Shown: in pieces, positions 1 to 64,000 of the stretch
Layout: the number at the start of each line of letters is the position of its first letter
How positions within the stretch are numbered: position 1 is the first letter of the stretch
From: Candidatus Micrarchaeota archaeon
Lineage (GTDB): Archaea; Iainarchaeota; Iainarchaeia; JAADDC01
Assembly: GCA_027046625.1 (NCBI GenBank)
Contig: JALTXX010000003.1
Location: 5,147-69,146 of the forward strand
Length of the DNA: 64,000 nt
Direction of reading: 5' to 3'
Notes under the pieces: model-generated
What the model was told of the DNA's origin: nothing
What the model saw: only the letters and a program-made list of their open reading frames with translations
Databases searched by the model: none
Translations under genes and position numbers: made by a program

Positions 1-11
1 CCATATTTTCG

Positions 12-512
12 ATGGACGTTATCTCATGGCTGGCATTGGTAGCTCAGTTTATTATAGGAGTATATTTAGCTTCTCTTATTGTTTTGAGGGTATATTACCG
101 GGAGAAGGGAGAGAAGGTGAATGTGTTTGTGGAAGCTTGGAAAAAATGGGTCCACGCATTTTTAGGACTCATTCTTCTCTTATCCGTGCCCTTTGTTCTA
201 TTCTTTGTATCCTTTTCTAACTCATCTCTCTGGTGGATAAATATCCTCTCCCTTCTCTGGGTAGGGGTGTGGTTGCCCGTGCTTTCTGCTTTGGTTGTGT
301 ACAAGGGCAGAGGCAGAGACAGAGTATATGAAGGATTACTGGCAGGAAGGGTTACATGGTGGAAGATCATAGTGATTCTCATTGTGTTTGGCCTCTTCTT
401 CGGGGTGCTAACGTTGTATCTTCCATTCATAGGGTGGGTGTGGGAGACGCTGATGGGAGCGGTGCTCTATATTGTTTCGGCGAGGAGCCTCCTCCTCTTT
501 GAGGGTGAATAG
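12..512 (+). CDS. hypothetical polytopic membrane protein
   Basis: 166-aa ORF with at least 4 hydrophobic helices; no recognisable motif; its stop abuts the tmcA start. Confidence 0.35.
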   Translation: MDVISWLALVAQFIIGVYLASLIVLRVYYREKGEKVNVFVEAWKKWVHAFLGLILLLSVPFVLFFVSFSNSSLWWINILSLLWVGVWLPVLSALVVYKGRGRDRVYEGLLAGRVTWWKIIVILIVFGLFFGVLTLYLPFIGWVWETLMGAVLYIVSARSLLLFEGE

Positions 513-513
513 T

Positions 514-2706
514 ATGGAACGTATCTTTAACAATATGAAGGAAAGCAGACACAGGAGACTGTTCTTTGTGGCTGGTGAGGGAAGGGAGGTTGTGGATAAA
601 ACATCCGAAATACTTAGGATGGCTGAGGATAGTCTAGGAACAAAAGAGTTTTTGTACATGGCAGAGTTTCCTGAATATTCTACGGGTGATGAAGAACGGT
701 ATGCCATGCTATCTGATGAGTTTAAGCTAAGAAGGTATCCATATGCGAGGGGGAAGGAAATACTAGGCAAAACCTTCGAAGGACTCATTCTAGATGCACA
801 CGAAAACTTCCCTGCAAGGGAGGTAGGTATTTCCATAGAAACGGTTAGAGGACCGGGAGTAATAATAGTAATGATGCCGCCTATAGAGGAGTGGCTGAAA
901 AGGAAGCTATTCCTGCATAAGCAGTACGTAGTTACACCGCCATATAGGTTAGAAGATTGCAGGAATGTATATCAGAAGCGAGTGATAAAGAAGGCCATTG
1001 AACTTCCGGGTATTTATATTTGGGAAAAAGAGCTATCCGGAAAGGAACCCGAGACTAAGAAGGAGAGGAGAAAAAGGATAAAGATAAAGGAGGGGAGATT
1101 TCCCCAAGAGCTGTATAAGATGGCCTACACAGAAGATCAGTATAATGTTCTTAGACGGTTAGAGGAGACGGAGGATGAAGCCGTTGTAATATTGGCAAAC
1201 AGGGGAAGGGGCAAGTCAGCAGTGCTGGGTTTGTATATAGCTGGACTGGGGTCCCTGGGGGAGAAGAAGAAAATCGTTGTTACAGCCCCTACGGAGGACA
1301 GTGTTGACGAACTGTTTAAGTTCATAAGGTTAGGAGGGGAAAAAGTAGGTATCAAGGTTAGAGGAAGTAGAAGGAAGTTGAAGGTAGGATCAGCCAAGGT
1401 GCTTTTCAGAGAGCCATTGGAGGTAATGGGGTTAAAGGGAGACATACTTGTTGTGGATGAAGCTGCAGGTATCTATGTTTCCATCCTTAAGGAATATCTA
1501 GACAGGTTTGATACCCAGATTTACTCTACTACAGTGCATGGATATGAGGGGACAGGTAGACTATTCCAGTATAGATTTTTACCCTCCCTAAAGGAGAAGA
1601 AGAAGGTAGAGATCCTTAGAATGTCCGAGCCTATACGATATGGGACTGACGATCCTGTAGAGAGATGGTTGTACGAGGTGTATCTACTTGATGCAGAGCC
1701 TGCAAAGGTAAAGGATGTAAAAGGTTTGTCCTTTGAAAGACGGGATATAGAGTCGTTATTTTTGAGGGATGAAAACATCTTGAAGGAGTATATAGGTATA
1801 TACGTGTTTGCACACTACAGGAACAATCCGAGAGATATAACAATACTGGCTGATGCACCCAATCAAAGGGCTTATATGGTATTTGGAGACAAACATGTGG
1901 TATCCTCTCTCCAGGTAGCGGAGGAGGGCGGACTGGGAGATGAGGATATTTACAGATTCTTGGAGGGGGATATCGTCTATGGCAACATCATACCTGATAT
2001 CTTTGTGAGATACTATGAGTTTGCAGAGTTTGCGAGGGAGAAGGGTCTGAGAATTGTAAGAATAGCCACACATCCAGATTTACAAGGAAGAGGTATTGGT
2101 AGTTTTGCCCTGAAGAGTTTGGAAAGTGAAGCAAAGAAGGAGGGAATGGCTTGGACGGGTGCTGGTTTTGGGGCCTCCTATGAGGTGGTGAGGTTCTGGA
2201 AGAAGAACGGGTATACCATGGTGCACGTTTCTCCCAAGAGAAATCCTGCAAGTGGTGAATATACTACCATCTTTGTAAAACCTCTCAAGGAGAAGATCAA
2301 AAGATACATAAATATTGCGAATATGGTGGCAAGGAGACGGTTGTTAGAGGAAATGGACAACTATTACAGTGGTATGGAGCCCTCTGTTGCGGTAGAGTTG
2401 CTAACATCGGGAAGGAAGATAAAGATGGAGCCTGATATAACAGAGGCAGAGATGGTGAAGCTGAGGAGGTATATAGAAGGGTATTTAAACTATGATACGG
2501 TGTCAGATATTGTAAAAAGAATTGTAACATGGTACTTTATGGCGGATGGAGAGACTCTGCCCCAGACGGATGCTATGTTTCTGGTAGAAAAGGTGTTAAA
2601 GAAAAAGAACTGGACGAGGGCAGCAAAAACATTTAATATGGAACCGTCCAAATTCTCAAAGAAGTTTGATAGTATTGTAGAGAGGTTGTATGAGGTGATT
2701 CGTTGA
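514..2706 (+). CDS. tmcA: tRNA/rRNA cytidine N4-acetyltransferase TmcA (NAT10/Kre33 homolog); likely start is the internal ATG at 514 rather than the track start at 472
   Basis: Helicase-type Walker A (ANRGRGKSAV) and DEAA box, followed by a GNAT acetyltransferase motif (HPDLQGRGIGSFAL) and a C-terminal tRNA-binding helical region. The ATG at 514 lies 2 nt after the upstream stop. Confidence 0.8.
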   Translation: MERIFNNMKESRHRRLFFVAGEGREVVDKTSEILRMAEDSLGTKEFLYMAEFPEYSTGDEERYAMLSDEFKLRRYPYARGKEILGKTFEGLILDAHENFPAREVGISIETVRGPGVIIVMMPPIEEWLKRKLFLHKQYVVTPPYRLEDCRNVYQKRVIKKAIELPGIYIWEKELSGKEPETKKERRKRIKIKEGRFPQELYKMAYTEDQYNVLRRLEETEDEAVVILANRGRGKSAVLGLYIAGLGSLGEKKKIVVTAPTEDSVDELFKFIRLGGEKVGIKVRGSRRKLKVGSAKVLFREPLEVMGLKGDILVVDEAAGIYVSILKEYLDRFDTQIYSTTVHGYEGTGRLFQYRFLPSLKEKKKVEILRMSEPIRYGTDDPVERWLYEVYLLDAEPAKVKDVKGLSFERRDIESLFLRDENILKEYIGIYVFAHYRNNPRDITILADAPNQRAYMVFGDKHVVSSLQVAEEGGLGDEDIYRFLEGDIVYGNIIPDIFVRYYEFAEFAREKGLRIVRIATHPDLQGRGIGSFALKSLESEAKKEGMAWTGAGFGASYEVVRFWKKNGYTMVHVSPKRNPASGEYTTIFVKPLKEKIKRYINIANMVARRRLLEEMDNYYSGMEPSVAVELLTSGRKIKMEPDITEAEMVKLRRYIEGYLNYDTVSDIVKRIVTWYFMADGETLPQTDAMFLVEKVLKKKNWTRAAKTFNMEPSKFSKKFDSIVERLYEVIR

Positions 2707-3011
2707 GACTTCACCTTGATCCCCGATTTGTAAGGGATGTATTGAGGGGCAGAAAGAAAGCCACCGTAAGGTTAGGGAAGAGGGACGTAAAACCTGGGGA
2801 TGTGGTATTTCTTACATCGGATAGAGGCCCCTTCGCTAAGGCAGTGATCATAAAGGTTAAGAGAACACCCCTGAAAAAGTTAACAAAAGAAGAAATAAGA
2901 AGGGAAGGATCAAGGAGTTTGGGGGAGCTGCTTGAAACATTGAGACACTTTTACCCTGGTATTACGGAGGATACTGAAGTTACCTATATTGAATGGAAGT
3001 TGGTTAGATAG
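2703..3011 (+). CDS. ASCH-domain (PUA-like) protein, translationally coupled to tmcA
   Basis: 102 aa with an ASCH-like core (GRKKATVRLGKR...GD) and small beta-barrel pattern. TTG start overlaps the tmcA stop (gTTGA). Confidence 0.5.
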   Translation: MRLHLDPRFVRDVLRGRKKATVRLGKRDVKPGDVVFLTSDRGPFAKAVIIKVKRTPLKKLTKEEIRREGSRSLGELLETLRHFYPGITEDTEVTYIEWKLVR

Positions 3012-3190
3012 ATTCTATACCAAGTTCCATGTGCTTTATTCCTTCTAGGCGGGCGCTGACGTCTATGAGGAGGTTCCTTTCTCTCTTTCCCCCTACCATA
3101 GCCAGTGTAACCAATCTATCTATCTCCTCCATGGGGGTATGAGGCAGGGAGGATTTTAAGTTTTGCGGAAGTGTATATTTCCGGTAACCC

Positions 3191-4210
3191 ATGTACATTA
3201 GAAGGTTTACAGGGGAGGAACGAGGTATACTGCTCAATCCCCAAGTATTTGACCCTTCCTATATTCCAGAAGAGCTTCCCTTTAGAGAGGAGCAAATGGA
3301 AACTATCGCATCGGAGATAAACATGTACATAAGAGAAGGAAAGGCAACACATCTTCTCCTTTACGGTCCGCCTGGCACAGGAAAGACTGTTACGCTGAAA
3401 AAGCTTTTATCTGAGGCAGAAGCGGTATATTCTGTCAAAACCATCTATATAAATGGATGGAAGCATAGAACCACAACCTCTATACTTACAGAGATGGCAA
3501 CAAAACTGGGAGTAGGAGTATCTGTGAGGGGAATGTCCACGGGTAGGTTATTATCTATTGTAGAGGGAGGGATTGAAGGTCCTCTCATTGTGGCACTTGA
3601 CGAAGTAGACAGGGTATCGGATCAAGAAATACTATATGAGCTGAGTAGGATGGGTATCATGTTTATAGGGGTTGCCAACCAGCTATATTTTATCTATAGG
3701 CTTGATCCTCGTATAGTATCTACACTTTATGGTATTAAAATAGAGTACAAACCTTATACAGTCCCCCAGTTAACAGAGATTCTCAGAAGGAGGGCAGAAG
3801 CAGGCTTATATCCAGGAACTTGGAATGAGGAGGTGTTGAGAGGGTGTGCTGCGGTAGGGTTTAGCAGAAATGGGGATGCGAGAATTGCCATCGAGTGTTT
3901 GTATACGGCTGCTCGCATAGCAGAGAGGGAAGGAGATGTTATCACTTTGGATCATGTGAGAAGAGCAAAAGAAATGGTAGGCAGACCGCTGGATTTGGAT
4001 CCCAAGTATATGAAAATCGTGGAAATTTTGAGGGCAGAAGGCCCTCTTACTGTAAAAGAGTTATACCAGAGGTATGTAAAGTATAATCCCATTAGTATAA
4101 GAGCCTTTAGGAACTACATAAGGGAACTTGAGCGATTAAATGTTATATCTGTCCAGAGGTTAAACAGAAGGGGTCAAGTAAGAGAGGTAAGATTGGTAGA
4201 GTACCTTTAA
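3191..4210 (+). CDS. orc1: Orc1/Cdc6 replication initiator
   Basis: AAA+ Walker [12 protein letters not shown], Walker B LIVALDEVD, sensor and C-terminal winged-helix region; 339 aa, shorter than typical Orc1. Confidence 0.8.
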   Translation: MYIRRFTGEERGILLNPQVFDPSYIPEELPFREEQMETIASEINMYIREGKATHLLLYGPPGTGKTVTLKKLLSEAEAVYSVKTIYINGWKHRTTTSILTEMATKLGVGVSVRGMSTGRLLSIVEGGIEGPLIVALDEVDRVSDQEILYELSRMGIMFIGVANQLYFIYRLDPRIVSTLYGIKIEYKPYTVPQLTEILRRRAEAGLYPGTWNEEVLRGCAAVGFSRNGDARIAIECLYTAARIAEREGDVITLDHVRRAKEMVGRPLDLDPKYMKIVEILRAEGPLTVKELYQRYVKYNPISIRAFRNYIRELERLNVISVQRLNRRGQVREVRLVEYL

Positions 4211-4234
4211 ATAGGGGAAAGCCCTTCTCTACTT

Positions 4235-4420
4235 ATGGATAACAAGGAGGTGGCTCTTGAACTGTTGAAGATGTACCTCCAACATCATAGAGGCGAGATC
4301 TCCCTAGAAGAGCTCGTAGAGGCCTATCTTGCAATTGTTGAAATGTTGGAAACTCCTATACCAAAGGAAAAGTCCCCGGACTACTCAGCTCCTCTATCCC
4401 TTTCAGATAAAGAGGCCTAG
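4235..4420 (+). CDS. small hypothetical protein
   Basis: 61-aa ORF between orc1 and a convergent gene; no motif. Confidence 0.2.
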   Translation: MDNKEVALELLKMYLQHHRGEISLEELVEAYLAIVEMLETPIPKEKSPDYSAPLSLSDKEA

Positions 4421-5145
4421 CCTTCTACGGGATATACGATCATTCCCCTTTCCCTTGTAATCTCTATGGGATGTATGTTGGTAGAGTGGTTAGTGCCTCT
4501 CATCTTTCTTATGTGGAGAGTTCTTGTGGTGGGGCCTCCGCCTCCCAGATACGAAAGTATGATTACCCCATCAGCTACAAACTCCTCTACTCCATACTTA
4601 GAATAGAAGTTGGAGTTTTCTGGAATTTCAGATGTTATAATAGAGGTTAACCCACTTTTCATGAGGGCATAACTCATCTTTAAAATAGCCTTTCTAATAT
4701 CGTTCTCGCTTTCGTATCTAAATCCTAGTGCAGGCAACGAATCTACAGCCACTCTTTTGGCTCCCATTTCTTTGGCAGCTTTTATAATCTCCACGAGCAG
4801 CCTATCTATGTCAAAACCGGTTTCTGGCATGTGGTACACTTCTTCTGAAGGAAGTCCAACCTTTGCAATGGAGGCATCTATGATGCGTATCATATCCTTT
4901 TCTTCCTCCCTCTTGAAGTCCCACCCAAATTGTAGCATATCTTCCCTTATAAGGTTGGGCCTCTCATCGAGGGTTACCAAAATACCGGGTTCGTCGTAGT
5001 CTACGGCACCTTTATATATAAACTGGCTGCAGAAGATGGTTTTACCGGTACCCGTAGCTCCTGAAACGAGTATCATCCTTCTCCGGGGAAAACCCCCTTC
5101 TATGAGCTCGTCCAATCCCTCTATACCGGTTGGTACTCTGTCCAT
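4417..5145 (-). CDS. RecA-superfamily ATPase, RadA paralog / KaiC-like (aRadC type)
   Basis: Single RecA core of 242 aa: GIEGLDELIEGGFP, Walker A GATGTGKT, Walker B ILSYLGGGG-like region. Confidence 0.6.
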   Translation of the reverse strand: MDRVPTGIEGLDELIEGGFPRRRMILVSGATGTGKTIFCSQFIYKGAVDYDEPGILVTLDERPNLIREDMLQFGWDFKREEEKDMIRIIDASIAKVGLPSEEVYHMPETGFDIDRLLVEIIKAAKEMGAKRVAVDSLPALGFRYESENDIRKAILKMSYALMKSGLTSIITSEIPENSNFYSKYGVEEFVADGVIILSYLGGGGPTTRTLHIRKMRGTNHSTNIHPIEITRERGMIVYPVEG

Positions 5146-5195
5146 GTTCTAATAATACACCCCCATCTAAATAACCTTTTCCCCCATATTATGAG

Positions 5196-5534
5196 GTGGC
5201 ACGGAGGCCATCTGCAGAGGAAACATATGTGAAAGATATAGCAGAAGAGGGCAAGCTGTATGCTGTAGAGGGTGTTATAGTGTCTTCTGACCCGACAAGG
5301 GGTGAAGGTGTATTAGATGATGGTACAGGAACTCTCAAATTTGTATTGGATAGTATGATATTTGCGGAAAGGATAAAGGAAGGAACGTTTGTGCGTCTTA
5401 TAGGGAGGGCATATCTAACGGATGATGGTATTGTTTTAAGAGCAGAGGTAGTAAACAATCTTAACGTAGGAAGTGATATGTATAATAGGGTAAAAAGGTT
5501 AGAAAGGAGGGTTTATCATGAGGGTGGTGTTTGA
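5196..5534 (+). CDS. small OB-fold-like nucleic-acid-binding protein (putative)
   Basis: 112 aa with beta-rich OB-like pattern (LYAVEGVIVS...GTGTLKFVL); GTG start; sits immediately upstream of PCNA. Confidence 0.3.
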   Translation: MARRPSAEETYVKDIAEEGKLYAVEGVIVSSDPTRGEGVLDDGTGTLKFVLDSMIFAERIKEGTFVRLIGRAYLTDDGIVLRAEVVNNLNVGSDMYNRVKRLERRVYHEGGV

Positions 5535-6255
5535 AGGAGCGGATGTGTTCAAAAAATCCATGAAAGCCATTGGAAATATCGTGGATGAAGGGGTATTTAC
5601 CTTTGATGATGAAGGTATGAAGCTCAGATCTACTGATCCATCAAAGATAGCCATGGTGGACTTCCTTTTGCCTAAGCACGCCTTTAGAGAATATGAGGTA
5701 GAGGGTGAGACAAAGGTAGGACTCAACATAGACGAGGTTATGAATGCCTTGAAGAGGGTGAAGAGTAGTGAGGAGGTACACCTCTCCCTAGAGGATGGGA
5801 GATTTATAATAGAGCTTGTGGGAAAGGCAAAAAGAAGGTTTGTGCTTCCTGTACTTGACATAGGGGGGTCAGAACTCCCCACACCGAAGCTATCGTTTAC
5901 AGCAAGCTCAAAGGTAATATCAGAGGTGTTACAAAACGCATTCAAAGACGCAGAGGTATTCTCTAGCCATGTTACGATAGAAATGGACTCAGAAACCTTC
6001 AAGGTGAGTGCTAGTGGTGCGAGGGGTGAGTATGTGTTGGAGCTAAAGAAGGATGTACATGATTCTTTGCTGGATCTAGCTGTTAGCGAACCTGCAAGAG
6101 CTTCCTATCCATTGGACTATCTCCAAGACATGTTAAGTGAGGTGAGTAAAACAGCAGCGGTTACCATAGCAATAAAGACAGACGCACCTCTTAAACTGGG
6201 GTATAACATAGGGGATGCAAGCTTTGTGTACTATCTCGCTCCCCGCATTGAGTGA
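5518..6255 (+). CDS. pcn: DNA polymerase sliding clamp PCNA (paralog 1)
   Basis: 245 aa, typical PCNA length and two-domain pattern; start overlaps the upstream gene. Confidence 0.8.
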   Translation: MRVVFEGADVFKKSMKAIGNIVDEGVFTFDDEGMKLRSTDPSKIAMVDFLLPKHAFREYEVEGETKVGLNIDEVMNALKRVKSSEEVHLSLEDGRFIIELVGKAKRRFVLPVLDIGGSELPTPKLSFTASSKVISEVLQNAFKDAEVFSSHVTIEMDSETFKVSASGARGEYVLELKKDVHDSLLDLAVSEPARASYPLDYLQDMLSEVSKTAAVTIAIKTDAPLKLGYNIGDASFVYYLAPRIE

Positions 6256-6989
6256 TAGATATGTTAATATTCAGGGTGTCTCCCAGAGATACAAGGGCTT
6301 GGAAGACAACCTTTGATGTAATATCCCAATTTATTACGGAGGGTATACTTCAGTTTAGAGAAAGGGGCATCGAGTTCGAAGCTCTCGATCCTTCAATGAT
6401 ACTCTTTGTGAGAATGTTTTATCCAAAGGAAGGATTTTCTGTCTATGAACTGAAACACCCAATCGTGAATGTGCCCCTCCCGCTCTCGGAGCTCCAGAGA
6501 ATACTCGGAAGGGTACAGCAGAGCGCAAATCTTATTTTAGAGCTGCATGGGAGTACCTTGAAAATCTATATAGAGGGAGAACGCTCAATAAAGGAGTATC
6601 TCTTGCCTGTTATAGATATGGAACCATCTCCTGTAGCCATAAATCTACCTCAGGAAGGAGCCAAGATAATTGCTTTGGCGGAGGACATAAGGGACGCCCT
6701 GAGAGATGTGGGTGTGGTATCCAAGCAGGTAACTGTAGGAGTGAAGGATGGCAAACTATATTTTGAGAGTGTGGAGGGAAACAGCAAGGCAAAGACTGTG
6801 ATAGAAAGAGCAAATGTGGACGCATCTTCTAATGTAAAATCCGTATACCCTCTAGATTACCTTTCAAGTATTGTGAGGGGGGCGGAAGATGAGATATCTA
6901 TGGTGGTGGGAGAGGATTCTCCCATAAGGATAGATTATAGAACAGGTGACGCCAGGCTTATGTTTGTTCTTGCACCTATACTATTATGA
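6252..6989 (+). CDS. pcn: DNA polymerase sliding clamp PCNA (paralog 2)
   Basis: Second 245-aa PCNA-like ORF, ATGA-overlapped with paralog 1; consistent with heterotrimeric PCNA of crenarchaea. Confidence 0.75.
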   Translation: MIDMLIFRVSPRDTRAWKTTFDVISQFITEGILQFRERGIEFEALDPSMILFVRMFYPKEGFSVYELKHPIVNVPLPLSELQRILGRVQQSANLILELHGSTLKIYIEGERSIKEYLLPVIDMEPSPVAINLPQEGAKIIALAEDIRDALRDVGVVSKQVTVGVKDGKLYFESVEGNSKAKTVIERANVDASSNVKSVYPLDYLSSIVRGAEDEISMVVGEDSPIRIDYRTGDARLMFVLAPILL

Positions 6990-7804
6990 TGTATAACTAT
7001 GTACCCTTTCTTGCCATAAAGGAAAAGAGAAAGGACTTACTACCAGAACCATCAAAGATAGAAAAGTCAGAGGTGGAAGCGGTTGGAAATAGACTGAAAA
7101 CCATTCTTTTCAGGGGAAAGACCCCTCCTTCCAATCCAAAAGTGTTTTTCATAGAGGCAAACATTGTATCTCTGTCTCCCTCGTCCTTTCTAAAGGAGCG
7201 ATGGGCTAAATACTATGCAGATCTCGCTCTTCATATTTTAAGGGAAAGAGGTATCTACGATGTAGGTGATAGGATAAAGATTGGGGATTTTCTTCGCATA
7301 AGGAGGCCGTATAACGAGCTGAAGCTCTATCACCTTGAGGTGGAGGGGGGAGAAGTAGATGTTTCGAGGGTAAGACATCTACTAGAAGCTTCCATACTGT
7401 TTACTGAAATATTGGAATGGATAGAGAAGATTCAACCACTTGCGTCTCAGATAGAGGTATTCAGAGAGGCTACAAAGTACCTCCAACCTCCTACAAGAAA
7501 GAGGGGAAACAAGTTTATTCAGACCCTTCTTGAGGCTGTAGGCATCCCAGATGGAAGAAAGAGGATACTGTACTATTGGCTGATACCCTACTGGGTTACT
7601 ATTGAGGGGAAGAGCAATGACGAGGTATTAGAGTCAGCCCTTGAGTGGTTGTCTAGGCAGGGAGGAGCCAAGGTGTACACATCCTGGATACTCTCAGAGG
7701 CAGACAATGTAAGAACAAAAGGAATAAAACCTTGGAGCTTGGGGAAAGTGGAAAAGGTAGATAAAGAGCTAGTAAATATTCTGCGGGAGATGAGAATAGT
7801 ATGA
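6986..7804 (+). CDS. hypothetical protein embedded in the PCNA-PriS operon (no Cys, not PriL)
   Basis: 272 aa, translationally coupled on both sides (ATGA overlaps); no recognisable motif. Confidence 0.4.
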   Translation: MMYNYVPFLAIKEKRKDLLPEPSKIEKSEVEAVGNRLKTILFRGKTPPSNPKVFFIEANIVSLSPSSFLKERWAKYYADLALHILRERGIYDVGDRIKIGDFLRIRRPYNELKLYHLEVEGGEVDVSRVRHLLEASILFTEILEWIEKIQPLASQIEVFREATKYLQPPTRKRGNKFIQTLLEAVGIPDGRKRILYYWLIPYWVTIEGKSNDEVLESALEWLSRQGGAKVYTSWILSEADNVRTKGIKPWSLGKVEKVDKELVNILREMRIV

Positions 7805-9003
7805 TGGAGCTACTAAGAGATGCCATAAAAAAGTACTATACCTCTACGAGGATATCAGCCCCTCCAGAGATAGAAAAGAGAGAATTTGGGTATAGTAAGG
7901 AGGTGGGCCAGAAGATTAGAACAAGACATGTATCCTTCCAAAGTGAAGAGGAACTGAACAAATTTCTCAGAGCAGAAAGCCCCTTTTACATCTCCTACTC
8001 TGTGGGGTATTTCAAGTACCCCTCTGCCACACCCATGGAGAACAAGGTGATGTTGGGGGCAGATATGGTGTTTGAATTTGATGCAGATGAGGTAGGCGTT
8101 TTCACGGAAAAGGATGTGTGGATATGTGACAACTGCAATCTAAAGGGATTTGGATACAGAGAGACCTGCCCCAAATGTGGAAAACCCGTTAGAATGGAGC
8201 TGTTTCCCTCTGAAGAGCGGGAAAAGAAACTGAAGGAGATGGTACACTCTCTTATAAACGATGTACTAATAGGTGAGCTGGGATTCTCAGAGAGGGAGGT
8301 AGAGGTGAACTTTTCAGGTAATAGAGGATACCATATACACCTTAGAAGTGATGTAGTGAGAGAGTTGGATAAGGATGCAAGGATAGAGCTAGCAGAATAT
8401 ATTACAGGGCAATCTATAGACCCTAGGTATCTATTTTCAGAACCTATTAGATGTGGGAAGGAGTTTTGTATAAGAGGGCCTAAACCAACAGACAAAGGCT
8501 GGCCTGGACGGATAGCTAGGGCTGTATACGAGATTATAAAGGAGGGGAGGGAGGAGCTTCTGAAGGAAGTGGGCGTAAACCCGTCGGAGATAAGAAACTA
8601 CCACCTCTATATTGAAAGGGGTGAATGGCCGGCACCGCAGAGATACCCTCTTAGGGTATGGATAGAGCTTGCAAGAAGGATGGCTCCTCTGAGAGGATAT
8701 ACTATAGACACATCCACAACGGTTGATATACATAGACTGATAAGACTTCCAGATAGTATACACGGAAGTACCGGCTTATCTGCCAAAAGGGTGTCCTCAT
8801 TGAGCACCTTTGACCCCTATAGAGATGCGGTGGTGCTTCCCTCTGTAGAGGTTACGGTAAAAGTAGATATATCACCATCCTTTAGGATGAAGAGGAGAGA
8901 GTTCGGACCATTTAAAAATGAGGTGGTGGAGCTACCTCTTTATGTTGCTTACTACCTAATAGGTAGGGGGGTGGCCCAATGGCGCTTGACTTCCAGCGCA
9001 TAA
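7801..9003 (+). CDS. priS: DNA primase small catalytic subunit PriS
   Basis: Catalytic acidic motif MVFEFDADE, Zn knuckle CDNCN...CPKCG, and the conserved primase-polymerase (PP) fold characteristic of archaeo-eukaryotic primases. Confidence 0.8.
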   Translation: MMELLRDAIKKYYTSTRISAPPEIEKREFGYSKEVGQKIRTRHVSFQSEEELNKFLRAESPFYISYSVGYFKYPSATPMENKVMLGADMVFEFDADEVGVFTEKDVWICDNCNLKGFGYRETCPKCGKPVRMELFPSEEREKKLKEMVHSLINDVLIGELGFSEREVEVNFSGNRGYHIHLRSDVVRELDKDARIELAEYITGQSIDPRYLFSEPIRCGKEFCIRGPKPTDKGWPGRIARAVYEIIKEGREELLKEVGVNPSEIRNYHLYIERGEWPAPQRYPLRVWIELARRMAPLRGYTIDTSTTVDIHRLIRLPDSIHGSTGLSAKRVSSLSTFDPYRDAVVLPSVEVTVKVDISPSFRMKRREFGPFKNEVVELPLYVAYYLIGRGVAQWRLTSSA

Positions 9004-9512
9004 AAAACGTGCATCTTGCAGAAAAGAGCAGCGCAGACCTAAGTAAGGTAGAGCCGGACTTTTATGAGCAGCTGGCCAAGTTTTTACAGGAGGAGAGAAA
9101 GAAATTTTATGAAATGGTGGAGAAGAGCGCTGATAATCTAGATCCTGCAGATGTATACTATTATAAGAACCTTTCCACCATAGTAAGGGAGATTATTCTT
9201 ATGAGATCTGAAAAGGTGGTAAGAAGGGCTGTTCAAGAAGTAAATAGTCCAGCCTCTTCTGAAAATATGGTGGATTGGGAGAAAGAACTATACTGGCATG
9301 TTAGAAAAGAGGTGGAATCTAGATTATCAAGTGTGGTGGGAGAGGGGAGTCATTTAAATCTTGTGCGTGTGAGGATTCTTACAGATATACCCATGTTTGT
9401 GGGGCCGGATCTAAAGGAGTATGGGCCCTACAGAATGGGTGAAGAGGTCCCCCTTCCTAGGGAGGTGGCAGAACTCCTGAAAAGTAAGGGGCAGGCGGAG
9501 GTGATAGAATGA
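8979..9512 (+). CDS. gins15: GINS subunit, probable Gins15/Gins51
   Basis: 177 aa, helical N-domain plus small C-domain. Position after PriS and before eS27/aIF2-alpha matches the conserved PriS-Gins15 arrangement. Confidence 0.45.
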
Positions 9513-9697
9513 AACTACCCATACCAGTTCCTAGATCAAGGTTTCTTAGGGTAAAGTGCCCTTCCTGTGGTAGTGTTAACATTGTGTTTGACCGTGCATC
9601 CACTGTGGTGACGTGCCTATCCTGTGGGGAGGTGTTGGCAGAGCCTACAGGAGGAAAGGCGAAGATATTGGGCGAGGTTGTGGAGGTACTCACATGA
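9509..9697 (+). CDS. rps27e: ribosomal protein eS27
   Basis: C4 zinc ribbon CPSCG...CLSCG and the PTGGKAK motif; 62 aa. Confidence 0.8.
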
Positions 9698-10452
9698 AGG
9701 CACCGGAACAGAACGATTATGTGGTGGTAAAGGTAACGCGCATCATCCAGTACGGAGCGTATGTAGAGCTTGAAGAGTTTCCCGGCTGGACAGGGTTTAT
9801 ACATATATCTGAGGTAGCTCCTTACTGGGTAAAGAACATAAGAAGCCATGTTAGAGAGGGACAAACAAGGGTAGCCAAGGTATTGAAGGTATACCCAGAC
9901 AAGAAGAGTACAGATCTTTCTCTGAAAAGAGTACCTCAAGCTATAGCCAAGAGAAAGATGGAAGAGCTTAGGAGATCAAAGAGGGGAAAGTTCCTTCTTG
10001 AGCTTGCCGCAAAGTCTATGGGGAGAGATCCTAAAGAGGTGGAAGAGGTATTGGAAAAGGAGTTTGGAGATGTGTTTGGAGCCTTTGAAAATGCAGCTCT
10101 CTATGGAAGGGAAGTATTAGAGAGTGTGGATATAGATGAGGAGTGGAAAAGGGCTATTGTAGAGATTGCAAACAAGTATATAGAGATTCCAAGGAAGAAA
10201 GTGATGAGAACCCTTGAAATAACAGTTCCTGGCCCCTATGGAGCCAAGGTAATAAGAGAATCTCTTCTATCTATTATTAAAGAGAGCAAGCCAAACACAG
10301 AGATAAGGGCATATGTGGCAGGTGTGCCAAGATACACAGTTGAGGTAATTTCCCATGACTATAGAACGGCTGAGAAGGTAATAGATGAGATGGTGGAGCG
10401 TATAAGGGAGGGTGTGGAGAAGGAAAAGGGAAAAGTTGAGGTGGTAGAATGA
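9694..10452 (+). CDS. eif2a: translation initiation factor aIF2 alpha subunit
   Basis: N-terminal S1 domain (VVVKVTRI...GAYVELEEF...GFIHISEV) plus helical and alpha-beta domains. True start is the ATG at 9694 (MKAPEQ), overlapping the eS27 stop. Confidence 0.85.
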
Positions 10453-10622
10453 GATTTCTTATGAGGAAGTGTGTAAAGTGCAAGATATACACATTCAAGG
10501 ATAGGTGCCCCTCTTGTGGAGCGGAAACAGCATCGGCCCATCCTCCGAGGTTTTCCCCTGAAGATAAGTATGGAAAGTATAGGAGACTTGCAAAAAAGAA
10601 ATGGGGGTTGGTAGATGTTTGA
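10449..10622 (+). CDS. nop10: H/ACA RNP protein Nop10 (57 aa; below the ORF-track size cut-off)
   Basis: Own translation: [57 protein letters not shown]. Zn ribbon plus Nop10 C-terminal helix. ATGA overlap with aIF2-alpha; stop overlaps the next gene. Confidence 0.75.
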
Positions 10623-11379
10623 ACTAAAAGAGATAAGGAGGGTAGAAGCTGAAGTTTTGGTAACAGGGTTGCCCGGATTTGGACGTGTGGGACACGTTGC
10701 AGCAAATTATTTGGTAGATAAGCTAAACCTAGAGCCTGTAGCAATACTACATTCACATGTGTTTCCCCATGCTGTGGTGGTGGATGAAAAAGGGGTGTTA
10801 AGATTATTGAACAACACATTTTACTATGTGGAAGCAGAAAGACCCTTCATTCTTCTTACGGGGGATGTACAACCCTCCATAGATCCCAACGCATCCCCAG
10901 AGCCCCATCATCTTTATGCAAAATTTGTACTGGATTATGCTGAAGAGAGGGGCGTAAAGGAGATATACACTATGGCAGGGATGGATATTGGCCCCTCAAG
11001 GTTTACAGAGGGAACAGGTACGGTGTGCGCAGCTACCCATGAAGATATTATAAAATCATTCACAGATATGGGCTGTGATATAGACAGGGGAGGCACCATT
11101 ACGGGTATTGCAGGACTCTTGCTTGGTTATGCAAAGGAAAGGGGAATGAGAGGCGCCTGTATTATGGGCAAAACCTCTGGACAAATGACAAACCATGGGG
11201 ATCCTGGTGCAGCAGCAGAGGTATTAAAACTTATGCAGAAGATTCTCGGCTTCTCAGTGGATTTAAAGGATTTAGAAGAGGCCAACAAAGAGATAGAGAA
11301 AGTAGTGAGAGGACTCATGACCGGCCCGCCAAAAGTCTCTGAAGAGAAGAAGAGAGAGAAGCTAGACTATATACAGTGA
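10615..11379 (+). CDS. PAC2-family (proteasome assembly chaperone-like, COG1938) protein
   Basis: 254 aa, [19 protein letters not shown]-terminus typical of PAC2/DUF75. Follows aIF2-alpha and Nop10 as in most archaea. Confidence 0.6.
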
Positions 11380-11776
11380 TAGGTGTGAGAAAGAGTACTA
11401 ATAACCTGTTTTCTAATAGAAGGAGAAGGGAAACCGCTATGGGTGTAGTAAAGATGGGAAACGAGAGAGAGGAAAGTAAAATAGCTGTGTAATTGTCTCC
11501 TCCTAGAAGTATGTGCAGGAACGATGCAGCAATACCTTTTATAAGATGAGTTTCCAGTCTCTCTAGATCTCCCCTTCTGGCATACTCGTTATAGGCGGAG
11601 GATGTGAATACAGAGAGGGATAACACAAGATTTGGAATGATGGTAGAGGGTGAAATAATTTTTAGGGAAGCAAAAAGCGACAAATATCCTACTACTAATA
11701 GGGAGAAGGCGTAACTTGATACTAGTACTATCACACACTGTGATAGAACGGACGGTTTTAAATGTATGGTGCCCAT
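11315..11776 (-). CDS. hypothetical membrane protein (possibly spurious)
   Basis: 153-aa hydrophobic ORF filling the 380-nt spacer between two + genes; no motif. Confidence 0.2.
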   Translation of the reverse strand: MGTIHLKPSVLSQCVIVLVSSYAFSLLVVGYLSLFASLKIISPSTIIPNLVLSLSVFTSSAYNEYARRGDLERLETHLIKGIAASFLHILLGGDNYTAILLSSLSFPIFTTPIAVSLLLLLENRLLVLFLTPITVYSLASLSSSLQRLLAGRS

Positions 11777-12991
11777 TACCTTAGTGTGATAGAATTAGCG
11801 TATACCACAATATTGGGAATATTCTTGCTTATATCCCTTTTGTACTATGTTATCACGGCTGCAAGCCTATCAATACAGAGGAAATACTATCCATCTAGTA
11901 GAAAAAAGCCCTTTGTAAGCGTCCATGTACCTGTATACAACGATATTATAGTTGGAAGGTTGTTGGATGCCCTAAAGAGGCAAAAGTATGAGCATTTTGA
12001 GGTTATCGTGGTGGATGATAGCGATGATCCTGAAACGAGACGTGTTATTGATGTATATGAAAAGGATCCAAGGATTAAGGTTATAAGAAGGGATAGGAGG
12101 GAGGGATATAAGGCAGGAGCCCTTAATGAGGCATTAAAACATTCAAAAGGAGAAATTATAGTGGTATTTGACTCAGATTTTGTACCTAGGGATAACTTCT
12201 TAGAGGAAGTAGTAAAACCCTTTGAAGACCCCTCTATTTCCTATGTTCAGGCCAGATGGGACTTTGAGAACCTTGATGAAAACCTTGTAACTGTGTTTGC
12301 AGGTGTTCCACTCCTTATGTATCACTATCTCTTCTATCCTCTTATGGACAGATTTGGAGTTCCCTATCTATCAGGTACTGCTATGGCCATAAGAAAGAAG
12401 GCACTTGAAGATGTGGGAGGTTGGAGGAACGGTACCCTAACAGAGGATGGGGACATGAGCATGAGACTTATTATGAAGGGTTACAGGGGAGCCTACCTCC
12501 ATTCTCCAGAAACACCTAGCCAGCTTCCGAGGGGATTGAAAACATTTTGCGTGCAGCAGCAGCGTTGGAGTACAGGAATGTTAGAAGCGTTATACCTTAA
12601 TGGGAAGGCCCTTATCTATTCTAAGAAGATAAACTTCACACAAAAGATGCTAGCCCTCGTTATACCCCTTCTAAACCTTATATTTCCTGTCGTTGCAATT
12701 ATTGTGGTAGTGTCCTTGTATCTATGGGGTGTAGGAGTTTCTCCTATCACACCTGAGATGGCACCCATCTTATTGTTGTTAGGTTCTGGTTATGTGGTGG
12801 CCGGTCTTGTATCCCTTTATAAGAAGGGAAAACTACACCTTTTCCCTCATTTTATCCTCTCTACCTACATTGTGGGACCGGTGTTAGCGTTCTACAATAC
12901 CTTAGCCATGGTAAAGAGAGCAATAACCGGTCACTTACACTGGGTGGTAACTCCCAAGGAGGTTAGAGCAGCAAATCCAACATACAGGTAA
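11762..12991 (+). CDS. membrane-bound family-2 glycosyltransferase (processive synthase-like)
   Basis: GT2 motifs VVDDSDD, FDSDF, QQRWSTG, with N- and C-terminal TM segments. Confidence 0.7.
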   Translation: MYGAHYLSVIELAYTTILGIFLLISLLYYVITAASLSIQRKYYPSSRKKPFVSVHVPVYNDIIVGRLLDALKRQKYEHFEVIVVDDSDDPETRRVIDVYEKDPRIKVIRRDRREGYKAGALNEALKHSKGEIIVVFDSDFVPRDNFLEEVVKPFEDPSISYVQARWDFENLDENLVTVFAGVPLLMYHYLFYPLMDRFGVPYLSGTAMAIRKKALEDVGGWRNGTLTEDGDMSMRLIMKGYRGAYLHSPETPSQLPRGLKTFCVQQQRWSTGMLEALYLNGKALIYSKKINFTQKMLALVIPLLNLIFPVVAIIVVVSLYLWGVGVSPITPEMAPILLLLGSGYVVAGLVSLYKKGKLHLFPHFILSTYIVGPVLAFYNTLAMVKRAITGHLHWVVTPKEVRAANPTYR

Positions 12992-13901
12992 GTGCATTTG
13001 GGCATGCGCCTGTAAGGAGAAGCACTGATAACTTTCCAAGGGTAAAGAACATGTAAGAAAGGAATAGCATAATGGGTACCAAGGACATAGCATCTACCAT
13101 TTTCCCTGTTCTAATTAGAGCACCTACAGCACCTGCTAATACTGCTTGAATGAGTACATACAAGGTTAGAATGTTATTTATAACCTCCGAGGTGGCAACC
13201 TTCTGTTTAAAAAACTCCTCTGATTGCATGCCACTTTTCACCATGTCCTCTCCAATTTTCATCATGAAGAGCTGTATACCCATGGACATACCCACTATTA
13301 GAGGTCCAAGCACAGCTGCAGACACAAATATAAACATAAACTGCATAGAAACTCTAGCCTTTCTCTCTTTCCTGATCTGATAAGTCTTCCTAATGTCTTC
13401 TGCAATCTCATCCAGTATATCTGCTACCCTTCCACCCGTTCTTAACGAATCTGTAATAATGAGGACCGCCTTTCTCAAGAAATCGGAATCTATCCTCATG
13501 GATAAAGAGTTTAGAGCTGCAATGAAGGATTTACCAGCCTCAATCTCCTTTAGCATAAGGGAGAACTGCTTTGATAGCTCTCCATACTCAGATGCTATCA
13601 CCTCTTTTATGGCTACCTCAAAGGTACCCCCAGATCTCAACACGGCTGCCATCTCCCTTAGTGCATCACCCAGATTTTCCTCGATGCTCTCCACAATCTG
13701 CTTTCCTTTTTTGTAGGGTGTAAACACAATAAACATTCCCACAATAAGTATGACAATACCGAACAGATAGTAGCCAGTGAGTATGAGAGCTATTCCTATA
13801 AGAGAGACCACACTACCAAGGGTTAGTATAAAACGGGCGTTTAGCTTGGGAAACGCTAGCTTTACCACATTCTCATAGTGTTTTATCCATTCAGCTGGCA
13901 A
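12963..13901 (-). CDS. T2SS-F domain membrane platform protein, TadC-like
   Basis: One GspF/TadBC domain (cytoplasmic helical bundle plus 3 TM); 312 aa. Confidence 0.6.
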   Translation of the reverse strand: MPAEWIKHYENVVKLAFPKLNARFILTLGSVVSLIGIALILTGYYLFGIVILIVGMFIVFTPYKKGKQIVESIEENLGDALREMAAVLRSGGTFEVAIKEVIASEYGELSKQFSLMLKEIEAGKSFIAALNSLSMRIDSDFLRKAVLIITDSLRTGGRVADILDEIAEDIRKTYQIRKERKARVSMQFMFIFVSAAVLGPLIVGMSMGIQLFMMKIGEDMVKSGMQSEEFFKQKVATSEVINNILTLYVLIQAVLAGAVGALIRTGKMVDAMSLVPIMLFLSYMFFTLGKLSVLLLTGACPNALTCMLDLLL

Positions 13902-15039
13902 GGGGATCAGACCTCCTTACAAAGATTGCTAGCACCAACATAAAGAAAGGAATGGCAACCAGGTATATAACCCTCAATGTCTCTGGTGGCATGCCAAAAG
14001 CTTGTAGAATGTTGTTCTGCATGGGGGCGTTGCCTATACCTGCTAGCATGGATAAAATAGCTGGAAACACAATACCTGCAAACATAAATACAACTCCGAT
14101 CATGTTTAGCTTTTCAGCAAATTCCCTTACTCTGTTTCTCTGTTCAAATGACAAGTCCTCTGCGATACGCTTTATAGCGTCTGAAAGGTTTCCACCAACT
14201 CGAAGTGATCTTAGGATCTGGGATATGGCCAGCCTTACCCATTTTGACCTGGATCTTAGTGCGAAACTCTCAAGAGCCTCTTCCGTTGTTTTTCCCTGGG
14301 AAATTTCTCTTAGTGTTCTTTTAAATTCCTCTGAGAGTACCTTATACCTTGCAGCTGCAATAGACTCCATGGCATTGTAGAGGCTCATACCAGAGCGGAT
14401 AACAACCGCCAAATGTCTAAGGGCAAAGGGTAGCTCCTTTTCCATAACGGAGGCTCTTTCATTGGTTTTCATGCGGGGGTAGGAAAGAGCAGCCCCAAAT
14501 GCTATTATAAAAACTATTAGAGGTGTTAGAAACGTGTTTAAAGCTGCAACAATAGGGTTGGAAGCGCTAATTACCATGAGTAATCCAACCGCAACAAGGG
14601 AAAGCAATGCCATAACGCTGGCAAATACAAGGGATATGATGACGTACTGTCTTGCTGTAAGCTTTATATTAGCTGCGTAGAGCTCAAAATCCAATTTTCT
14701 TAGCAATTCATTATTTGCCAGCTTTTCTAGTAGTCTATCATAGAGATTTTTGTACTTTTCATAGATTTTTCCAAAAAATCTTATGATATCCGAGGGGTGT
14801 TCAGTGAGAGGGACCGTAATCCTTGACATAATGGATCGTACAGTTATAATGTTGTGCACCGCAGTCTCGGCCTTTTCCTCTTTTTCCTCCATAACCTCTA
14901 CATTCTGCTTCTCTCTGTATTTCTCTATAATCTTCTCCACTACTTCCTCCGGAAGTAATTCATCTATCTGAACGCTTTTCTTTTCCTTCTTCTTTTTCCT
15001 CCTAAAAGCGTCCTTTATGCTGTCTAGGATTTTTGCCAC
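13891..15039 (-). CDS. T2SS-F domain membrane platform protein, TadB-like
   Basis: Single GspF-type domain with a K/E-rich N-terminal extension; 382 aa; overlaps neighbours on both sides. Confidence 0.6.
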   Translation of the reverse strand: MAKILDSIKDAFRRKKKKEKKSVQIDELLPEEVVEKIIEKYREKQNVEVMEEKEEKAETAVHNIITVRSIMSRITVPLTEHPSDIIRFFGKIYEKYKNLYDRLLEKLANNELLRKLDFELYAANIKLTARQYVIISLVFASVMALLSLVAVGLLMVISASNPIVAALNTFLTPLIVFIIAFGAALSYPRMKTNERASVMEKELPFALRHLAVVIRSGMSLYNAMESIAAARYKVLSEEFKRTLREISQGKTTEEALESFALRSRSKWVRLAISQILRSLRVGGNLSDAIKRIAEDLSFEQRNRVREFAEKLNMIGVVFMFAGIVFPAILSMLAGIGNAPMQNNILQAFGMPPETLRVIYLVAIPFFMLVLAIFVRRSDPLAS

Positions 15040-16610
15040 CGCTTCTTCCCCTCCTCAAAGTATCTCTGAAGCTCCTTTTTCAGACTTTTCATACCCTTTA
15101 TATTTCTCTTTACTAGCTCTCTAATGAAGTCTGCCCTTCTCTGTATTTCGTCCTCCAGATCAGAAATCTCGAGGGCGGTATAGTCCTTTAGAGTATTAAG
15201 ATACGCTACATGAGAGTCTACCTGTATCATAGTGTCCTCTTTGGGCTCCCACACAAAAATTGTCTTTATTTTAGCCTTTTCATCCTCCTTTATTACCTCT
15301 GCAATCTCTGTAACCCTTCTTATGCTTCCCTTTCTTCTATCGTGGATCCTGTGTTGCACTATAATGAAGTCCAGCGCTCCCACCATGATCTCTGGCACGT
15401 TCATGGGAGGGGATGTGATACGTATGATGGTTTCCTTTGCAGAGTTTGCGTGTATGGTGCCCATGCTCCCATCATGACCTGTGTTCATGGCGGTAAACAT
15501 GGTGGCAGCCTCTTTGTGTCTGACCTCACCTACTATAATTCTATCCGGCCTCATTCTAAGAGCATTTTTCACCAGTACGTCCATATCAACCTCTCCAGTA
15601 CCCTCTATGCTTGGTGGCCTGGTTTCTAATCTTACCCAGTGTTCTAGAGGGAGGTTAAGCTCTGCGGTATCCTCTATGCTTATAACCCTCTCGTAGGCAG
15701 GTATGAAAGCAGCCATTACGTTGAGGGTGGTGGTTTTACCGGAGCCTGTGCTACCCGCTATGAGTATATTTGCTGGTTTTGCACCCATTCCATCCACTGC
15801 CAGCCACATAAAGGCAGCAATATCAGGGTTGAACGTGCCAAACCTAATGAGATCTATGATGGTGTAAGGATCTTTTCTGAACTTTCTTATGGTAATGGTG
15901 GAACCATCTACAGAAATGGGGGGTATGGTAGCGTTAACTCTGCTTCCGTCCGGCAGTCTTGCATCAAGAAGCGGATTTTGTATATCGATTCTTCTCCCCA
16001 CATCCCTTGCGATCTTGTCTATAATGTCTCTTATCTCCTTATCATCTACAAAGACGATGTTGGTAAGCATCATACCATATTTCCTGTGAAACACGTATAC
16101 AGGCCTGTTAGGACCTATTACCATGATCTCTTCCAACTCGTCGTCATAGATAAGGTAATCTATGAGACCATATCCGATCATTTCTCTTACTACAATGTCT
16201 GCGTAGTATTCCTTTCTTCCTGGCGGTACACCAAGCTCAGGGAAATTCTCTATAATCTCAATAACCTTTCTTCTGTAGAAGTTCCTTCTTGCCTCGTAAT
16301 CTGTGAAGGTAGTTCCTCTAAGGGATACGAGGCGGGTTGTAGCATCCTTTAGAATGTTTATAATCTTTCTTTCGCTCTCTGTGGGCTTAGGAATAGGAAC
16401 CTTGTAGATTAGAAGGGGCTCTCCTTCCCTTTTTACAATCTTTACATCACCATACTCTGCAATTACCACCTCGGGTGCTTTAGCCTCCTCTTTTTCGGGG
16501 GCAATCTCTTCATGCTCTAAGGACTGTTTTTCCTGCTTCTTCTGGGTTGACTTGGCAGCCTCTATGAGCTCCTCTAAGTATCCCATCCCTTTTAGTAGGC
16601 TATTCTGCAA
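15024..16610 (-). CDS. type IV filament assembly ATPase (FlaI/CpaF/TadA family)
   Basis: Walker A AGSTGSGKTT, Asp box, His box, and GEVR motif; 528 aa. Confidence 0.8.
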   Translation of the reverse strand: MQNSLLKGMGYLEELIEAAKSTQKKQEKQSLEHEEIAPEKEEAKAPEVVIAEYGDVKIVKREGEPLLIYKVPIPKPTESERKIINILKDATTRLVSLRGTTFTDYEARRNFYRRKVIEIIENFPELGVPPGRKEYYADIVVREMIGYGLIDYLIYDDELEEIMVIGPNRPVYVFHRKYGMMLTNIVFVDDKEIRDIIDKIARDVGRRIDIQNPLLDARLPDGSRVNATIPPISVDGSTITIRKFRKDPYTIIDLIRFGTFNPDIAAFMWLAVDGMGAKPANILIAGSTGSGKTTTLNVMAAFIPAYERVISIEDTAELNLPLEHWVRLETRPPSIEGTGEVDMDVLVKNALRMRPDRIIVGEVRHKEAATMFTAMNTGHDGSMGTIHANSAKETIIRITSPPMNVPEIMVGALDFIIVQHRIHDRRKGSIRRVTEIAEVIKEDEKAKIKTIFVWEPKEDTMIQVDSHVAYLNTLKDYTALEISDLEDEIQRRADFIRELVKRNIKGMKSLKKELQRYFEEGKKRWQKS

Positions 16611-16624
16611 TAAAAGGTTGACGC

Positions 16625-17797
16625 ATGGTAAGTGTGATCAGTCCTCGGTTATGTATAAGATGTAAGGGGAGGTTGTGGTGCGGACTGAGCAAATGCCCTA
16701 TTCTAGAGGCAAAACGGCTGATAAAAGGGGTAAACAAAAGGGAATTGTCCGGCTATTCTCCGCCCTCCCTCCTAATAGGGTGGAGGGGATACCCAGAGGT
16801 AAACGTTACACCTATATTATCTGAGGAGCGATCAGATATAGCAGAGAACCCTTCTTATTGGGCTGGAAAGCTCTCTATTGAGGAGATACTAGATTTGAGA
16901 ATGAATATGGGTGGTGGCTCCCAGAGAAGACATGTTAAAAATATTCCAGAGGATACTATCTTGGATATAGCTCTTAGCAAGAAACCTATAGCTCTGGATG
17001 TAACCTTTAAACAACCACCAAAGAGTAGTGTAACATTTTCCAACCTATTTCCTCCCATTGGGTTTAGGGGAGAATTGGAACGTTTAGAAATAGCGGAGAA
17101 TCCCAAAATAGACAAGAGGGCAGAAAGCCTTTACTATGACGAAGTAAAGGCTAAAGATGCAGTTATATACCTGTATGAAAAAGGAAGGGATGTGTATGAG
17201 CTCTCCCGTTATCTATCATCAGGGATTTTTGGTAAGGAGAAACGACTAGTGCCTACAAGGTGGTCCATAACAGCGGTTGACGACATAATCTCGAATTATC
17301 TCCTTGAAAAAGTATCTACATTCCCTCCTATAGGCAGGATAGAGTTGTATACCTCTTCTCTCTATGATAACCACTTCTTTATCTTGTTTATTCCCGGTCC
17401 CTGGGCCTTTGAGCTTGTGGAGGCCTGGGCCCCAAAATCCTTCTGGAGTAGGGGAAAGGAGATTATAGTATCAGACTACGAGTTCGGAAGAAAAAGAAAG
17501 AACTACGCCTCTAATGTGGGTGGATCTTACTACGCCTCTAAGCTTGCAGTACTGGAAAAACTCTACGAGAAGAGGAGGGTGGCATCTGTTCTTATCTTAA
17601 GAGAAGTCAGGGAAGGGTATTATGCGCCTTTAGGGGTGTGGCAGGTAAGGGAGAATGTGAGACATGCACTAAGAAGAAACCCCCTCTACTTTGACAGCCT
17701 GAGAGATGCTTACAACTATATACTTTCTCGTAGTAGGGTAAAGAAGTGGAAGGAATACAGCATTCTTCTCAAAGGTGTTCAACAAAGAATAATTTAA
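16625..17797 (+). CDS. Nre-family (COG1602-like) protein with N-terminal Cys4 knuckle; putative DNA-repair-associated
   Basis: N-terminus CIRCKGRLWCGLSKCP followed by a conserved approx. 350-aa body; assignment from memory of the Nre N-terminal pattern. Confidence 0.35.
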   Translation: MVSVISPRLCIRCKGRLWCGLSKCPILEAKRLIKGVNKRELSGYSPPSLLIGWRGYPEVNVTPILSEERSDIAENPSYWAGKLSIEEILDLRMNMGGGSQRRHVKNIPEDTILDIALSKKPIALDVTFKQPPKSSVTFSNLFPPIGFRGELERLEIAENPKIDKRAESLYYDEVKAKDAVIYLYEKGRDVYELSRYLSSGIFGKEKRLVPTRWSITAVDDIISNYLLEKVSTFPPIGRIELYTSSLYDNHFFILFIPGPWAFELVEAWAPKSFWSRGKEIIVSDYEFGRKRKNYASNVGGSYYASKLAVLEKLYEKRRVASVLILREVREGYYAPLGVWQVRENVRHALRRNPLYFDSLRDAYNYILSRSRVKKWKEYSILLKGVQQRII

Positions 17798-18031
17798 GGG
17801 CAGCGGGCCGTAGGCCGCCTTCTGTATTGAGACGGGATTAGACTTAGCGGGCATTCGCCCTTGCACCCAACCCGGACCGTTTCAACCACACCACACATCA
17901 TGGGTAGGGGTACCTCATCCCTCCGTGTGGTGGGTGTCGTTTCTGTTCCCGGGAGTCCCTCACGGGACTTGTTTTTAGCGGGTGGGCGGACCTTCCTCAG
18001 GAGACCCCCGAGACCCGTCTGCCCGCTGCCC
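17798..18031 (-). ncRNA. rnpB: structured ncRNA, probably a miniaturised (type T-like) RNase P RNA
   Basis: GC-rich (approx. 62%) island in an approx. 45% GC context. Perfect 11-bp terminal helix (GGGCAGCGGGC / GCCCGCUGCCC). Minus-strand reading contains GAGGAAGGUCCGCCC (close to CR-I GAGGAAAGUCCGGGC) and ACAGAAAC (CR-IV-like), plus a candidate P2 pairing GACGGG / CCCGUC. No protein coding potential. SRP RNA was considered but no helix-8 AGCA/GNRA signature was found. Confidence 0.45.
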
Positions 18032-18077
18032 ATATCGGTGTAGGTGACACTCATCACCACTCAGAGGAAATATCTCC

Positions 18078-18542
18078 TCATCTCCATATACATAGGGTGA
18101 GATTTGTTTTATTACAGTTTCTCGGATCGTTGTTGGTAATACACAGGGAGAAATCCTTCTTGAATAGTATGTCTGCATCGATGGGACAAGAAGTGGAACA
18201 TCCTATGTTATTTGCTATAATACTGCCTTCTATAGCGCAGTTAAGCGTTTCTGGCATGAAATCTTTCTTATTTGCACTAAAGAAGGATTTTATGCATCCT
18301 GGAATCCTAAAATCCCCAATTTTACACGCCCACACTCCGTCGTCTACAGCGAGCTTAAAGATGGTGTGATAAGCAGCCAGCTCAATCCTTCTATACAGAA
18401 GATCCTCCGAAACAGCAGATGTAACACCGTACGCTGCTGTAAGGGCAAAGTGGGAGGCTGCTATAAACAACAACAGTGCCACAAGTACATCCATGGTAAA
18501 TATCTGACCTTTCAACAGCTCACCTCCCTGGATACAATCCAA
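18078..18542 (-). CDS. pilin-like protein with class III signal peptide (pseudopilin, Cys-rich C-domain)
   Basis: N-terminus ...LKG/QIFTMDVLVALLLFIAA (Q+1, D+5, hydrophobic helix); last gene of the pilin operon. Confidence 0.45.
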   Translation of the reverse strand: MDCIQGGELLKGQIFTMDVLVALLLFIAASHFALTAAYGVTSAVSEDLLYRRIELAAYHTIFKLAVDDGVWACKIGDFRIPGCIKSFFSANKKDFMPETLNCAIEGSIIANNIGCSTSCPIDADILFKKDFSLCITNNDPRNCNKTNLTLCIWR

Positions 18543-18778
18543 ATAAAGATACCTTCTCCGCTTGTATACCTAATACCTCCCTCCTGTATATTGTCTATGA
18601 CGACTCCTCCCACATCTGAGGCAATGTCCATGAAGTAGCTGTTTGCATCTGTTAGGTAGGAACATATGGCCACCCTCGTAGCATCCCTCACCTCTTCCCA
18701 GTCTGGTGCCACTGCTCCAATAAAGGTTGTGAGCAGGAAGAGGGCTAACACCATATCTACGGAGAACACACCCCTCAT
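18512..18778 (-). CDS. pilin-like protein (class III signal peptide)
   Basis: MRG/VFSVDMVLALFLLTTF N-terminus, 88 aa. Confidence 0.45.
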   Translation of the reverse strand: MRGVFSVDMVLALFLLTTFIGAVAPDWEEVRDATRVAICSYLTDANSYFMDIASDVGGVVIDNIQEGGIRYTSGEGIFIWIVSREVSC

Positions 18779-19056
18779 TATCCCGCCCTCACATTGATAC
18801 CTCTTGCTCTTAGCCTATCAATGAGCTCATTCGGACCTCTCAATACTAATCCTCTATCATAATAGAACCTTTCTACCTCATAAATCTTCATGCTTTCCTG
18901 TTCGAGGGCTACCTCCTCCCTTATCAGTACAGGAGTAGCCTTTATGAGAGCCCCTCCACCCTCTAGCGTGTCTAGCATGATGTTTATGGATATAAGAGCT
19001 CCTAGCACTACTGCAAGCACAAGTATAAGGAACTCTCCCCATACCTGGCCTTTCAT
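18778..19056 (-). CDS. pilin-like protein (class III signal peptide)
   Basis: MKG/QVWGEFLILVLAVVLG: Q+1, E+5; 92 aa. Confidence 0.5.
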   Translation of the reverse strand: MKGQVWGEFLILVLAVVLGALISINIMLDTLEGGGALIKATPVLIREEVALEQESMKIYEVERFYYDRGLVLRGPNELIDRLRARGINVRAG

Positions 19057-19436
19057 GGTATCCCACTCACCTCTCCGCCACTTATTTTTATCCTTGTAAA
19101 GGTGTTTATGGTGGGTCCGGAGGTAAATACCCTGTCAAGCGTTACAATACACTCGCCCCCGCTACACAGATCCGTTGTAACCCTTGCCTCTAACCTCCTT
19201 AGGTCTATTGTGGTGTTTGGCGGTACCCACACACCCATCTTTACCATACCATCTGATACATCCGTAAATTCCCCAGCTGCCTTTACCCTGAGTAGACTCA
19301 CCCTTGCAGAGAGAACATTCCTTATATCGTCCTGCATGTTAATAACATCGTTTATATGGATGGTTGTGAGAGCTATGTACCCTCCCAGCAACACCATTAC
19401 TAGGATACCATACTCTATGGCTATAATACCTTTCAC
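19053..19436 (-). CDS. TadE/Flp-like pseudopilin
   Basis: MKG/IIAIEYGILVMVLLGG matches the bacterial Flp/TadE motif G/xxxxEY-G-hydrophobic; 127 aa. Confidence 0.6.
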   Translation of the reverse strand: MKGIIAIEYGILVMVLLGGYIALTTIHINDVINMQDDIRNVLSARVSLLRVKAAGEFTDVSDGMVKMGVWVPPNTTIDLRRLEARVTTDLCSGGECIVTLDRVFTSGPTINTFTRIKISGGEVSGIP

Positions 19437-19594
19437 TTTAGTCCCTCCAGTATGACGTCCTTCACGTCAAGCGCTTTTAGTATCTCTGTTTTCATGGCGT
19501 TGGCAAGTGTAAATAGTCCCCCGGCAGCTATAAGAGCCAGAAGGACTCCAATACCCACCATGATAAGATACTCTATATGAACCTGAGATCTCAT
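19433..19594 (-). CDS. Flp-type major pilin (53 aa; not on ORF track)
   Basis: Own translation: MRSQVHIEYLIMVGIGVLLALIAAGGLFTLANAMKTEILKALDVKDVILEGLK. Q+1, E+5, Y+6; ATGA overlaps on both sides. Confidence 0.6.
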   Translation of the reverse strand: MRSQVHIEYLIMVGIGVLLALIAAGGLFTLANAMKTEILKALDVKDVILEGLK

Positions 19595-19743
19595 GGCAAC
19601 CCCCTAAACACAGACACTTTCACTTTATTTTCTACTGTTGCCACAATGGCCGCCATCCCCGTTATGGCACCGGCTATGATGAGCACTATCACTAACATGC
19701 CCATGGAGGACAGCATGTACTCTGTTGCGGTCTGGCTCTTCAT
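19591..19743 (-). CDS. Flp-type major pilin (50 aa; not on ORF track)
   Basis: Own translation: MKSQTATEYMLSSMGMLVIVLIIAGAITGMAAIVATVENKVKVSVFRGLP. Q+1, E+5, Y+6; first gene of the 6-gene pilin operon. Confidence 0.6.
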   Translation of the reverse strand: MKSQTATEYMLSSMGMLVIVLIIAGAITGMAAIVATVENKVKVSVFRGLP

Positions 19744-19791
19744 CCGAACAAATAATGGCATCTAAGGTTATATAGATTAGCATGGAAGAGT

Positions 19792-20799
19792 GTGTTAGTG
19801 CTGGATGTAGAAGCCCTTATATATGTGGGTGCAATCCTCCTTTATATTCTTCTTAGGCCAGTGTATACAGGTATTGCGAAGAGGATAGTTTCCCTCACAA
19901 AGGGAGATATAGATGATAAGCTATATGATGCTTTGGAGAGGCCTATATGGTTTGCAATTTTGATATATCTAGTATTTCTTGCTCAGGAAGCTATCTTTCC
20001 CCATACCTTACTTTCCAATATCCTTCTAACGGCTGTGGTAGCTCTTATAGCTATAGCCCTCATTAGGACGGGAAATATCCTGATAAAGGACGTAATAGGG
20101 CCCACCCGTTTTGTACTCACAGATCCTAAGATAAAGCAAACGATTCTTACCGTAATAGATAATGTAGTAAAGGCTGCCATTATATTCTTTGCTCTAATGT
20201 ATACTCTTTCTATCTGGGGCGTTGACGTAACACCTATTCTTGCCTCTGCGGGTATAGTGGGTATTGTAGTAGGTCTTGCACTAAAGGATCCCCTGGAAAA
20301 CCTTATTTCGGGCATACTTATGTTGACGGATCCCCCCTTCAGGGTAGGAGATGTGGTAAGGATAGGGGACACCATGGGGGAGGTAAAGGAGATAGGCCTG
20401 AGAAATACCAAGATACTTACCTTTGATGGAGATGTAGTAACCATCCCTAACAGTTCTATTATACGGATGGATGTGGAAAACTACCACATGCCTTCAGAGA
20501 AGGTAAGGGTGAGGGAAAGGATAGGAGTGTCCTACGATACGGATCCGGAGCATGCAAAGAAGGTACTTATGGATATATTAACCTCTCATCCGAAGATATT
20601 GGATGATCCAGCCCCACAGGTACTCTTCCTTGAGTTTGGGGACTCCGCCCTTATTATGGAGATTAGATTCTGGGTACATATGCCGGATAAAATGAGTACC
20701 ATAGACGAGGTGAACACCACAATATGGAAGAGATTTAAGGAGGAAGGGATAGAGATACCCTTCCCCATAAGAACGGTTTATCTAAGGGATGAAAGATGA
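19792..20799 (+). CDS. mscS: small-conductance mechanosensitive channel MscS family
   Basis: 3 TM segments, then the MscS beta-domain signature ...PFRVGDVVRIGDTMGEVKEIGLRNTKILTFDGDVVTIPNS. Confidence 0.8.
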   Translation: MLVLDVEALIYVGAILLYILLRPVYTGIAKRIVSLTKGDIDDKLYDALERPIWFAILIYLVFLAQEAIFPHTLLSNILLTAVVALIAIALIRTGNILIKDVIGPTRFVLTDPKIKQTILTVIDNVVKAAIIFFALMYTLSIWGVDVTPILASAGIVGIVVGLALKDPLENLISGILMLTDPPFRVGDVVRIGDTMGEVKEIGLRNTKILTFDGDVVTIPNSSIIRMDVENYHMPSEKVRVRERIGVSYDTDPEHAKKVLMDILTSHPKILDDPAPQVLFLEFGDSALIMEIRFWVHMPDKMSTIDEVNTTIWKRFKEEGIEIPFPIRTVYLRDER

Positions 20800-22232
20800 T
20801 AGAGGGGCTTACAAAGAAGCGCTTTGTTGATGGAAAGATAAGAATAGCCCTTGTGTATCCGGGTACTCTAAAAGAAGCCCTTTCCTCATTAGGATTTATG
20901 ATCATTTATGACATCCTGAACAGGGATGAGGAGACGGTGGCCCATATTTTTACGGTTGAGTCGCCCCTTTCAGTAGAAGAAAACCTACCATTGAAGGCCT
21001 ATGACTATATCTTATCATCTATTCACTTCGAGCCTAGAGTAACAACCCTCATGCAGTACCTTGAAAGGATGGGAATACCCCTAGAGAGAGAAAAGAGGGA
21101 AAAACCTGTATATGTGGGTGGACCGGGAGTATGGAACCCACTGCCACTGTACAGATTTGCTGATGGGGTGTTTCTTGGAGACGGAGAAGAATCTCTCCCC
21201 TCCTTTCTTGATGTGATACACGAAAGGAAAGATATTCATTTGCCAGGTTTTTACAACCTCTGGAGTGAGAAGCCAACATCCTTCTCCTACCATGATATGA
21301 GCTTTATGTACAGACATCTAATGTCGGATGAGACCACATATGGAAGACGACCCATCTTTATGGAGGTAAACAGGGGCTGCCACTATGCATGTAGATTTTG
21401 TCTTATTGGGTGGGCGATGAGGCCACCAAGAGAGAGACCTCTGGAGGATGTATATACCATACTTCATCATCATGTTGATAGAGGGGGGAGAAAAGTGGTA
21501 TTTGTAGGCTCCGATGTACTCTCTTATCCTCACATAGAGGAAGTGATAAGGGATATTATAGGTATGGGATTGGAGGTTTCAGTACCCTCCTCAAGGGTGG
21601 AAAGGTTGGATGACCCCTTTTTCCTGAGAGTTCTTGCAAAAGCGGGTGTGAGAACCCTTACAATTGCTCCAGAAGCTGTAGACGAAGGAAGGAAGGCCTT
21701 TATAGCAAAGCCCATATCCAATGAAAAGGTATTAGAAATAGTGGAAAAGGCAAAGTGGGCGGGTATAAAACGTATAAAACTTTACTTTATGATAGGCTAC
21801 CCCAATACAACCGAGGAGGAGGTACAGAAGATCATTGACCTTTATAGAAGGGTGAAAAATATATTGCCAGCCGAAGGGACAGTTTCTGTCTTCATTCCAA
21901 AACCCTACACACCCTTCCAGTTTCTTCCCATGGAGCGCATAGATAACACAGAGAAATATGTAAAACTTCTCAGAAAGGAGACAGATCTAAACGTGATGCA
22001 TCCAAAGAGGGCTGTACTGCAAGCTCTACTATCTATAGGAGATAAGAGGATAGGAGATTTGCTAATGAAGGTCTACCACAACTTTAACTACCATTTGTGG
22101 ATAAGAAAGGCCAGAGATATGGGGATAGATATAGACAGCTATCTATACCAGAGGGATACACCTTGGTTGAAGATTATTTCCACCTCTATGCCTGCCTCCT
22201 TGCAGAGGAAAGGATTTGAGGTGGCCCTATGA
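20796..22232 (+). CDS. B12-binding-domain radical SAM enzyme
   Basis: N-terminal Rossmann-like (B12-type) domain followed by CxxxCxxC (VNRGCHYACRFC) and TIM-barrel rSAM core; 478 aa. Confidence 0.65.
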   Translation: MIEGLTKKRFVDGKIRIALVYPGTLKEALSSLGFMIIYDILNRDEETVAHIFTVESPLSVEENLPLKAYDYILSSIHFEPRVTTLMQYLERMGIPLEREKREKPVYVGGPGVWNPLPLYRFADGVFLGDGEESLPSFLDVIHERKDIHLPGFYNLWSEKPTSFSYHDMSFMYRHLMSDETTYGRRPIFMEVNRGCHYACRFCLIGWAMRPPRERPLEDVYTILHHHVDRGGRKVVFVGSDVLSYPHIEEVIRDIIGMGLEVSVPSSRVERLDDPFFLRVLAKAGVRTLTIAPEAVDEGRKAFIAKPISNEKVLEIVEKAKWAGIKRIKLYFMIGYPNTTEEEVQKIIDLYRRVKNILPAEGTVSVFIPKPYTPFQFLPMERIDNTEKYVKLLRKETDLNVMHPKRAVLQALLSIGDKRIGDLLMKVYHNFNYHLWIRKARDMGIDIDSYLYQRDTPWLKIISTSMPASLQRKGFEVAL

Positions 22233-22942
22233 GATATGTAGTGCTGTTCAAAGGAAATGAGGAGATATTTGGAGAATTCTTTGAAGAGGAGCAGATTAGA
22301 GGCTTGGGAAGAGTATATGTGTACAGAGACGGTGTAGAGGTGGTATTTTTACCTAGTATAGAAGATATTAGATTCAGGGGAAAGGAATACGAGGAAAAAA
22401 TCCTTGAATCCTTTGGAAAGGTAAGGGGGTTTATTGGCCTTGTGTATGGAGAAAGGGTTGAGATATACCCCCCTGGCAATCCTACCAACAAAAATCCTCT
22501 CCTTCATCCATCCTATACCCCTAGAACGCTGGCTCCTGCTGATGCAGATCTCTTAGGCAGTTTATTTCTTTCTATGAGAGCTGTTGGTATGGAAGTTGAT
22601 ATAGTGGCAGTTCACGACCCTCCCGTAACGGTAACTCAACCTTTTCACATAATATCGCTCCCACCTTCTATGATAAAAAGTGTAATACCGCCTCTTCTGG
22701 CTGGCCTAAGAAAGAAAAAGATGTTTATACCCTATATGACGGTTTCTAAGGAATATAGGGCATCATATTTCTACTCTCTTCTAAAGAAACGATTTCTCCC
22801 TCTGTATCACATACCATACTATTGGAGACATTTTCTAGATGATTATTTGTTGGAGGAGGCTAGGAAAAAGGGAAGGGTTAGGGGTATACTATTAGAGAAG
22901 GGATTAGAGCTGCCAGGGGAACTTCCTCACAAGGAAGTGTGA
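22229..22942 (+). CDS. hypothetical protein translationally coupled to the radical SAM gene
   Basis: 237 aa, ATGA overlap with the upstream gene; no recognisable motif. Confidence 0.4.
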   Translation: MRYVVLFKGNEEIFGEFFEEEQIRGLGRVYVYRDGVEVVFLPSIEDIRFRGKEYEEKILESFGKVRGFIGLVYGERVEIYPPGNPTNKNPLLHPSYTPRTLAPADADLLGSLFLSMRAVGMEVDIVAVHDPPVTVTQPFHIISLPPSMIKSVIPPLLAGLRKKKMFIPYMTVSKEYRASYFYSLLKKRFLPLYHIPYYWRHFLDDYLLEEARKKGRVRGILLEKGLELPGELPHKEV

Positions 22943-24241
22943 CAGAAATTCTCTAAAATCATCATTTTTAGTAAGTTTTAATACTTCCATCCCCTCAATA
23001 ACCTCAAAACCTCTTTTTAATCCTTCCAGTACCTCACCACCCACACTCTCATTCTCCACAATCTCCATAACAGAATCCATGACCTCCACAAGGAGAGACT
23101 TTTCTTCCTTCATGTAGAAGGAAACAAGTCTATCCTCCTCTACAAAAGGACCAAATTCATCCTCCTTATGTATTTCTACGAATCTGTCAGCATGTTCTTT
23201 GTTATAGACTGGGGGGCCAATCCTTTTGTGTATAAACGCTGTGTATCTACCAACTATTTCCCCTACGAATACTCCAATACCTTTTTCGTCCGTCCACACA
23301 TCCCACTGTAGCATGATATTATTCTTTGCCCTCAAACTTCTATCCAATAATCTTCCAAACCTCTTTAGCTGGGCCCAAATGTTATCGGGGGGACCGTTGA
23401 CCTTCATTACAACGGCTACTAGTCTGCTATTTCTTTTTAGTAGGATATTCCTTATCTCTCGTGGAGACAGGAGCAATCTATTTGGAAAGAAAAACGACAG
23501 CGACGGTTCTTTGAGAAACGACCTAGAAGCTGTTATAAATATGGCTAGAGACTTCTTTGACACAGTGTGAGCTACATTTCTATAAGGATCCACGGGATCT
23601 ACTACAATGAGGGGCCTCCTTTCCCTCACTCTTCCATTTCCCTCAATGTCTATGTACTCACCGTACTTCCAATGCGATGCCGCCCTTAAAACATCAAGAA
23701 AACTTCCATACTTTACTATAAGCAGCTCACAAAGATATCCTGAGAACCCCTCCACTTTTACCTCCGCTCCATACACTCCTATACCCTTCATAAAGGCCTT
23801 TAGCAGCCTGACCTCATCCTTCTGATGGTTCTTAAGATGAGATTTTACATACTTGTTATGGAGGGGGGTTCTGTCCGTTGCTGAGATAGGTCTTTCACCC
23901 TCCTCTATTTTATAAGCAGGTACAATCTCCACGTCTCCTATCCTAATGTAAGGATGTTGGGCATAGTTGACCTCTCCCCCCAGGAGGGAGGCTAACTTCT
24001 TGACCTCGGCCTCTATTTTTTCAAAGGGCACATCTTTTGGATAAAGGAGAAAGATATCTATATCGGAGCTCCCTCTGAGATGGGTATCTCTTGCAAAGCT
24101 GCCAGCAGGGTACACATCCACAAAGGAAAACCCCTCTATTTGTTTTAGCTTTTCTTCGAAGAACCTCTGAATCTCTAATAGTTTCTTATTTTCCTCTTCG
24201 GTAGGCTTTATCCTTCTGAGAACCTCCTCAAGTATCTCCAC
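22904..24241 (-). CDS. cca: archaeal class I CCA-adding tRNA nucleotidyltransferase
   Basis: Polymerase-beta motif DVYPAGSFARDTHLRGSSDIDIFLL; 445 aa, typical length. Confidence 0.8.
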   Translation of the reverse strand: MEILEEVLRRIKPTEEENKKLLEIQRFFEEKLKQIEGFSFVDVYPAGSFARDTHLRGSSDIDIFLLYPKDVPFEKIEAEVKKLASLLGGEVNYAQHPYIRIGDVEIVPAYKIEEGERPISATDRTPLHNKYVKSHLKNHQKDEVRLLKAFMKGIGVYGAEVKVEGFSGYLCELLIVKYGSFLDVLRAASHWKYGEYIDIEGNGRVRERRPLIVVDPVDPYRNVAHTVSKKSLAIFITASRSFLKEPSLSFFFPNRLLLSPREIRNILLKRNSRLVAVVMKVNGPPDNIWAQLKRFGRLLDRSLRAKNNIMLQWDVWTDEKGIGVFVGEIVGRYTAFIHKRIGPPVYNKEHADRFVEIHKEDEFGPFVEEDRLVSFYMKEEKSLLVEVMDSVMEIVENESVGGEVLEGLKRGFEVIEGMEVLKLTKNDDFREFLSHFLVRKFPWQL

Positions 24242-24273
24242 GCTAATTTAAAGAGGTAACCCCATTTTAATAG

Positions 24274-25668
24274 GTGTTGGATCCCCTTCAATATCTTCGG
24301 ATAGTAGGCAACGAATACCATATCCAACGTCCCCGCCTATCAGAGGAAGAACGAACATTGCTGAACATCCTATCTATGCTTATTGAGGGAAGAACGTACC
24401 TTGAGGCGGTAAAAACATTACCCATCAGCCCAAGGGATGACTTCGAAGAACTTATGAGGGATTTCTTGCGGGGAGTAGACCCTAATAAGTTATACTCTTT
24501 GGACGAGCTTTTAAGGATGGGGGAGGAGCTGTACGAAACACTCAAGGTATTGGGTGTAGACAATGAGTATATCTCCCTTTACAGTGTGTTTGACGCTATA
24601 GGTCTAGGAGAGGTAACATTCTATCTCTATGATGAAAAGGTGGAGGAGGTGATGGTGAACGGATACAGAAATCCTGTATTTGTGTACAGGGCTGCCATGG
24701 GAAGCCTGAGAACCAATGTGGTTCCAGGAGGTAGCTTGGATAGATGGGTTAAAAGATTGAGCGGAAGAAGCAGAGAGAAGATCATAGATACCTCCCTGGA
24801 TGATATGAGGATCAGTATAGTAAGGGAGCCTCTATCAGATGAGGGACCAGCCATAACTATAAGAAAGCATAGAAAGGTACTTCTAGATCTTGTAGAGCTT
24901 ATGAGAAGAAACACCATAACTCCAGAGTTAGTATCCTATCTGTGGCTCCTTCTTGAAGGGTTGGAGGTGTCCCCCTTCAATATGATAGTGGCCGGCAACA
25001 CAGGTGGCGGTAAAACCACTACGCTAAACGCACTGTTATATCTTGTTCCTCTTGATGAGCGGATCGTTGTGATAGAGGACACCAGAGAAATTGTGGTACC
25101 CCACCCCAACAGGGTTTACCTTACAACAGAAGGAACAGACAATAGCTTAATGGACCTCCTTATAGCCTCTCTTCGTATGAGACCAGACAGAATTGTGGTG
25201 GGTGAGGTGAGGGGTAAGGAGGCAGTCACCCTATTGGCTGCTATGAACGTGGGCCATAGGGCCATGGGAACCATACATGCAAACTCCGCAGCTGATACAC
25301 TAAACAGGCTTGAGAATCCCCCTATGAATGTCCCTGAGAGTATGTTAGGCGCTCTTAACCTCGTGGTGGTTCAGCATCGTATAAGAACTCCAAGGGGAAC
25401 CATAAGAAGAGTTACAGAGGTGGCAGAGCTGTACAACATAGGAGACAGAATAAATATGGGTGTAACCTTTTCATGGAACCCGGACACTGATAAAATAGAG
25501 AGGACAACCATACCCTCTCACCTAATAGACAAGATGGCAGAATATACACACATTCCAAAGAAGCGGCTGTTGGAGGAACTAGAAAGAAGAGAATCCTTCC
25601 TTGATGGGGTTGTTAAAAGAAATGGCAAGCCTGAAGATATACTAAGGTATCAGGGTGACATTGTATGA
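24274..25668 (+). CDS. second FlaI/CpaF-family type IV filament ATPase
   Basis: Walker A VAGNTGGGKTTTLN, Asp/His boxes, GEVRGKEA motif; 464 aa. Confidence 0.75.
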   Translation: MLDPLQYLRIVGNEYHIQRPRLSEEERTLLNILSMLIEGRTYLEAVKTLPISPRDDFEELMRDFLRGVDPNKLYSLDELLRMGEELYETLKVLGVDNEYISLYSVFDAIGLGEVTFYLYDEKVEEVMVNGYRNPVFVYRAAMGSLRTNVVPGGSLDRWVKRLSGRSREKIIDTSLDDMRISIVREPLSDEGPAITIRKHRKVLLDLVELMRRNTITPELVSYLWLLLEGLEVSPFNMIVAGNTGGGKTTTLNALLYLVPLDERIVVIEDTREIVVPHPNRVYLTTEGTDNSLMDLLIASLRMRPDRIVVGEVRGKEAVTLLAAMNVGHRAMGTIHANSAADTLNRLENPPMNVPESMLGALNLVVVQHRIRTPRGTIRRVTEVAELYNIGDRINMGVTFSWNPDTDKIERTTIPSHLIDKMAEYTHIPKKRLLEELERRESFLDGVVKRNGKPEDILRYQGDIV

Positions 25669-26033
25669 TAAAAATAAAAGTGTATGCACGTTTGAATCCT
25701 ACAGAGGACGAAGAAAAGGTAATTAATGCCATAAAAAACATTTTTCCCACCCTAAAGGTGGAGAAAAGAGGAGATGTGATAGTAGGAGAAGGGGAAGGGG
25801 AAGAAGCTTTAAGCAGGTTTATACATATTATTGGAAGGGAAGAGGTGGCTGCCAGAACCCTTAACCTCCTTAAGTCAAGGAGGAGGGGTAACAGGATAAC
25901 CTTCCCCCTTGACAGGGAGGTGGCCCTCGTAGAGAGAATATCTTTCGGTGAGGAAAGTGAGTTGGGTCCTATCTGGGTGGAAATTGAGGGCGACGTGGAT
26001 ACTGTTATTGATAGGGTTGCTTCCCTTCTCTGA
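25665..26033 (+). CDS. UPF0201-family small protein (COG1931-like, predicted RNA-binding)
   Basis: N-terminus MIKIKVYARLNPTEDEEKVINAIKNIF and G-rich middle match my memory of the UPF0201 pattern; ATGA-coupled to the ATPase. Confidence 0.45.
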   Translation: MIKIKVYARLNPTEDEEKVINAIKNIFPTLKVEKRGDVIVGEGEGEEALSRFIHIIGREEVAARTLNLLKSRRRGNRITFPLDREVALVERISFGEESELGPIWVEIEGDVDTVIDRVASLL

Positions 26034-26700
26034 GGCTGCTACCCAAATGTACTACCCATTAGCCCTTGTACTAAAGGACGGAGATACCATATACATTGGA
26101 AAGGTGGGACCCCAGCATGTGGTGAGGATTATTCTAAACGGAGAAGATCCTGTTCCTATTCTTGAGGTAAACACGAACCTTCCATCCATTGTAAGTAGTT
26201 CCTCTGGCAGAATATGGATAGACTTCAATGCTCCCTCGAAAGAAGGGCCGTTTACCTTCTGTATGGATGTGAAAAAAACCAAGGGCTTGGAAACCCACTG
26301 CCTAGCCTTTGATGTGGATAAGAATGTTATTGAGGTGAGAACGTCCGACGTGAGGGGAAGGGAGTTTGAATATTCCTCCCTTAAGGCTGTGCTGCGAAAC
26401 AAGGGAAATGGTATCGCGCGTGTAGATGTGTACTGTGATTTGTGCAACAAAAGAAGTGTTACTTTGTATCCTCATGAGATAAAGGAAGTTGTTTTAGATG
26501 TAAGAATGCCAGTTGCAGGTAGTTATACTGTAAAATTATATGTAAACGATGGATTGAATGCCTCAGAAGCTTTCTTTAGGATCCTCTCCACCCCCACGGT
26601 AGAGGGACGTCTGTTTACTTCCAAATTATACCCAGATCTTCTACACCCTCTTCTCTATCCTATAAAGGTGATGTGGAGGTTGTTGGTATGGAAGATGTGA
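25948..26700 (+). CDS. secreted/exported hypothetical protein
   Basis: Signal-peptide-like N-terminus (WILLLIGLLPFSEAA), Cys pairs, hydrophobic C-terminal segment. The 5' 86 nt overlap the upstream ORF, so the true start is uncertain. Confidence 0.35.
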   Translation: MRKVSWVLSGWKLRATWILLLIGLLPFSEAATQMYYPLALVLKDGDTIYIGKVGPQHVVRIILNGEDPVPILEVNTNLPSIVSSSSGRIWIDFNAPSKEGPFTFCMDVKKTKGLETHCLAFDVDKNVIEVRTSDVRGREFEYSSLKAVLRNKGNGIARVDVYCDLCNKRSVTLYPHEIKEVVLDVRMPVAGSYTVKLYVNDGLNASEAFFRILSTPTVEGRLFTSKLYPDLLHPLLYPIKVMWRLLVWKM

Positions 26701-26975
26701 TGACATTCCTTGAGTACCCTTGGGTAAAGAAGGCAGCCCGCTCCAAGTATATGGCTGACCTGATAAAGTTTTTATCCACGGGTAGAAAGGTATCTTCTAT
26801 ACTTGCGAAGTTCCATGAATTGCCTGAGGAGTATGTTTTGGGGGCTCTCGAAGCCCTCGAGAGTTTAGGTGTAATAAAGAGTATTGATGTGAGAGGAGAG
26901 AAGTACTACGTTCTCACCTCAAAGGGAAGAATTATAAACTCCTTTATACAGGAGCTCAGACGGCGTAGAATCTGA
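26673..26975 (+). CDS. small winged-helix DNA-binding protein
   Basis: 100 aa with HTH-wing pattern (...LGALEALESLGVIKSIDVRGEKYYVLTSKG). Confidence 0.4.
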   Translation: MEVVGMEDVMTFLEYPWVKKAARSKYMADLIKFLSTGRKVSSILAKFHELPEEYVLGALEALESLGVIKSIDVRGEKYYVLTSKGRIINSFIQELRRRRI

Positions 26976-27930
26976 TGCCTACCATTCCTCCCAACTTCTT
27001 AATGATTTCTGAGCCCTGAAAGTCATCTTTCACAATATAAACATCTCCTCCACTATCTTTTACCTCTCTAAGTAGTGTTAGAGCGTCCTTTACCTTTTCT
27101 TCATGCACTAATAATACTTTTAGGTTTCCAATATCCTCCGTAGGGTGGAGAGACGCCAGTCCATCCTCCTTTGAGAGGTGCATAAGGAACTCGTCTATAA
27201 TGCTTTCCACCTTTTGTCTCCTCAGGGCTTCCAGTATTTTAGGGGCCCTCTTTCCTATGATATCTCTTAGCCCTTTTTCCCCTTCAAGAGGTGTAACTAC
27301 AAAATAAACCTTTTTATCCTTTGGAATAAGTTGCTTTACTTCGTCCAGTATGATTTTTGGCCCGCCTACAATATTCAGCTCTCCCATTTCCTTTACAACC
27401 TCTCCAAGAAAGGGACGTAAACTATCCTCAGACCCCCTTCTTATTCTTTTTACTGGACCAAGCCTCCTCTTGTACTCCGATACTAGGGCTTCCTCATCGC
27501 TTATAAGGATAAGAGTAACGGGAGGAAGCCTTGATTCTTCTTCATACTCCTTTGCATACTCAAGGAATGTCTCATTCCACTCATTTTTTTCTATCTCTAT
27601 CTCCTGCCCTGGTAATATTGTGATAGATTGGTGTTTTCCTCTCCCCGTAACATCTTCCGGTCCCTCTAATAGTATGCCCTTTACCTTAAGATGGGAACCT
27701 CTTACTTCTGCGTCTTCCACCTCTATAGTACCCCTGAACCTTACCACTCTTCCGCTACCTCGCTCGTCTTCCCTCTTTACTCTTCTCTCTATAACACCTC
27801 TTACCCTGTCGCCCCTCTCAAGAAAGCTACCTATGAGCCATAGGTCCTCTGGATCCTCTGGAATGATTCTGAGTTTCTTTTCCTTTCTGCTGAACCAAAG
27901 TACTTTCATGTTTTTAAACATGTTGAGCAC
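26956..27930 (-). CDS. pelA: Pelota/Dom34 ribosome rescue factor
   Basis: N-terminal Sm-like domain (PEDPEDLW), central and eRF1-like C-domains; 324 aa. Confidence 0.75.
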   Translation of the reverse strand: MLNMFKNMKVLWFSRKEKKLRIIPEDPEDLWLIGSFLERGDRVRGVIERRVKREDERGSGRVVRFRGTIEVEDAEVRGSHLKVKGILLEGPEDVTGRGKHQSITILPGQEIEIEKNEWNETFLEYAKEYEEESRLPPVTLILISDEEALVSEYKRRLGPVKRIRRGSEDSLRPFLGEVVKEMGELNIVGGPKIILDEVKQLIPKDKKVYFVVTPLEGEKGLRDIIGKRAPKILEALRRQKVESIIDEFLMHLSKEDGLASLHPTEDIGNLKVLLVHEEKVKDALTLLREVKDSGGDVYIVKDDFQGSEIIKKLGGMVGIRFYAV

Positions 27931-27941
27931 ATTTTAAAGGG

Positions 27942-28133
27942 ATGGAGAAGGATGTAATACTATCCTTCCTTATAGGTGTTGTATTGGTGGCAATATCCAT
28001 AGTTTGGAAGCTTTCAGAGGTGGGTAACCCTCTGACTGCGGCGGTAGAGCTGATACTGGAAGGTATACGCTCCCTATTCCTTGGAGTAGGATTGTTATTT
28101 TTGCTGGCGGCTCTTCTTATGATGAGGGAATGA
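27942..28133 (+). CDS. small membrane protein (hypothetical)
   Basis: 63 aa with two hydrophobic helices, directly upstream of ABCE1. Confidence 0.2.
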   Translation: MEKDVILSFLIGVVLVAISIVWKLSEVGNPLTAAVELILEGIRSLFLGVGLLFLLAALLMMRE

Positions 28134-28137
28134 TAGA

Positions 28138-29832
28138 ATGAGGGTAGCAGTAATAGACTACAAAAAGTGTAGACCAGACAAGTGCGGTTTTCTTTGTGCA
28201 AGTGTGTGTCCTGTAAACAAAACAGGGGAAGAGCCGGTAATATACATGGAAGAGGGAAGTGTAAGAATATCGGAAGAGCTTTGTATAGGGTGTGCCATAT
28301 GCATTAAGAAGTGCCCCTTTGACGCCATCACCATCATAAACCTCCCAGAGGAATACGGTACGCCAGTCCATCAATATGGGCCCAATATGTTTAGACTGTA
28401 CGGACTTCCATATCCAAAGGAAGGTATTGTGGGTATTGTAGGAAGAAACGGCATAGGCAAGACCACAGCCCTAAGAATACTCTCTGGTAATCTCATTCCT
28501 AATCTTGGCAACTTTATGAAACCTCCATCGTACGACGATGTAATAAACTTTTTCAAGGGAACAGAGTTGCAAGGGTATTTTTCCCTGCTAAAGGAGGGAA
28601 AAATACGCCTAATATACAAGATACAGGCTGTTGATGTTATAAGAAAGACTCTTAAAGGGCCTGTAAAAAACCATTTGACAGAAAGAGGGCAAATAATTCT
28701 TTCTGAGATGGGAGGGGAATACATTCTTGAAAAGGAGATATCTACCCTTTCCGGGGGAGAATTGCAGAAAGTGGCCATAGCGGCAGCTCTCTCAAGGGAG
28801 GGGGATGTATACTTCTTTGATGAACCATCCTCTTTTCTTGATATAGGGGAGAGAATACGTATAACCCGCACTATAAGAACCATTTTGGAGGGAAAGCGTG
28901 TAATGGTGGTAGAACATGATCTGGCGGTGCTGGATTACCTTAGTGATTATATTTTTGTGGTATACGGAGAGCCTGGAGTGTATGGTAGGTTTTCCGGCAT
29001 AAAAGGGGTAAATGAGGGTATAAACCAGTTTCTTACAGGATTCTTAAAGGAGGAAAATATTAGAATAAGAGATAAAGAAATAATATTTGAAAAAAGGGCC
29101 CTATCTTCTAAGGAGCCGTCCAAACCTTTCCTTGATTATCCCTCCTTTTCTGCTAAAAAGGGTGATTTTTCCCTTGATGTGGAGGGAGGAACCCTCTATG
29201 AGGGGGAGGTGGTGGGTATTGTAGGAAGAAACGGCATAGGAAAAACCACCTTCGTGGAAGAGCTTTCAAGGCGATTGGATGTGAAGGTAAGCTATAAACC
29301 CCAATATATAGAGCTTCCTTCTAAACCTGTGGCATCTCTACTTGAGATAAATGAGGATACATCTAGAGAGATTCTGAAACCCTTGGAGGTGGATAAGTTG
29401 TTGGAGGCGGATGCCTCTGTTTTATCTGGAGGAGAGATGCAGAGAGTAGCTGTGGCTGCAGCTCTCTCCCGCGAGGCGGATATATATTTGCTGGATGAGC
29501 CTAGTGCCTATCTCGATGTGGAACAAAGGGTGAGATTATCTAAGGTTATAAATAGGATTATTTCTCAGAGAAAGGCTGTTGCCATGGTGGTAGACCATGA
29601 TTTGGCCTTTGTAGATTATATATCTGATAGAATAATTGTATTTTCCGGAGAACCTGGCAAACGAGGGATTGCCTCTCCTCCTATGGATAAGAGAAGGGGT
29701 ATGAACGCTTTATTGAAGGAGCTTGATATAACCTTTAGGAGGGACCCCCAGACGGGAAGACCAAGGATAAACAAACCTGGATCCCAAAAGGATAGGGAAC
29801 AGAAGAAAAGAGGGGAATACTACTATGAGTAA
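28138..29832 (+). CDS. abce1: ABCE1 (RNase L inhibitor / Rli1) ribosome recycling ATPase
   Basis: N-terminal double 4Fe-4S ferredoxin domain (CRPDKCGFLCASVCP; CIGCAICIKKCPF) plus two ABC cassettes (GRNGIGKTT twice; LSGGELQ and LSGGEMQ). Confidence 0.9.
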   Translation: MRVAVIDYKKCRPDKCGFLCASVCPVNKTGEEPVIYMEEGSVRISEELCIGCAICIKKCPFDAITIINLPEEYGTPVHQYGPNMFRLYGLPYPKEGIVGIVGRNGIGKTTALRILSGNLIPNLGNFMKPPSYDDVINFFKGTELQGYFSLLKEGKIRLIYKIQAVDVIRKTLKGPVKNHLTERGQIILSEMGGEYILEKEISTLSGGELQKVAIAAALSREGDVYFFDEPSSFLDIGERIRITRTIRTILEGKRVMVVEHDLAVLDYLSDYIFVVYGEPGVYGRFSGIKGVNEGINQFLTGFLKEENIRIRDKEIIFEKRALSSKEPSKPFLDYPSFSAKKGDFSLDVEGGTLYEGEVVGIVGRNGIGKTTFVEELSRRLDVKVSYKPQYIELPSKPVASLLEINEDTSREILKPLEVDKLLEADASVLSGGEMQRVAVAAALSREADIYLLDEPSAYLDVEQRVRLSKVINRIISQRKAVAMVVDHDLAFVDYISDRIIVFSGEPGKRGIASPPMDKRRGMNALLKELDITFRRDPQTGRPRINKPGSQKDREQKKRGEYYYE

Positions 29833-30758
29833 TACACTAAAGTGGGTATAATAAGAAATCCAAACAATGCAGAGGGAGGATCCTCCTTTGATATAAGAAT
29901 GGCAGCTACGGACAGTATAAGCAACAAAAGGTTAGGAATGCCGCTCCAAACCGCGTGAGCTATTAGTACTCCGATGGTAACCTCTTTTGGGAGAGAAGGG
30001 ATCTCCGCGATGTTAAAGAGGGATAGCACAAGTATAAGAGCTACAATATACGACAATCCTACAAGGATAATTATCTCTGGATAGGGATAACTTATAAAGG
30101 CAGACATAGCACTTCGTGTCTTACCATATAGCAGTGCTACTAGTGAGAATATGGGAGCAACGGCAGCTCCTACCCCTATACTGCCTCCTCTAAGTAGGGA
30201 AGCCCATAACGAAGGAGGAAGAGCGGGCACGTAACCGGTTAGAAATCCTGAGAGCACACCTCTTACTGTGTCCTCTTTTCTTTCCAGAGGAAAGGGTTGA
30301 AGAATAGCCTTGGATGCAAAAAGATAGAAGAGCCCGCTTGCGAGGGGTGCATACACATCTACGGACATCCTTAGAGCTATAACACCTAGTATTCCAGACA
30401 ATAAGAAGGAAGGATACTTCATAAGGGGAAGGGACATAAGGAAGAGAATAAGAAAAACCAGAGAAAATGGAATTTCAACACTGTATAGAACTAATGCAAG
30501 AGGGATAAGAAGGATAGCTAGGATAACACCCTTCAGAACCTCTACAAGAGCAACTCCTTTACCTCCTGCGGTGTCCGGGTGGTATATGTGATGTTTGGAG
30601 AGGTATATGGCGGCTCCTGTAAAGCTCCCGTATAGCACCCCTAAAAGGAAAGGTTCCTTCCACCCCAGTAGCATAGGATGTAAGCCAGGTATGAGAGCCA
30701 GTAGAATTCCCTCTATTATACTGTTAAGCGTCTGAAAGGATAACAAGCTCTTTTTCAC
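29823..30758 (-). CDS. polytopic membrane protein (unknown; co-oriented with the prepilin peptidase)
   Basis: 311 aa with about 8 TM segments; no motif. Confidence 0.4.
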   Translation of the reverse strand: MKKSLLSFQTLNSIIEGILLALIPGLHPMLLGWKEPFLLGVLYGSFTGAAIYLSKHHIYHPDTAGGKGVALVEVLKGVILAILLIPLALVLYSVEIPFSLVFLILFLMSLPLMKYPSFLLSGILGVIALRMSVDVYAPLASGLFYLFASKAILQPFPLERKEDTVRGVLSGFLTGYVPALPPSLWASLLRGGSIGVGAAVAPIFSLVALLYGKTRSAMSAFISYPYPEIIILVGLSYIVALILVLSLFNIAEIPSLPKEVTIGVLIAHAVWSGIPNLLLLILSVAAILISKEDPPSALFGFLIIPTLVYYS

Positions 30759-31014
30759 CTCTGTACATCTCTAATCTACCATACACGCATCTATATCCTG
30801 ATATGCATTGTCCATAGAAGGATACACCCTTTATTTCGCCACTTTCATCCAAAATCCTATATAAACACCCTTTTTCCAAAGCTTTTACAGGCAAAAAGGT
30901 GGCGCAAACCTTGTATAATCTTCCAAAATCTTTCAAATCCTCTATACTGCTTTCTACAGGTTCTATTAGTGAGAGAAGAAGTAAGGCAATGAGGAACACA
31001 CCCCACCTCCACAC
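30724..31014 (-). CDS. small secreted Cys-containing protein (hypothetical)
   Basis: Signal-peptide-like N-terminus MWRWGVFLIALLLLSLIEPVES; 96 aa. Confidence 0.3.
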   Translation of the reverse strand: MWRWGVFLIALLLLSLIEPVESSIEDLKDFGRLYKVCATFLPVKALEKGCLYRILDESGEIKGVSFYGQCISGYRCVYGRLEMYRGEKELVILSDA

Positions 31015-31841
31015 ACAATAAAAAGGGCCAAACTACATATAACACCCAGTGTGATGAAGGGTATGAAAGGGATGGAAAGATGAGCCCTTATACTATTTAT
31101 TCCCATCTCCTTCAACCTCTTCACATCTTCCTCTGTCAGCCCATCCGCTCCTATGTTATGGACAGGAAGGATTTCACCTTTCTGAATCTTTAATAGTGTA
31201 TTAATGTTTAGATCATACCTTTTACCCTCCTTATCTATTACTTCTGCTGGTATAACCCCCTCTTTAACTGTTTCCTCGTACCTAAGAAGCTTTTTTATCC
31301 TAAGGAGATAAATAACTGCAGAAAGCAGAACTATGGCAAGAAAGAAGTTCAGATTAAAGCTAACTACTCCAAGGGGAAGAAACAGCAAGTAATACCTCTC
31401 TGGCAGAAACACCCATGCCAGTATTCCAAGAAAAGGATGTATGGAGAAGGGAATGGCGAGAAGCACAGATTTCTTCATGTGACTTAACAGCTCATGACTT
31501 TTCTTTCTCAACACAACAAACATACCGTACAGCCCAGACAGTAATATGGCAAAAGTAAGAGAAAGAAGGGATATCGGCACTCCAAACAATGTATAGGGTA
31601 TTCCAGCTCCGATAATAAGAAGTATCCATACATCTCCCAGCGCAAATGCGCCCATAGCATAGAGTAGTACCGCTATAGCGGCTGTAACAATCAGACTATA
31701 TAGGAATGTTTCGTGGGAAACACCAAGAAGCACAGCCACCCCATAGGAAATGTATACCAGCTCATCCGGAATTTCCCGTTTCTTTATATCCTCCAAAGAG
31801 AAATAAAAGAGAAGAGGTAACAATATCAAAACTTCCCACAT
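30966..31841 (-). CDS. class III signal peptidase / prepilin peptidase (A24 family; PibD/TadV/EppA-like)
   Basis: N-terminal TM then acidic loop (SLEDIKKREIPDEL), second catalytic Asp in FALGDVW, multi-TM core, plus a C-terminal soluble extension. Confidence 0.6.
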   Translation of the reverse strand: MWEVLILLPLLFYFSLEDIKKREIPDELVYISYGVAVLLGVSHETFLYSLIVTAAIAVLLYAMGAFALGDVWILLIIGAGIPYTLFGVPISLLSLTFAILLSGLYGMFVVLRKKSHELLSHMKKSVLLAIPFSIHPFLGILAWVFLPERYYLLFLPLGVVSFNLNFFLAIVLLSAVIYLLRIKKLLRYEETVKEGVIPAEVIDKEGKRYDLNINTLLKIQKGEILPVHNIGADGLTEEDVKRLKEMGINSIRAHLSIPFIPFITLGVICSLALFIVCGGGVCSSLPYFFSH

Positions 31842-31862
31842 ATCACTCCCCGAATAGAAAAA

Positions 31863-32051
31863 CTATCCGCCAAGTTGGTTTAGCTGCTGATTTATCTCTT
31901 TTTGTAGTGTAGATGTAGTTTGTTGAATAGATTGACCTGCTGTGGTGGCACCCTGCTGCCCTGCCTGGAGCAGACTGTTGGCCAATATTAGTACAACTAT
32001 AATTACTCCACCCAGCAGCAACATGTACTCAAATGTACCCTGGCTTCTCAT
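31863..32051 (-). CDS. Flp-type pilin (start moved to internal Met; track ORF ends at 32102 with a GTG start)
   Basis: MRS/QGTFEYMLLLGGVIIVVLIL, nearly identical head to the 36825 pilin; Q-rich C-terminal tail. Confidence 0.5.
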   Translation of the reverse strand: MRSQGTFEYMLLLGGVIIVVLILANSLLQAGQQGATTAGQSIQQTTSTLQKEINQQLNQLGG

Positions 32052-32181
32052 ATCTATCACCGCTCTAATAATGCATTTCCCCTTTATTAAGTTTTCTATC
32101 ACCTTCGCCGCTTACCTAAGTTGGTGACGCGGGCAGCCATTGGAGCGACCGGAGAACCTCCCTCTGGTTCTGACCTCCCAG

Positions 32182-33682
<1,501 letters not shown>

Positions 33683-33934
33683 TGGCCGCAAGGCCGGCGG
33701 GGTTCCGCCGTACCTTGCTTCATCGGTTTCCCTCTGAGTCAAGCCAGGTGGTCATCGGTTCTCCGGCCTTTGCTCTGGCTGCCCGCGTCAGACCCGAGAA
33801 ATATGAGCTCGGATCCCCATGGAATGTGGCCGCAACCGGATGGGGTAGTTCATCGTGGGGTTACCCCCTCTCCCACCCTAACGCCATGCGGCCAGCATAA
33901 TGTAAATAGCGTGAAGATTAAAAGGGTGACGCTG

Positions 33935-33955
33935 CGCAACTCTTAAAAACCCCAT
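33935..33955 (-). promoter_or_regulatory. putative rRNA promoter (TATA-like box TTTTTAAGA, minus strand), shared divergent region
   Basis: AT-rich box about 250 nt upstream of the 16S 5' end, in an otherwise GC-rich leader; position inferred only. Confidence 0.2.
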
Positions 33956-33969
33956 TTCCTTCTTCTTCC

Positions 33970-35967
33970 GTGAAACGTGTATTAAAGGAGTTTAAGGAAC
34001 TTCTGAAGGAGAAGCCAGAGGGATTTCTAGATGCAGAAAAGTTTCTTAAAGTAGCGCTTGGCACCATTACCAGGGCTGTGCATAGAAATATAGGCAGAGG
34101 ATTAGGGGAGGAGGGGAAAATAAAGTTTAATTTGGAAGCTTATGATAAGGAAGGGTATAATCACATATCAGAGGCTAGGATACACGAGAAAATATCAGAT
34201 AGGGTGGCCAGCCATCCAGAGATAAGGAAGATTTTGTCTATTATAAAGAAACCAAGGCTGGTGTTTGCTCCGGAGAGAGAAATTGATATCTACGATATTT
34301 ACAGTGATAGACTTCCGAACATAAAAAGATATGTAGTGTTGGACAATGAAATAATAGAGCTGTTCAAAATGTATGGCACGTACAACCCTCATTTGTTAGA
34401 AAAGGATGAACATGAACTACTATCGTACTTGCTAGCAGAAAATGAAGGAGAGGAAGAGATTATCCGCCATCTTATGTATAGATTACCAAGAGAGGAGCTG
34501 TTGGAGCGATGGGAAGATATAAGGAGGAAATTCTCTGATGAAGAGCTAAGGTCTCTCCTTGTAAGGTTTAGAGGGGACGATATACGTAACCTTCTGGATA
34601 GGAAAGAGGAGGAGCTGAGAGGTGCATTACCTTTCCTAAGGAAAGTAGGTATTTTCAACGAAAAGGTGTTGGAATTGGCCACAAGACTATCTAAACATCC
34701 GGCCTCCCATCTCCTTATACCCCACTTCAACAAGATTATGCTATTCTCTGTAAGGGAACCAGAAGAGATGGAACGATTCTTGAAGGTTGTACGGGATAAC
34801 CCAGATATTTTGACCCATGTAAGGGGTCTGGATGATATAAAAAGAGTAGCTCAGGCGGAAAGGAAGGGCCTTGATCCCAAGAAGATAGAGCTCCTGCTAG
34901 AACATAATATGGATCTATCAGATGCGCACCTTTTAGATATAGAGTGGTTTAGGAATGGGTTGAAGAGAGGAATGAGCGTGGGTACGTTGAAGAATGTATA
35001 TCTCCACCCTGTGAAAAACAAAAAAGCCCTTCTAGAGCTGATTAGAAAGGTAGGTAGAGATATTTTAGAGTATGATGTGAGCGACAGGGATGTAAGCAAG
35101 CTTCTCCAGGCAAAGATAGTAGACCTAGATGCTGCTGTAAGCTTATCAAAGCTGAATATACATCTTCACCCGGAGTTCCAACGATTATATAGGGAAGGTG
35201 TGCCCCCAGAGAGACTGAAACAGCTAGAGGAGATGGGGGTAAATCCAGATATATTAAGGGGGATACCTCCTCACAAGGTGGAGGCCATCCTATCCTATGT
35301 GGGCAATAAAATATCTGCTAAGGATGTGGAGAGCCTTCTCACCTTTAAAACGGATGTTATAAAGAGGGGTGGAAGAAAGGAAAGAACCTCCCTAAAGGAT
35401 CCGGAGAAATATGCACAGAATCTGTTGAAACATTTAAGGGTTACAAAGGATGGATACAGGTTTAGGGGAGGCAGTGTGCCTAAGGTGTTGAGGAAGAAGG
35501 TATATAAGAGTGTAGAAGATCTCTTAAAGGATATAAAGGCTCATCTATACCTAAAATATAGTAAAGAGGATGCAGAGGAGGTTATTTCCATCTTACAGAA
35601 TAAGGTGCCGTCTCTGCTACCAAATAAGGTGGTAAAGGAAGAGCAATATGTAAGGGAAAATTATGGGGATGTGGTTCCTGTCCTAAGAAGTTTATACAGA
35701 TCATTACCTCATATAAAGATAAGTAGAGAAGGGGAATACATAATCTTCAGACACACAAAAAGCTTCCACGATAGCACTGCCCTCTTCAGTCCTAAGTTTC
35801 TAAGGATACTAAGAGAGGTTGGAGGGAGTATTAGTATTCAAAAGCCCTATGAAAAGGGAGAAAACAGGTTAAAAGTACACAGAGACGTTTTATCCTATCT
35901 TCTATCCCATGATAGTATTTCCAACGTAAGGGAGGTAAAGGAGCTAAGGAAGAGGCTCAAACTATAA
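33970..35967 (+). CDS. large alpha-helical basic protein of unknown function
   Basis: 665 aa, GTG start, K/E/L/R-rich helical repeats, no Cys clusters or NTP-binding motifs; divergent from 16S. Confidence 0.45.
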   Translation: MKRVLKEFKELLKEKPEGFLDAEKFLKVALGTITRAVHRNIGRGLGEEGKIKFNLEAYDKEGYNHISEARIHEKISDRVASHPEIRKILSIIKKPRLVFAPEREIDIYDIYSDRLPNIKRYVVLDNEIIELFKMYGTYNPHLLEKDEHELLSYLLAENEGEEEIIRHLMYRLPREELLERWEDIRRKFSDEELRSLLVRFRGDDIRNLLDRKEEELRGALPFLRKVGIFNEKVLELATRLSKHPASHLLIPHFNKIMLFSVREPEEMERFLKVVRDNPDILTHVRGLDDIKRVAQAERKGLDPKKIELLLEHNMDLSDAHLLDIEWFRNGLKRGMSVGTLKNVYLHPVKNKKALLELIRKVGRDILEYDVSDRDVSKLLQAKIVDLDAAVSLSKLNIHLHPEFQRLYREGVPPERLKQLEEMGVNPDILRGIPPHKVEAILSYVGNKISAKDVESLLTFKTDVIKRGGRKERTSLKDPEKYAQNLLKHLRVTKDGYRFRGGSVPKVLRKKVYKSVEDLLKDIKAHLYLKYSKEDAEEVISILQNKVPSLLPNKVVKEEQYVRENYGDVVPVLRSLYRSLPHIKISREGEYIIFRHTKSFHDSTALFSPKFLRILREVGGSISIQKPYEKGENRLKVHRDVLSYLLSHDSISNVREVKELRKRLKL

Positions 35968-35992
35968 AAAGGACCACATCCTTTGAATAGGG

Positions 35993-36793
35993 ATGAGATA
36001 CGTTGTGGATACTTCCCCTTCCAAGTATGAACTACCCGAAGAAGTAATCAGAATATGGAGAGAGGAGGATGTGCCAGATGTTTATAGGGTAAATGGAATG
36101 TATGTAGTGGATCTGCAGTTTGGAGAGCGGCGTATTATGATTGTTCCCACGGAGGAAACGGTTTATATTTTCCATAGGGATGCAAAGGAATTTCTACGAT
36201 GGCTAAGAAATGTTCAAAAGAAGAAGAGGAAGTTCCTTGAGGATGTGAGAGAGTTCCTTTACCATGCCATCCAGACAGAGCTTGACAACGTTAATAACAT
36301 TGTCGTTGAGATACATAAGGAAGTTTCCCGTCTTGAAAGATTTATACTGAAGGATCTCGGAAAGGAGAACGAAGGAGCCGTTATTTCTATGTATAGATTG
36401 ACATCTCTGCTTCTCCAAATAAAGAGAGACCTTACTTACTTTAACCTGTCTCTTTCCAAACTTAGAAAGCTCTTCCCACCAGATGAGATAAACGAGCTCC
36501 GTCTCTCTATAAAGGAAACACTTACTCTTATTAACCTAACACTAAACACGGCTGGTTCGCTTCTTGATGTGCACGACAAAGCTCTATCCATGGAGTTAAA
36601 CCTTTTAATAAAGAGGTTGACAGCAATTTCAATAATTTTAGCTGTTATAACGATAATTACTGGAATATACGGTATGAACTTCAGGGTTATTCCGTTGGCC
36701 GATCATCCGCTAGGCTTCTGGATTATAAACGGCTTTATGGTTATGCTATTCTTCCTCATGCTATGGTGGTTCAAGCGTATAGGATGGATGTAG
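35993..36793 (+). CDS. corA: CorA-family divalent cation transporter (short form)
   Basis: C-terminal TM1 with YGMNF (GMN motif) and a second TM ending KRIGWM; cytoplasmic helical N-domain. Confidence 0.65.
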   Translation: MRYVVDTSPSKYELPEEVIRIWREEDVPDVYRVNGMYVVDLQFGERRIMIVPTEETVYIFHRDAKEFLRWLRNVQKKKRKFLEDVREFLYHAIQTELDNVNNIVVEIHKEVSRLERFILKDLGKENEGAVISMYRLTSLLLQIKRDLTYFNLSLSKLRKLFPPDEINELRLSIKETLTLINLTLNTAGSLLDVHDKALSMELNLLIKRLTAISIILAVITIITGIYGMNFRVIPLADHPLGFWIINGFMVMLFFLMLWWFKRIGWM

Positions 36794-36824
36794 CTTTAAA
36801 GCAGCTACAACACATTATTTTCCC

Positions 36825-36965
36825 ATGAGAGGACAGGGTACCTTCGAGTACATGCTCCTTCTACTTGCGGTAATCGTAGTGGTTGTTATCCTCTTTTCTA
36901 ATATGTTCAGCGGAGCAAGGGAGGTAAAGGGTGGCATTGAGGAAGTTGCCTCCCAGCTTAGGTAA
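36825..36965 (+). CDS. Flp-type major pilin (46 aa; not on ORF track)
   Basis: Own translation: MRGQGTFEYMLLLLAVIVVVVILFSNMFSGAREVKGGIEEVASQLR. Q+1, E+5, Y+6. Confidence 0.6.
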   Translation: MRGQGTFEYMLLLLAVIVVVVILFSNMFSGAREVKGGIEEVASQLR

Positions 36966-36996
36966 GCTTTAAATGGGAAAAGTATAAGAGTATAGT

Positions 36997-39513
36997 GTGA
37001 GGCTTCAAACATCCTTTGAGTATCTCCTCACGGCGGGAGCAGCCCTACTAATTACGCTGGCTGTAGGAACCCCAGTCATCCAATCCCTCTCAAATATCCA
37101 GACCACAACAGCCCTTCCTCCCACTCCTCTCGTTGAAGGAAAAAGATATATCACCCTTGCCTATGTAGATCCACCAAAGGGAACTACAAACACATTGTTT
37201 ACCTTCTACTGTGCTGCAAAGAACGCAAGAACCATCTATTTGTATGTGGACGGAAGCTTTATTCATAGCTGTAGCGATATATCCTACTGTCAAGCAAAGA
37301 AAAGAGGATTCGCTGGCTCCGCCTCTGGAAGGGAACACCTTTTCAAGTGTAGAGTTTATACAAAGAATGGAATAGTAGAGGAGTACACCATCCCCTTCTA
37401 TGTTTACAACAGGGATGTAGAGCCTCCCAGCGTAAGTGTATCGGTTAACCCCAATTCGGGAGATCCATCCACCGTGTTTAACATTCTTTGTACAGCTACC
37501 GATAACATAGGCGTTAAAACCATCAAGATATTTGTTGACGGACTGTTAAAGCAAACATGTAACGATTCTACCACATGCCAGTACTCTGGTGCCTTTTCGG
37601 TGGGAACTCATACTGCACAATGTGAAGCCGCAGATCTATCAGATAACACAAACTCCGCCTCCGCTACCTTTACAGTAACAGAGGCTGGTTCTACCCCTGG
37701 CGGAGGGACCTCCCCAGGCGGCGGTGGAGGAGGCGGAGGAACCACCCCTAGTAATAATAACCCACCGGGAGGAACTCCCCCAGGTGGAGGCACCTCAGGT
37801 TCAAAACCTAAAATAAGTTGTAGCTTGCAGAATGATTTTAGTGGTAAAGTAACTGTAATATGTACTGCTGTAGTTCCGGATAAAAGTAAGTTTATTGCAG
37901 ATTTTGATGTAAAGGAAGCATCCCTTCTCAATGAGGGCTATTATATCCATACGCAGTTTCCTGGAAACAACTTGGAGCTTTGTAGAGGTATACAGGGATT
38001 CCCCTCATATTGCAAGAAGTATCCAGCACCCTATACCTTTACACCATCAGATAACTTTGTAAAGCAGGCCTTTGACACAGAGAAAGGAGTTAGGGTAGAG
38101 GTAGCATACGGAAGTTATTTGGCAACAGTAATGCTAACATATGATAGGGATGAACTTGTGTGTAGAGGATTGACCTGGCAAAATGGCAAAGGATATGTCC
38201 GCCTGACTTTAATAGCGCAGAATTCATCTGCAATAGTGTCTAATGAAAGTGTAACCAAAGAAACTATTATGCTACCCAACACGTTAGGCAATTGTCCCAT
38301 AAGAACCGACGCGCAGCTTCTATATTATGTGGATGTAGACGGAGATTTCTCATCCGATGGCATATATACAGCATGTAAGGGATCCACGGATGATGGTCTG
38401 AAACAGATAGCTGTGAGCACCTTCCCTTTGTATAGCGTTTATGATGGAGAGTACAGGGTTTGTAACACTAAAAGATCCATGACTAGAGGATGGTACAAGG
38501 ATGGATTCTATGAGAGCCTTTCTGCTAAAGGGAAACAAAACGTAGATAAATCTATCCGTATAGTACCCATACCATACTTTATAGATAGTGGTAAGGTAGT
38601 GGAGGGTGCTTGTGGAAGGTTTATACCTAAGAGCATGCTGGTAACCCCTGATGGAAGACCAACCACAGGCAAGGTATTTGTAAGGTGCCAATATGAGTCC
38701 TTAACCGGTGGTAGAGTGGAAAGAACATTCACATTCGATGGAACGTTGATATGTAAAGCCCTAGGAGGTAGCAACTGTACCTCATCGCCGAGAGGACCCA
38801 CTCCTCCATCCGCACCACCTCCGGGCTCAAGCCCTACAACCGGAGGGTCTTTTAGTGTAGCCCTTGACGTATCCCCACAAACAGGCTACATGGGAGACAG
38901 ATTCAGAGTAACATGTACCACCATAAAGGATGCAACCATTACAAAGATAGAAGCTAGGGGCGCATGGGGCTACTACAGAGAAGACCTCACAAGAGGGATG
39001 GTGTGCGACATAAACCCAAACTATCCATTCCTTCAGACATGTATCGTAAACTACTACCCCCCAGACATAGGAACCTACACTTTAACCTGTGTAGCTGACT
39101 ACCAAGGCCAAACAGCCTCCGACACCAAAACCATAATCGTTCAAGAGAGGCCACCCAATGTTTCTCTGTCTGTATATCCAGAAACCGTAGAGTACCCGGG
39201 TAGTATCCGTGCAGAGTGTATAGTTTCTGCCACACCACGTACACATGGGTATAGAGTGGATGACGTAAGGGTGTACTTTTCGATAGATAATGGTGTTGCA
39301 CGCTATGCATATTGTACTAAGGAATCTCCGGACATGAAAAGATGCAGATATTATACTACTACATTTACTACATTACTGAGTGTGGGTAGCCATACGGTTT
39401 CATGCATAGCCATTGGACCTGAAGGTGGTAGAGCAACCGACTATGCCACAGTAGTGGTGGAACCTCCTCCAGAGTATAGACGACCCTCCTATAGGAGAGT
39501 ACCCTCTATATGA
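36997..39513 (+). CDS. giant pilin-headed surface protein / putative pilus tip adhesin
   Basis: N-terminus MRL/QTSFEYLLTAGAALLITLAV has the same pilin head. Then 838 aa with many paired Cys, beta-rich repeats, and a G/P/T/S/N low-complexity linker (PGGGTSPGGGGGGGGTTPSNNNPPGGTPPGGGTSGS). Confidence 0.55.
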   Translation: MRLQTSFEYLLTAGAALLITLAVGTPVIQSLSNIQTTTALPPTPLVEGKRYITLAYVDPPKGTTNTLFTFYCAAKNARTIYLYVDGSFIHSCSDISYCQAKKRGFAGSASGREHLFKCRVYTKNGIVEEYTIPFYVYNRDVEPPSVSVSVNPNSGDPSTVFNILCTATDNIGVKTIKIFVDGLLKQTCNDSTTCQYSGAFSVGTHTAQCEAADLSDNTNSASATFTVTEAGSTPGGGTSPGGGGGGGGTTPSNNNPPGGTPPGGGTSGSKPKISCSLQNDFSGKVTVICTAVVPDKSKFIADFDVKEASLLNEGYYIHTQFPGNNLELCRGIQGFPSYCKKYPAPYTFTPSDNFVKQAFDTEKGVRVEVAYGSYLATVMLTYDRDELVCRGLTWQNGKGYVRLTLIAQNSSAIVSNESVTKETIMLPNTLGNCPIRTDAQLLYYVDVDGDFSSDGIYTACKGSTDDGLKQIAVSTFPLYSVYDGEYRVCNTKRSMTRGWYKDGFYESLSAKGKQNVDKSIRIVPIPYFIDSGKVVEGACGRFIPKSMLVTPDGRPTTGKVFVRCQYESLTGGRVERTFTFDGTLICKALGGSNCTSSPRGPTPPSAPPPGSSPTTGGSFSVALDVSPQTGYMGDRFRVTCTTIKDATITKIEARGAWGYYREDLTRGMVCDINPNYPFLQTCIVNYYPPDIGTYTLTCVADYQGQTASDTKTIIVQERPPNVSLSVYPETVEYPGSIRAECIVSATPRTHGYRVDDVRVYFSIDNGVARYAYCTKESPDMKRCRYYTTTFTTLLSVGSHTVSCIAIGPEGGRATDYATVVVEPPPEYRRPSYRRVPSI

Positions 39514-39565
39514 GGGAGGGCTTGGCGGGGGATACCAGCTTCCTCTTCCCTTCTGGGGTAGATAG

Positions 39566-40669
39566 TCACCTTGCGGAAACGATCTTTATTACATCTAGAT
39601 GGTTTAGGGGTTGATCCTTGGGAATCCTAATGAGTTTTCTGGCATCTATCGCGGCTACAAAGTGCTTCGCTAGGTCTGAATGTATCTTCTCTGCAAGGTC
39701 AAGAGGTGTAGACCCCTTCTCTAGTATAATAGCGTCTGGTAGTACTCTTCCGGCACTATCTGTCCAATTATGCTCGTTCTGAACAGGAAACACCACAATA
39801 TGGTTTGATAAAACAGCCTCGTTTATAGCCCTTTGAACACCGGTGGAGCTCCATCTGGATAGCACCTCCTCTGCTATAGATAGTGCTTTCTCTTGTTGGG
39901 GTGAAAGAGGCTTCAAAACCCGGAAGGAGTCATCCCCAGGAATATAATCTATGTAGCCTGACTTTGCAGCCCTTCTAAGTATGAGTTCTGAGAGGGAGGA
40001 GGTAGGGATTACATCACCATAACGCTTTTGTAGTTCCTTTACCCACTCCTCAGAGGAGGGGATATCCACCTTATTGGCCACAATAACCCTTTTCTTCCCC
40101 TTCAATATCCTATCTACAATCTCCTCTATCCCCATATCGTAGCTTATCTCTAATGATCCAAAGGCGCTCAGCTGTTGGATGAGCCTTTCCTCCCTTTCCT
40201 CGGGAGGATAGTTTCTCACCTTCTCCAAAGCCTTCTCCACAATACCTTTTATCCATAATCTTAGTTCCCTCTCTAGAAAGGCAACTTCCTCAACGGGATT
40301 TCCCTCTCCCTCGTTTCCTTCCATATCTGTCCTTCCAGAAGCATCCACAACGTGAATATACACTTTTTCCTGTCTTATCTGGTCTAGAAACTTGTTGCCC
40401 ATCCCCCTCCCCTCATGGGCACCCGGAACCAGCCCCGCAATATCTGTAATCTTTACAGGTACAAACCGGTTACCCATAATACAAAATCCCTTAGAAGGTT
40501 CGCAAACTCTACCCTTTTCCTGATGGGGACACGGAATCCTTATCCACGTAATCCCTATGTTTGGATCTATGGTGGTAAAGGGATAGGGAGCAGTTTTTAC
40601 ATTGAGCTCCGTGGCGGCATTGAAAAAGGTACTCTTGCCTGATGAGGGCTTCCCTATGAGTCCTATCAT
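39566..40669 (-). CDS. Obg/YchF-like GTPase (Ygr210/DRG-type)
   Basis: G1 [13 protein letters not shown]2 YPFTT, G3 DIAGLV, G4 NKVD; 367 aa. Confidence 0.7.
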
Positions 40670-41505
40670 GTTCTCACAATCCTACAATAATCCACATACT
40701 TAGGGGTTGAGTAGTTTTTCCGCGCAAAGTACTCTACATACGGGGCGTTTTCATCAAGGATGGTGTACCCGTCAATACTTATTCTAACCATTGCCTGATA
40801 TGAGGTAACGGTATACTTTGCTAAGGTTTCCTCTTTTGTTCCAGTGTGGCACACACAGTAATAGTTTTTTGTTACCTCTTTCCAGTCCCTTGAAACGGAG
40901 AATGTAATGCTTTTATTTGTGCTTCTTGTAATTGTGGGCGTCTCTATGGTGCAGTTATAGGAAAAGATCCATGTATCTCCAGATCCGGCAATACCGTATG
41001 AAGAGCAGGAGAGCTTTACCCCCAATACATCCAACGCATTTCTAAGATCGTTGTAGAGCGTATCCAGAGTATTCTTTACATTTACGGAACTTACGTTAGG
41101 GGTAGAAGGAAATGGAGAAAGATAGTAGCCTACAACATTAGGGCATGGATCTATATCACTTCCTCCTGAGAGGTTCCATATGGTACATCCAATATTATTG
41201 TCAACGGATTTGCATGTTGCAGTGGTTCCACCGGGTGGAAACTGATAGAAGGAAGGAACATTCCATTTTTCGCTGCTGTCATTGCTATAATCGCCAGGGT
41301 CGAAGTTGTTGGCAAGCACCTTGTAATACTCATAGGCATAGGCTTCTGCGGCAGCCTTTACAAGTTGGAACTCTGCTACCGTAATGTGGAGGGCATGGTA
41401 ATACCCAACCCACATAGGAGCCACAAAGCCCAGAGAGGAATAGTACAGACCCACCAAATTCATGAGGGTTAATACCCCTTCAAGGGGAGAGGCAATGGTT
41501 AACAT
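40666..41505 (-). CDS. Cys-rich exported protein, probable pilus-associated subunit
   Basis: Hydrophobic N-terminus, about 10 Cys and N-glycosylation sequons; last gene of a 3-gene pilin-like operon. Confidence 0.35.
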   Translation of the reverse strand: MLTIASPLEGVLTLMNLVGLYYSSLGFVAPMWVGYYHALHITVAEFQLVKAAAEAYAYEYYKVLANNFDPGDYSNDSSEKWNVPSFYQFPPGGTTATCKSVDNNIGCTIWNLSGGSDIDPCPNVVGYYLSPFPSTPNVSSVNVKNTLDTLYNDLRNALDVLGVKLSCSSYGIAGSGDTWIFSYNCTIETPTITRSTNKSITFSVSRDWKEVTKNYYCVCHTGTKEETLAKYTVTSYQAMVRISIDGYTILDENAPYVEYFARKNYSTPKYVDYCRIVRT

Positions 41506-41735
41506 CCTATCACCTCTGGTCTGTCAAGTACAGATAGATCTCCAAAGGTTTCTATGTTTACGGTGCATATATCGGGATTTCCTCCCTTCCCCATCTCTAT
41601 GGATGCTATATCACCTACCATGGTAGGCAAATCTTCGTGGGGCGGGATGTTTATGGATCCTATAACTTGGGAAATGCCATACATAGTTAGTATGAGGAGC
41701 ACAAGGTATATGGTGGAGAAGAACAAGCCCCTCAC
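41499..41735 (-). CDS. pilin-like protein (class III signal peptide)
   Basis: MRG/LFFSTIYLVLLILTMYG; 78 aa. Confidence 0.4.
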   Translation of the reverse strand: MRGLFFSTIYLVLLILTMYGISQVIGSINIPPHEDLPTMVGDIASIEMGKGGNPDICTVNIETFGDLSVLDRPEVIGC

Positions 41736-42115
41736 CCGATCACCTCCAGAGAGGAGGGGGTTACCCTAATGGCAGAGCTACCCCTTGATAGTGTAGTAGT
41801 GGTACACCTTACGTTGAACCCTGGTAATTGGATGAAGTATTCGTTACTACCCCACCTCATAGACACACTGCTACCATTGCATGAAAGCTCAATACCATTT
41901 ACAGGTACGGTAACTACTGTATATTGAGTTCCAAGGATGGTGGATCTGTAGAGAGCCATCTTTATCTGAGAAAGGGACATCCTTACATAGGTTAGCACAA
42001 CTGTTTCTTTGGAAACATTTTTCGTACTGTTTACCATGCCTTGGGCAAGAGGATAGAACATTCCTAATAGTACCAGTGCAATGAGTAATACCTCAACACT
42101 TACAAACCCACGCAT
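41732..42115 (-). CDS. pilin-like protein (class III signal peptide)
   Basis: MRG/FVSVEVLLIALVLLGMF: E+5; 127 aa. Confidence 0.5.
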   Translation of the reverse strand: MRGFVSVEVLLIALVLLGMFYPLAQGMVNSTKNVSKETVVLTYVRMSLSQIKMALYRSTILGTQYTVVTVPVNGIELSCNGSSVSMRWGSNEYFIQLPGFNVRCTTTTLSRGSSAIRVTPSSLEVIG

Positions 42116-42153
42116 TAATAACTTATTAACACCTTCCTCTCAAATACCTATCG

Positions 42154-43362
42154 ATGTTATGGACAAAGAAGTATAGACCAAGAAGGGTGGAGGACTTCTT
42201 AGGAAATGACGAGGCAAAGAAGATTGTAAAGATATGGGCAGATAGTTGGAGGGAGAATAGACCCCAGAAGCCTCTCCTGTTCTACGGTCCCCCAGGAACT
42301 GGGAAGACCTCTATGGCCTATGCGGTGGCAGAGGAGTATGGATGGGATATTATAGAAATGAACGCCTCTGACACAAGGGACAGTAGTACAGTGGAGAGGG
42401 TACTAGGATCGGCGTCCCAATCACTTTCTCTATTTGGAACAAGAAAGCTCATTCTCATAGATGAGGTAGACGGCCTCTCTCCAAGGGAGGATGCAGGAGG
42501 CTTAAAGGTGATACGAGAGATACTTGAGAAGTCCAAGAATCCTACTATTCTTACAGCTAACGATGCGTGGAATCCTTCAGTAACACCTCTCCATCCTTAT
42601 GTGAGGATGGTGGAGTTTAGGAGAGTACCTCCTTACCAGTTGGCAAAGTTCCTTATGAAGATTCTAGAAGAGGAAGGAATCCCCTATGAAAAAGAGGCCA
42701 TCGAGTATCTTGCCAGGAAGGAAAGTGGAGATGTAAGATCAGCGTTGCTTGATCTTCAAGCTGTTGCTAGATATGGGGTGAAGATAACCCTGGAGATAGT
42801 GAAGGATTTAGGTTACAGGGATAGAGAGGCCAATATCTTTGAAGTGCTTGCTCGTATCTTTAAGAGCGAACATGTTATGAGACCGTTCACCCTCCTTTCA
42901 ACCCTTGATGTGGATCCTGATATTCTCCCCTTCTGGATAGCGGAAAACATACCGAGGGAGTATGAGAGACCTGAAGAGATAGGTGAGGCATTTAGATGGG
43001 TTTCTAAGGCAGATGTTTATAATGGTAGAATATTAAGGAGACAGTACTGGGGATTTTTGGCATACGCGCAGGAATTGCTTATAAACGGGGTTATAATAGC
43101 TAAAAAGAGACCCTACAAGAAGTTTACCAGGTACTCATACCCAGAATGGCTTAGGTTGCTGTCGAGGTATAAAGATAAACTTCAAAAGAGGAGAGAAGCT
43201 GCCAAAAAGCTGGCAAAACTGTTCCATACATCTTCAAGGAGAGTACTTATGGATATTATGCCGTATCTACCTCTTATCATGAAGAACGAAGCGTGGAAGA
43301 GTACTATTATGAGGAAAGCAAGATTAACAGAGGAGGATTTAAAAGCGTTAGGTATATCTTAA
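42154..43362 (+). CDS. rfcL: replication factor C large subunit
   Basis: AAA+ Walker [14 protein letters not shown], Walker B LILIDEVD, sensor motifs, helical lid; basic C-terminus; 402 aa. Confidence 0.8.
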   Translation: MLWTKKYRPRRVEDFLGNDEAKKIVKIWADSWRENRPQKPLLFYGPPGTGKTSMAYAVAEEYGWDIIEMNASDTRDSSTVERVLGSASQSLSLFGTRKLILIDEVDGLSPREDAGGLKVIREILEKSKNPTILTANDAWNPSVTPLHPYVRMVEFRRVPPYQLAKFLMKILEEEGIPYEKEAIEYLARKESGDVRSALLDLQAVARYGVKITLEIVKDLGYRDREANIFEVLARIFKSEHVMRPFTLLSTLDVDPDILPFWIAENIPREYERPEEIGEAFRWVSKADVYNGRILRRQYWGFLAYAQELLINGVIIAKKRPYKKFTRYSYPEWLRLLSRYKDKLQKRREAAKKLAKLFHTSSRRVLMDIMPYLPLIMKNEAWKSTIMRKARLTEEDLKALGIS

Positions 43363-43920
43363 GAGGTGCTTCAGAAGATCCTCCTCTTCTTTTAGCTGTT
43401 TTTCTACCTTTTCAAGGAGCTTCAACTTGTTTGTTATAAGGGTACTTTTAACCCTTCTTGTTTCATCTATGAAGCTGCCAACAGAAGATTTTTTGTACAC
43501 AGGGCTATTCTCTATCGCTTCTCTAAGCCTCTCCCTGTATTCTCTGTCCTTTTGTAGCTGTTCAAGGATTTTTCTGCCCCTTTTGTCATCTAATAATTTT
43601 TTCACATCCAAGGAGTCTGTAATGTCTTTGTAGTCCCGATCCACCATTCTCAGAAGTAGGTGTCTAAGGTAAAGGGTATCAAGAGATACACTTCCTTTGT
43701 TGAGGGAGGAAACCTTTTCCTTCTCCCTTTTTATACGCCTTAATTCTTCCCTTATCTCCGAAAGCCTCTCCTTTATTTGTTGCTTAGAAGGGTAGATAAT
43801 CTTTACCGAATCTTTTTCTATCTTTAGCCTTAATATCCCTCCTCCCTTTACATACTTCTCTACTTTCTCGTCGTTCAGATATTTTTTCAGCTGTTGTGCG
43901 GATGCTATGAGTACCTCCAC
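43348..43920 (-). CDS. coiled-coil hypothetical protein
   Basis: 190 aa, K/E/R/L-rich heptad-like sequence; no motif. Confidence 0.3.
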   Translation of the reverse strand: MEVLIASAQQLKKYLNDEKVEKYVKGGGILRLKIEKDSVKIIYPSKQQIKERLSEIREELRRIKREKEKVSSLNKGSVSLDTLYLRHLLLRMVDRDYKDITDSLDVKKLLDDKRGRKILEQLQKDREYRERLREAIENSPVYKKSSVGSFIDETRRVKSTLITNKLKLLEKVEKQLKEEEDLLKHLLRYT

Positions 43921-43934
43921 CCTATAATAACATC

Positions 43935-45407
43935 TTACTCTATTTTAACTACACCCTCTACCATCTCAAGAGCCGCCTTCAACTTTCTCTGACTGTTGGA
44001 GTACAATGTAATTATGGTGTCTCCCCTGGAAACAACGCTTCCAACACCTCTTTCTATCCATATACCCGCTCCCTTGTCCACAGGAGCTCCCAACATCCTA
44101 CTGAGGAGGGAAATTTTAGAGGGAGATATGTAGGCCACTCTTCCATCTTTCGGAGAAGAAACACTTTCCCTATACTTTCCCGGTGTTAGATCCTCCCATT
44201 TTATGTCAGGATCACCTCCCTGTGCTTCAATTATGCTTCTAAGCTTCTTCTCAGCCTCGCCACTCTTAAACGTATCCAGGGCCAATTTTCTAGCCTTTAC
44301 AATAGGAACCTTTTTCAAAAACGCCAGCATCCTGCCTGTTATCTCTATACCCTTTTCCAAAAGATCCTTTGAGCCGTTTCTTTCATATGTCTGTAGAATG
44401 TCTATCGCTTCAAGGACAGGGCCTACACCTCTCCCAATAGGTTTCACACCACTGGAAATGAACCCTATCACCTTTATACCTAGCATGTCTCCTAGCTTCT
44501 TGAAGTGTTCTTCCCATTCCTTTGCCTGGGAAAAGGATTTCACTTTGGCCTCTGGACCTACGGGAATATCAAGCACCATGTACTTAGACGATACTGCGTA
44601 TTTCTTGGCCATGATAGATGCCAACACCAACCCGAGAGGATCCAACCTCAACGGTCTTCTTATCTGGATGAGTTTATCATCTGCAGCCGCAATGTTGGCT
44701 CCCCCACCCCACGCTATTACACCACCCACACTTTTTACAATCTCCTCTATTTCCTCTGCAGTTAGATCCACCCTTGCAAACACCTCCATAGTGTCTGCTG
44801 TCCCAGAGGGAGATGTGATGGCCCTGGAGGATGTCTTAGGAACTAAATAGCCTAGGGATGCCATAATGGGAACATAGAAGAATGTAATCCTATTACCTGG
44901 AATGCCTCCAATGCTGTGCTTATCTACCACTTCACCCTCAAGGAACACTCTATTTCCACTCTCTGCTATGGCAACAGTAAGATCTCTTACCTCCTCTTCT
45001 GATAGACCATTAATTTGGCAGGCTGTAACAAAGGCAGATGCCTCTGCGGGGAAGAGGTATCCGTTTACAACATCCATAATGATGGCCTTTATCTCTTCAG
45101 CGGATAGGGTTTCGCCCATAATCTTCTTCCTTATATATTCCACACTGATAGGTGGTTCCTCGGGGAATACTTCTACCTCTTCCCCATTCCTAACACCTAA
45201 TATCTCTGCCACATCCTTGAAGACACCCACCTCATCTTCCTCTATAAACGTGTTGGTGGTGTTGATGATGGTCACAACAGATTTATCATTCTTTGATATG
45301 AGAAGCCTTCCATCTGGCCCTTCTCCCATTTTTGACGCAGTCTTTTCATTTAGCACAGAAATATATCTATGTGCATCCATGTCAAGGATCTTTACCCTTA
45401 GCTTCAC
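43935..45407 (-). CDS. deoA: AMP phosphorylase (archaeal DeoA/thymidine phosphorylase family)
   Basis: 490 aa. N-terminus MKLRVKILDMD... typical of archaeal AMPpase, glycosyltransferase family 3 core (GGxPGNRI, SRAITSPSGT). Confidence 0.7.
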   Translation of the reverse strand: MKLRVKILDMDAHRYISVLNEKTASKMGEGPDGRLLISKNDKSVVTIINTTNTFIEEDEVGVFKDVAEILGVRNGEEVEVFPEEPPISVEYIRKKIMGETLSAEEIKAIIMDVVNGYLFPAEASAFVTACQINGLSEEEVRDLTVAIAESGNRVFLEGEVVDKHSIGGIPGNRITFFYVPIMASLGYLVPKTSSRAITSPSGTADTMEVFARVDLTAEEIEEIVKSVGGVIAWGGGANIAAADDKLIQIRRPLRLDPLGLVLASIMAKKYAVSSKYMVLDIPVGPEAKVKSFSQAKEWEEHFKKLGDMLGIKVIGFISSGVKPIGRGVGPVLEAIDILQTYERNGSKDLLEKGIEITGRMLAFLKKVPIVKARKLALDTFKSGEAEKKLRSIIEAQGGDPDIKWEDLTPGKYRESVSSPKDGRVAYISPSKISLLSRMLGAPVDKGAGIWIERGVGSVVSRGDTIITLYSNSQRKLKAALEMVEGVVKIE

Positions 45408-45439
45408 CTTGAGAGAAAAGGTGGAAGGTTATAAATCCC

Positions 45440-46009
45440 TTGTGGGAACATGTAGACGTGGTGGTGAAGAAGTATCTCATGGTGAAGGGAAATTTCTTAG
45501 ATGCTATTCTAAAGGGAAGAAAGAGGATTACAATTAGAAGAAGAACGCGATTAAAGGCTGGAGATAAGTTTTACATACATTCTATGGGAAAGATATGGGG
45601 AATAGGAGAGGTTACAAAGGTGGAAAAAATTATGAAGGATGAGATCGGAGATGAGATAGCAAAAGAGGAGGGTATGACGCTGGAAGAGCTAAAAAAGTAT
45701 TTGGATAGGTTTTACGGGAAGAAGAATGTGCCCCTCTATGTCATACATTTTCGTGTTGCAGAGGTGTTTCCTGAGCCCAAAGATCCAGAAAAAGATGTGT
45801 ATGGAGGTATGCGACCGGGAAAGATTGCTGCTTTAGCACTAAAATACCTTCACCTTGATGAGGAAGCCATGAAGATACTGAGGAGGTTGAAGGAGACGGA
45901 TAGTATAAGAGCGGTTGCCATTGAAATGGGTGGACTAAATAGGAGGAAGAAGGTGAGGGCAATCTTAAGAAAGGCAGTAGAGATGTTAAAAGAAAAAGGA
46001 GTTATTTAG
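45440..46009 (+). CDS. ASCH-domain protein with C-terminal helical extension (second ASCH paralog)
   Basis: ASCH core (GRKRITIRRR...GD) within the first approx. 110 aa; start may be an internal Met (MVKGNF). Confidence 0.45.
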   Translation: MWEHVDVVVKKYLMVKGNFLDAILKGRKRITIRRRTRLKAGDKFYIHSMGKIWGIGEVTKVEKIMKDEIGDEIAKEEGMTLEELKKYLDRFYGKKNVPLYVIHFRVAEVFPEPKDPEKDVYGGMRPGKIAALALKYLHLDEEAMKILRRLKETDSIRAVAIEMGGLNRRKKVRAILRKAVEMLKEKGVI

Positions 46010-46442
46010 ACTTTCTCTTCCTGCCCCTTCTGGTCTTCTTTTCCTCTTCTTCTTTTACCTCTATGGTTCCTGTAAACTCCAACAGCTTACCTGTCTGGTA
46101 GAGGAGGAGTGAGACAACCAGAACAAATACCCAAAATACCCACACACCAGATTTATATGCAAGTACTGCGAACTTATCAAAGTAGTCCACTCCTGTAGGG
46201 AAGGGGTACACACCGGCTGCTACCGCCTTTACGGAGCAAAGCAGATACTCATTCGTGCTGTTATAGTTTTTCAGGCACGTTTTCACATCTTTTATCTTAT
46301 CCCAAGACACTACCAAATCCATGGTGGCTCCAAGGAAGAACAGTACAGACATGAGTGCCAGTAGCAGGCCAAGGAGTTTTGGCACCACCACATACCGCTT
46401 TCCTATCCTAAGTATCATACACTGTATGAAGAACTTTCTCAT
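46002..46442 (-). CDS. hypothetical membrane protein with lysine-rich tail
   Basis: 146 aa, 2 TM segments, KKTRRGRKRKSK C-terminus. Confidence 0.3.
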   Translation of the reverse strand: MRKFFIQCMILRIGKRYVVVPKLLGLLLALMSVLFFLGATMDLVVSWDKIKDVKTCLKNYNSTNEYLLCSVKAVAAGVYPFPTGVDYFDKFAVLAYKSGVWVFWVFVLVVSLLLYQTGKLLEFTGTIEVKEEEEKKTRRGRKRKSK

Positions 46443-46450
46443 ATTTAAAT

Positions 46451-47416
46451 GTGGCGTCCCAACATTTTCACATGATATATTTCCTATCCTTCATACTTAC
46501 CTTTCTTCTTATCAAGTACTGGATAGAGCTTGCAAAACAAAGAGGACTTGTAGGAAGGGACATGAATAAGTTTGAGGAGGTATATGTAGCAGAGGGTGGG
46601 GGAGTTCCCTTTCTTATGGGGACAATACCTGTAATTATCCTATTATCTCTCTTTTACCCGGAAAAATCCCTGGAAATTCTTGCTATTTCATCCTCCATTC
46701 TTTTGCTTGGGATGATAGGTTTTGTGGATGACGTTCTGGGATGGAAGAAGGGTCTTCCCCAATGGGTAAAGCCAGTGCTAACTATATTGGCAGCCTTACC
46801 TATCTCCGTGGTTGTGTATATGAGGGGTTTGTCCGGCCTTTCATTGGATCCTTTTATCTATGCATGGATAGCGGTACCAATAGGTATTGTGGGTGCATCC
46901 AATGGATTTAACATGCTGGCAGGCTTCAATGGGCTGGAAGGAGGGCTGGCACTAATTATATTATCAACCCTTGGTGTGAAGGCGTTTATGGAAGGAAATC
47001 TTTGGCTTTTTGATATAATTTTAGTGTTTATTGCAGCATTGCTAGCATTCCTATACTATAACTGGTATCCCGCTCGGATATTCCCAGGAGATAGCTTTAC
47101 ATACGCAATAGGAGGACTTATTGCTTCCATTACCATCTTTGGTGGAATGGAAGTAATAGGTGTTGCACTCTATACATTGTTTATCTTAAAACTCATATTA
47201 TTCCTAAGAGCAAGGTTTTTGGACAAGAAGAAAAAGGTAGAAGCCTTTGGAATACCACAGAGGGATGGTACCTTGAAAAAACCTTACGACAAATGGTATG
47301 ATACCACTCACATTGCTATGGACATATTAGGAAAACATTCAACGGAGCGTAATGTGGTGCTTTTGATACTAACGGCTCAGTTAATAATATCTACGCTGGT
47401 ATTGTTGGTAATGTGA
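46451..47416 (+). CDS. aglH: polyprenyl-phosphate N-acetylhexosamine-1-phosphate transferase (MraY/WecA/AglH family)
   Basis: About 10 TM segments, DDxxG (FVDDVLG), and the NGFNMLAGFNGLEGG motif. Confidence 0.7.
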   Translation: MASQHFHMIYFLSFILTFLLIKYWIELAKQRGLVGRDMNKFEEVYVAEGGGVPFLMGTIPVIILLSLFYPEKSLEILAISSSILLLGMIGFVDDVLGWKKGLPQWVKPVLTILAALPISVVVYMRGLSGLSLDPFIYAWIAVPIGIVGASNGFNMLAGFNGLEGGLALIILSTLGVKAFMEGNLWLFDIILVFIAALLAFLYYNWYPARIFPGDSFTYAIGGLIASITIFGGMEVIGVALYTLFILKLILFLRARFLDKKKKVEAFGIPQRDGTLKKPYDKWYDTTHIAMDILGKHSTERNVVLLILTAQLIISTLVLLVM

Positions 47417-48777
47417 GGCGCCTAGCAAGGATTTCTGCCATATTGGTAGTTACCTTCCTCCTTTCCTACGCAGCTCTTTATATCTTTCGAATAGCAGCGG
47501 GTAGAATCCTTCAACCAGAGGATTTTGGTTACTTTATGTTCCTCTGGGGTACATCTGGAGTATTAGCCTCCTTGTCTATTTTGGGGATGGAAACAGGGGC
47601 TGCGAGGGAAATAGCAAGAAGAATAGCAGAGGGACATACGTATAAGGACATTGTAGGAGCTGCTACATTAGCTTCTATCCTATTTTCGGTGTTTCTATCC
47701 CTGCTAACAGGTATTCAAGAGCTACTGATTATAGTACCCTTCTACGCTCTTTTCCTCCTCTATACAGGCATACTAAGAGGATCGGGGAGATTCCGTGAAA
47801 GGGCGTTAGCAGACGTTGTAAGGGCTGCGGTTCTCCTCATTTCTTCCCTGTATGTTATCTACAATCCATCCCTTTATGTGGCTGTACTACTTTTCTCCCT
47901 CTCCTTTATCTTCCCCCTTCTTTTGGAGATTCTTGTAGAGCCCCCCGGAATCCCCTCTCTGCGAACTGTTATAGAAATTGTTAGATCTTCGATTTCCTAT
48001 CTTCTCATGAGTGTTTCCTTCAGAATTATGCAGTGGACAGATCTGATATTGGTAAACGTGTTGCTTGGTAGTCTAAAGACGGCCATCTACGGAGCGGCAT
48101 CCACGGTAGTAGGAATATTTGCCGTTATATACAATGTGGCCGGTTATGTTTCCCTACAGAGGCTTACCATATACTATGAGAAGGGGATGCTAAAGGATAT
48201 GTTCGAGTTCTTTAGGAGGGTAAATAAATGGGTACTTCTCGTATCCCTGCCGCTGATTCTTTTGCTACTCATATATCCTTCCACCGTTATAGAGATGTTG
48301 TTTGGGAGGTATGGAGAAGGAGGCACAGCACTCATTATACTGTCTCTTTCTCTCCTTGTTCAACAGCTTGGAGGCATTCTGGGAACGCTTTATACTGCTG
48401 TTGGAAGGCCAGATATGTGGAACAGGGCAGCCATCATAGCGGCAATCCTAAATGTGGTTCTAAATATGGTGTTTATACCTATCTGGGGTTTGGTGGGGGC
48501 AGCCATTGCTACAGGTATAAGTATCGCTCTTAGAACGTTGCTGGCGGTGCTGGGTATATACAACATGTGGAAGGAACTTCCTCTTGATAAGGGAAGTCTT
48601 TTTGTGATAATATCCTTTATCCTTACAGTTGTGGCAGATAGAACATTTCTATCCCCCTTTCCACCTCTTCAGGAGGCTATAATATCGCTCCTCTTGTACG
48701 GAGTGTTGCTGGTTGTTTTAAGGGCTTTTGATAGGGAAGATATTAGAATAGCGAGGGAGTTGATCCATGGAAGGTGA
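47413..48777 (+). CDS. oligosaccharide/polysaccharide flippase (Wzx/MOP family)
   Basis: 454 aa, 12-14 TM segments with MOP-type topology. Confidence 0.65.
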   Translation: MRRLARISAILVVTFLLSYAALYIFRIAAGRILQPEDFGYFMFLWGTSGVLASLSILGMETGAAREIARRIAEGHTYKDIVGAATLASILFSVFLSLLTGIQELLIIVPFYALFLLYTGILRGSGRFRERALADVVRAAVLLISSLYVIYNPSLYVAVLLFSLSFIFPLLLEILVEPPGIPSLRTVIEIVRSSISYLLMSVSFRIMQWTDLILVNVLLGSLKTAIYGAASTVVGIFAVIYNVAGYVSLQRLTIYYEKGMLKDMFEFFRRVNKWVLLVSLPLILLLLIYPSTVIEMLFGRYGEGGTALIILSLSLLVQQLGGILGTLYTAVGRPDMWNRAAIIAAILNVVLNMVFIPIWGLVGAAIATGISIALRTLLAVLGIYNMWKELPLDKGSLFVIISFILTVVADRTFLSPFPPLQEAIISLLLYGVLLVVLRAFDREDIRIARELIHGR

Positions 48778-49501
48778 ATGTAAACTATGTGGTATAACGT
48801 TTAGAACTAGGAAGGAGGATGTAATAAGGATCCCAAAGGACTACATCCCTCTCTATACTATAAGCCTTGATCACATGTGGTGGATTCTTAGATGGGATGT
48901 ATATAAGGATGCCATTAGTAGGGGGGTATGTACGGCAGACGGCACATGGATAAAACGGCTGATCCAGCTGAAATGTGGTAAGAGGGTTGATAGACTAGCT
49001 GGAAGCAGAATAATATATGATTTTCTCTCCCTTGCAAAGGAAAACGAACTAAGAGTAGCCTTTGTGGGCGGTACTCAAGAGGTCTTGAGAGAGGCCTCAG
49101 AGCGTATAAAGAGGGAGTATGGGCTGGAAGTATACACAATGGATCCGGGATTGATATCATATCCGTTTCACGAAGTAACCATAGAAAATGTTTTGTCGTT
49201 TGTGGAAGATAAAGAGCCCCACTTTGTGTTCTTTGCTTTGGGAGGTGCTCCTAAACAAGAGTTATTTATGGATAGTTTAAATGATGGGTTAAAAGACAGA
49301 GGGGTACTCCTTTCTATGGGTATTGGAGGAACATTGGATATGATTGCAGGAAGAATCAAACTTGCACCAAAATGGGTATCAGATATAGGGTTAGAGTGGT
49401 TATGGAGGGGTATGGAAGGATTTCACAGACTTACAAAGATAAGAAGGGGATATACGGCGCTATTTAGAGTATTACTAAGGCTCTTAAGGGGTAAGTGTTG
49501 A
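48767..49501 (+). CDS. WecG/TagA/CpsF-family glycosyltransferase
   Basis: 244 aa: AFVGG...FVFFALGGAPKQE...MGIGGTLD pattern of this family. Confidence 0.6.
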   Translation: MEGECKLCGITFRTRKEDVIRIPKDYIPLYTISLDHMWWILRWDVYKDAISRGVCTADGTWIKRLIQLKCGKRVDRLAGSRIIYDFLSLAKENELRVAFVGGTQEVLREASERIKREYGLEVYTMDPGLISYPFHEVTIENVLSFVEDKEPHFVFFALGGAPKQELFMDSLNDGLKDRGVLLSMGIGGTLDMIAGRIKLAPKWVSDIGLEWLWRGMEGFHRLTKIRRGYTALFRVLLRLLRGKC

Positions 49502-50524
49502 GTATATCTCTTCTAACATATCAACATGTTTTTCCCATGTTAGGGGAGTTACATCGCATAAGCAAGGGGAGGATTGAAGGATTAGGTTCGCCGCTTCCTC
49601 TATCGAATCGAACAGCTTTACACACCTACAATATCTTTTTATAGTTCTCGGCCCGGGACTGTCCTTTACGATGGGTACAAGGCCTCTCGCAAGCGCTTCT
49701 ACTACTACGATTCCAGACGCCTCATATGGGGATGGCAGAAGCAGGAAATCGTGCTCATCCAACACCTTCCACTTTTCTTCTCCATAAACTGGTCCTCTAA
49801 AGGTTACCCGTTTTTCAACACCTAATCTTGTTGCTAACCCTCTCAAATGATCCCTATATCCAGAAATTGCCTCGGGGCCCACAATACTGAGTGTGTATTC
49901 CTTTGGAAGTAACGCAAGTATTCTAATGGTATCGTCTACGCCCTTAAGAGGATCCAGCCTACCAAGATATAGGATTTTTGTGCCATACTTCTCCCTTTGT
50001 TTTATATTCTCAGCGCTTACGTTCGCAGTAGGCAATACAATTCCTTTGAAAAAGAAACGCTCCTCATCGTTTGTCATTATTATATAATCCATGAGCCTCC
50101 AATACCACCCCACTGATAGGTCAAATATTTTAACAAACACCCTTTCTATCCCCTTTCTAGGATGAAAGGGAGAATGAGTCGTCATTATCACCTTTCTTCC
50201 TCCTAGTTTTAGTAAAAGAGAAAGAATGGTGTGAGGGTGACGAAATCCATGCACATGGATAATATCGAAATGTTTTGCGACTTGTAGAAAACCTGGCCAA
50301 AATCTTGCAAACCTACCCATTCTTAATATTGCGGGAAATCTATACACAGGAATGCCATCTATGGTTTCTCTTTGGGGAAGAGGTTTTCCATGCGCATTCT
50401 CTGCTACTGTTAAAACTGCCACTTCATGCCCCCTTCTTTTTAGCTCTTTCACAACGTGATATACATATAGCTCCACCCCACCTGTTTGGGGCAGGAAAAA
50501 TGGGGTTACATGGACAATGCGCAT
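49484..50524 (-). CDS. GT4-family glycosyltransferase
   Basis: GT-B fold; EASGIVVVEALARGLVPIV (E-x7-E motif). Confidence 0.75.
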   Translation of the reverse strand: MRIVHVTPFFLPQTGGVELYVYHVVKELKRRGHEVAVLTVAENAHGKPLPQRETIDGIPVYRFPAILRMGRFARFWPGFLQVAKHFDIIHVHGFRHPHTILSLLLKLGGRKVIMTTHSPFHPRKGIERVFVKIFDLSVGWYWRLMDYIIMTNDEERFFFKGIVLPTANVSAENIKQREKYGTKILYLGRLDPLKGVDDTIRILALLPKEYTLSIVGPEAISGYRDHLRGLATRLGVEKRVTFRGPVYGEEKWKVLDEHDFLLLPSPYEASGIVVVEALARGLVPIVKDSPGPRTIKRYCRCVKLFDSIEEAANLILQSSPCLCDVTPLTWEKHVDMLEEIYSTLTP

Positions 50525-50543
50525 GTAGAATAAAGAATATCAG

Positions 50544-51317
50544 GTGTATATAATGGGTAGGGTAGTGTTGTTTAGAGGAGCCTTTGGGTGGAACAACCTA
50601 GGAGATGATATTTATGAACAAATTATACGCTCTGATATGAAAAACAAAGCAGACCTAATATTAATAGGAAAAAAGTACTATCTAAGTCCTCGTATACTTC
50701 TCTATATATGGAAGGCCGATCTCGTGGTGTTGGGGCCTGGTGGGGTGTTTGATGGAAGACCAGAACGGTTCCTGTCGGATTTGTACATAATATTATTTAC
50801 CCTGATTTCTAAGATGTTTCGGAAGAGAACTATAGCCTATTGTGTTCAAATACCAACAAACGGGCTATACACTCGTGTTATAACAAGAATATGGTTGGGG
50901 TTACTTGATGCAGTGTATGTAAGGTTCAAGAAGAACCAGGAGGAGGCCTCTTCTGTTTACAATTATCCATTTCGTCTCTGTGTGGATATAGCGGCTATAC
51001 TTATGAACAGAATAAGACAGACAGACCCAAGAATTGACACTTTCATAGAATCTGTATATGTGGTTTCTACCAAAGGGAAACCTTGGAATATTGACGAGAT
51101 AAAGAATGTTATGAAAATGATTAGAATGGCAAAAGAGGTAAAGGTGGATAGATTGCATACACTCATGCTGGCGTTGCTTGCTGGGGCCAGGAAAATTAGG
51201 GTGATGCCCTATCACTGGAAAATGCTATACTTAATACACGACTATACTGAGAGGCAGGATGATTATAAACGGGTTGATGATAGATGGGTTGAAGAAATAT
51301 TATCGCACCTTCCCTGA
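50544..51317 (+). CDS. polysaccharide pyruvyl transferase-family protein (CsaB/WcaK-like)
   Basis: N-terminal GWNNLGDD motif, VLGPGGVFDG, and the C-terminal RLHTLMLALLAG typical of PF04230. Confidence 0.5.
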   Translation: MYIMGRVVLFRGAFGWNNLGDDIYEQIIRSDMKNKADLILIGKKYYLSPRILLYIWKADLVVLGPGGVFDGRPERFLSDLYIILFTLISKMFRKRTIAYCVQIPTNGLYTRVITRIWLGLLDAVYVRFKKNQEEASSVYNYPFRLCVDIAAILMNRIRQTDPRIDTFIESVYVVSTKGKPWNIDEIKNVMKMIRMAKEVKVDRLHTLMLALLAGARKIRVMPYHWKMLYLIHDYTERQDDYKRVDDRWVEEILSHLP

Positions 51318-53180
51318 TATGTTTTTGTCAGCAACTACGGGGTATCCATCAACTGTGGGAATGTAGGCTGTTACCTTTGTGCCTCTAACTTCCATATTAT
51401 CCACAGGTATGAATAGAACGGCCCTTCCCTTTATGTCCATACTTTTTTCTATTATACCCTTGTACCTGTTACTTCCTTCTTCTATTACGAGCAGGTATCC
51501 TCCTTCAGAGAGGGGCTCCACATGCTTTACAACCCCGGTTCTCATGTTGGAGGATAGTACATCCTCTATGGTTACTTCCTCTTTCTTCTCTGAGAACATA
51601 CCTCTCCATTTGGATGTGTCTATGCGTGTAAATAACTTTCCTACTGGGGAGGCTGCTTCTATCCTAGGGTTATAAACCTCCTCCCAAGATAATTTTACCC
51701 CCAATGCTTGTAATACTCTTTCCATACTCCTTGGTAATATTGGAAGAAGCGACAGCGCCAGAACTTTCACATAGTACAGAGCTGTAATAAGCTCTTTTGA
51801 TGGGTCCTCCTTTTTCCACGGTTCTGTTTTATTCAGAAATGCATTTCCCTCTGAGGCTAGCCTGTTTATAAGTGATACAACCTTTGAAAAACCTATAAAG
51901 CTCATATAAGCATCCTCTATCTCCTTTACGAAGTTCCTTACCTTGTTCACCTCTTCCGGATACGGATCTTCTCCCATGTTTATAGGTTTTCTGGCAGAGA
52001 GGGACAAAACTCTATGTATAAAGTTGGATATATTATCTACCAGCTCCTTGTTTATCTTTTCCTCCATAACGTCCCAGGAAAACTCTGTGTCCTTCTGGGA
52101 TGGATATAGAGCAGCTAGAAGATATCTCCAGTATTCTACATCCAATAGTTCCAGTGCATTCTCAAGGTTTAGGCCCACTCCTCTGCTCTTGGAGAACTTT
52201 ACACCTTTAGCTGTTAGGAACTGAGAGGCAGCCACTATATCCACTAGCTTCCAGTTGTTTGAGCCTATTAGCATTGCAGGGAAGAGTATGGTGTGGAAGT
52301 AAACATTATCCTTCCCCATATACTGAATATAGAACACATCCTCCGCTTGGGGAAGCTTCCACCACGTATCCCACTCCTCTGTAAACTCCTTGGTTATACC
52401 TATATAACCAATGGGAGCGTCAAACCATACATAGAACACCTGATCCTTATATTCTTCAAGAGGGACAGGAAAGCCAAAGTTTAGGTGTCTGGTAATAGAT
52501 CTAGGCTTCAGGTTATCAAGGTACCATTTTGTGGTGTTTACAACATACTCTGGCCATTTGTCCTTTCTCTCCTCAAAGAAAGCTTCAAGTTCCTTCTTAA
52601 GTTTTGGTACATCAAAAACCAACTGTTTTATATGTGTAAATTCTATATCATGGGATCCGCAATATACACAGCGGGGTTTTATAAGCTGATCTGGAGTTAA
52701 TACAGCACCGCAGTCGTCGCACTGGTCTCCCCTTGCCAGTCCTCCGCAGTGGGGGCACGTACCTTCTATCCATCTGTCTGCCAATACCCTTCCACAGGAG
52801 TTACATCTTGGCATTACCACTATCTCTTCTTTTATGTATCCCCTCTCCCACAGACGATGGAAGATTTCATATGTAAGTTCCCTATTGTGGGGGGAATCTG
52901 TGTGTCCCCAATAGTCCACCGATATCAACCACTTCTCCATAAGCTCCTTTATCCTTCTATGGTTTTCGTATGCCATTTCTCTTACGTCTCTCCCCTCTCT
53001 ATGTGCAGCTACCTCTAGGGGAGACCCGTGCATGTCAGAGCCGCAGATAAAAAGCACTTTCTCTCCCTTCAAGCGCAGAAATCTTGCCATCACATCTGCA
53101 GGAAATATACTGCCCACGAAGTTACCTAGGTGTGGTATGCCATGAACGTAGGGAAGAGCTGAGGTTATGAGGTACCTCAT
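51300..53180 (-). CDS. metG: methionyl-tRNA synthetase with C-terminal tRNA-binding (Trbp111/EMAP-like) domain
   Basis: HIGH-type motif (PYVHGIPHLGN), zinc knuckles CNSCG...CPHCG / CDDCG, KMSKS variant KFSKS, OB-fold C-terminal domain. Confidence 0.9.
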   Translation of the reverse strand: MRYLITSALPYVHGIPHLGNFVGSIFPADVMARFLRLKGEKVLFICGSDMHGSPLEVAAHREGRDVREMAYENHRRIKELMEKWLISVDYWGHTDSPHNRELTYEIFHRLWERGYIKEEIVVMPRCNSCGRVLADRWIEGTCPHCGGLARGDQCDDCGAVLTPDQLIKPRCVYCGSHDIEFTHIKQLVFDVPKLKKELEAFFEERKDKWPEYVVNTTKWYLDNLKPRSITRHLNFGFPVPLEEYKDQVFYVWFDAPIGYIGITKEFTEEWDTWWKLPQAEDVFYIQYMGKDNVYFHTILFPAMLIGSNNWKLVDIVAASQFLTAKGVKFSKSRGVGLNLENALELLDVEYWRYLLAALYPSQKDTEFSWDVMEEKINKELVDNISNFIHRVLSLSARKPINMGEDPYPEEVNKVRNFVKEIEDAYMSFIGFSKVVSLINRLASEGNAFLNKTEPWKKEDPSKELITALYYVKVLALSLLPILPRSMERVLQALGVKLSWEEVYNPRIEAASPVGKLFTRIDTSKWRGMFSEKKEEVTIEDVLSSNMRTGVVKHVEPLSEGGYLLVIEEGSNRYKGIIEKSMDIKGRAVLFIPVDNMEVRGTKVTAYIPTVDGYPVVADKNISGKVR

Positions 53181-53233
53181 GTTAGGAGGATGAGGGTAGG
53201 AACCCTTAAGAAGTATGGCTACACAATGTTAAC

Positions 53234-53512
53234 ATGAAACCCTTCGAGTGTGATAAACGTATCAGAAGGGTGCTGCCCCACATAAAAAGGGCTGTCATCC
53301 AAGAGCTGTACAGGATGGGCTATAAGGTGAAGGATATAGCAAAACTTATGGGTATGACCCCGGCCGCGGTTTCTCAATACATACATGGTAAGAGAGGTAA
53401 GGATATTCCTGTGGAGGGTATCAAGGAGCTGGTAAAAAAGATGGAGGAAGGTACTATTACCCAGGAAGATGTGTGTAGGGTGTGTGATGCGTTGGCAGGT
53501 AAAGTATCCTAA
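53234..53512 (+). CDS. small HTH transcription regulator (sigma-70 region-4-like / LuxR-type HTH)
   Basis: 92 aa; YKVKDIAKLMGMTPAAVSQYIHGKR helix-turn-helix; upstream of the RNR. Confidence 0.4.
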   Translation: MKPFECDKRIRRVLPHIKRAVIQELYRMGYKVKDIAKLMGMTPAAVSQYIHGKRGKDIPVEGIKELVKKMEEGTITQEDVCRVCDALAGKVS

Positions 53513-53584
53513 CATGTTATGTATCATTAAGGATGCAAAGCAAACAACACCTTCATATAGGTTGGAGGGATAATACCCCATACT

Positions 53585-56176
53585 ATGAAGGCAACCCTAT
53601 CAGAGTTAGAGCATATAGCCGATGAGGCAGGCAAGCTCTATGAAAAGGGAATGGAAGCATTTAAGGAAAAGTTAATGGAGTATGGCTTCAGGGAAGAAGA
53701 TGCAGAAAGATTATACTATATAGAGGATATGATGAGGCGACCTCACAAAAAAATAGCCAGCACTTATCCAAGATCCTACCTAGAGAGGTTCAGAAGGTTA
53801 TACTACTATCTAACTCTTCTGAGAAGTAGAGGAGAACTCCCAGAGGACAAGGATTATCTTGGAGGTAACGAGCTTGCCCAGACCATTCTGAAAAACGCTT
53901 ACTATCTTAAAACACCAGAGGGGATATACATAGATAGGAGACCGGAGGACCTGTTCACGCGGGTAGCTGCATTTATAGCCTCTGTTGAAGAGGATGAGGA
54001 GAAGGCACGTTATTGGGCAACGAAGTTCTACAGACTGATGTTTGATGGGGTTTTGTCTCCGGCCGGTAGGGTACGAGCGGGTGCTGGGGATTTGTACCGA
54101 CTCAAGACTTTATCTAACTGCTACTTCTTACAGATAGAAGAGGACTCCATAGAGGGAATATGGAAAACATCCTACCAGATGGCACGCACTTATTCCTATG
54201 GAGGTGGTGTAGGAACAGATGTAACACCTCTTAGGCCTAAAAACGCAATTGTACACAACGCATCAAATACCTCAACCGGTCCCACATCCTTTATGTACCT
54301 ATACTCTCTCACAACTGGTATTATAGGCCAGGAGGGTAGAAGAGGAGCCCTCATGATAACAATAGATGTAAAACACCCAGATGTTTTGCACTTTATACGT
54401 GTAAAGAGGGATCCTGATTGGTGGACCAACATGATTATGGATGAAATGAGATACTCAGGCAAGTTTACGGAGGAGCAACTGAAGGAAATTGAGCGTATTG
54501 TGGTAAACAATATCCAAATGAGATTCACAAATATCTCAGTGAAGTTTACGGACGAGTTCTTTATGGCGTTAGAGGAAGAGGACAAATATGGAGGGAACAA
54601 AATCCTTGTGTATGAAAAGCTTGATGGAACTGTCGTTATGGACGCCTATCAAGACAAAGACATCCACTATTCCCATGGTATTCCATCCAAGGAGCCGGAG
54701 AGATATAAGCTGGTGGGAGTCTACGATAGCGTGGAGGGCTTGAAAGAGCTGGGTATAAGTATTACAGAAGAGGATCTTAAAGATCCCTATAAAAGAGATA
54801 TCTACGGAGACCTGCCCGTAAAGGTAAATAACACCCTCTATGCTATAAGATATGCCGGTGATTTTCTGTTATATTACGGATCACCCAATGTTGGTACCAT
54901 AAAACGTATAGTAAAGGCTAGAAAGATATGGAACGCCTTTGTAGAGTCTAATTGGAGATCTGCAGAGCCAGGCCTCATATTCTGGAGCCAAATGGTGAAG
55001 TATTCCCCTTCAAACTATGTAGGAGCTCCCATAATGGGAACCAACCCCTGTGGTGAGGTTCCCCTAGAGCATGGAGGAGCCTGTGTGCTATCATCGCTAA
55101 ACCTTCTATCCTTTGTGGATAACCCCCTCACGGAGAAGGCTTCCTTTAACTGGGAGAGATTTGTGGATGCGGTACATACCATTGTAAGGTTCCTGGACGA
55201 TGTTGTGCAGTGGAATGTATACATGCATCCCCTCGAGGATCAGAGAAGTGCCATGGAAAGACTAAGAAGGATAGGAGCAGGCATAATGGGATTGGCTGAT
55301 ATGCTTATAGCAATGGGAACGGAATACGACAGCGAAGAGGCTATATCTATGATAGAAAAGGTGATGTCTGTTTATGCCAATGAGGCCTATAGATATTCCT
55401 CCCTCCTAGCTGAAGAGAAGGGACCGTTCCCCCTGTGGAACTTCCAATCCTATTCAAGGAACCCCTTCTACAGGGAAGTGCTCTGGGATGATGTAAAGGC
55501 CTCTATAGAGGAAAGAGGGCTGAGGAATGTAACCCTTTTGTCTGTGGCACCTACAGGCAATACATCCAATTCTACCTTAGCCCTCCGGCTAAATGGAAAA
55601 AACTATGTTGGTGTGTCTTCTGGAATAGAACCGGTATTTGCCCTGTACTATACGAGAAGAACAGAGGCAGTAGATACCAAAGTGTATAGAGTATTCCACC
55701 CCATAGCTCAGGCGTATCTTGATATGCACGATTTGTCAGAGGCAGCCCAAGCTGCAAAGGAGGATGAACTAAGAAACATCCTACCCCCGTACTTCTTCAG
55801 AACGGCTCACGTGATAGATCCTCTTATGAGGGTGAGAATACAGGCAACTGTTCAGAGATACGTTGATGGTTCCATCTCCTCTACTGTTAACCTACCAGAG
55901 GATATACACCCAGAAACGGTAGGAAAAATATACAGGGAGGCGTGGAAACAACGATTGAAAGGAATAACCGTATACAGGGAAGGCTCCAGATTTGAGATAC
56001 TCAAAGCAGAGGGGCAAAGAACAGAGTTCCAGGCATACAAGGACAAAGTGTTTAAGATATATGATGGAGATAGGGTGCTTACATTAAAGGGAGGAGACGT
56101 GATAGAGCTGCCAGATGGCAGACTCTCCACCGTTTACCATGCAATAAAGGAGGGGATATTACGACCGAGGAGCTAA
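53585..56176 (+). CDS. nrdJ: class II (adenosylcobalamin-dependent) ribonucleotide reductase NrdJ, body without C-terminal redox tail
   Basis: Active-site finger loop TNPCGEVPLEHGGACVLSSLNL. 863 aa, no intein, and no Cys after the active site. Confidence 0.85.
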   Translation: MKATLSELEHIADEAGKLYEKGMEAFKEKLMEYGFREEDAERLYYIEDMMRRPHKKIASTYPRSYLERFRRLYYYLTLLRSRGELPEDKDYLGGNELAQTILKNAYYLKTPEGIYIDRRPEDLFTRVAAFIASVEEDEEKARYWATKFYRLMFDGVLSPAGRVRAGAGDLYRLKTLSNCYFLQIEEDSIEGIWKTSYQMARTYSYGGGVGTDVTPLRPKNAIVHNASNTSTGPTSFMYLYSLTTGIIGQEGRRGALMITIDVKHPDVLHFIRVKRDPDWWTNMIMDEMRYSGKFTEEQLKEIERIVVNNIQMRFTNISVKFTDEFFMALEEEDKYGGNKILVYEKLDGTVVMDAYQDKDIHYSHGIPSKEPERYKLVGVYDSVEGLKELGISITEEDLKDPYKRDIYGDLPVKVNNTLYAIRYAGDFLLYYGSPNVGTIKRIVKARKIWNAFVESNWRSAEPGLIFWSQMVKYSPSNYVGAPIMGTNPCGEVPLEHGGACVLSSLNLLSFVDNPLTEKASFNWERFVDAVHTIVRFLDDVVQWNVYMHPLEDQRSAMERLRRIGAGIMGLADMLIAMGTEYDSEEAISMIEKVMSVYANEAYRYSSLLAEEKGPFPLWNFQSYSRNPFYREVLWDDVKASIEERGLRNVTLLSVAPTGNTSNSTLALRLNGKNYVGVSSGIEPVFALYYTRRTEAVDTKVYRVFHPIAQAYLDMHDLSEAAQAAKEDELRNILPPYFFRTAHVIDPLMRVRIQATVQRYVDGSISSTVNLPEDIHPETVGKIYREAWKQRLKGITVYREGSRFEILKAEGQRTEFQAYKDKVFKIYDGDRVLTLKGGDVIELPDGRLSTVYHAIKEGILRPRS

Positions 56177-56391
56177 TACCACGTCTAAGAACGAAGAATC
56201 CCTTCTTTGAGGAGGTCAGAAAGGAAACGTTCACTCCACTACTTGAGATACCCCGATCTACCGAGGCAAAATCTTACAATATAGATAACACTCACATTCT
56301 CGTACTTTATGAAGTCAAGGATAACTTCCCCATCATATATTCCATTATCATACATGCAAAAAATCCTGAAAAATTAGGAGAACTGAATGTT

Positions 56392-56724
56392 GTGAGCTCC
56401 CTTCTGTCCCTCCTCCTTAGAGCCAGAGTAGATTATGCTGTCATACTTTCTTCTTTGCGGGATACGGGAGTGGAGTTCTATAACAGACTGGCAGACGTTA
56501 TACAGGAATTTCTCTCTGAGTATGGAGTAATGGAACCCCCGAGAAGGGATGTTACCAAACAGGAAACCATACTTACCTTTACTCTCTCTGCAGAGAAAAA
56601 GGAGATAAAGGGCGATGGTGAGCTGTCTGTGTGTCCTGTGTGCGGGGAGCGCACACTTGTAGTGGAAAACGGATGTTACACTTGTATAAACCCAGAGTGT
56701 GGTTGGAGCAAATGTGAGGTTTAG
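56392..56724 (+). CDS. RNR-associated C-terminal zinc-ribbon module encoded in a different frame (split or frameshifted nrdJ tail)
   Basis: Ends CPVCGERTLVVENGCYTCINPECGWSKCEV (CxxC...CxxC...C). The reading frame is open upstream back into the 3' end of nrdJ; GTG start assumed by the track. Confidence 0.5.
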   Translation: MSSLLSLLLRARVDYAVILSSLRDTGVEFYNRLADVIQEFLSEYGVMEPPRRDVTKQETILTFTLSAEKKEIKGDGELSVCPVCGERTLVVENGCYTCINPECGWSKCEV

Positions 56725-57779
56725 CGGGTAACCTGCTTTACTATATCAAGTATTTCGGGGTGTTTTTCTGTGTATTTTCTAACGGGTTCTAGCTTATCTA
56801 TTAGGTATTCAGCTACAGCGTTTTTAAGATCAAGAGGATGCAGCCTACCTTCCTTGTAATCTTTTTCCAAATCCCTATATGAGTAGTATGTAACCTCTCC
56901 TCCATACTTCTTTGGCCTCTCTATGGTGAGGGTGTGCCCCTCCCTTCTAAGAATGATGTGCTTTACAATATCTATGATGGGGTTGTTTTCCGTCTTCTTT
57001 TCTGGGCAGTAAGCCCCTCTAACTTTCCTTCTTATGCTTTCAGGATCGTCTGTAACAAAGATGGCCGAGTCCGGAACACTCTTACTCATCTTAAACTCCA
57101 TCATTACATCTTCAGAGCTGTAGTCCATTCTTCCATCTACCTTTAACCCCATGAGAAGATGGTGATGGATAAGTACGGGTTTCTTCCATCCAAAGGATGG
57201 GGCTATCTCTCTGTACATTACGTTCACCCTTCTCTGATCCATTCCAAGCTGGCATATATCTACATCTAGCATTTTTATGTCTGTTGCTTGCATGAGAGGA
57301 TATATGAGAAAGGCAGCATGCTGCATTTCAGTCTCCTTTCTACCCATAATGGGAGCTGCACGCTTAATTCTTGATATTGTCAGCTTCTTTGAAATTTTTA
57401 GAAGTGTTTCCCAGTATTCCATATCTTCTACTAGATCGGATGCCCACACTACTCTTGGATGCCATCCAAGAAGGTTCCATACTTTTACGAAAAACTCCCC
57501 CGCTTTCTGAATCCTTTCCATATCACCTCCAAGCTTGTTGTTTAAAAACGCATGCCAATCGGCTATCAACACTATAAAATCTATGCCAGCTTTCTCCAAA
57601 TCCTTTCCATATTCAGCCCTCATCAGTCCGGTTCCTATATGTGGTATCCCGGATGGTTCAAAACCGTCATATGCCTTTACTGTTCTCTTCTCCTCTAATA
57701 GAGATGATAGTTCTTCCTTGGTTACTATCTCCTCTGCTGGGGATGATGTTATAAGAGACAGTCGCTCCTCTATATCCAT
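56721..57779 (-). CDS. tyrS: tyrosyl-tRNA synthetase (archaeal type)
   Basis: GFEPSGIPHIGTG (HIGH region), KMSKS present, C-terminal ...HPLDLKNAVAEYLIDKLEPVRK closely matches the archaeal TyrRS pattern. Confidence 0.75.
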   Translation of the reverse strand: MDIEERLSLITSSPAEEIVTKEELSSLLEEKRTVKAYDGFEPSGIPHIGTGLMRAEYGKDLEKAGIDFIVLIADWHAFLNNKLGGDMERIQKAGEFFVKVWNLLGWHPRVVWASDLVEDMEYWETLLKISKKLTISRIKRAAPIMGRKETEMQHAAFLIYPLMQATDIKMLDVDICQLGMDQRRVNVMYREIAPSFGWKKPVLIHHHLLMGLKVDGRMDYSSEDVMMEFKMSKSVPDSAIFVTDDPESIRRKVRGAYCPEKKTENNPIIDIVKHIILRREGHTLTIERPKKYGGEVTYYSYRDLEKDYKEGRLHPLDLKNAVAEYLIDKLEPVRKYTEKHPEILDIVKQVTR

Positions 57780-57805
57780 GGTATACTACGAAACGAAAAC
57801 CCTTT

Positions 57806-58978
57806 TTATTCATACCTTAGAGCCTCTGAGGGAGGAAGGCTAGCTGCCCACTTTGCAGGTAAATAGCCAGCCACAATCCCCAATAGTACAGAAAACACCA
57901 GAGAACCAAGAATAAGATCCAAACCCATATAAACTCTAAACATAGTGGCACCGGCGCTGGCTGCTATCTTTTCTACTCCAGTTACAATAATACCTCCTAG
58001 CAGGATACCTATTATTCCCCCTATTAACCCAAGAGCAGCCGCTTCAGATAGTATTATAAGCATTATCTGGCCATCTGAGGCTCCTATGGCCTTCATAACC
58101 CCAATTTCTTTAATTCTCTCAGAAACACTCATGTAGATCGTGTTCATAATGCCTATGGTGCCCACAAATAGGGATATGGCAGCAATAAGAAGCAAAATGG
58201 CATTTACCACGTTTGTTATGAGGGATATCCTTTCGTATAGCTGTTTGGTGGTGAGTACAGAAAAGGTGTTCTTTCCCCTAGCCTTTTCCAACGCTCTTTC
58301 CACCTTTTTAGATACCCTTTCTACATCTCCGGAGACATCTAATATTATCATATCGTAGCTGCCTTTGCTTTTACCTATAGACTCTAGGTACTCTTCTGGG
58401 ATAATAACAGCGGTGTCATCCATTCTATTCCCGACACTCTTCATAATTCCGGAAACACGGAACCTTTCCCCGTTAAGTGTAATGTAATCACCCACTCCTA
58501 TACCCTTTAGATGCTGGGAAGCTAGCAAGTTTCCTAGTACTACTTCCTTTCCTCTTGGAATTCTTCCTCTTTCAAGTTCAAAGGTGCCATCAAATAGGAT
58601 CTTTAACTGTTTCTTTGGAATAGCCTCCAATGTGGTTATAAGAGTATTATCCCTGTAACTGACCCTCACCGATGTGGTAGCAAGAGGTATTACGTGTTTA
58701 ATACCAGAAATCCGCTCTAGTGTCTTGATATCTTTTTCTCTGAAGTCTTCTCCTATGAATGCTCCAAAAAGGGTGGTTTCAGTGCCACCGGGGAGGATGA
58801 TTATCCTGCTGTATCCGAACTTTTCAAACTGTTGCTCTATAAACTTTTGTGTACCAATAGATAGGGATACAAGAGAAAATACGGTTGCTACACCTATTAC
58901 TATACCAACTACAGTAAGGAAGCTACGTATTTTCTCTCGTCTAAGGTTTCTTATCCCTATTAGAACGAGATCTAGCAC
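57806..58978 (-). CDS. ABC transporter permease (FtsX/MacB-type)
   Basis: N-terminal TM, large extracytoplasmic domain, 3 C-terminal TM segments (FtsX fold). Confidence 0.7.
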   Translation of the reverse strand: MLDLVLIGIRNLRREKIRSFLTVVGIVIGVATVFSLVSLSIGTQKFIEQQFEKFGYSRIIILPGGTETTLFGAFIGEDFREKDIKTLERISGIKHVIPLATTSVRVSYRDNTLITTLEAIPKKQLKILFDGTFELERGRIPRGKEVVLGNLLASQHLKGIGVGDYITLNGERFRVSGIMKSVGNRMDDTAVIIPEEYLESIGKSKGSYDMIILDVSGDVERVSKKVERALEKARGKNTFSVLTTKQLYERISLITNVVNAILLLIAAISLFVGTIGIMNTIYMSVSERIKEIGVMKAIGASDGQIMLIILSEAAALGLIGGIIGILLGGIIVTGVEKIAASAGATMFRVYMGLDLILGSLVFSVLLGIVAGYLPAKWAASLPPSEALRYE

Positions 58979-60134
58979 GTTTCCACCACCAGAGGCCCGC
59001 CAAAAGCAGTATGAATACCAACCAAGGCGTTAAGGAAATAGGGATGCTCACCTCCCTTTCTACAAACCTATCCCCGTACTCCACTCTTATGATGTTTTTT
59101 CCGCTGAGTGGGATAAAAACGCTCTCTCCAACTCCTATAACATCAACTACCCTAAATAGTTTCCCGTTAACATAGATTTTTACATTCTGGGTATCCATAC
59201 TCCCAACGTTTACTATCTCTACCCCACCCTCTCTTTCTATAATGGATATCTCGGGCTCCTTTCTCACAAGGAACGAAAATCTCCACGAGCTATTTACATC
59301 CCCCTCTGTACGGAGAGAGAACTCCGCACTATCCTCGTCTGTAACCATAAACTTTAGTGGAAGAGTGATGGATCCTCTAGGATCCAAAGTTACCAGTAAC
59401 TCCTTCCTTCCTTCCATGGGAAGATCAGACCTTATGGTTAGAAGGAAAGTTAGGGGAATATCTAGCGAGTTTTCCAACCTTAGATTTACCTCAAGGGCGG
59501 AGAATGGTACAGGATTGTTGGCCGATGCAGAAACCCTTAATGAGGTGGTATCTTTACATAAGATAAGGAAATTCTTTTCATAGTCGTCTATTCTTACCCT
59601 GAATAGTTCTAATCCATTTTCACATATAGGAACAGCCTTTACTTTTACCTTTACATTATCAAGCTTTCCAGAGTACACAGGTGTTTCCAGGGAGGGATTT
59701 ACGTAGACCGTCCCTTCTTTGCCGGGCCATTTGACGTGTAGCTCAAGGGTAGAAATCCTCCCCCTGTAGATATCCCCAGAAAGGGATATGTAGGGATTGG
59801 TATCCACCTTTAGCTCTATAATGAGGGGTTCCTTATAGTAGGATCCGTTCTCATCGTATGAGATGTATGTCTGGATTCGGTAGATACCAGGTTTTGTATC
59901 ATTGGACAGTCTAAGCGGTATTCTATAAGATGCGGTGCCCATTACATCCCCTATTTCAATTCTCCTTTCTTCCAACAAACCGGGTGGTATTTTTATTTCT
60001 ACGTTTGAGGCATTTCCTGAGAGAGATAAGATGATATCAAACCTATCTCCAGGACTTATGATGGCCGGAACGGTGAATACGTTTACCTCTAGCGCCATTG
60101 CTAGGGGAATCAAGAGCAATGCGATCCACCTCAT
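58941..60134 (-). CDS. exported beta-rich protein with C-terminal TM anchor (ABC-transporter associated)
   Basis: Signal peptide [17 protein letters not shown]; C-terminal LVFILLLAGLWWWKRARS anchor. Confidence 0.4.
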   Translation of the reverse strand: MRWIALLLIPLAMALEVNVFTVPAIISPGDRFDIILSLSGNASNVEIKIPPGLLEERRIEIGDVMGTASYRIPLRLSNDTKPGIYRIQTYISYDENGSYYKEPLIIELKVDTNPYISLSGDIYRGRISTLELHVKWPGKEGTVYVNPSLETPVYSGKLDNVKVKVKAVPICENGLELFRVRIDDYEKNFLILCKDTTSLRVSASANNPVPFSALEVNLRLENSLDIPLTFLLTIRSDLPMEGRKELLVTLDPRGSITLPLKFMVTDEDSAEFSLRTEGDVNSSWRFSFLVRKEPEISIIEREGGVEIVNVGSMDTQNVKIYVNGKLFRVVDVIGVGESVFIPLSGKNIIRVEYGDRFVEREVSIPISLTPWLVFILLLAGLWWWKRARSRSNRDKKP

Positions 60135-60781
60135 ACAATTTCACCATCCTTTATGTGTACTATTCTCTCCGCCATGGAAGCAACCTCTGGATCATGGGTT
60201 ACTACAATAAGTGTAACACCCTTCCTATTAAACGACTTTAGTAGCTCCATGACCATCTTTCCATTTTTGCTGTCAAGGTTGCCTGTGGGTTCATCTGCAA
60301 GGATTAGCTTTGGATTATTTGCTAGAGCCCTAGCGATTGCTACCCTTTGTTTTTCTCCCCCTGATAGCTTTGTGGGAAGGGAGAAGAGTTTATCCTCCAG
60401 ACCTACCTCTTTTAGTAGTGATACTGCCCTTTCTTCCCTTTCTTTAGAAGGTATACCATCAAACACCATGGGTAGCTCCACATTTTCTCTGACTGTTAGG
60501 GAAGGTATGAGGTGGAAGGCCTGAAAAACGAATCCTATTAACCTCCTCCTTAGTATTGTTCTGTCCTTTTCCTCCAACTCCTCCACATTATAACCCCCAA
60601 TGTTAACTCTTCCCCTATCTGGTGTATCCAACAGTCCTATGATATTTAGGAGGGTGGACTTGCCCGATCCCGACGGACCCATAATGGCTACAAACTCCCC
60701 CTCTTCAACGGATAGTGTTACCCCTCTGAGGGCTGGTTCCCTCCCATAGAACTTCCAAACATCCTCCAACTCTACCATCAT
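60131..60781 (-). CDS. ABC transporter ATP-binding protein (MacB/LolD-type)
   Basis: [38 protein letters not shown]. Confidence 0.85.
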
Positions 60782-61749
60782 AGCTCTTTCCCCAGTGATA
60801 ATAGTTGGGCCAGAAGCGACTCCAGCTGAATCCTCTCGTTGGCTCCCTCTACTAGCCTAAATTCATATTCTCCTATAATGTCAACCAGCTTTACCTTCTG
60901 CCTATCTGAAATATCCAAAGAAAACACCTCCCTGTGCATCTGTCTTATAATATCCTCCCCGCTCATCCCATAATCTATCATAAGCTTGTTAAGCATCTCT
61001 CTAGCCTTGAAGAAATCCCCTTTTATAGCGTAGGACATCATGTCCCTCATCTCCTTTGGTTTCGCCCTAGCTGCCACCTTGTATACCAACTCCTCATCTA
61101 TGGTATCGGATATGGCAGCCGTTGCCTGGAGGGTGTTTATAGCCCTTCTCATATCTCCTTCTGAAATGTAGACAAGTGCGTTGAGTGCTTCCTCAGTTAT
61201 TTTTAGCCCCTCGTTATCGGCAATATATTTTAACCTCTCCTTTATCTGATCCTCTGATAGAGGTTTAAACCTGAAAAGAGCACACCTTGATTGGATGGGC
61301 TCTATGATTTTTGAGGAGTAGTTACAAGAGAGTATGAATCTTGCCGTTGATGCATACTTTTCCATAGTTCTTCTCAATGCGTTCTGGGCATCTGCTGTGA
61401 GGGCATCTGCCTCGTCAAGGAATATAATCTTAAACCTAGCCCCTCCCATGGGAAGGGTACGAGCAAACTCCTTTATAGTCTCTCTAACCACGTTTATACC
61501 TCTATCATCAGAAGCATTCAATTCCAAGAAATTTTGTTGAAACGAATCTCCAAATATCTCTCTTGCTAGGGCTATAGCAGCTGTGGTCTTTCCTGTACCT
61601 GGGGGACCGGCAAATAGCAGGTTGGGCATCTCCTTCTTTTCAGCATAGGCTTTCAGCCTTTCTACTATCTCCTCTTGTCCTATCATCTCATCCAAGGATT
61701 TTGGCCTGTATTTTTCCACCCATGGGAGGTGTTCCTCCATGACCCTCAC
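60778..61749 (-). CDS. rfcS: replication factor C small subunit
   Basis: [17 protein letters not shown]-like Walker [14 protein letters not shown] motif (SRCALFRF); 323 aa. Confidence 0.85.
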
Positions 61750-61781
61750 CCTTTTATTGCCATCGTTTCCATCCTTTATGG

Positions 61782-62243
61782 ATGGACAGAAGGATAGTTA
61801 AAGGGATACTCTACTATGGAGGCGCGGTGGTATTATCCCTCCTTTTTGCTTACGTTACATACTATATACTTTCTTTTATATGGCCCCTAGTATACCCTGA
61901 AAGTGCAAAGTACCTCCCCTACACCAGCCCCTTTGAAACACCTGTGCACTGGGTAGTTCCACCTGCCGTGGCCCTCTTCATTCTCTATATGTTTCCCTAC
62001 ATAGAGGGCTCCTTGAGACCAGAGTCTATTACAACACTGATATTCCTGCTATTTCTTGTATTTTTCTCCTACTATGTTGGTGTTATAGGCTTTTACTTTT
62101 ATGCATACGGAAATATTACCCTAGTAAACATGATTTTCCAGTATTTTCTTTATGTGCCCTACTGGGGTGCCGTTGGAGGTGTATTGGGTGCGTGGGTTGC
62201 AGCAAGGTTTTTAAAGAGATGGCAGCACCCAATTCATTCATGA
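61782..62243 (+). CDS. hypothetical membrane protein
   Basis: 153 aa, 4 hydrophobic helices, aromatic-rich. Confidence 0.3.
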
Positions 62244-62249
62244 GGAGGG

Positions 62250-64000
62250 ATGGACAAATACACTGATTTTTCCTCTCAGAACGAAGAAAAGGTTCAATCC
62301 TTTTGGGAAGAAAATAAAGTTTATGAGGAGTTAAAGCGCAGGAGGAGAGGTTCCAAACCCTTCTTCTTTATGGATGGCCCTCCCTATGCTACAGGAAGCA
62401 TCCATCTGGGAACGGCCTGGAACAAGATCCTGAAGGATGCATACATTCGTTTCTACCGCATGGAGGGTTACGACGTATATGACAGGCCAGGCTATGATGT
62501 GCATGGCGTTCCTATAGAGAACAAAGTGGAAAAGGAGCTGAACATTTCAGGAAAGAAAGATATAGAGGAAAAGATAGGTATCCAGAGATTTGTGGAGCTG
62601 TGTAAAGCCTATGCTACCGAACACATTGACCTCATGAATAGGCAGTTCAAAAATTTGGGAGTGTGGATGGATTGGGACAACTACTATGTAACTATGGACA
62701 GAGAGTATATAAATGCTGCTTGGTGGACCTTCAAGGCAGCAGAGAGGAAAGGCCTCCTCTATAGAGGGAAATATCCTGTTCATGTATGCCCCCACTGTGG
62801 TACTGTTGTCTCGTTTGCAGAAATAGAGTATAAAGAGCTAGAAGATCCATCCATTTATGTAGCTTTTCCTACAAAGGAAGGTTTTCATCTTCTGATTTGG
62901 ACTACAACACCATGGACACTCCCTGCAAATGTAGCGGTGATGGTACATCCGAAGGAAACGTATGTAAGGGTGGAAGTGGATGGAAAGGTTTATGTTCTTG
63001 CGGAGAAAAGGCTAGAAGATGTGGCCAAGGAGTTAGGATGGAAGGATTACAAGGTAATAGAATCCTTCCCTGGAAGCAAGCTAGAAGGATTGGAGTATGA
63101 GAGCCCATTGAAGGAGGAAGTACCCATCCAGAACTTTCCACACAGAGTAGTACTATCAGAAAGGTTTGTTACCATGGAAGAGGGTACAGGCCTTGTACAT
63201 ACTGCTCCTGGACACGGAAGAGAAGATTTTATAGTGGGAACTGAGTACAATCTACCTGTTTTATCTCCTGTGGGAATTGACGGAGTATATACCGAGGAGG
63301 CTGGTAAGTATAGGGGTATGTATGTGAAGGAAGCAGACAAGGTTATTATTGAGGATTTGAAAAAGAAAGGATTCCTTGTGGGAGAAGGTAGGATAAAACA
63401 CCAGTATCCTGTGTGCTGGCGCTGCAAAACACCCCTCCTATTTATCTCTGTAGACGAGTGGTTCTACGCAGTAGAACGTATAAGAGACAAGATATACGAA
63501 GAAAATGAAAAGGTGTACTGGTATCCTCCGTGGGCAAAGGATAGATTTGCAGATTGGATAAAGAATCTTAGAGACTGGCCTGTTTCCAGACAGCGATACT
63601 GGGGTACACCTGTACCTATCTGGATATGTGAAAAGTGTGGATATAGAGAGGTGTTATCCTCCCTTGAGGAATTGGAAGAAAAGAGCGGAAAGAAGGTAGA
63701 AGACCCCCATAGGCCGTGGATAGATAAGATTACATACAGCTGTCCGAAGTGTGGGGGTGTGATGAGAAGAGTAGAGGATGTATTGGACGTATGGTTTGAC
63801 TCAGGCATTACAACATGGGCAGCACTAGGGTATCCCAAGAACAAGGAACTTTTTGAACGATACTGGCCTGCAGATTTAGAAATCGAAGGTGTTGATCAGA
63901 TAAGGGGCTGGTGGAATTCCCAGATGATAACGAGTGTGATTGTGTTTGATAGAGCCCCCTACAAGAGAGTGACTATGCATGGATTTGTGCTAGATGTGCA
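62250..64000 (+). CDS. ileS: isoleucyl-tRNA synthetase (5' part; runs off the window)
   Basis: PPYATGSIHLGTAWNK (HIGH region), editing-domain segments, CWRCKTPL zinc knuckle, DWPVSRQRYWGTPVP. Confidence 0.85.
   Translation, partial: MDKYTDFSSQNEEKVQSFWEENKVYEELKRRRRGSKPFFFMDGPPYATGSIHLGTAWNKILKDAYIRFYRMEGYDVYDRPGYDVHGVPIENKVEKELNISGKKDIEEKIGIQRFVELCKAYATEHIDLMNRQFKNLGVWMDWDNYYVTMDREYINAAWWTFKAAERKGLLYRGKYPVHVCPHCGTVVSFAEIEYKELEDPSIYVAFPTKEGFHLLIWTTTPWTLPANVAVMVHPKETYVRVEVDGKVYVLAEKRLEDVAKELGWKDYKVIESFPGSKLEGLEYESPLKEEVPIQNFPHRVVLSERFVTMEEGTGLVHTAPGHGREDFIVGTEYNLPVLSPVGIDGVYTEEAGKYRGMYVKEADKVIIEDLKKKGFLVGEGRIKHQYPVCWRCKTPLLFISVDEWFYAVERIRDKIYEENEKVYWYPPWAKDRFADWIKNLRDWPVSRQRYWGTPVPIWICEKCGYREVLSSLEELEEKSGKKVEDPHRPWIDKITYSCPKCGGVMRRVEDVLDVWFDSGITTWAALGYPKNKELFERYWPADLEIEGVDQIRGWWNSQMITSVIVFDRAPYKRVTMHGFVLDV

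Follow-up and report, generated by a model that had tools for sequence, protein, structure and literature searches.

An 838-residue archaeal protein with a pilin-type head as a candidate modular minor pilin of an Epd/Tad-like pilus

A tiny pilin gene, its very large neighbor, and pilus machinery

The window, by which we mean the whole stretch of 64,000 nucleotides that was analyzed, encodes two adjacent genes whose products begin with the same type of head: a tiny pilin of 46 aa and a protein of 838 aa (36997 to 39513, plus strand) that initiates at a GTG codon (Table 1). An in-frame TAA four codons upstream of this GTG makes a longer N terminus of the large protein impossible. The small protein scores 32.7 bits with PF04021 (Class_IIIsignal; cut-off, 23.7; E = 6.5e-8), which bears out the earlier note's reading of the upstream frame as a pilin; it is a genuine type IV pilin of the helix-only kind. 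If cut after Gly3, it would retain 43 aa, with Gly at position -1, Gln at +1, Glu at +5, and Tyr at +6. The adjacency of the two genes had also been read correctly, except that the gap between them measures 31 nt, not 30 nt.

Table 1. Pilus-related features of the window, with coordinates counted from its first nucleotide
Feature	Coordinates	Strand	Evidence or remarks
Two platform genes	13891-15039 and 12963-13901	-	T2SSF in both; motor locus 12963..16610
CpaF/TadA-like ATPase	15024-16610	-	T2SSE; best PDB matches CpaF (5.8e-83) and FlaI (4e-62)
Operon of six pilin-like genes (50, 53, 127, 92, 88, and 145 aa)	18078..19743	-	Translations; syntenic in L012 and L014
A24 prepilin peptidase, 291 aa, presumed processing enzyme	30966..31841	-	Peptidase_A24, 33.0 bits (cut-off, 26.5); weak Arc_PepC_II match
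Paralogous tiny pilin, 62 aa from Met at 32051, MRS/QGTFEYMLLL	31863..32051	-	PF04021, 24.5 bits (cut-off, 23.7)
TATA-like hexamer TTTAAA	36795..36800	+	30 nt before ATG of 46-aa pilin gene; sequence reading
Tiny helix-only pilin, 46 aa, MRG/QGTFEYMLLL...	36825..36965	+	PF04021; ATG start; called gene in public assembly
TATA-like hexamer TTTAAA	36968..36973	+	In the 31-nt spacer, 29 nt before GTG of 838-aa gene
838-aa protein: pilin-type head, residues 1-31, MRL/QTSFEYLLTAGAALLITLAVGTPVIQSLS	36997..37089	+	Motif/shuffle test, head HMM, hydropathy
Ig-like domain D1, residues 46-138, 4 Cys	37132..37410	+	AF2 pLDDT about 60-90, beta-sandwich strands; collinear with P0031
Ig-like domain D2, residues 139-230, Big_7 type, 4 Cys	37411..37686	+	phmmer, AF2 (confident), Foldseek
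Linker 1, Gly/Pro/Thr/Asn-rich, residues 231-270	37687..37806	+	Sequence; without N-x-S/T sequon
Cys-rich orphan core, residues 271-598, 12 Cys, beta-rich	37807..38790	+	About 330 aa, without matches
Linker 2, Pro/Ser/Thr-rich, residues 599-617	38791..38847	+	Sequence
Ig-like domains D3 (residues 618-716) and D4 (717-822), 4 Cys each	38848..39462	+	Similarity to D2, Cys pattern, beta strands
Pro/Arg-rich C-terminal tail and stop codon	39463..39513	+	Hydropathy scan
Second pilin-like set (127, 78, and 279 aa)	40666..42115	-	Translations; converges on 838-aa gene

Before the 49 longest open reading frames, TATA-like hexamers cluster at -30 to -26; for 10 of the 49, a hexamer begins within -34 to -26, as against 3.4% of random positions. 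The same TTTAAA lies at -29 of the gene for P0021, a relative of the 838-aa protein in a syntenic locus (L009). We infer that the TTTAAA boxes are promoters for leaderless mRNAs. Since a separate TATA-like box (-29/-30) precedes each of them, cotranscription of the 46-aa and 838-aa genes, which it had been proposed to check, is not required.

The window holds the complete kit of a Tad/Epd-like ("system 1") pilus, with a CpaF/TadA-type ATPase, a split platform, an A24 peptidase, and helix-only pilins. Relatives of the ATPase are named CpaF or TadA by NCBI, and the machinery locus is kept in syntenic order in two relatives. The A24 peptidase is presumed to cut the pilin heads encoded here; the gene for the 62-aa pilin lies upstream of its own and ends at a distance of 21 nt. 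The window holds four tiny pilins (46 to 62 aa) and about seven mid-size pilin-like genes, and the six-gene operon comprises two tiny pilins and four mid-size minor-pilin candidates. In the second pilin-like set, stop and start codons of neighboring genes overlap, and an ATGA overlap leads onto a gene for an Obg-like GTPase. Visual reading gave the heads MRGFVSVEVLL and MRGLFFSTIYLVLL, of which only the first passes a loose motif; Pfam gave no matches for these genes, and NCBIfam gave nothing for any pilin-like gene of the window. Sequence searches of the PDB with the prepilin peptidase and with the 838-aa protein returned nothing useful.

The "Flp-type" label of the earlier note holds in spirit. 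As in bacterial Tad/Flp pili, the pilins are helices of about 45 to 60 residues, the 46-aa protein by inspection carries the G/XXXXEY motif, CpaF is the solved structure nearest to the ATPase, and the platform is split between two genes. The family, however, is the archaeal DUF361/Class_IIIsignal (Epd) family, and the 46-aa protein has no match to the Pfam Flp family at E ≤ 1. Further differences from the bacterial systems are a much shorter leader, no TadE/TadG-type domains detected, and no secretin or outer-membrane parts among the window genes scanned, which are part of the gene set. A bacterial Flp locus is ruled out by the archaeal 16S rRNA and archaeal RNase P RNA in the window. The origin of Tad is believed to lie in Epd-like systems of archaea (PMC6668835).

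The Epd pili of Methanococcus maripaludis resemble what we describe in their class III heads with Gln at +1 and Glu at +5 and in their tiny major pilins, which lack a globular domain (PMC3875500, PMC4858521). They also share the dispersal of pilin genes over several loci, the ATPase plus a pair of platform genes, an A24 peptidase of their own, and larger class III proteins with adhesion-type domains (10.64898/2026.04.22.720090). Epd pilins are DUF361 proteins processed by EppA, and the mature major pilin has about 62 aa (PMC3875500). At 838 aa, the protein studied here is about three times the size of the largest Methanococcus DUF361 protein listed (200 to 299 aa; PMC3875500). The DUF2341/PilY-like adhesins described for Epd system 1 were not found here, and the 838-aa protein has no Pfam match to DUF2341 or to a PilY1 beta-propeller domain, the marks of the pilus tip adhesins predicted for archaeal clade 1 loci. 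The organism is probably not a methanogen but a thermophilic member of the DPANN; the DPANN assignment is based on the names of the nearest ATPase relatives, and we regard it as tentative.

The head of the large protein and its predicted cleavage site

The 838-aa protein begins with MRLQTSFEYLL and the 46-aa pilin with MRGQGTFEYMLLL, which are heads of the same type. In the large protein, Arg2, Gln4, Glu8, and Tyr9 are followed by a hydrophobic helix (MRL-Q-TSF-E-YLL), so that it has the +1 Gln, +5 Glu, and hydrophobic helix of DUF361 pilins. The N terminus is its sole hydrophobic segment in a hydropathy scan, which found no C-terminal membrane anchor, and AF2 places a helix at residues 2 to 31 with low confidence. 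The pattern M-[KR]-x-Q-x3-E-[YF] plus a hydrophobic stretch occurs six times at the starts of window open reading frames and never in 20 shuffles. An HMM built only from six small-pilin heads ranked the 838-aa protein first among the nontraining frames of 480 (14.5 bits; E = 6e-4). The suspicion that both frames share one pilin head is therefore well founded, and the match of the large head to the small pilins lies beyond chance, yet it is modest. PF04021 did not match the whole 838-aa protein at E ≤ 0.1, and the isolated 40-aa head went unreported at E ≤ 1, missing the gathering score of 23.7 bits.

The low HMM score and the silence of Pfam would suit an ordinary Sec-exported protein whose N terminus resembles a pilin by chance, but we consider that explanation highly improbable. 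The motif is absent from shuffled sequence and begins at residue 1, exactly where ten further pilin-like genes in the window have it; the head is kept in both detectable relatives of the protein, P0031 and P0021, and the gene lies directly after a pilin gene in two organisms. The persistence of the head in these relatives also means that the finding named in advance as damaging to the pilin reading, homologs without a pilin head, did not materialize.

Prepilin peptidases normally require Gly, Ala, or Ser at position -1, and cleavage is usually needed for assembly in the pilin systems that have been studied. The residue at -1 is Leu in the 838-aa protein, Phe in P0031, and Asn in P0021, whereas it is Gly, Ser, or Ala in the strict-motif small pilins of the window and in the motif-fitting, machinery-linked pilins of two relatives. 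Given this noncanonical residue, the large pilin-headed proteins may escape cleavage. The leader is also short. Leaders of Epd pilins have 5 to 13 residues and end in Gly (PMC3875500), whereas leaders here have three (Met-Arg/Lys-x); a leader of the DUF361 type was not seen in the 838-aa protein, which has Leu in place of the Gly, and that of the 46-aa pilin ends in Gly but is likewise only three residues long.

The cleavage site brings into view a different reading, in which the large protein carries a pilin head but is not polymerized: the head would be an uncleaved anchor or a class III signal used for export only, and an Ig stalk and core would sit on the cell surface. We regard this as possible, if tentative. 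It would account for the residues at -1 and for the failure of PF04021 to detect the head of the 838-aa protein, and class III signal peptides are documented on nonfilament proteins such as the sugar-binding proteins of the Sulfolobus bindosome (PMC3047682). It does not readily account for the conservation of Gln4, Glu8, and Tyr/Phe9, in that a charged Glu would not be expected to persist in a plain anchor.

The ectodomain and its relatives

Between the helix (residues 2 to 31) and D1, which begins near residue 50, there is no globular pilin domain. The 838-aa protein has 28 Cys residues, exactly 4 in each of the four Ig-like domains and 12 in the core, and these, together with the linkers at residues 231 to 270 and 599 to 617, agree with the Cys-rich, Gly/Pro-linked architecture first proposed. 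D1 and D2 match each other in sequence at E = 1e-9; D3 and D4 resemble D2 weakly but consistently (E = 3e-4 to 6e-4), and AF2 gives them beta strands at low confidence. In an AF2 model based on a three-sequence alignment, residues 50 to 230 form two confident beta-sandwiches and the rest of the protein is poorly modeled, so that the suggestion of Ig-like or beta-sandwich domains finds structural backing in that region only. Foldseek relates the modeled Ig region to tandem FN3/BIg adhesin modules, SiiE, Bap, and CbhA Fn3 among them. Big_7 (PF17957) scores 14.7 bits in the 838-aa protein against a cut-off of 24.1, and it scores 40.1 bits in P0031 and 44.8 bits in P0021.

The core is the least familiar part. 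AF2 failed on it twice (pLDDT about 25 to 35 in the full model and 35.6 for the core alone), residues 271 to 598 have no Pfam match at E ≤ 1, sequence searches of the PDB gave nothing meaningful, and no counterpart was found among 155 retrieved proteins. Heavy glycosylation of the linker, which had been thought plausible, was not confirmed: there are five N-x-S/T sequons, none of them in the linkers, and a composition-based estimate of about six indicates no enrichment. A 107-aa antisense open reading frame with a poly-Pro run (37608 to 37931, minus strand) was set aside as the mirror image of the Gly-rich linker.

Few relatives of the whole protein were detected. A word-indexed search of 5.8 billion proteins returned the 838-aa query itself and two marginal Ig matches, and a phmmer search of 1.84 billion cluster representatives yielded 550 matches at E ≤ 0.001. 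Among the 150 of these that were listed, nearly all matched best at residues of about 105 to 240 (D2 and the end of D1), and only P0021 and P0031 carried the head; in both, it occurs together with Ig domains. Species-representative genomes in GTDB yielded one Micrarchaeota contig with an Ig-domain match only. In JGI metagenomes, protein alignment found nothing, and use of the GTPase as an anchor found two loci, the closer of which (L010) is not syntenic. Viral contigs gave no match, and a profile built from five tiny pilins found no sequences other than those five. The machinery loci of relatives, in stretches that fall short of the syntenic position, contained no relative of the 838-aa protein.

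In L009, the gene for a 44-aa pilin is followed after 31 nt by that for P0021 (389 aa), and next comes the same GTPase, with 57% identity to that of the window. Past the head and Ig domains, little is conserved between the syntenic 838-aa and 389-aa proteins, and the core is unmatched. That both organisms keep a tiny pilin gene in tight, syntenic linkage with the large one speaks against the large proteins being nonpolymerized surface proteins, and since the tiny pilin of L009 itself has Asn at -1, the peptidase of the lineage may be permissive. Consistent with a nonpolymerized protein, on the other hand, P0031 stands alone with no adjoining tiny pilin, and the hydrophobic helix of the two large proteins of the window genome is a subtype of its own, richer in Ala, Gly, and Thr.

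The pattern of conservation bears equally on whether the protein might be a structural accessory of the pilus, serving to prime assembly, cross the envelope, or anchor the base, and not an adhesin. Local remodeling of the S-layer for filament passage has been proposed for Ig-rich proteins of archaeal pilus loci (10.64898/2026.04.22.720090), an uncleaved head could hold the last-added subunit in the membrane, and the Ig domains are of a generic kind that points to no ligand. We nevertheless judge this quite unlikely. The contrast between proteins of such different length with an unmatched core and a neighboring GTPase that is well conserved suggests a fast turnover that better suits an exposed, ligand-facing protein. 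Moreover, machinery-linked minor pilins are conserved in relatives, and no relative of the 838-aa protein accompanies them in the parts of the machinery loci covered.

A candidate modular minor pilin

The reading that we prefer, with a probability of about 0.55, makes the 838-aa protein a pilin-headed adhesin that serves as a modular minor pilin in a type IV pilus of the archaeal Epd/Tad-like kind (system 1), probably at the pilus tip. The head would enter the membrane with the ectodomain outside, and the motor would extract the protein along with the helix-only pilins of 43 to 59 aa. Because about 800 residues could not be packed in a shaft of bare helices, the protein would either be the first subunit to be added and remain at the distal tip or be scattered thinly over the shaft, displayed on its flexible linker. 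A stalk may be formed by the first two Ig domains together with the Gly/Pro linker, and the core and the C-terminal Ig domains could bind a surface, possibly that of a host cell if the organism is a DPANN symbiont. Separate leaderless promoters may allow the cell to make many small pilins and few large ones.

Several features run against a minor-pilin reading: the Leu at -1, the blindness of PF04021 to the head, the three-residue leader, the missing globular pilin module, the orphan core, and the distance of about 20 kb between the 838-aa gene and the motor genes. A further reading, which we hold to be unlikely, is that the three large proteins form a separate class of pilin-headed giant adhesins in thermophilic DPANN-like archaea. 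Their heads, having lost the small residue at -1, would evade the usual prepilin cleavage, act as an uncleaved cap or anchor, and enter the Epd/Tad-like filament by a different rule, and their fast-changing, orphan Cys-rich ectodomains would choose the host cell to which the pilus of the symbiont attaches.

The minor-pilin proposal has its nearest precedent in the modular type IV pilins of bacteria, such as PilB and PilC of Streptococcus sanguinis and CofB and TcpB of type IVb systems, in which a pilin N terminus bears bulky, linker-borne modules that presumably mediate adhesion at the tip. Among bacteria such pilins are widespread; they are probably exposed at the tip and reach 860 aa in the largest example listed (PMC8179133). 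The rarity first claimed for pilin-headed proteins of this size is not confirmed, although 838 aa is near the upper end of the lengths reported for bacteria. The bacterial proteins differ in having an N-methylation motif, which by inspection is absent from the 838-aa protein, and a full globular module; here there is only a helix, with an archaeal DUF361-type head. The protein would have a modular-pilin-like design but fall outside the set defined by InterPro (IPR012902) in the sense of Raynaud et al. (2021).

Tandem beta-sandwich domains, conserved Cys residues (disulfides are expected in thermophiles), and a link to pilin genes also recall the Ig-rich adhesin-like proteins of archaeal pilus loci (for example, arCOG07037 and arCOG05616 in Thermoproteota) and bacterial BIg adhesins such as SiiE and Bap (PMC4858521, 10.64898/2026.04.22.720090). 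The archaeal proteins, as those papers describe them, have a signal peptide or are anchored at the C terminus, which sets them apart from the 838-aa protein, and its 330-aa core has no counterpart in the searches made.

If the proposal is correct, the 838-aa protein would be among the largest pilin-headed proteins described, an unusually large, sequence-orphan form of a known design. Pilins with adhesive modules and Ig-rich proteins of archaeal pilus loci are already established ideas, and the conceptual gain is limited accordingly. The setting is an archaeal Epd-like pilus, a little-studied type from which bacterial Tad/Flp pili are believed to descend, in an organism that is uncultured and probably a DPANN thermophile. 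The odd residue at -1 offers a simple probe of how strict archaeal prepilin peptidases are. DPANN-type organisms are believed to spend their lives attached to other cells. In analogous ultrasmall bacteria, type IV pili are needed for attachment (PMC12206443). A fast-diverging adhesin carried by a pilus would accordingly offer a concrete candidate for the recognition of the host.

The gene pair and its shared head

A gene for a tiny, helix-only pilin of 46 aa is followed, after a 31-nt spacer, by a gene for an 838-aa protein; the earlier note was right about the adjacency but gave the spacer as 30 nt. An in-frame TAA four codons 5' of its GTG fixes the N-terminus of the larger protein, and GTG or TTG starts occur in many window genes. 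The 46-aa ORF, which the public assembly also calls as a gene, scores 32.7 bits against the archaeal class III signal peptide profile PF04021, versus the Pfam curated cut-off of 23.7. The isolated 40-aa N-terminal segment (head) of the 838-aa protein is not reported by Pfam as PF04021 at E ≤ 1. A head pattern, M-[KR]-x-Q-x3-E-[YF] followed by a hydrophobic stretch, was found at 6 ORF starts in the window and at none in 20 shuffles. A head HMM trained only on six small pilin heads and scanned against 480 ORFs ranked the 838-aa protein first among nontraining ORFs (14.5 bits, E = 6e-4); the head-bearing relative P0021 scored 41.8 bits. Compared with that of small pilins, the hydrophobic stretch in the 838-aa protein and in P0031, another such relative, contains more Ala, Gly, and Thr. 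Judged from sequence, the shared head claimed in the earlier note is real, though the similarity is modest, and we consider it very improbable that this is an ordinary Sec protein with a chance head resemblance.

Features of the window (nucleotide positions) and segments of the 838-aa protein (residues)
Feature	Position	Strand	Remarks
46-aa pilin ORF	36825-36965	+	ATG start; MRGQGTFEYMLLLLAVIVVVVILFSNMFSGAREVKGGIEEVASQLR
838-aa ORF	36997-39513	+	GTG start; N-terminus MRLQTSFEYLLTAGAALLITLAVGTPVIQSLS
Two T2SSF platform genes	13891-15039 and 12963-13901	-	T2SSF; directly downstream of motor ATPase
Secretion ATPase (motor)	15024-16610	-	Best solved relatives CpaF (5.8e-83), Archaeoglobus GspE (8e-81)
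Archaeal RNase P RNA	17799-18030	-	Rfam
Six-gene pilin-like operon	18078-19743	-	Includes two tiny pilins (50 and 53 aa)
Second T2SSE-type ATPase	24274-25668	+	T2SSE
A24 prepilin peptidase	30966-31841	-	
62-aa paralogue of 46-aa pilin	31863-32051	-	End 21 nt upstream of A24 peptidase gene
Archaeal 16S rRNA	32182-33682	-	Rfam
Three pilin-like genes (127, 78, 279 aa)	40666-42115	-	Convergent with 838-aa gene
Hydrophobic segment	residues 1-31		Sole one; AF2 helix at 2-31, low confidence
D1 and D2	residues 46-138 and 139-230		Mutually related (E = 1e-9); confident AF2 beta-sandwiches, pLDDT about 60-90
Linker	residues 231-270		Gly/Pro/Thr/Asn
Core	residues 271-598		Orphan
Linker	residues 599-617		Pro/Ser/Thr
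D3 and D4	residues 618-716 and 717-822		Weak relation to D2 (E = 3e-4 to 6e-4)
Tail	residues 823-838		Rich in Pro/Arg; without anchor

TATA-like hexamers 5' of the 49 longest ORFs show a sharp peak 30 to 26 nt before the start codon, a signature of leaderless archaeal mRNAs suggesting that window mRNAs are mostly leaderless; 10 of these 49 genes have a hexamer starting at -34 to -26, versus 3.4% of random positions. TTTAAA lies at -30 of the 46-aa gene, at -29 of the 838-aa gene (within the spacer), and at -29 of P0021. Because this box precedes each gene, the two probably have separate promoters, which would permit widely differing expression. Read-through into the 838-aa gene is possible, since the spacer has no T-run.

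A 23-nt pyrimidine-rich stretch, CCCATT(T/C)CCTTCTTCTTCCGTGA, lies after a TATA-like box and before a GTG start at window positions 33951 to 33973 (plus strand) and at 223 to 245 of L009, the P0021 locus. The window has a single copy, 100 shuffles have none, and the stretch is common to two unrelated genes of two organisms, P0021 and an orphan 665-aa window gene; it could represent a promoter-proximal module that both genes share or the scar of a recombination event. The 665-aa gene (33970 to 35967, plus strand), immediately 5' of CorA and the pilin pair, encodes a Lys/Glu-rich product that has no Pfam or NCBIfam match and is the sole member of its 90% cluster.

Domain anatomy and relatives

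The structure predictions that the earlier note had called for gave beta-sandwiches for D1 and D2, resembling the tandem FN3/BIg modules of CbhA, SiiE, and Bap (Foldseek), but no usable AF2 model of the core in two runs. Pfam likewise gave no match to the core, no PDB match was meaningful, and none of the retrieved proteins matched it. The 28 Cys residues, four per Ig-like domain in a spacing common to all four domains and twelve in the core, are laid out as expected of a disulfide-stabilized extracellular protein in a thermophile, an expectation that Makarova et al. noted for archaeal pilus components (PMC4858521). As to N-glycosylation, the heavy modification of the linker envisaged earlier is unsupported: there are five N-x-S/T sequons, none in the linkers, a number close to the 6 or so estimated from composition. 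A 107-aa antisense ORF with a poly-Pro run (37608 to 37931, minus strand) was rejected as a gene, being a reverse-complement shadow of the Gly-rich linker.

A word search of 5.8 billion proteins found no full-length relative. Searching 1.84 billion cluster representatives with phmmer gave 550 matches; among the 150 listed, nearly all matched best on D2 and the adjoining end of D1, and the pilin head is kept in just two, P0031 and P0021. P0031 (622 aa; N-terminus MRFQASVEFLVLGLGALLLTLSVG) is collinear with residues 1 to 219 (31% identity, E = 5e-22). Its scaffold, a different one from the same metagenome, is indistinguishable from the window in G+C and tetranucleotides (r = 0.975; window halves, r = 0.976), which suggests that P0031 is probably a paralogue within the same genome; it has no tiny pilin next door.

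P0021 (389 aa; N-terminus MRNQTGMEYMLIL) comes from a different metagenome. L009 comprises a 44-aa pilin (MENQTSMEYLIL), a 31-nt gap, P0021 with a GTG start, and, on the opposite strand, an Obg-like GTPase 57% identical to that of the window. P0021 and the 838-aa protein have only the head and Ig domains in common, and the core has no counterpart in P0021. This synteny argues that a tiny pilin and a pilin-headed Ig protein have been kept together as a pair while the ectodomain has changed fast, which would fit an exposed, ligand-facing protein.

A 283-aa protein on L008 (10108 to 10959, plus strand), a scaffold probably of the same genome as the window, has a different archaeal pilin-type head (MRGVSPIVATILIILLVVAIG) and a C-type lectin domain (Pfam Lectin_C, 34.2 bits; cut-off, 22.6); it would represent another, second type of modular pilin-like protein. 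To our knowledge, C-type lectin domains are uncommon in archaea.

Filament machinery and host lineage

The window is archaeal and contains a full set of parts for a Tad/Epd-like type IV filament. Among solved structures, FlaI (4e-62) ranks behind the Tad ATPase CpaF and Archaeoglobus GspE as a relative of the motor ATPase, whose nearest named relatives are in Diapherotrites, Micrarchaeota, and Nanoarchaeota MAGs (NCBI names "CpaF family" or "TadA"); synteny of the motor locus is kept in two relatives. This set corresponds to archaeal "system 1", the class of the Epd pili, in which a pair of platform genes accompanies numerous pilins and a major pilin that is helix-only. Systems of this class are known from methanogens, Thermococcales, and DPANN, and bacterial Tad pili are regarded as derived from them (10.64898/2026.04.22.720090; PMC6668835; PMC4858521). 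The "Flp-type" label of the earlier note therefore suits the class of machine, but not the family or the domain of life. The 838-aa protein is not in the bacterial Flp family, and its membership in PF04021 is not demonstrable: the profile misses it, and neither its leader length nor its -1 residue (Gly in that family) agrees.

The second ATPase, for which the public gene call starts later (430 aa), has no adjoining platform gene; next after it come a small RNA_binding-domain protein and an ORF of 250 aa (217 aa in public assemblies) with a faint Ig-like match. The three convergent pilin-like genes overlap one another at their stops and starts (region 39566 to 42115, minus strand), and the last overlaps the start of the Obg/YGR210-like GTPase gene via ATGA, so this conserved GTPase, which flanks both the window locus and L009, appears translationally coupled to them. 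On the strand that carries the six-gene operon, the RNase P RNA gene comes 48 nt after the final gene of that operon. A cluster of glycan-synthesis genes lies 7 kb downstream of the pilin pair (46451 to 50524; Glycos_transf_4, Polysacc_synt flippase, WecG, and a GT1-type enzyme), and a GT2 enzyme adjoins the platform genes (11762 to 12991); these may supply surface or pilin glycans.

The 16S gene lies between the paired tiny pilin and peptidase genes and the orphan 665-aa gene. Across the 64-kb window Rfam detected neither 23S nor 5S rRNA, so the rRNA genes are unlinked. The G+C content of rRNA (62%, versus 44% for the genome) points to a thermophile, and the host lineage is probably DPANN. 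The same sequence was matched in MAG GCA_015521515.1 and in ENA and Logan assemblies.

A candidate modular minor pilin

What the analysis shows is a parts list and a domain anatomy, and the best-supported reading of the 838-aa protein is a modular minor pilin. We infer its membrane insertion, processing, incorporation, tip location, and adhesion as follows. The head would go into the membrane, Met-Arg-Leu would possibly be trimmed by the A24 peptidase, and the CpaF-like motor and two platform proteins would co-assemble the protein with helix-only pilins. Given an ectodomain of about 800 residues, it would most likely sit at the pilus tip, as proposed for bacterial modular pilins (PMC8179133).

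The chief difficulty is the residue before the predicted cleavage site (-1), which is Leu in the 838-aa protein, Phe in P0031, and Asn in P0021, versus Gly, Ser, or Ala in the window's strict-motif small pilins and in motif-fitting, machinery-linked pilins of two relatives; Gly ends Epd leaders (PMC3875500). These residues keep alive the possible, if less probable, alternative that the protein is a surface adhesin anchored by its N-terminus and never built into a filament, and the distinctly unlikely one that it is a structural or envelope-crossing accessory. The tiny pilin of L009 has Asn at -1 too, so the peptidase in this lineage may be permissive; if it is not, the large proteins would stay uncleaved.

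As a modular minor pilin, the protein would work like modular type IV pilins and resemble those class III proteins, already recorded from Epd loci, that have adhesion domains. Large Ig-rich adhesin-like proteins have been described at archaeal pilus loci (PMC4858521; 10.64898/2026.04.22.720090), and the concept of such a protein is already established. The 838-aa protein falls outside the InterPro-defined modular pilins, having neither their N-methylation motif nor their globular pilin module. In size it comes close to the 860 aa of the largest reported bacterial modular pilin (PMC8179133) and is roughly three times as long as the largest of the Methanococcus DUF361 proteins that PMC3875500 lists. 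Its points of special note are the noncanonical -1 residue and the orphan core, and the probable DPANN host would tie it to episymbiont attachment.
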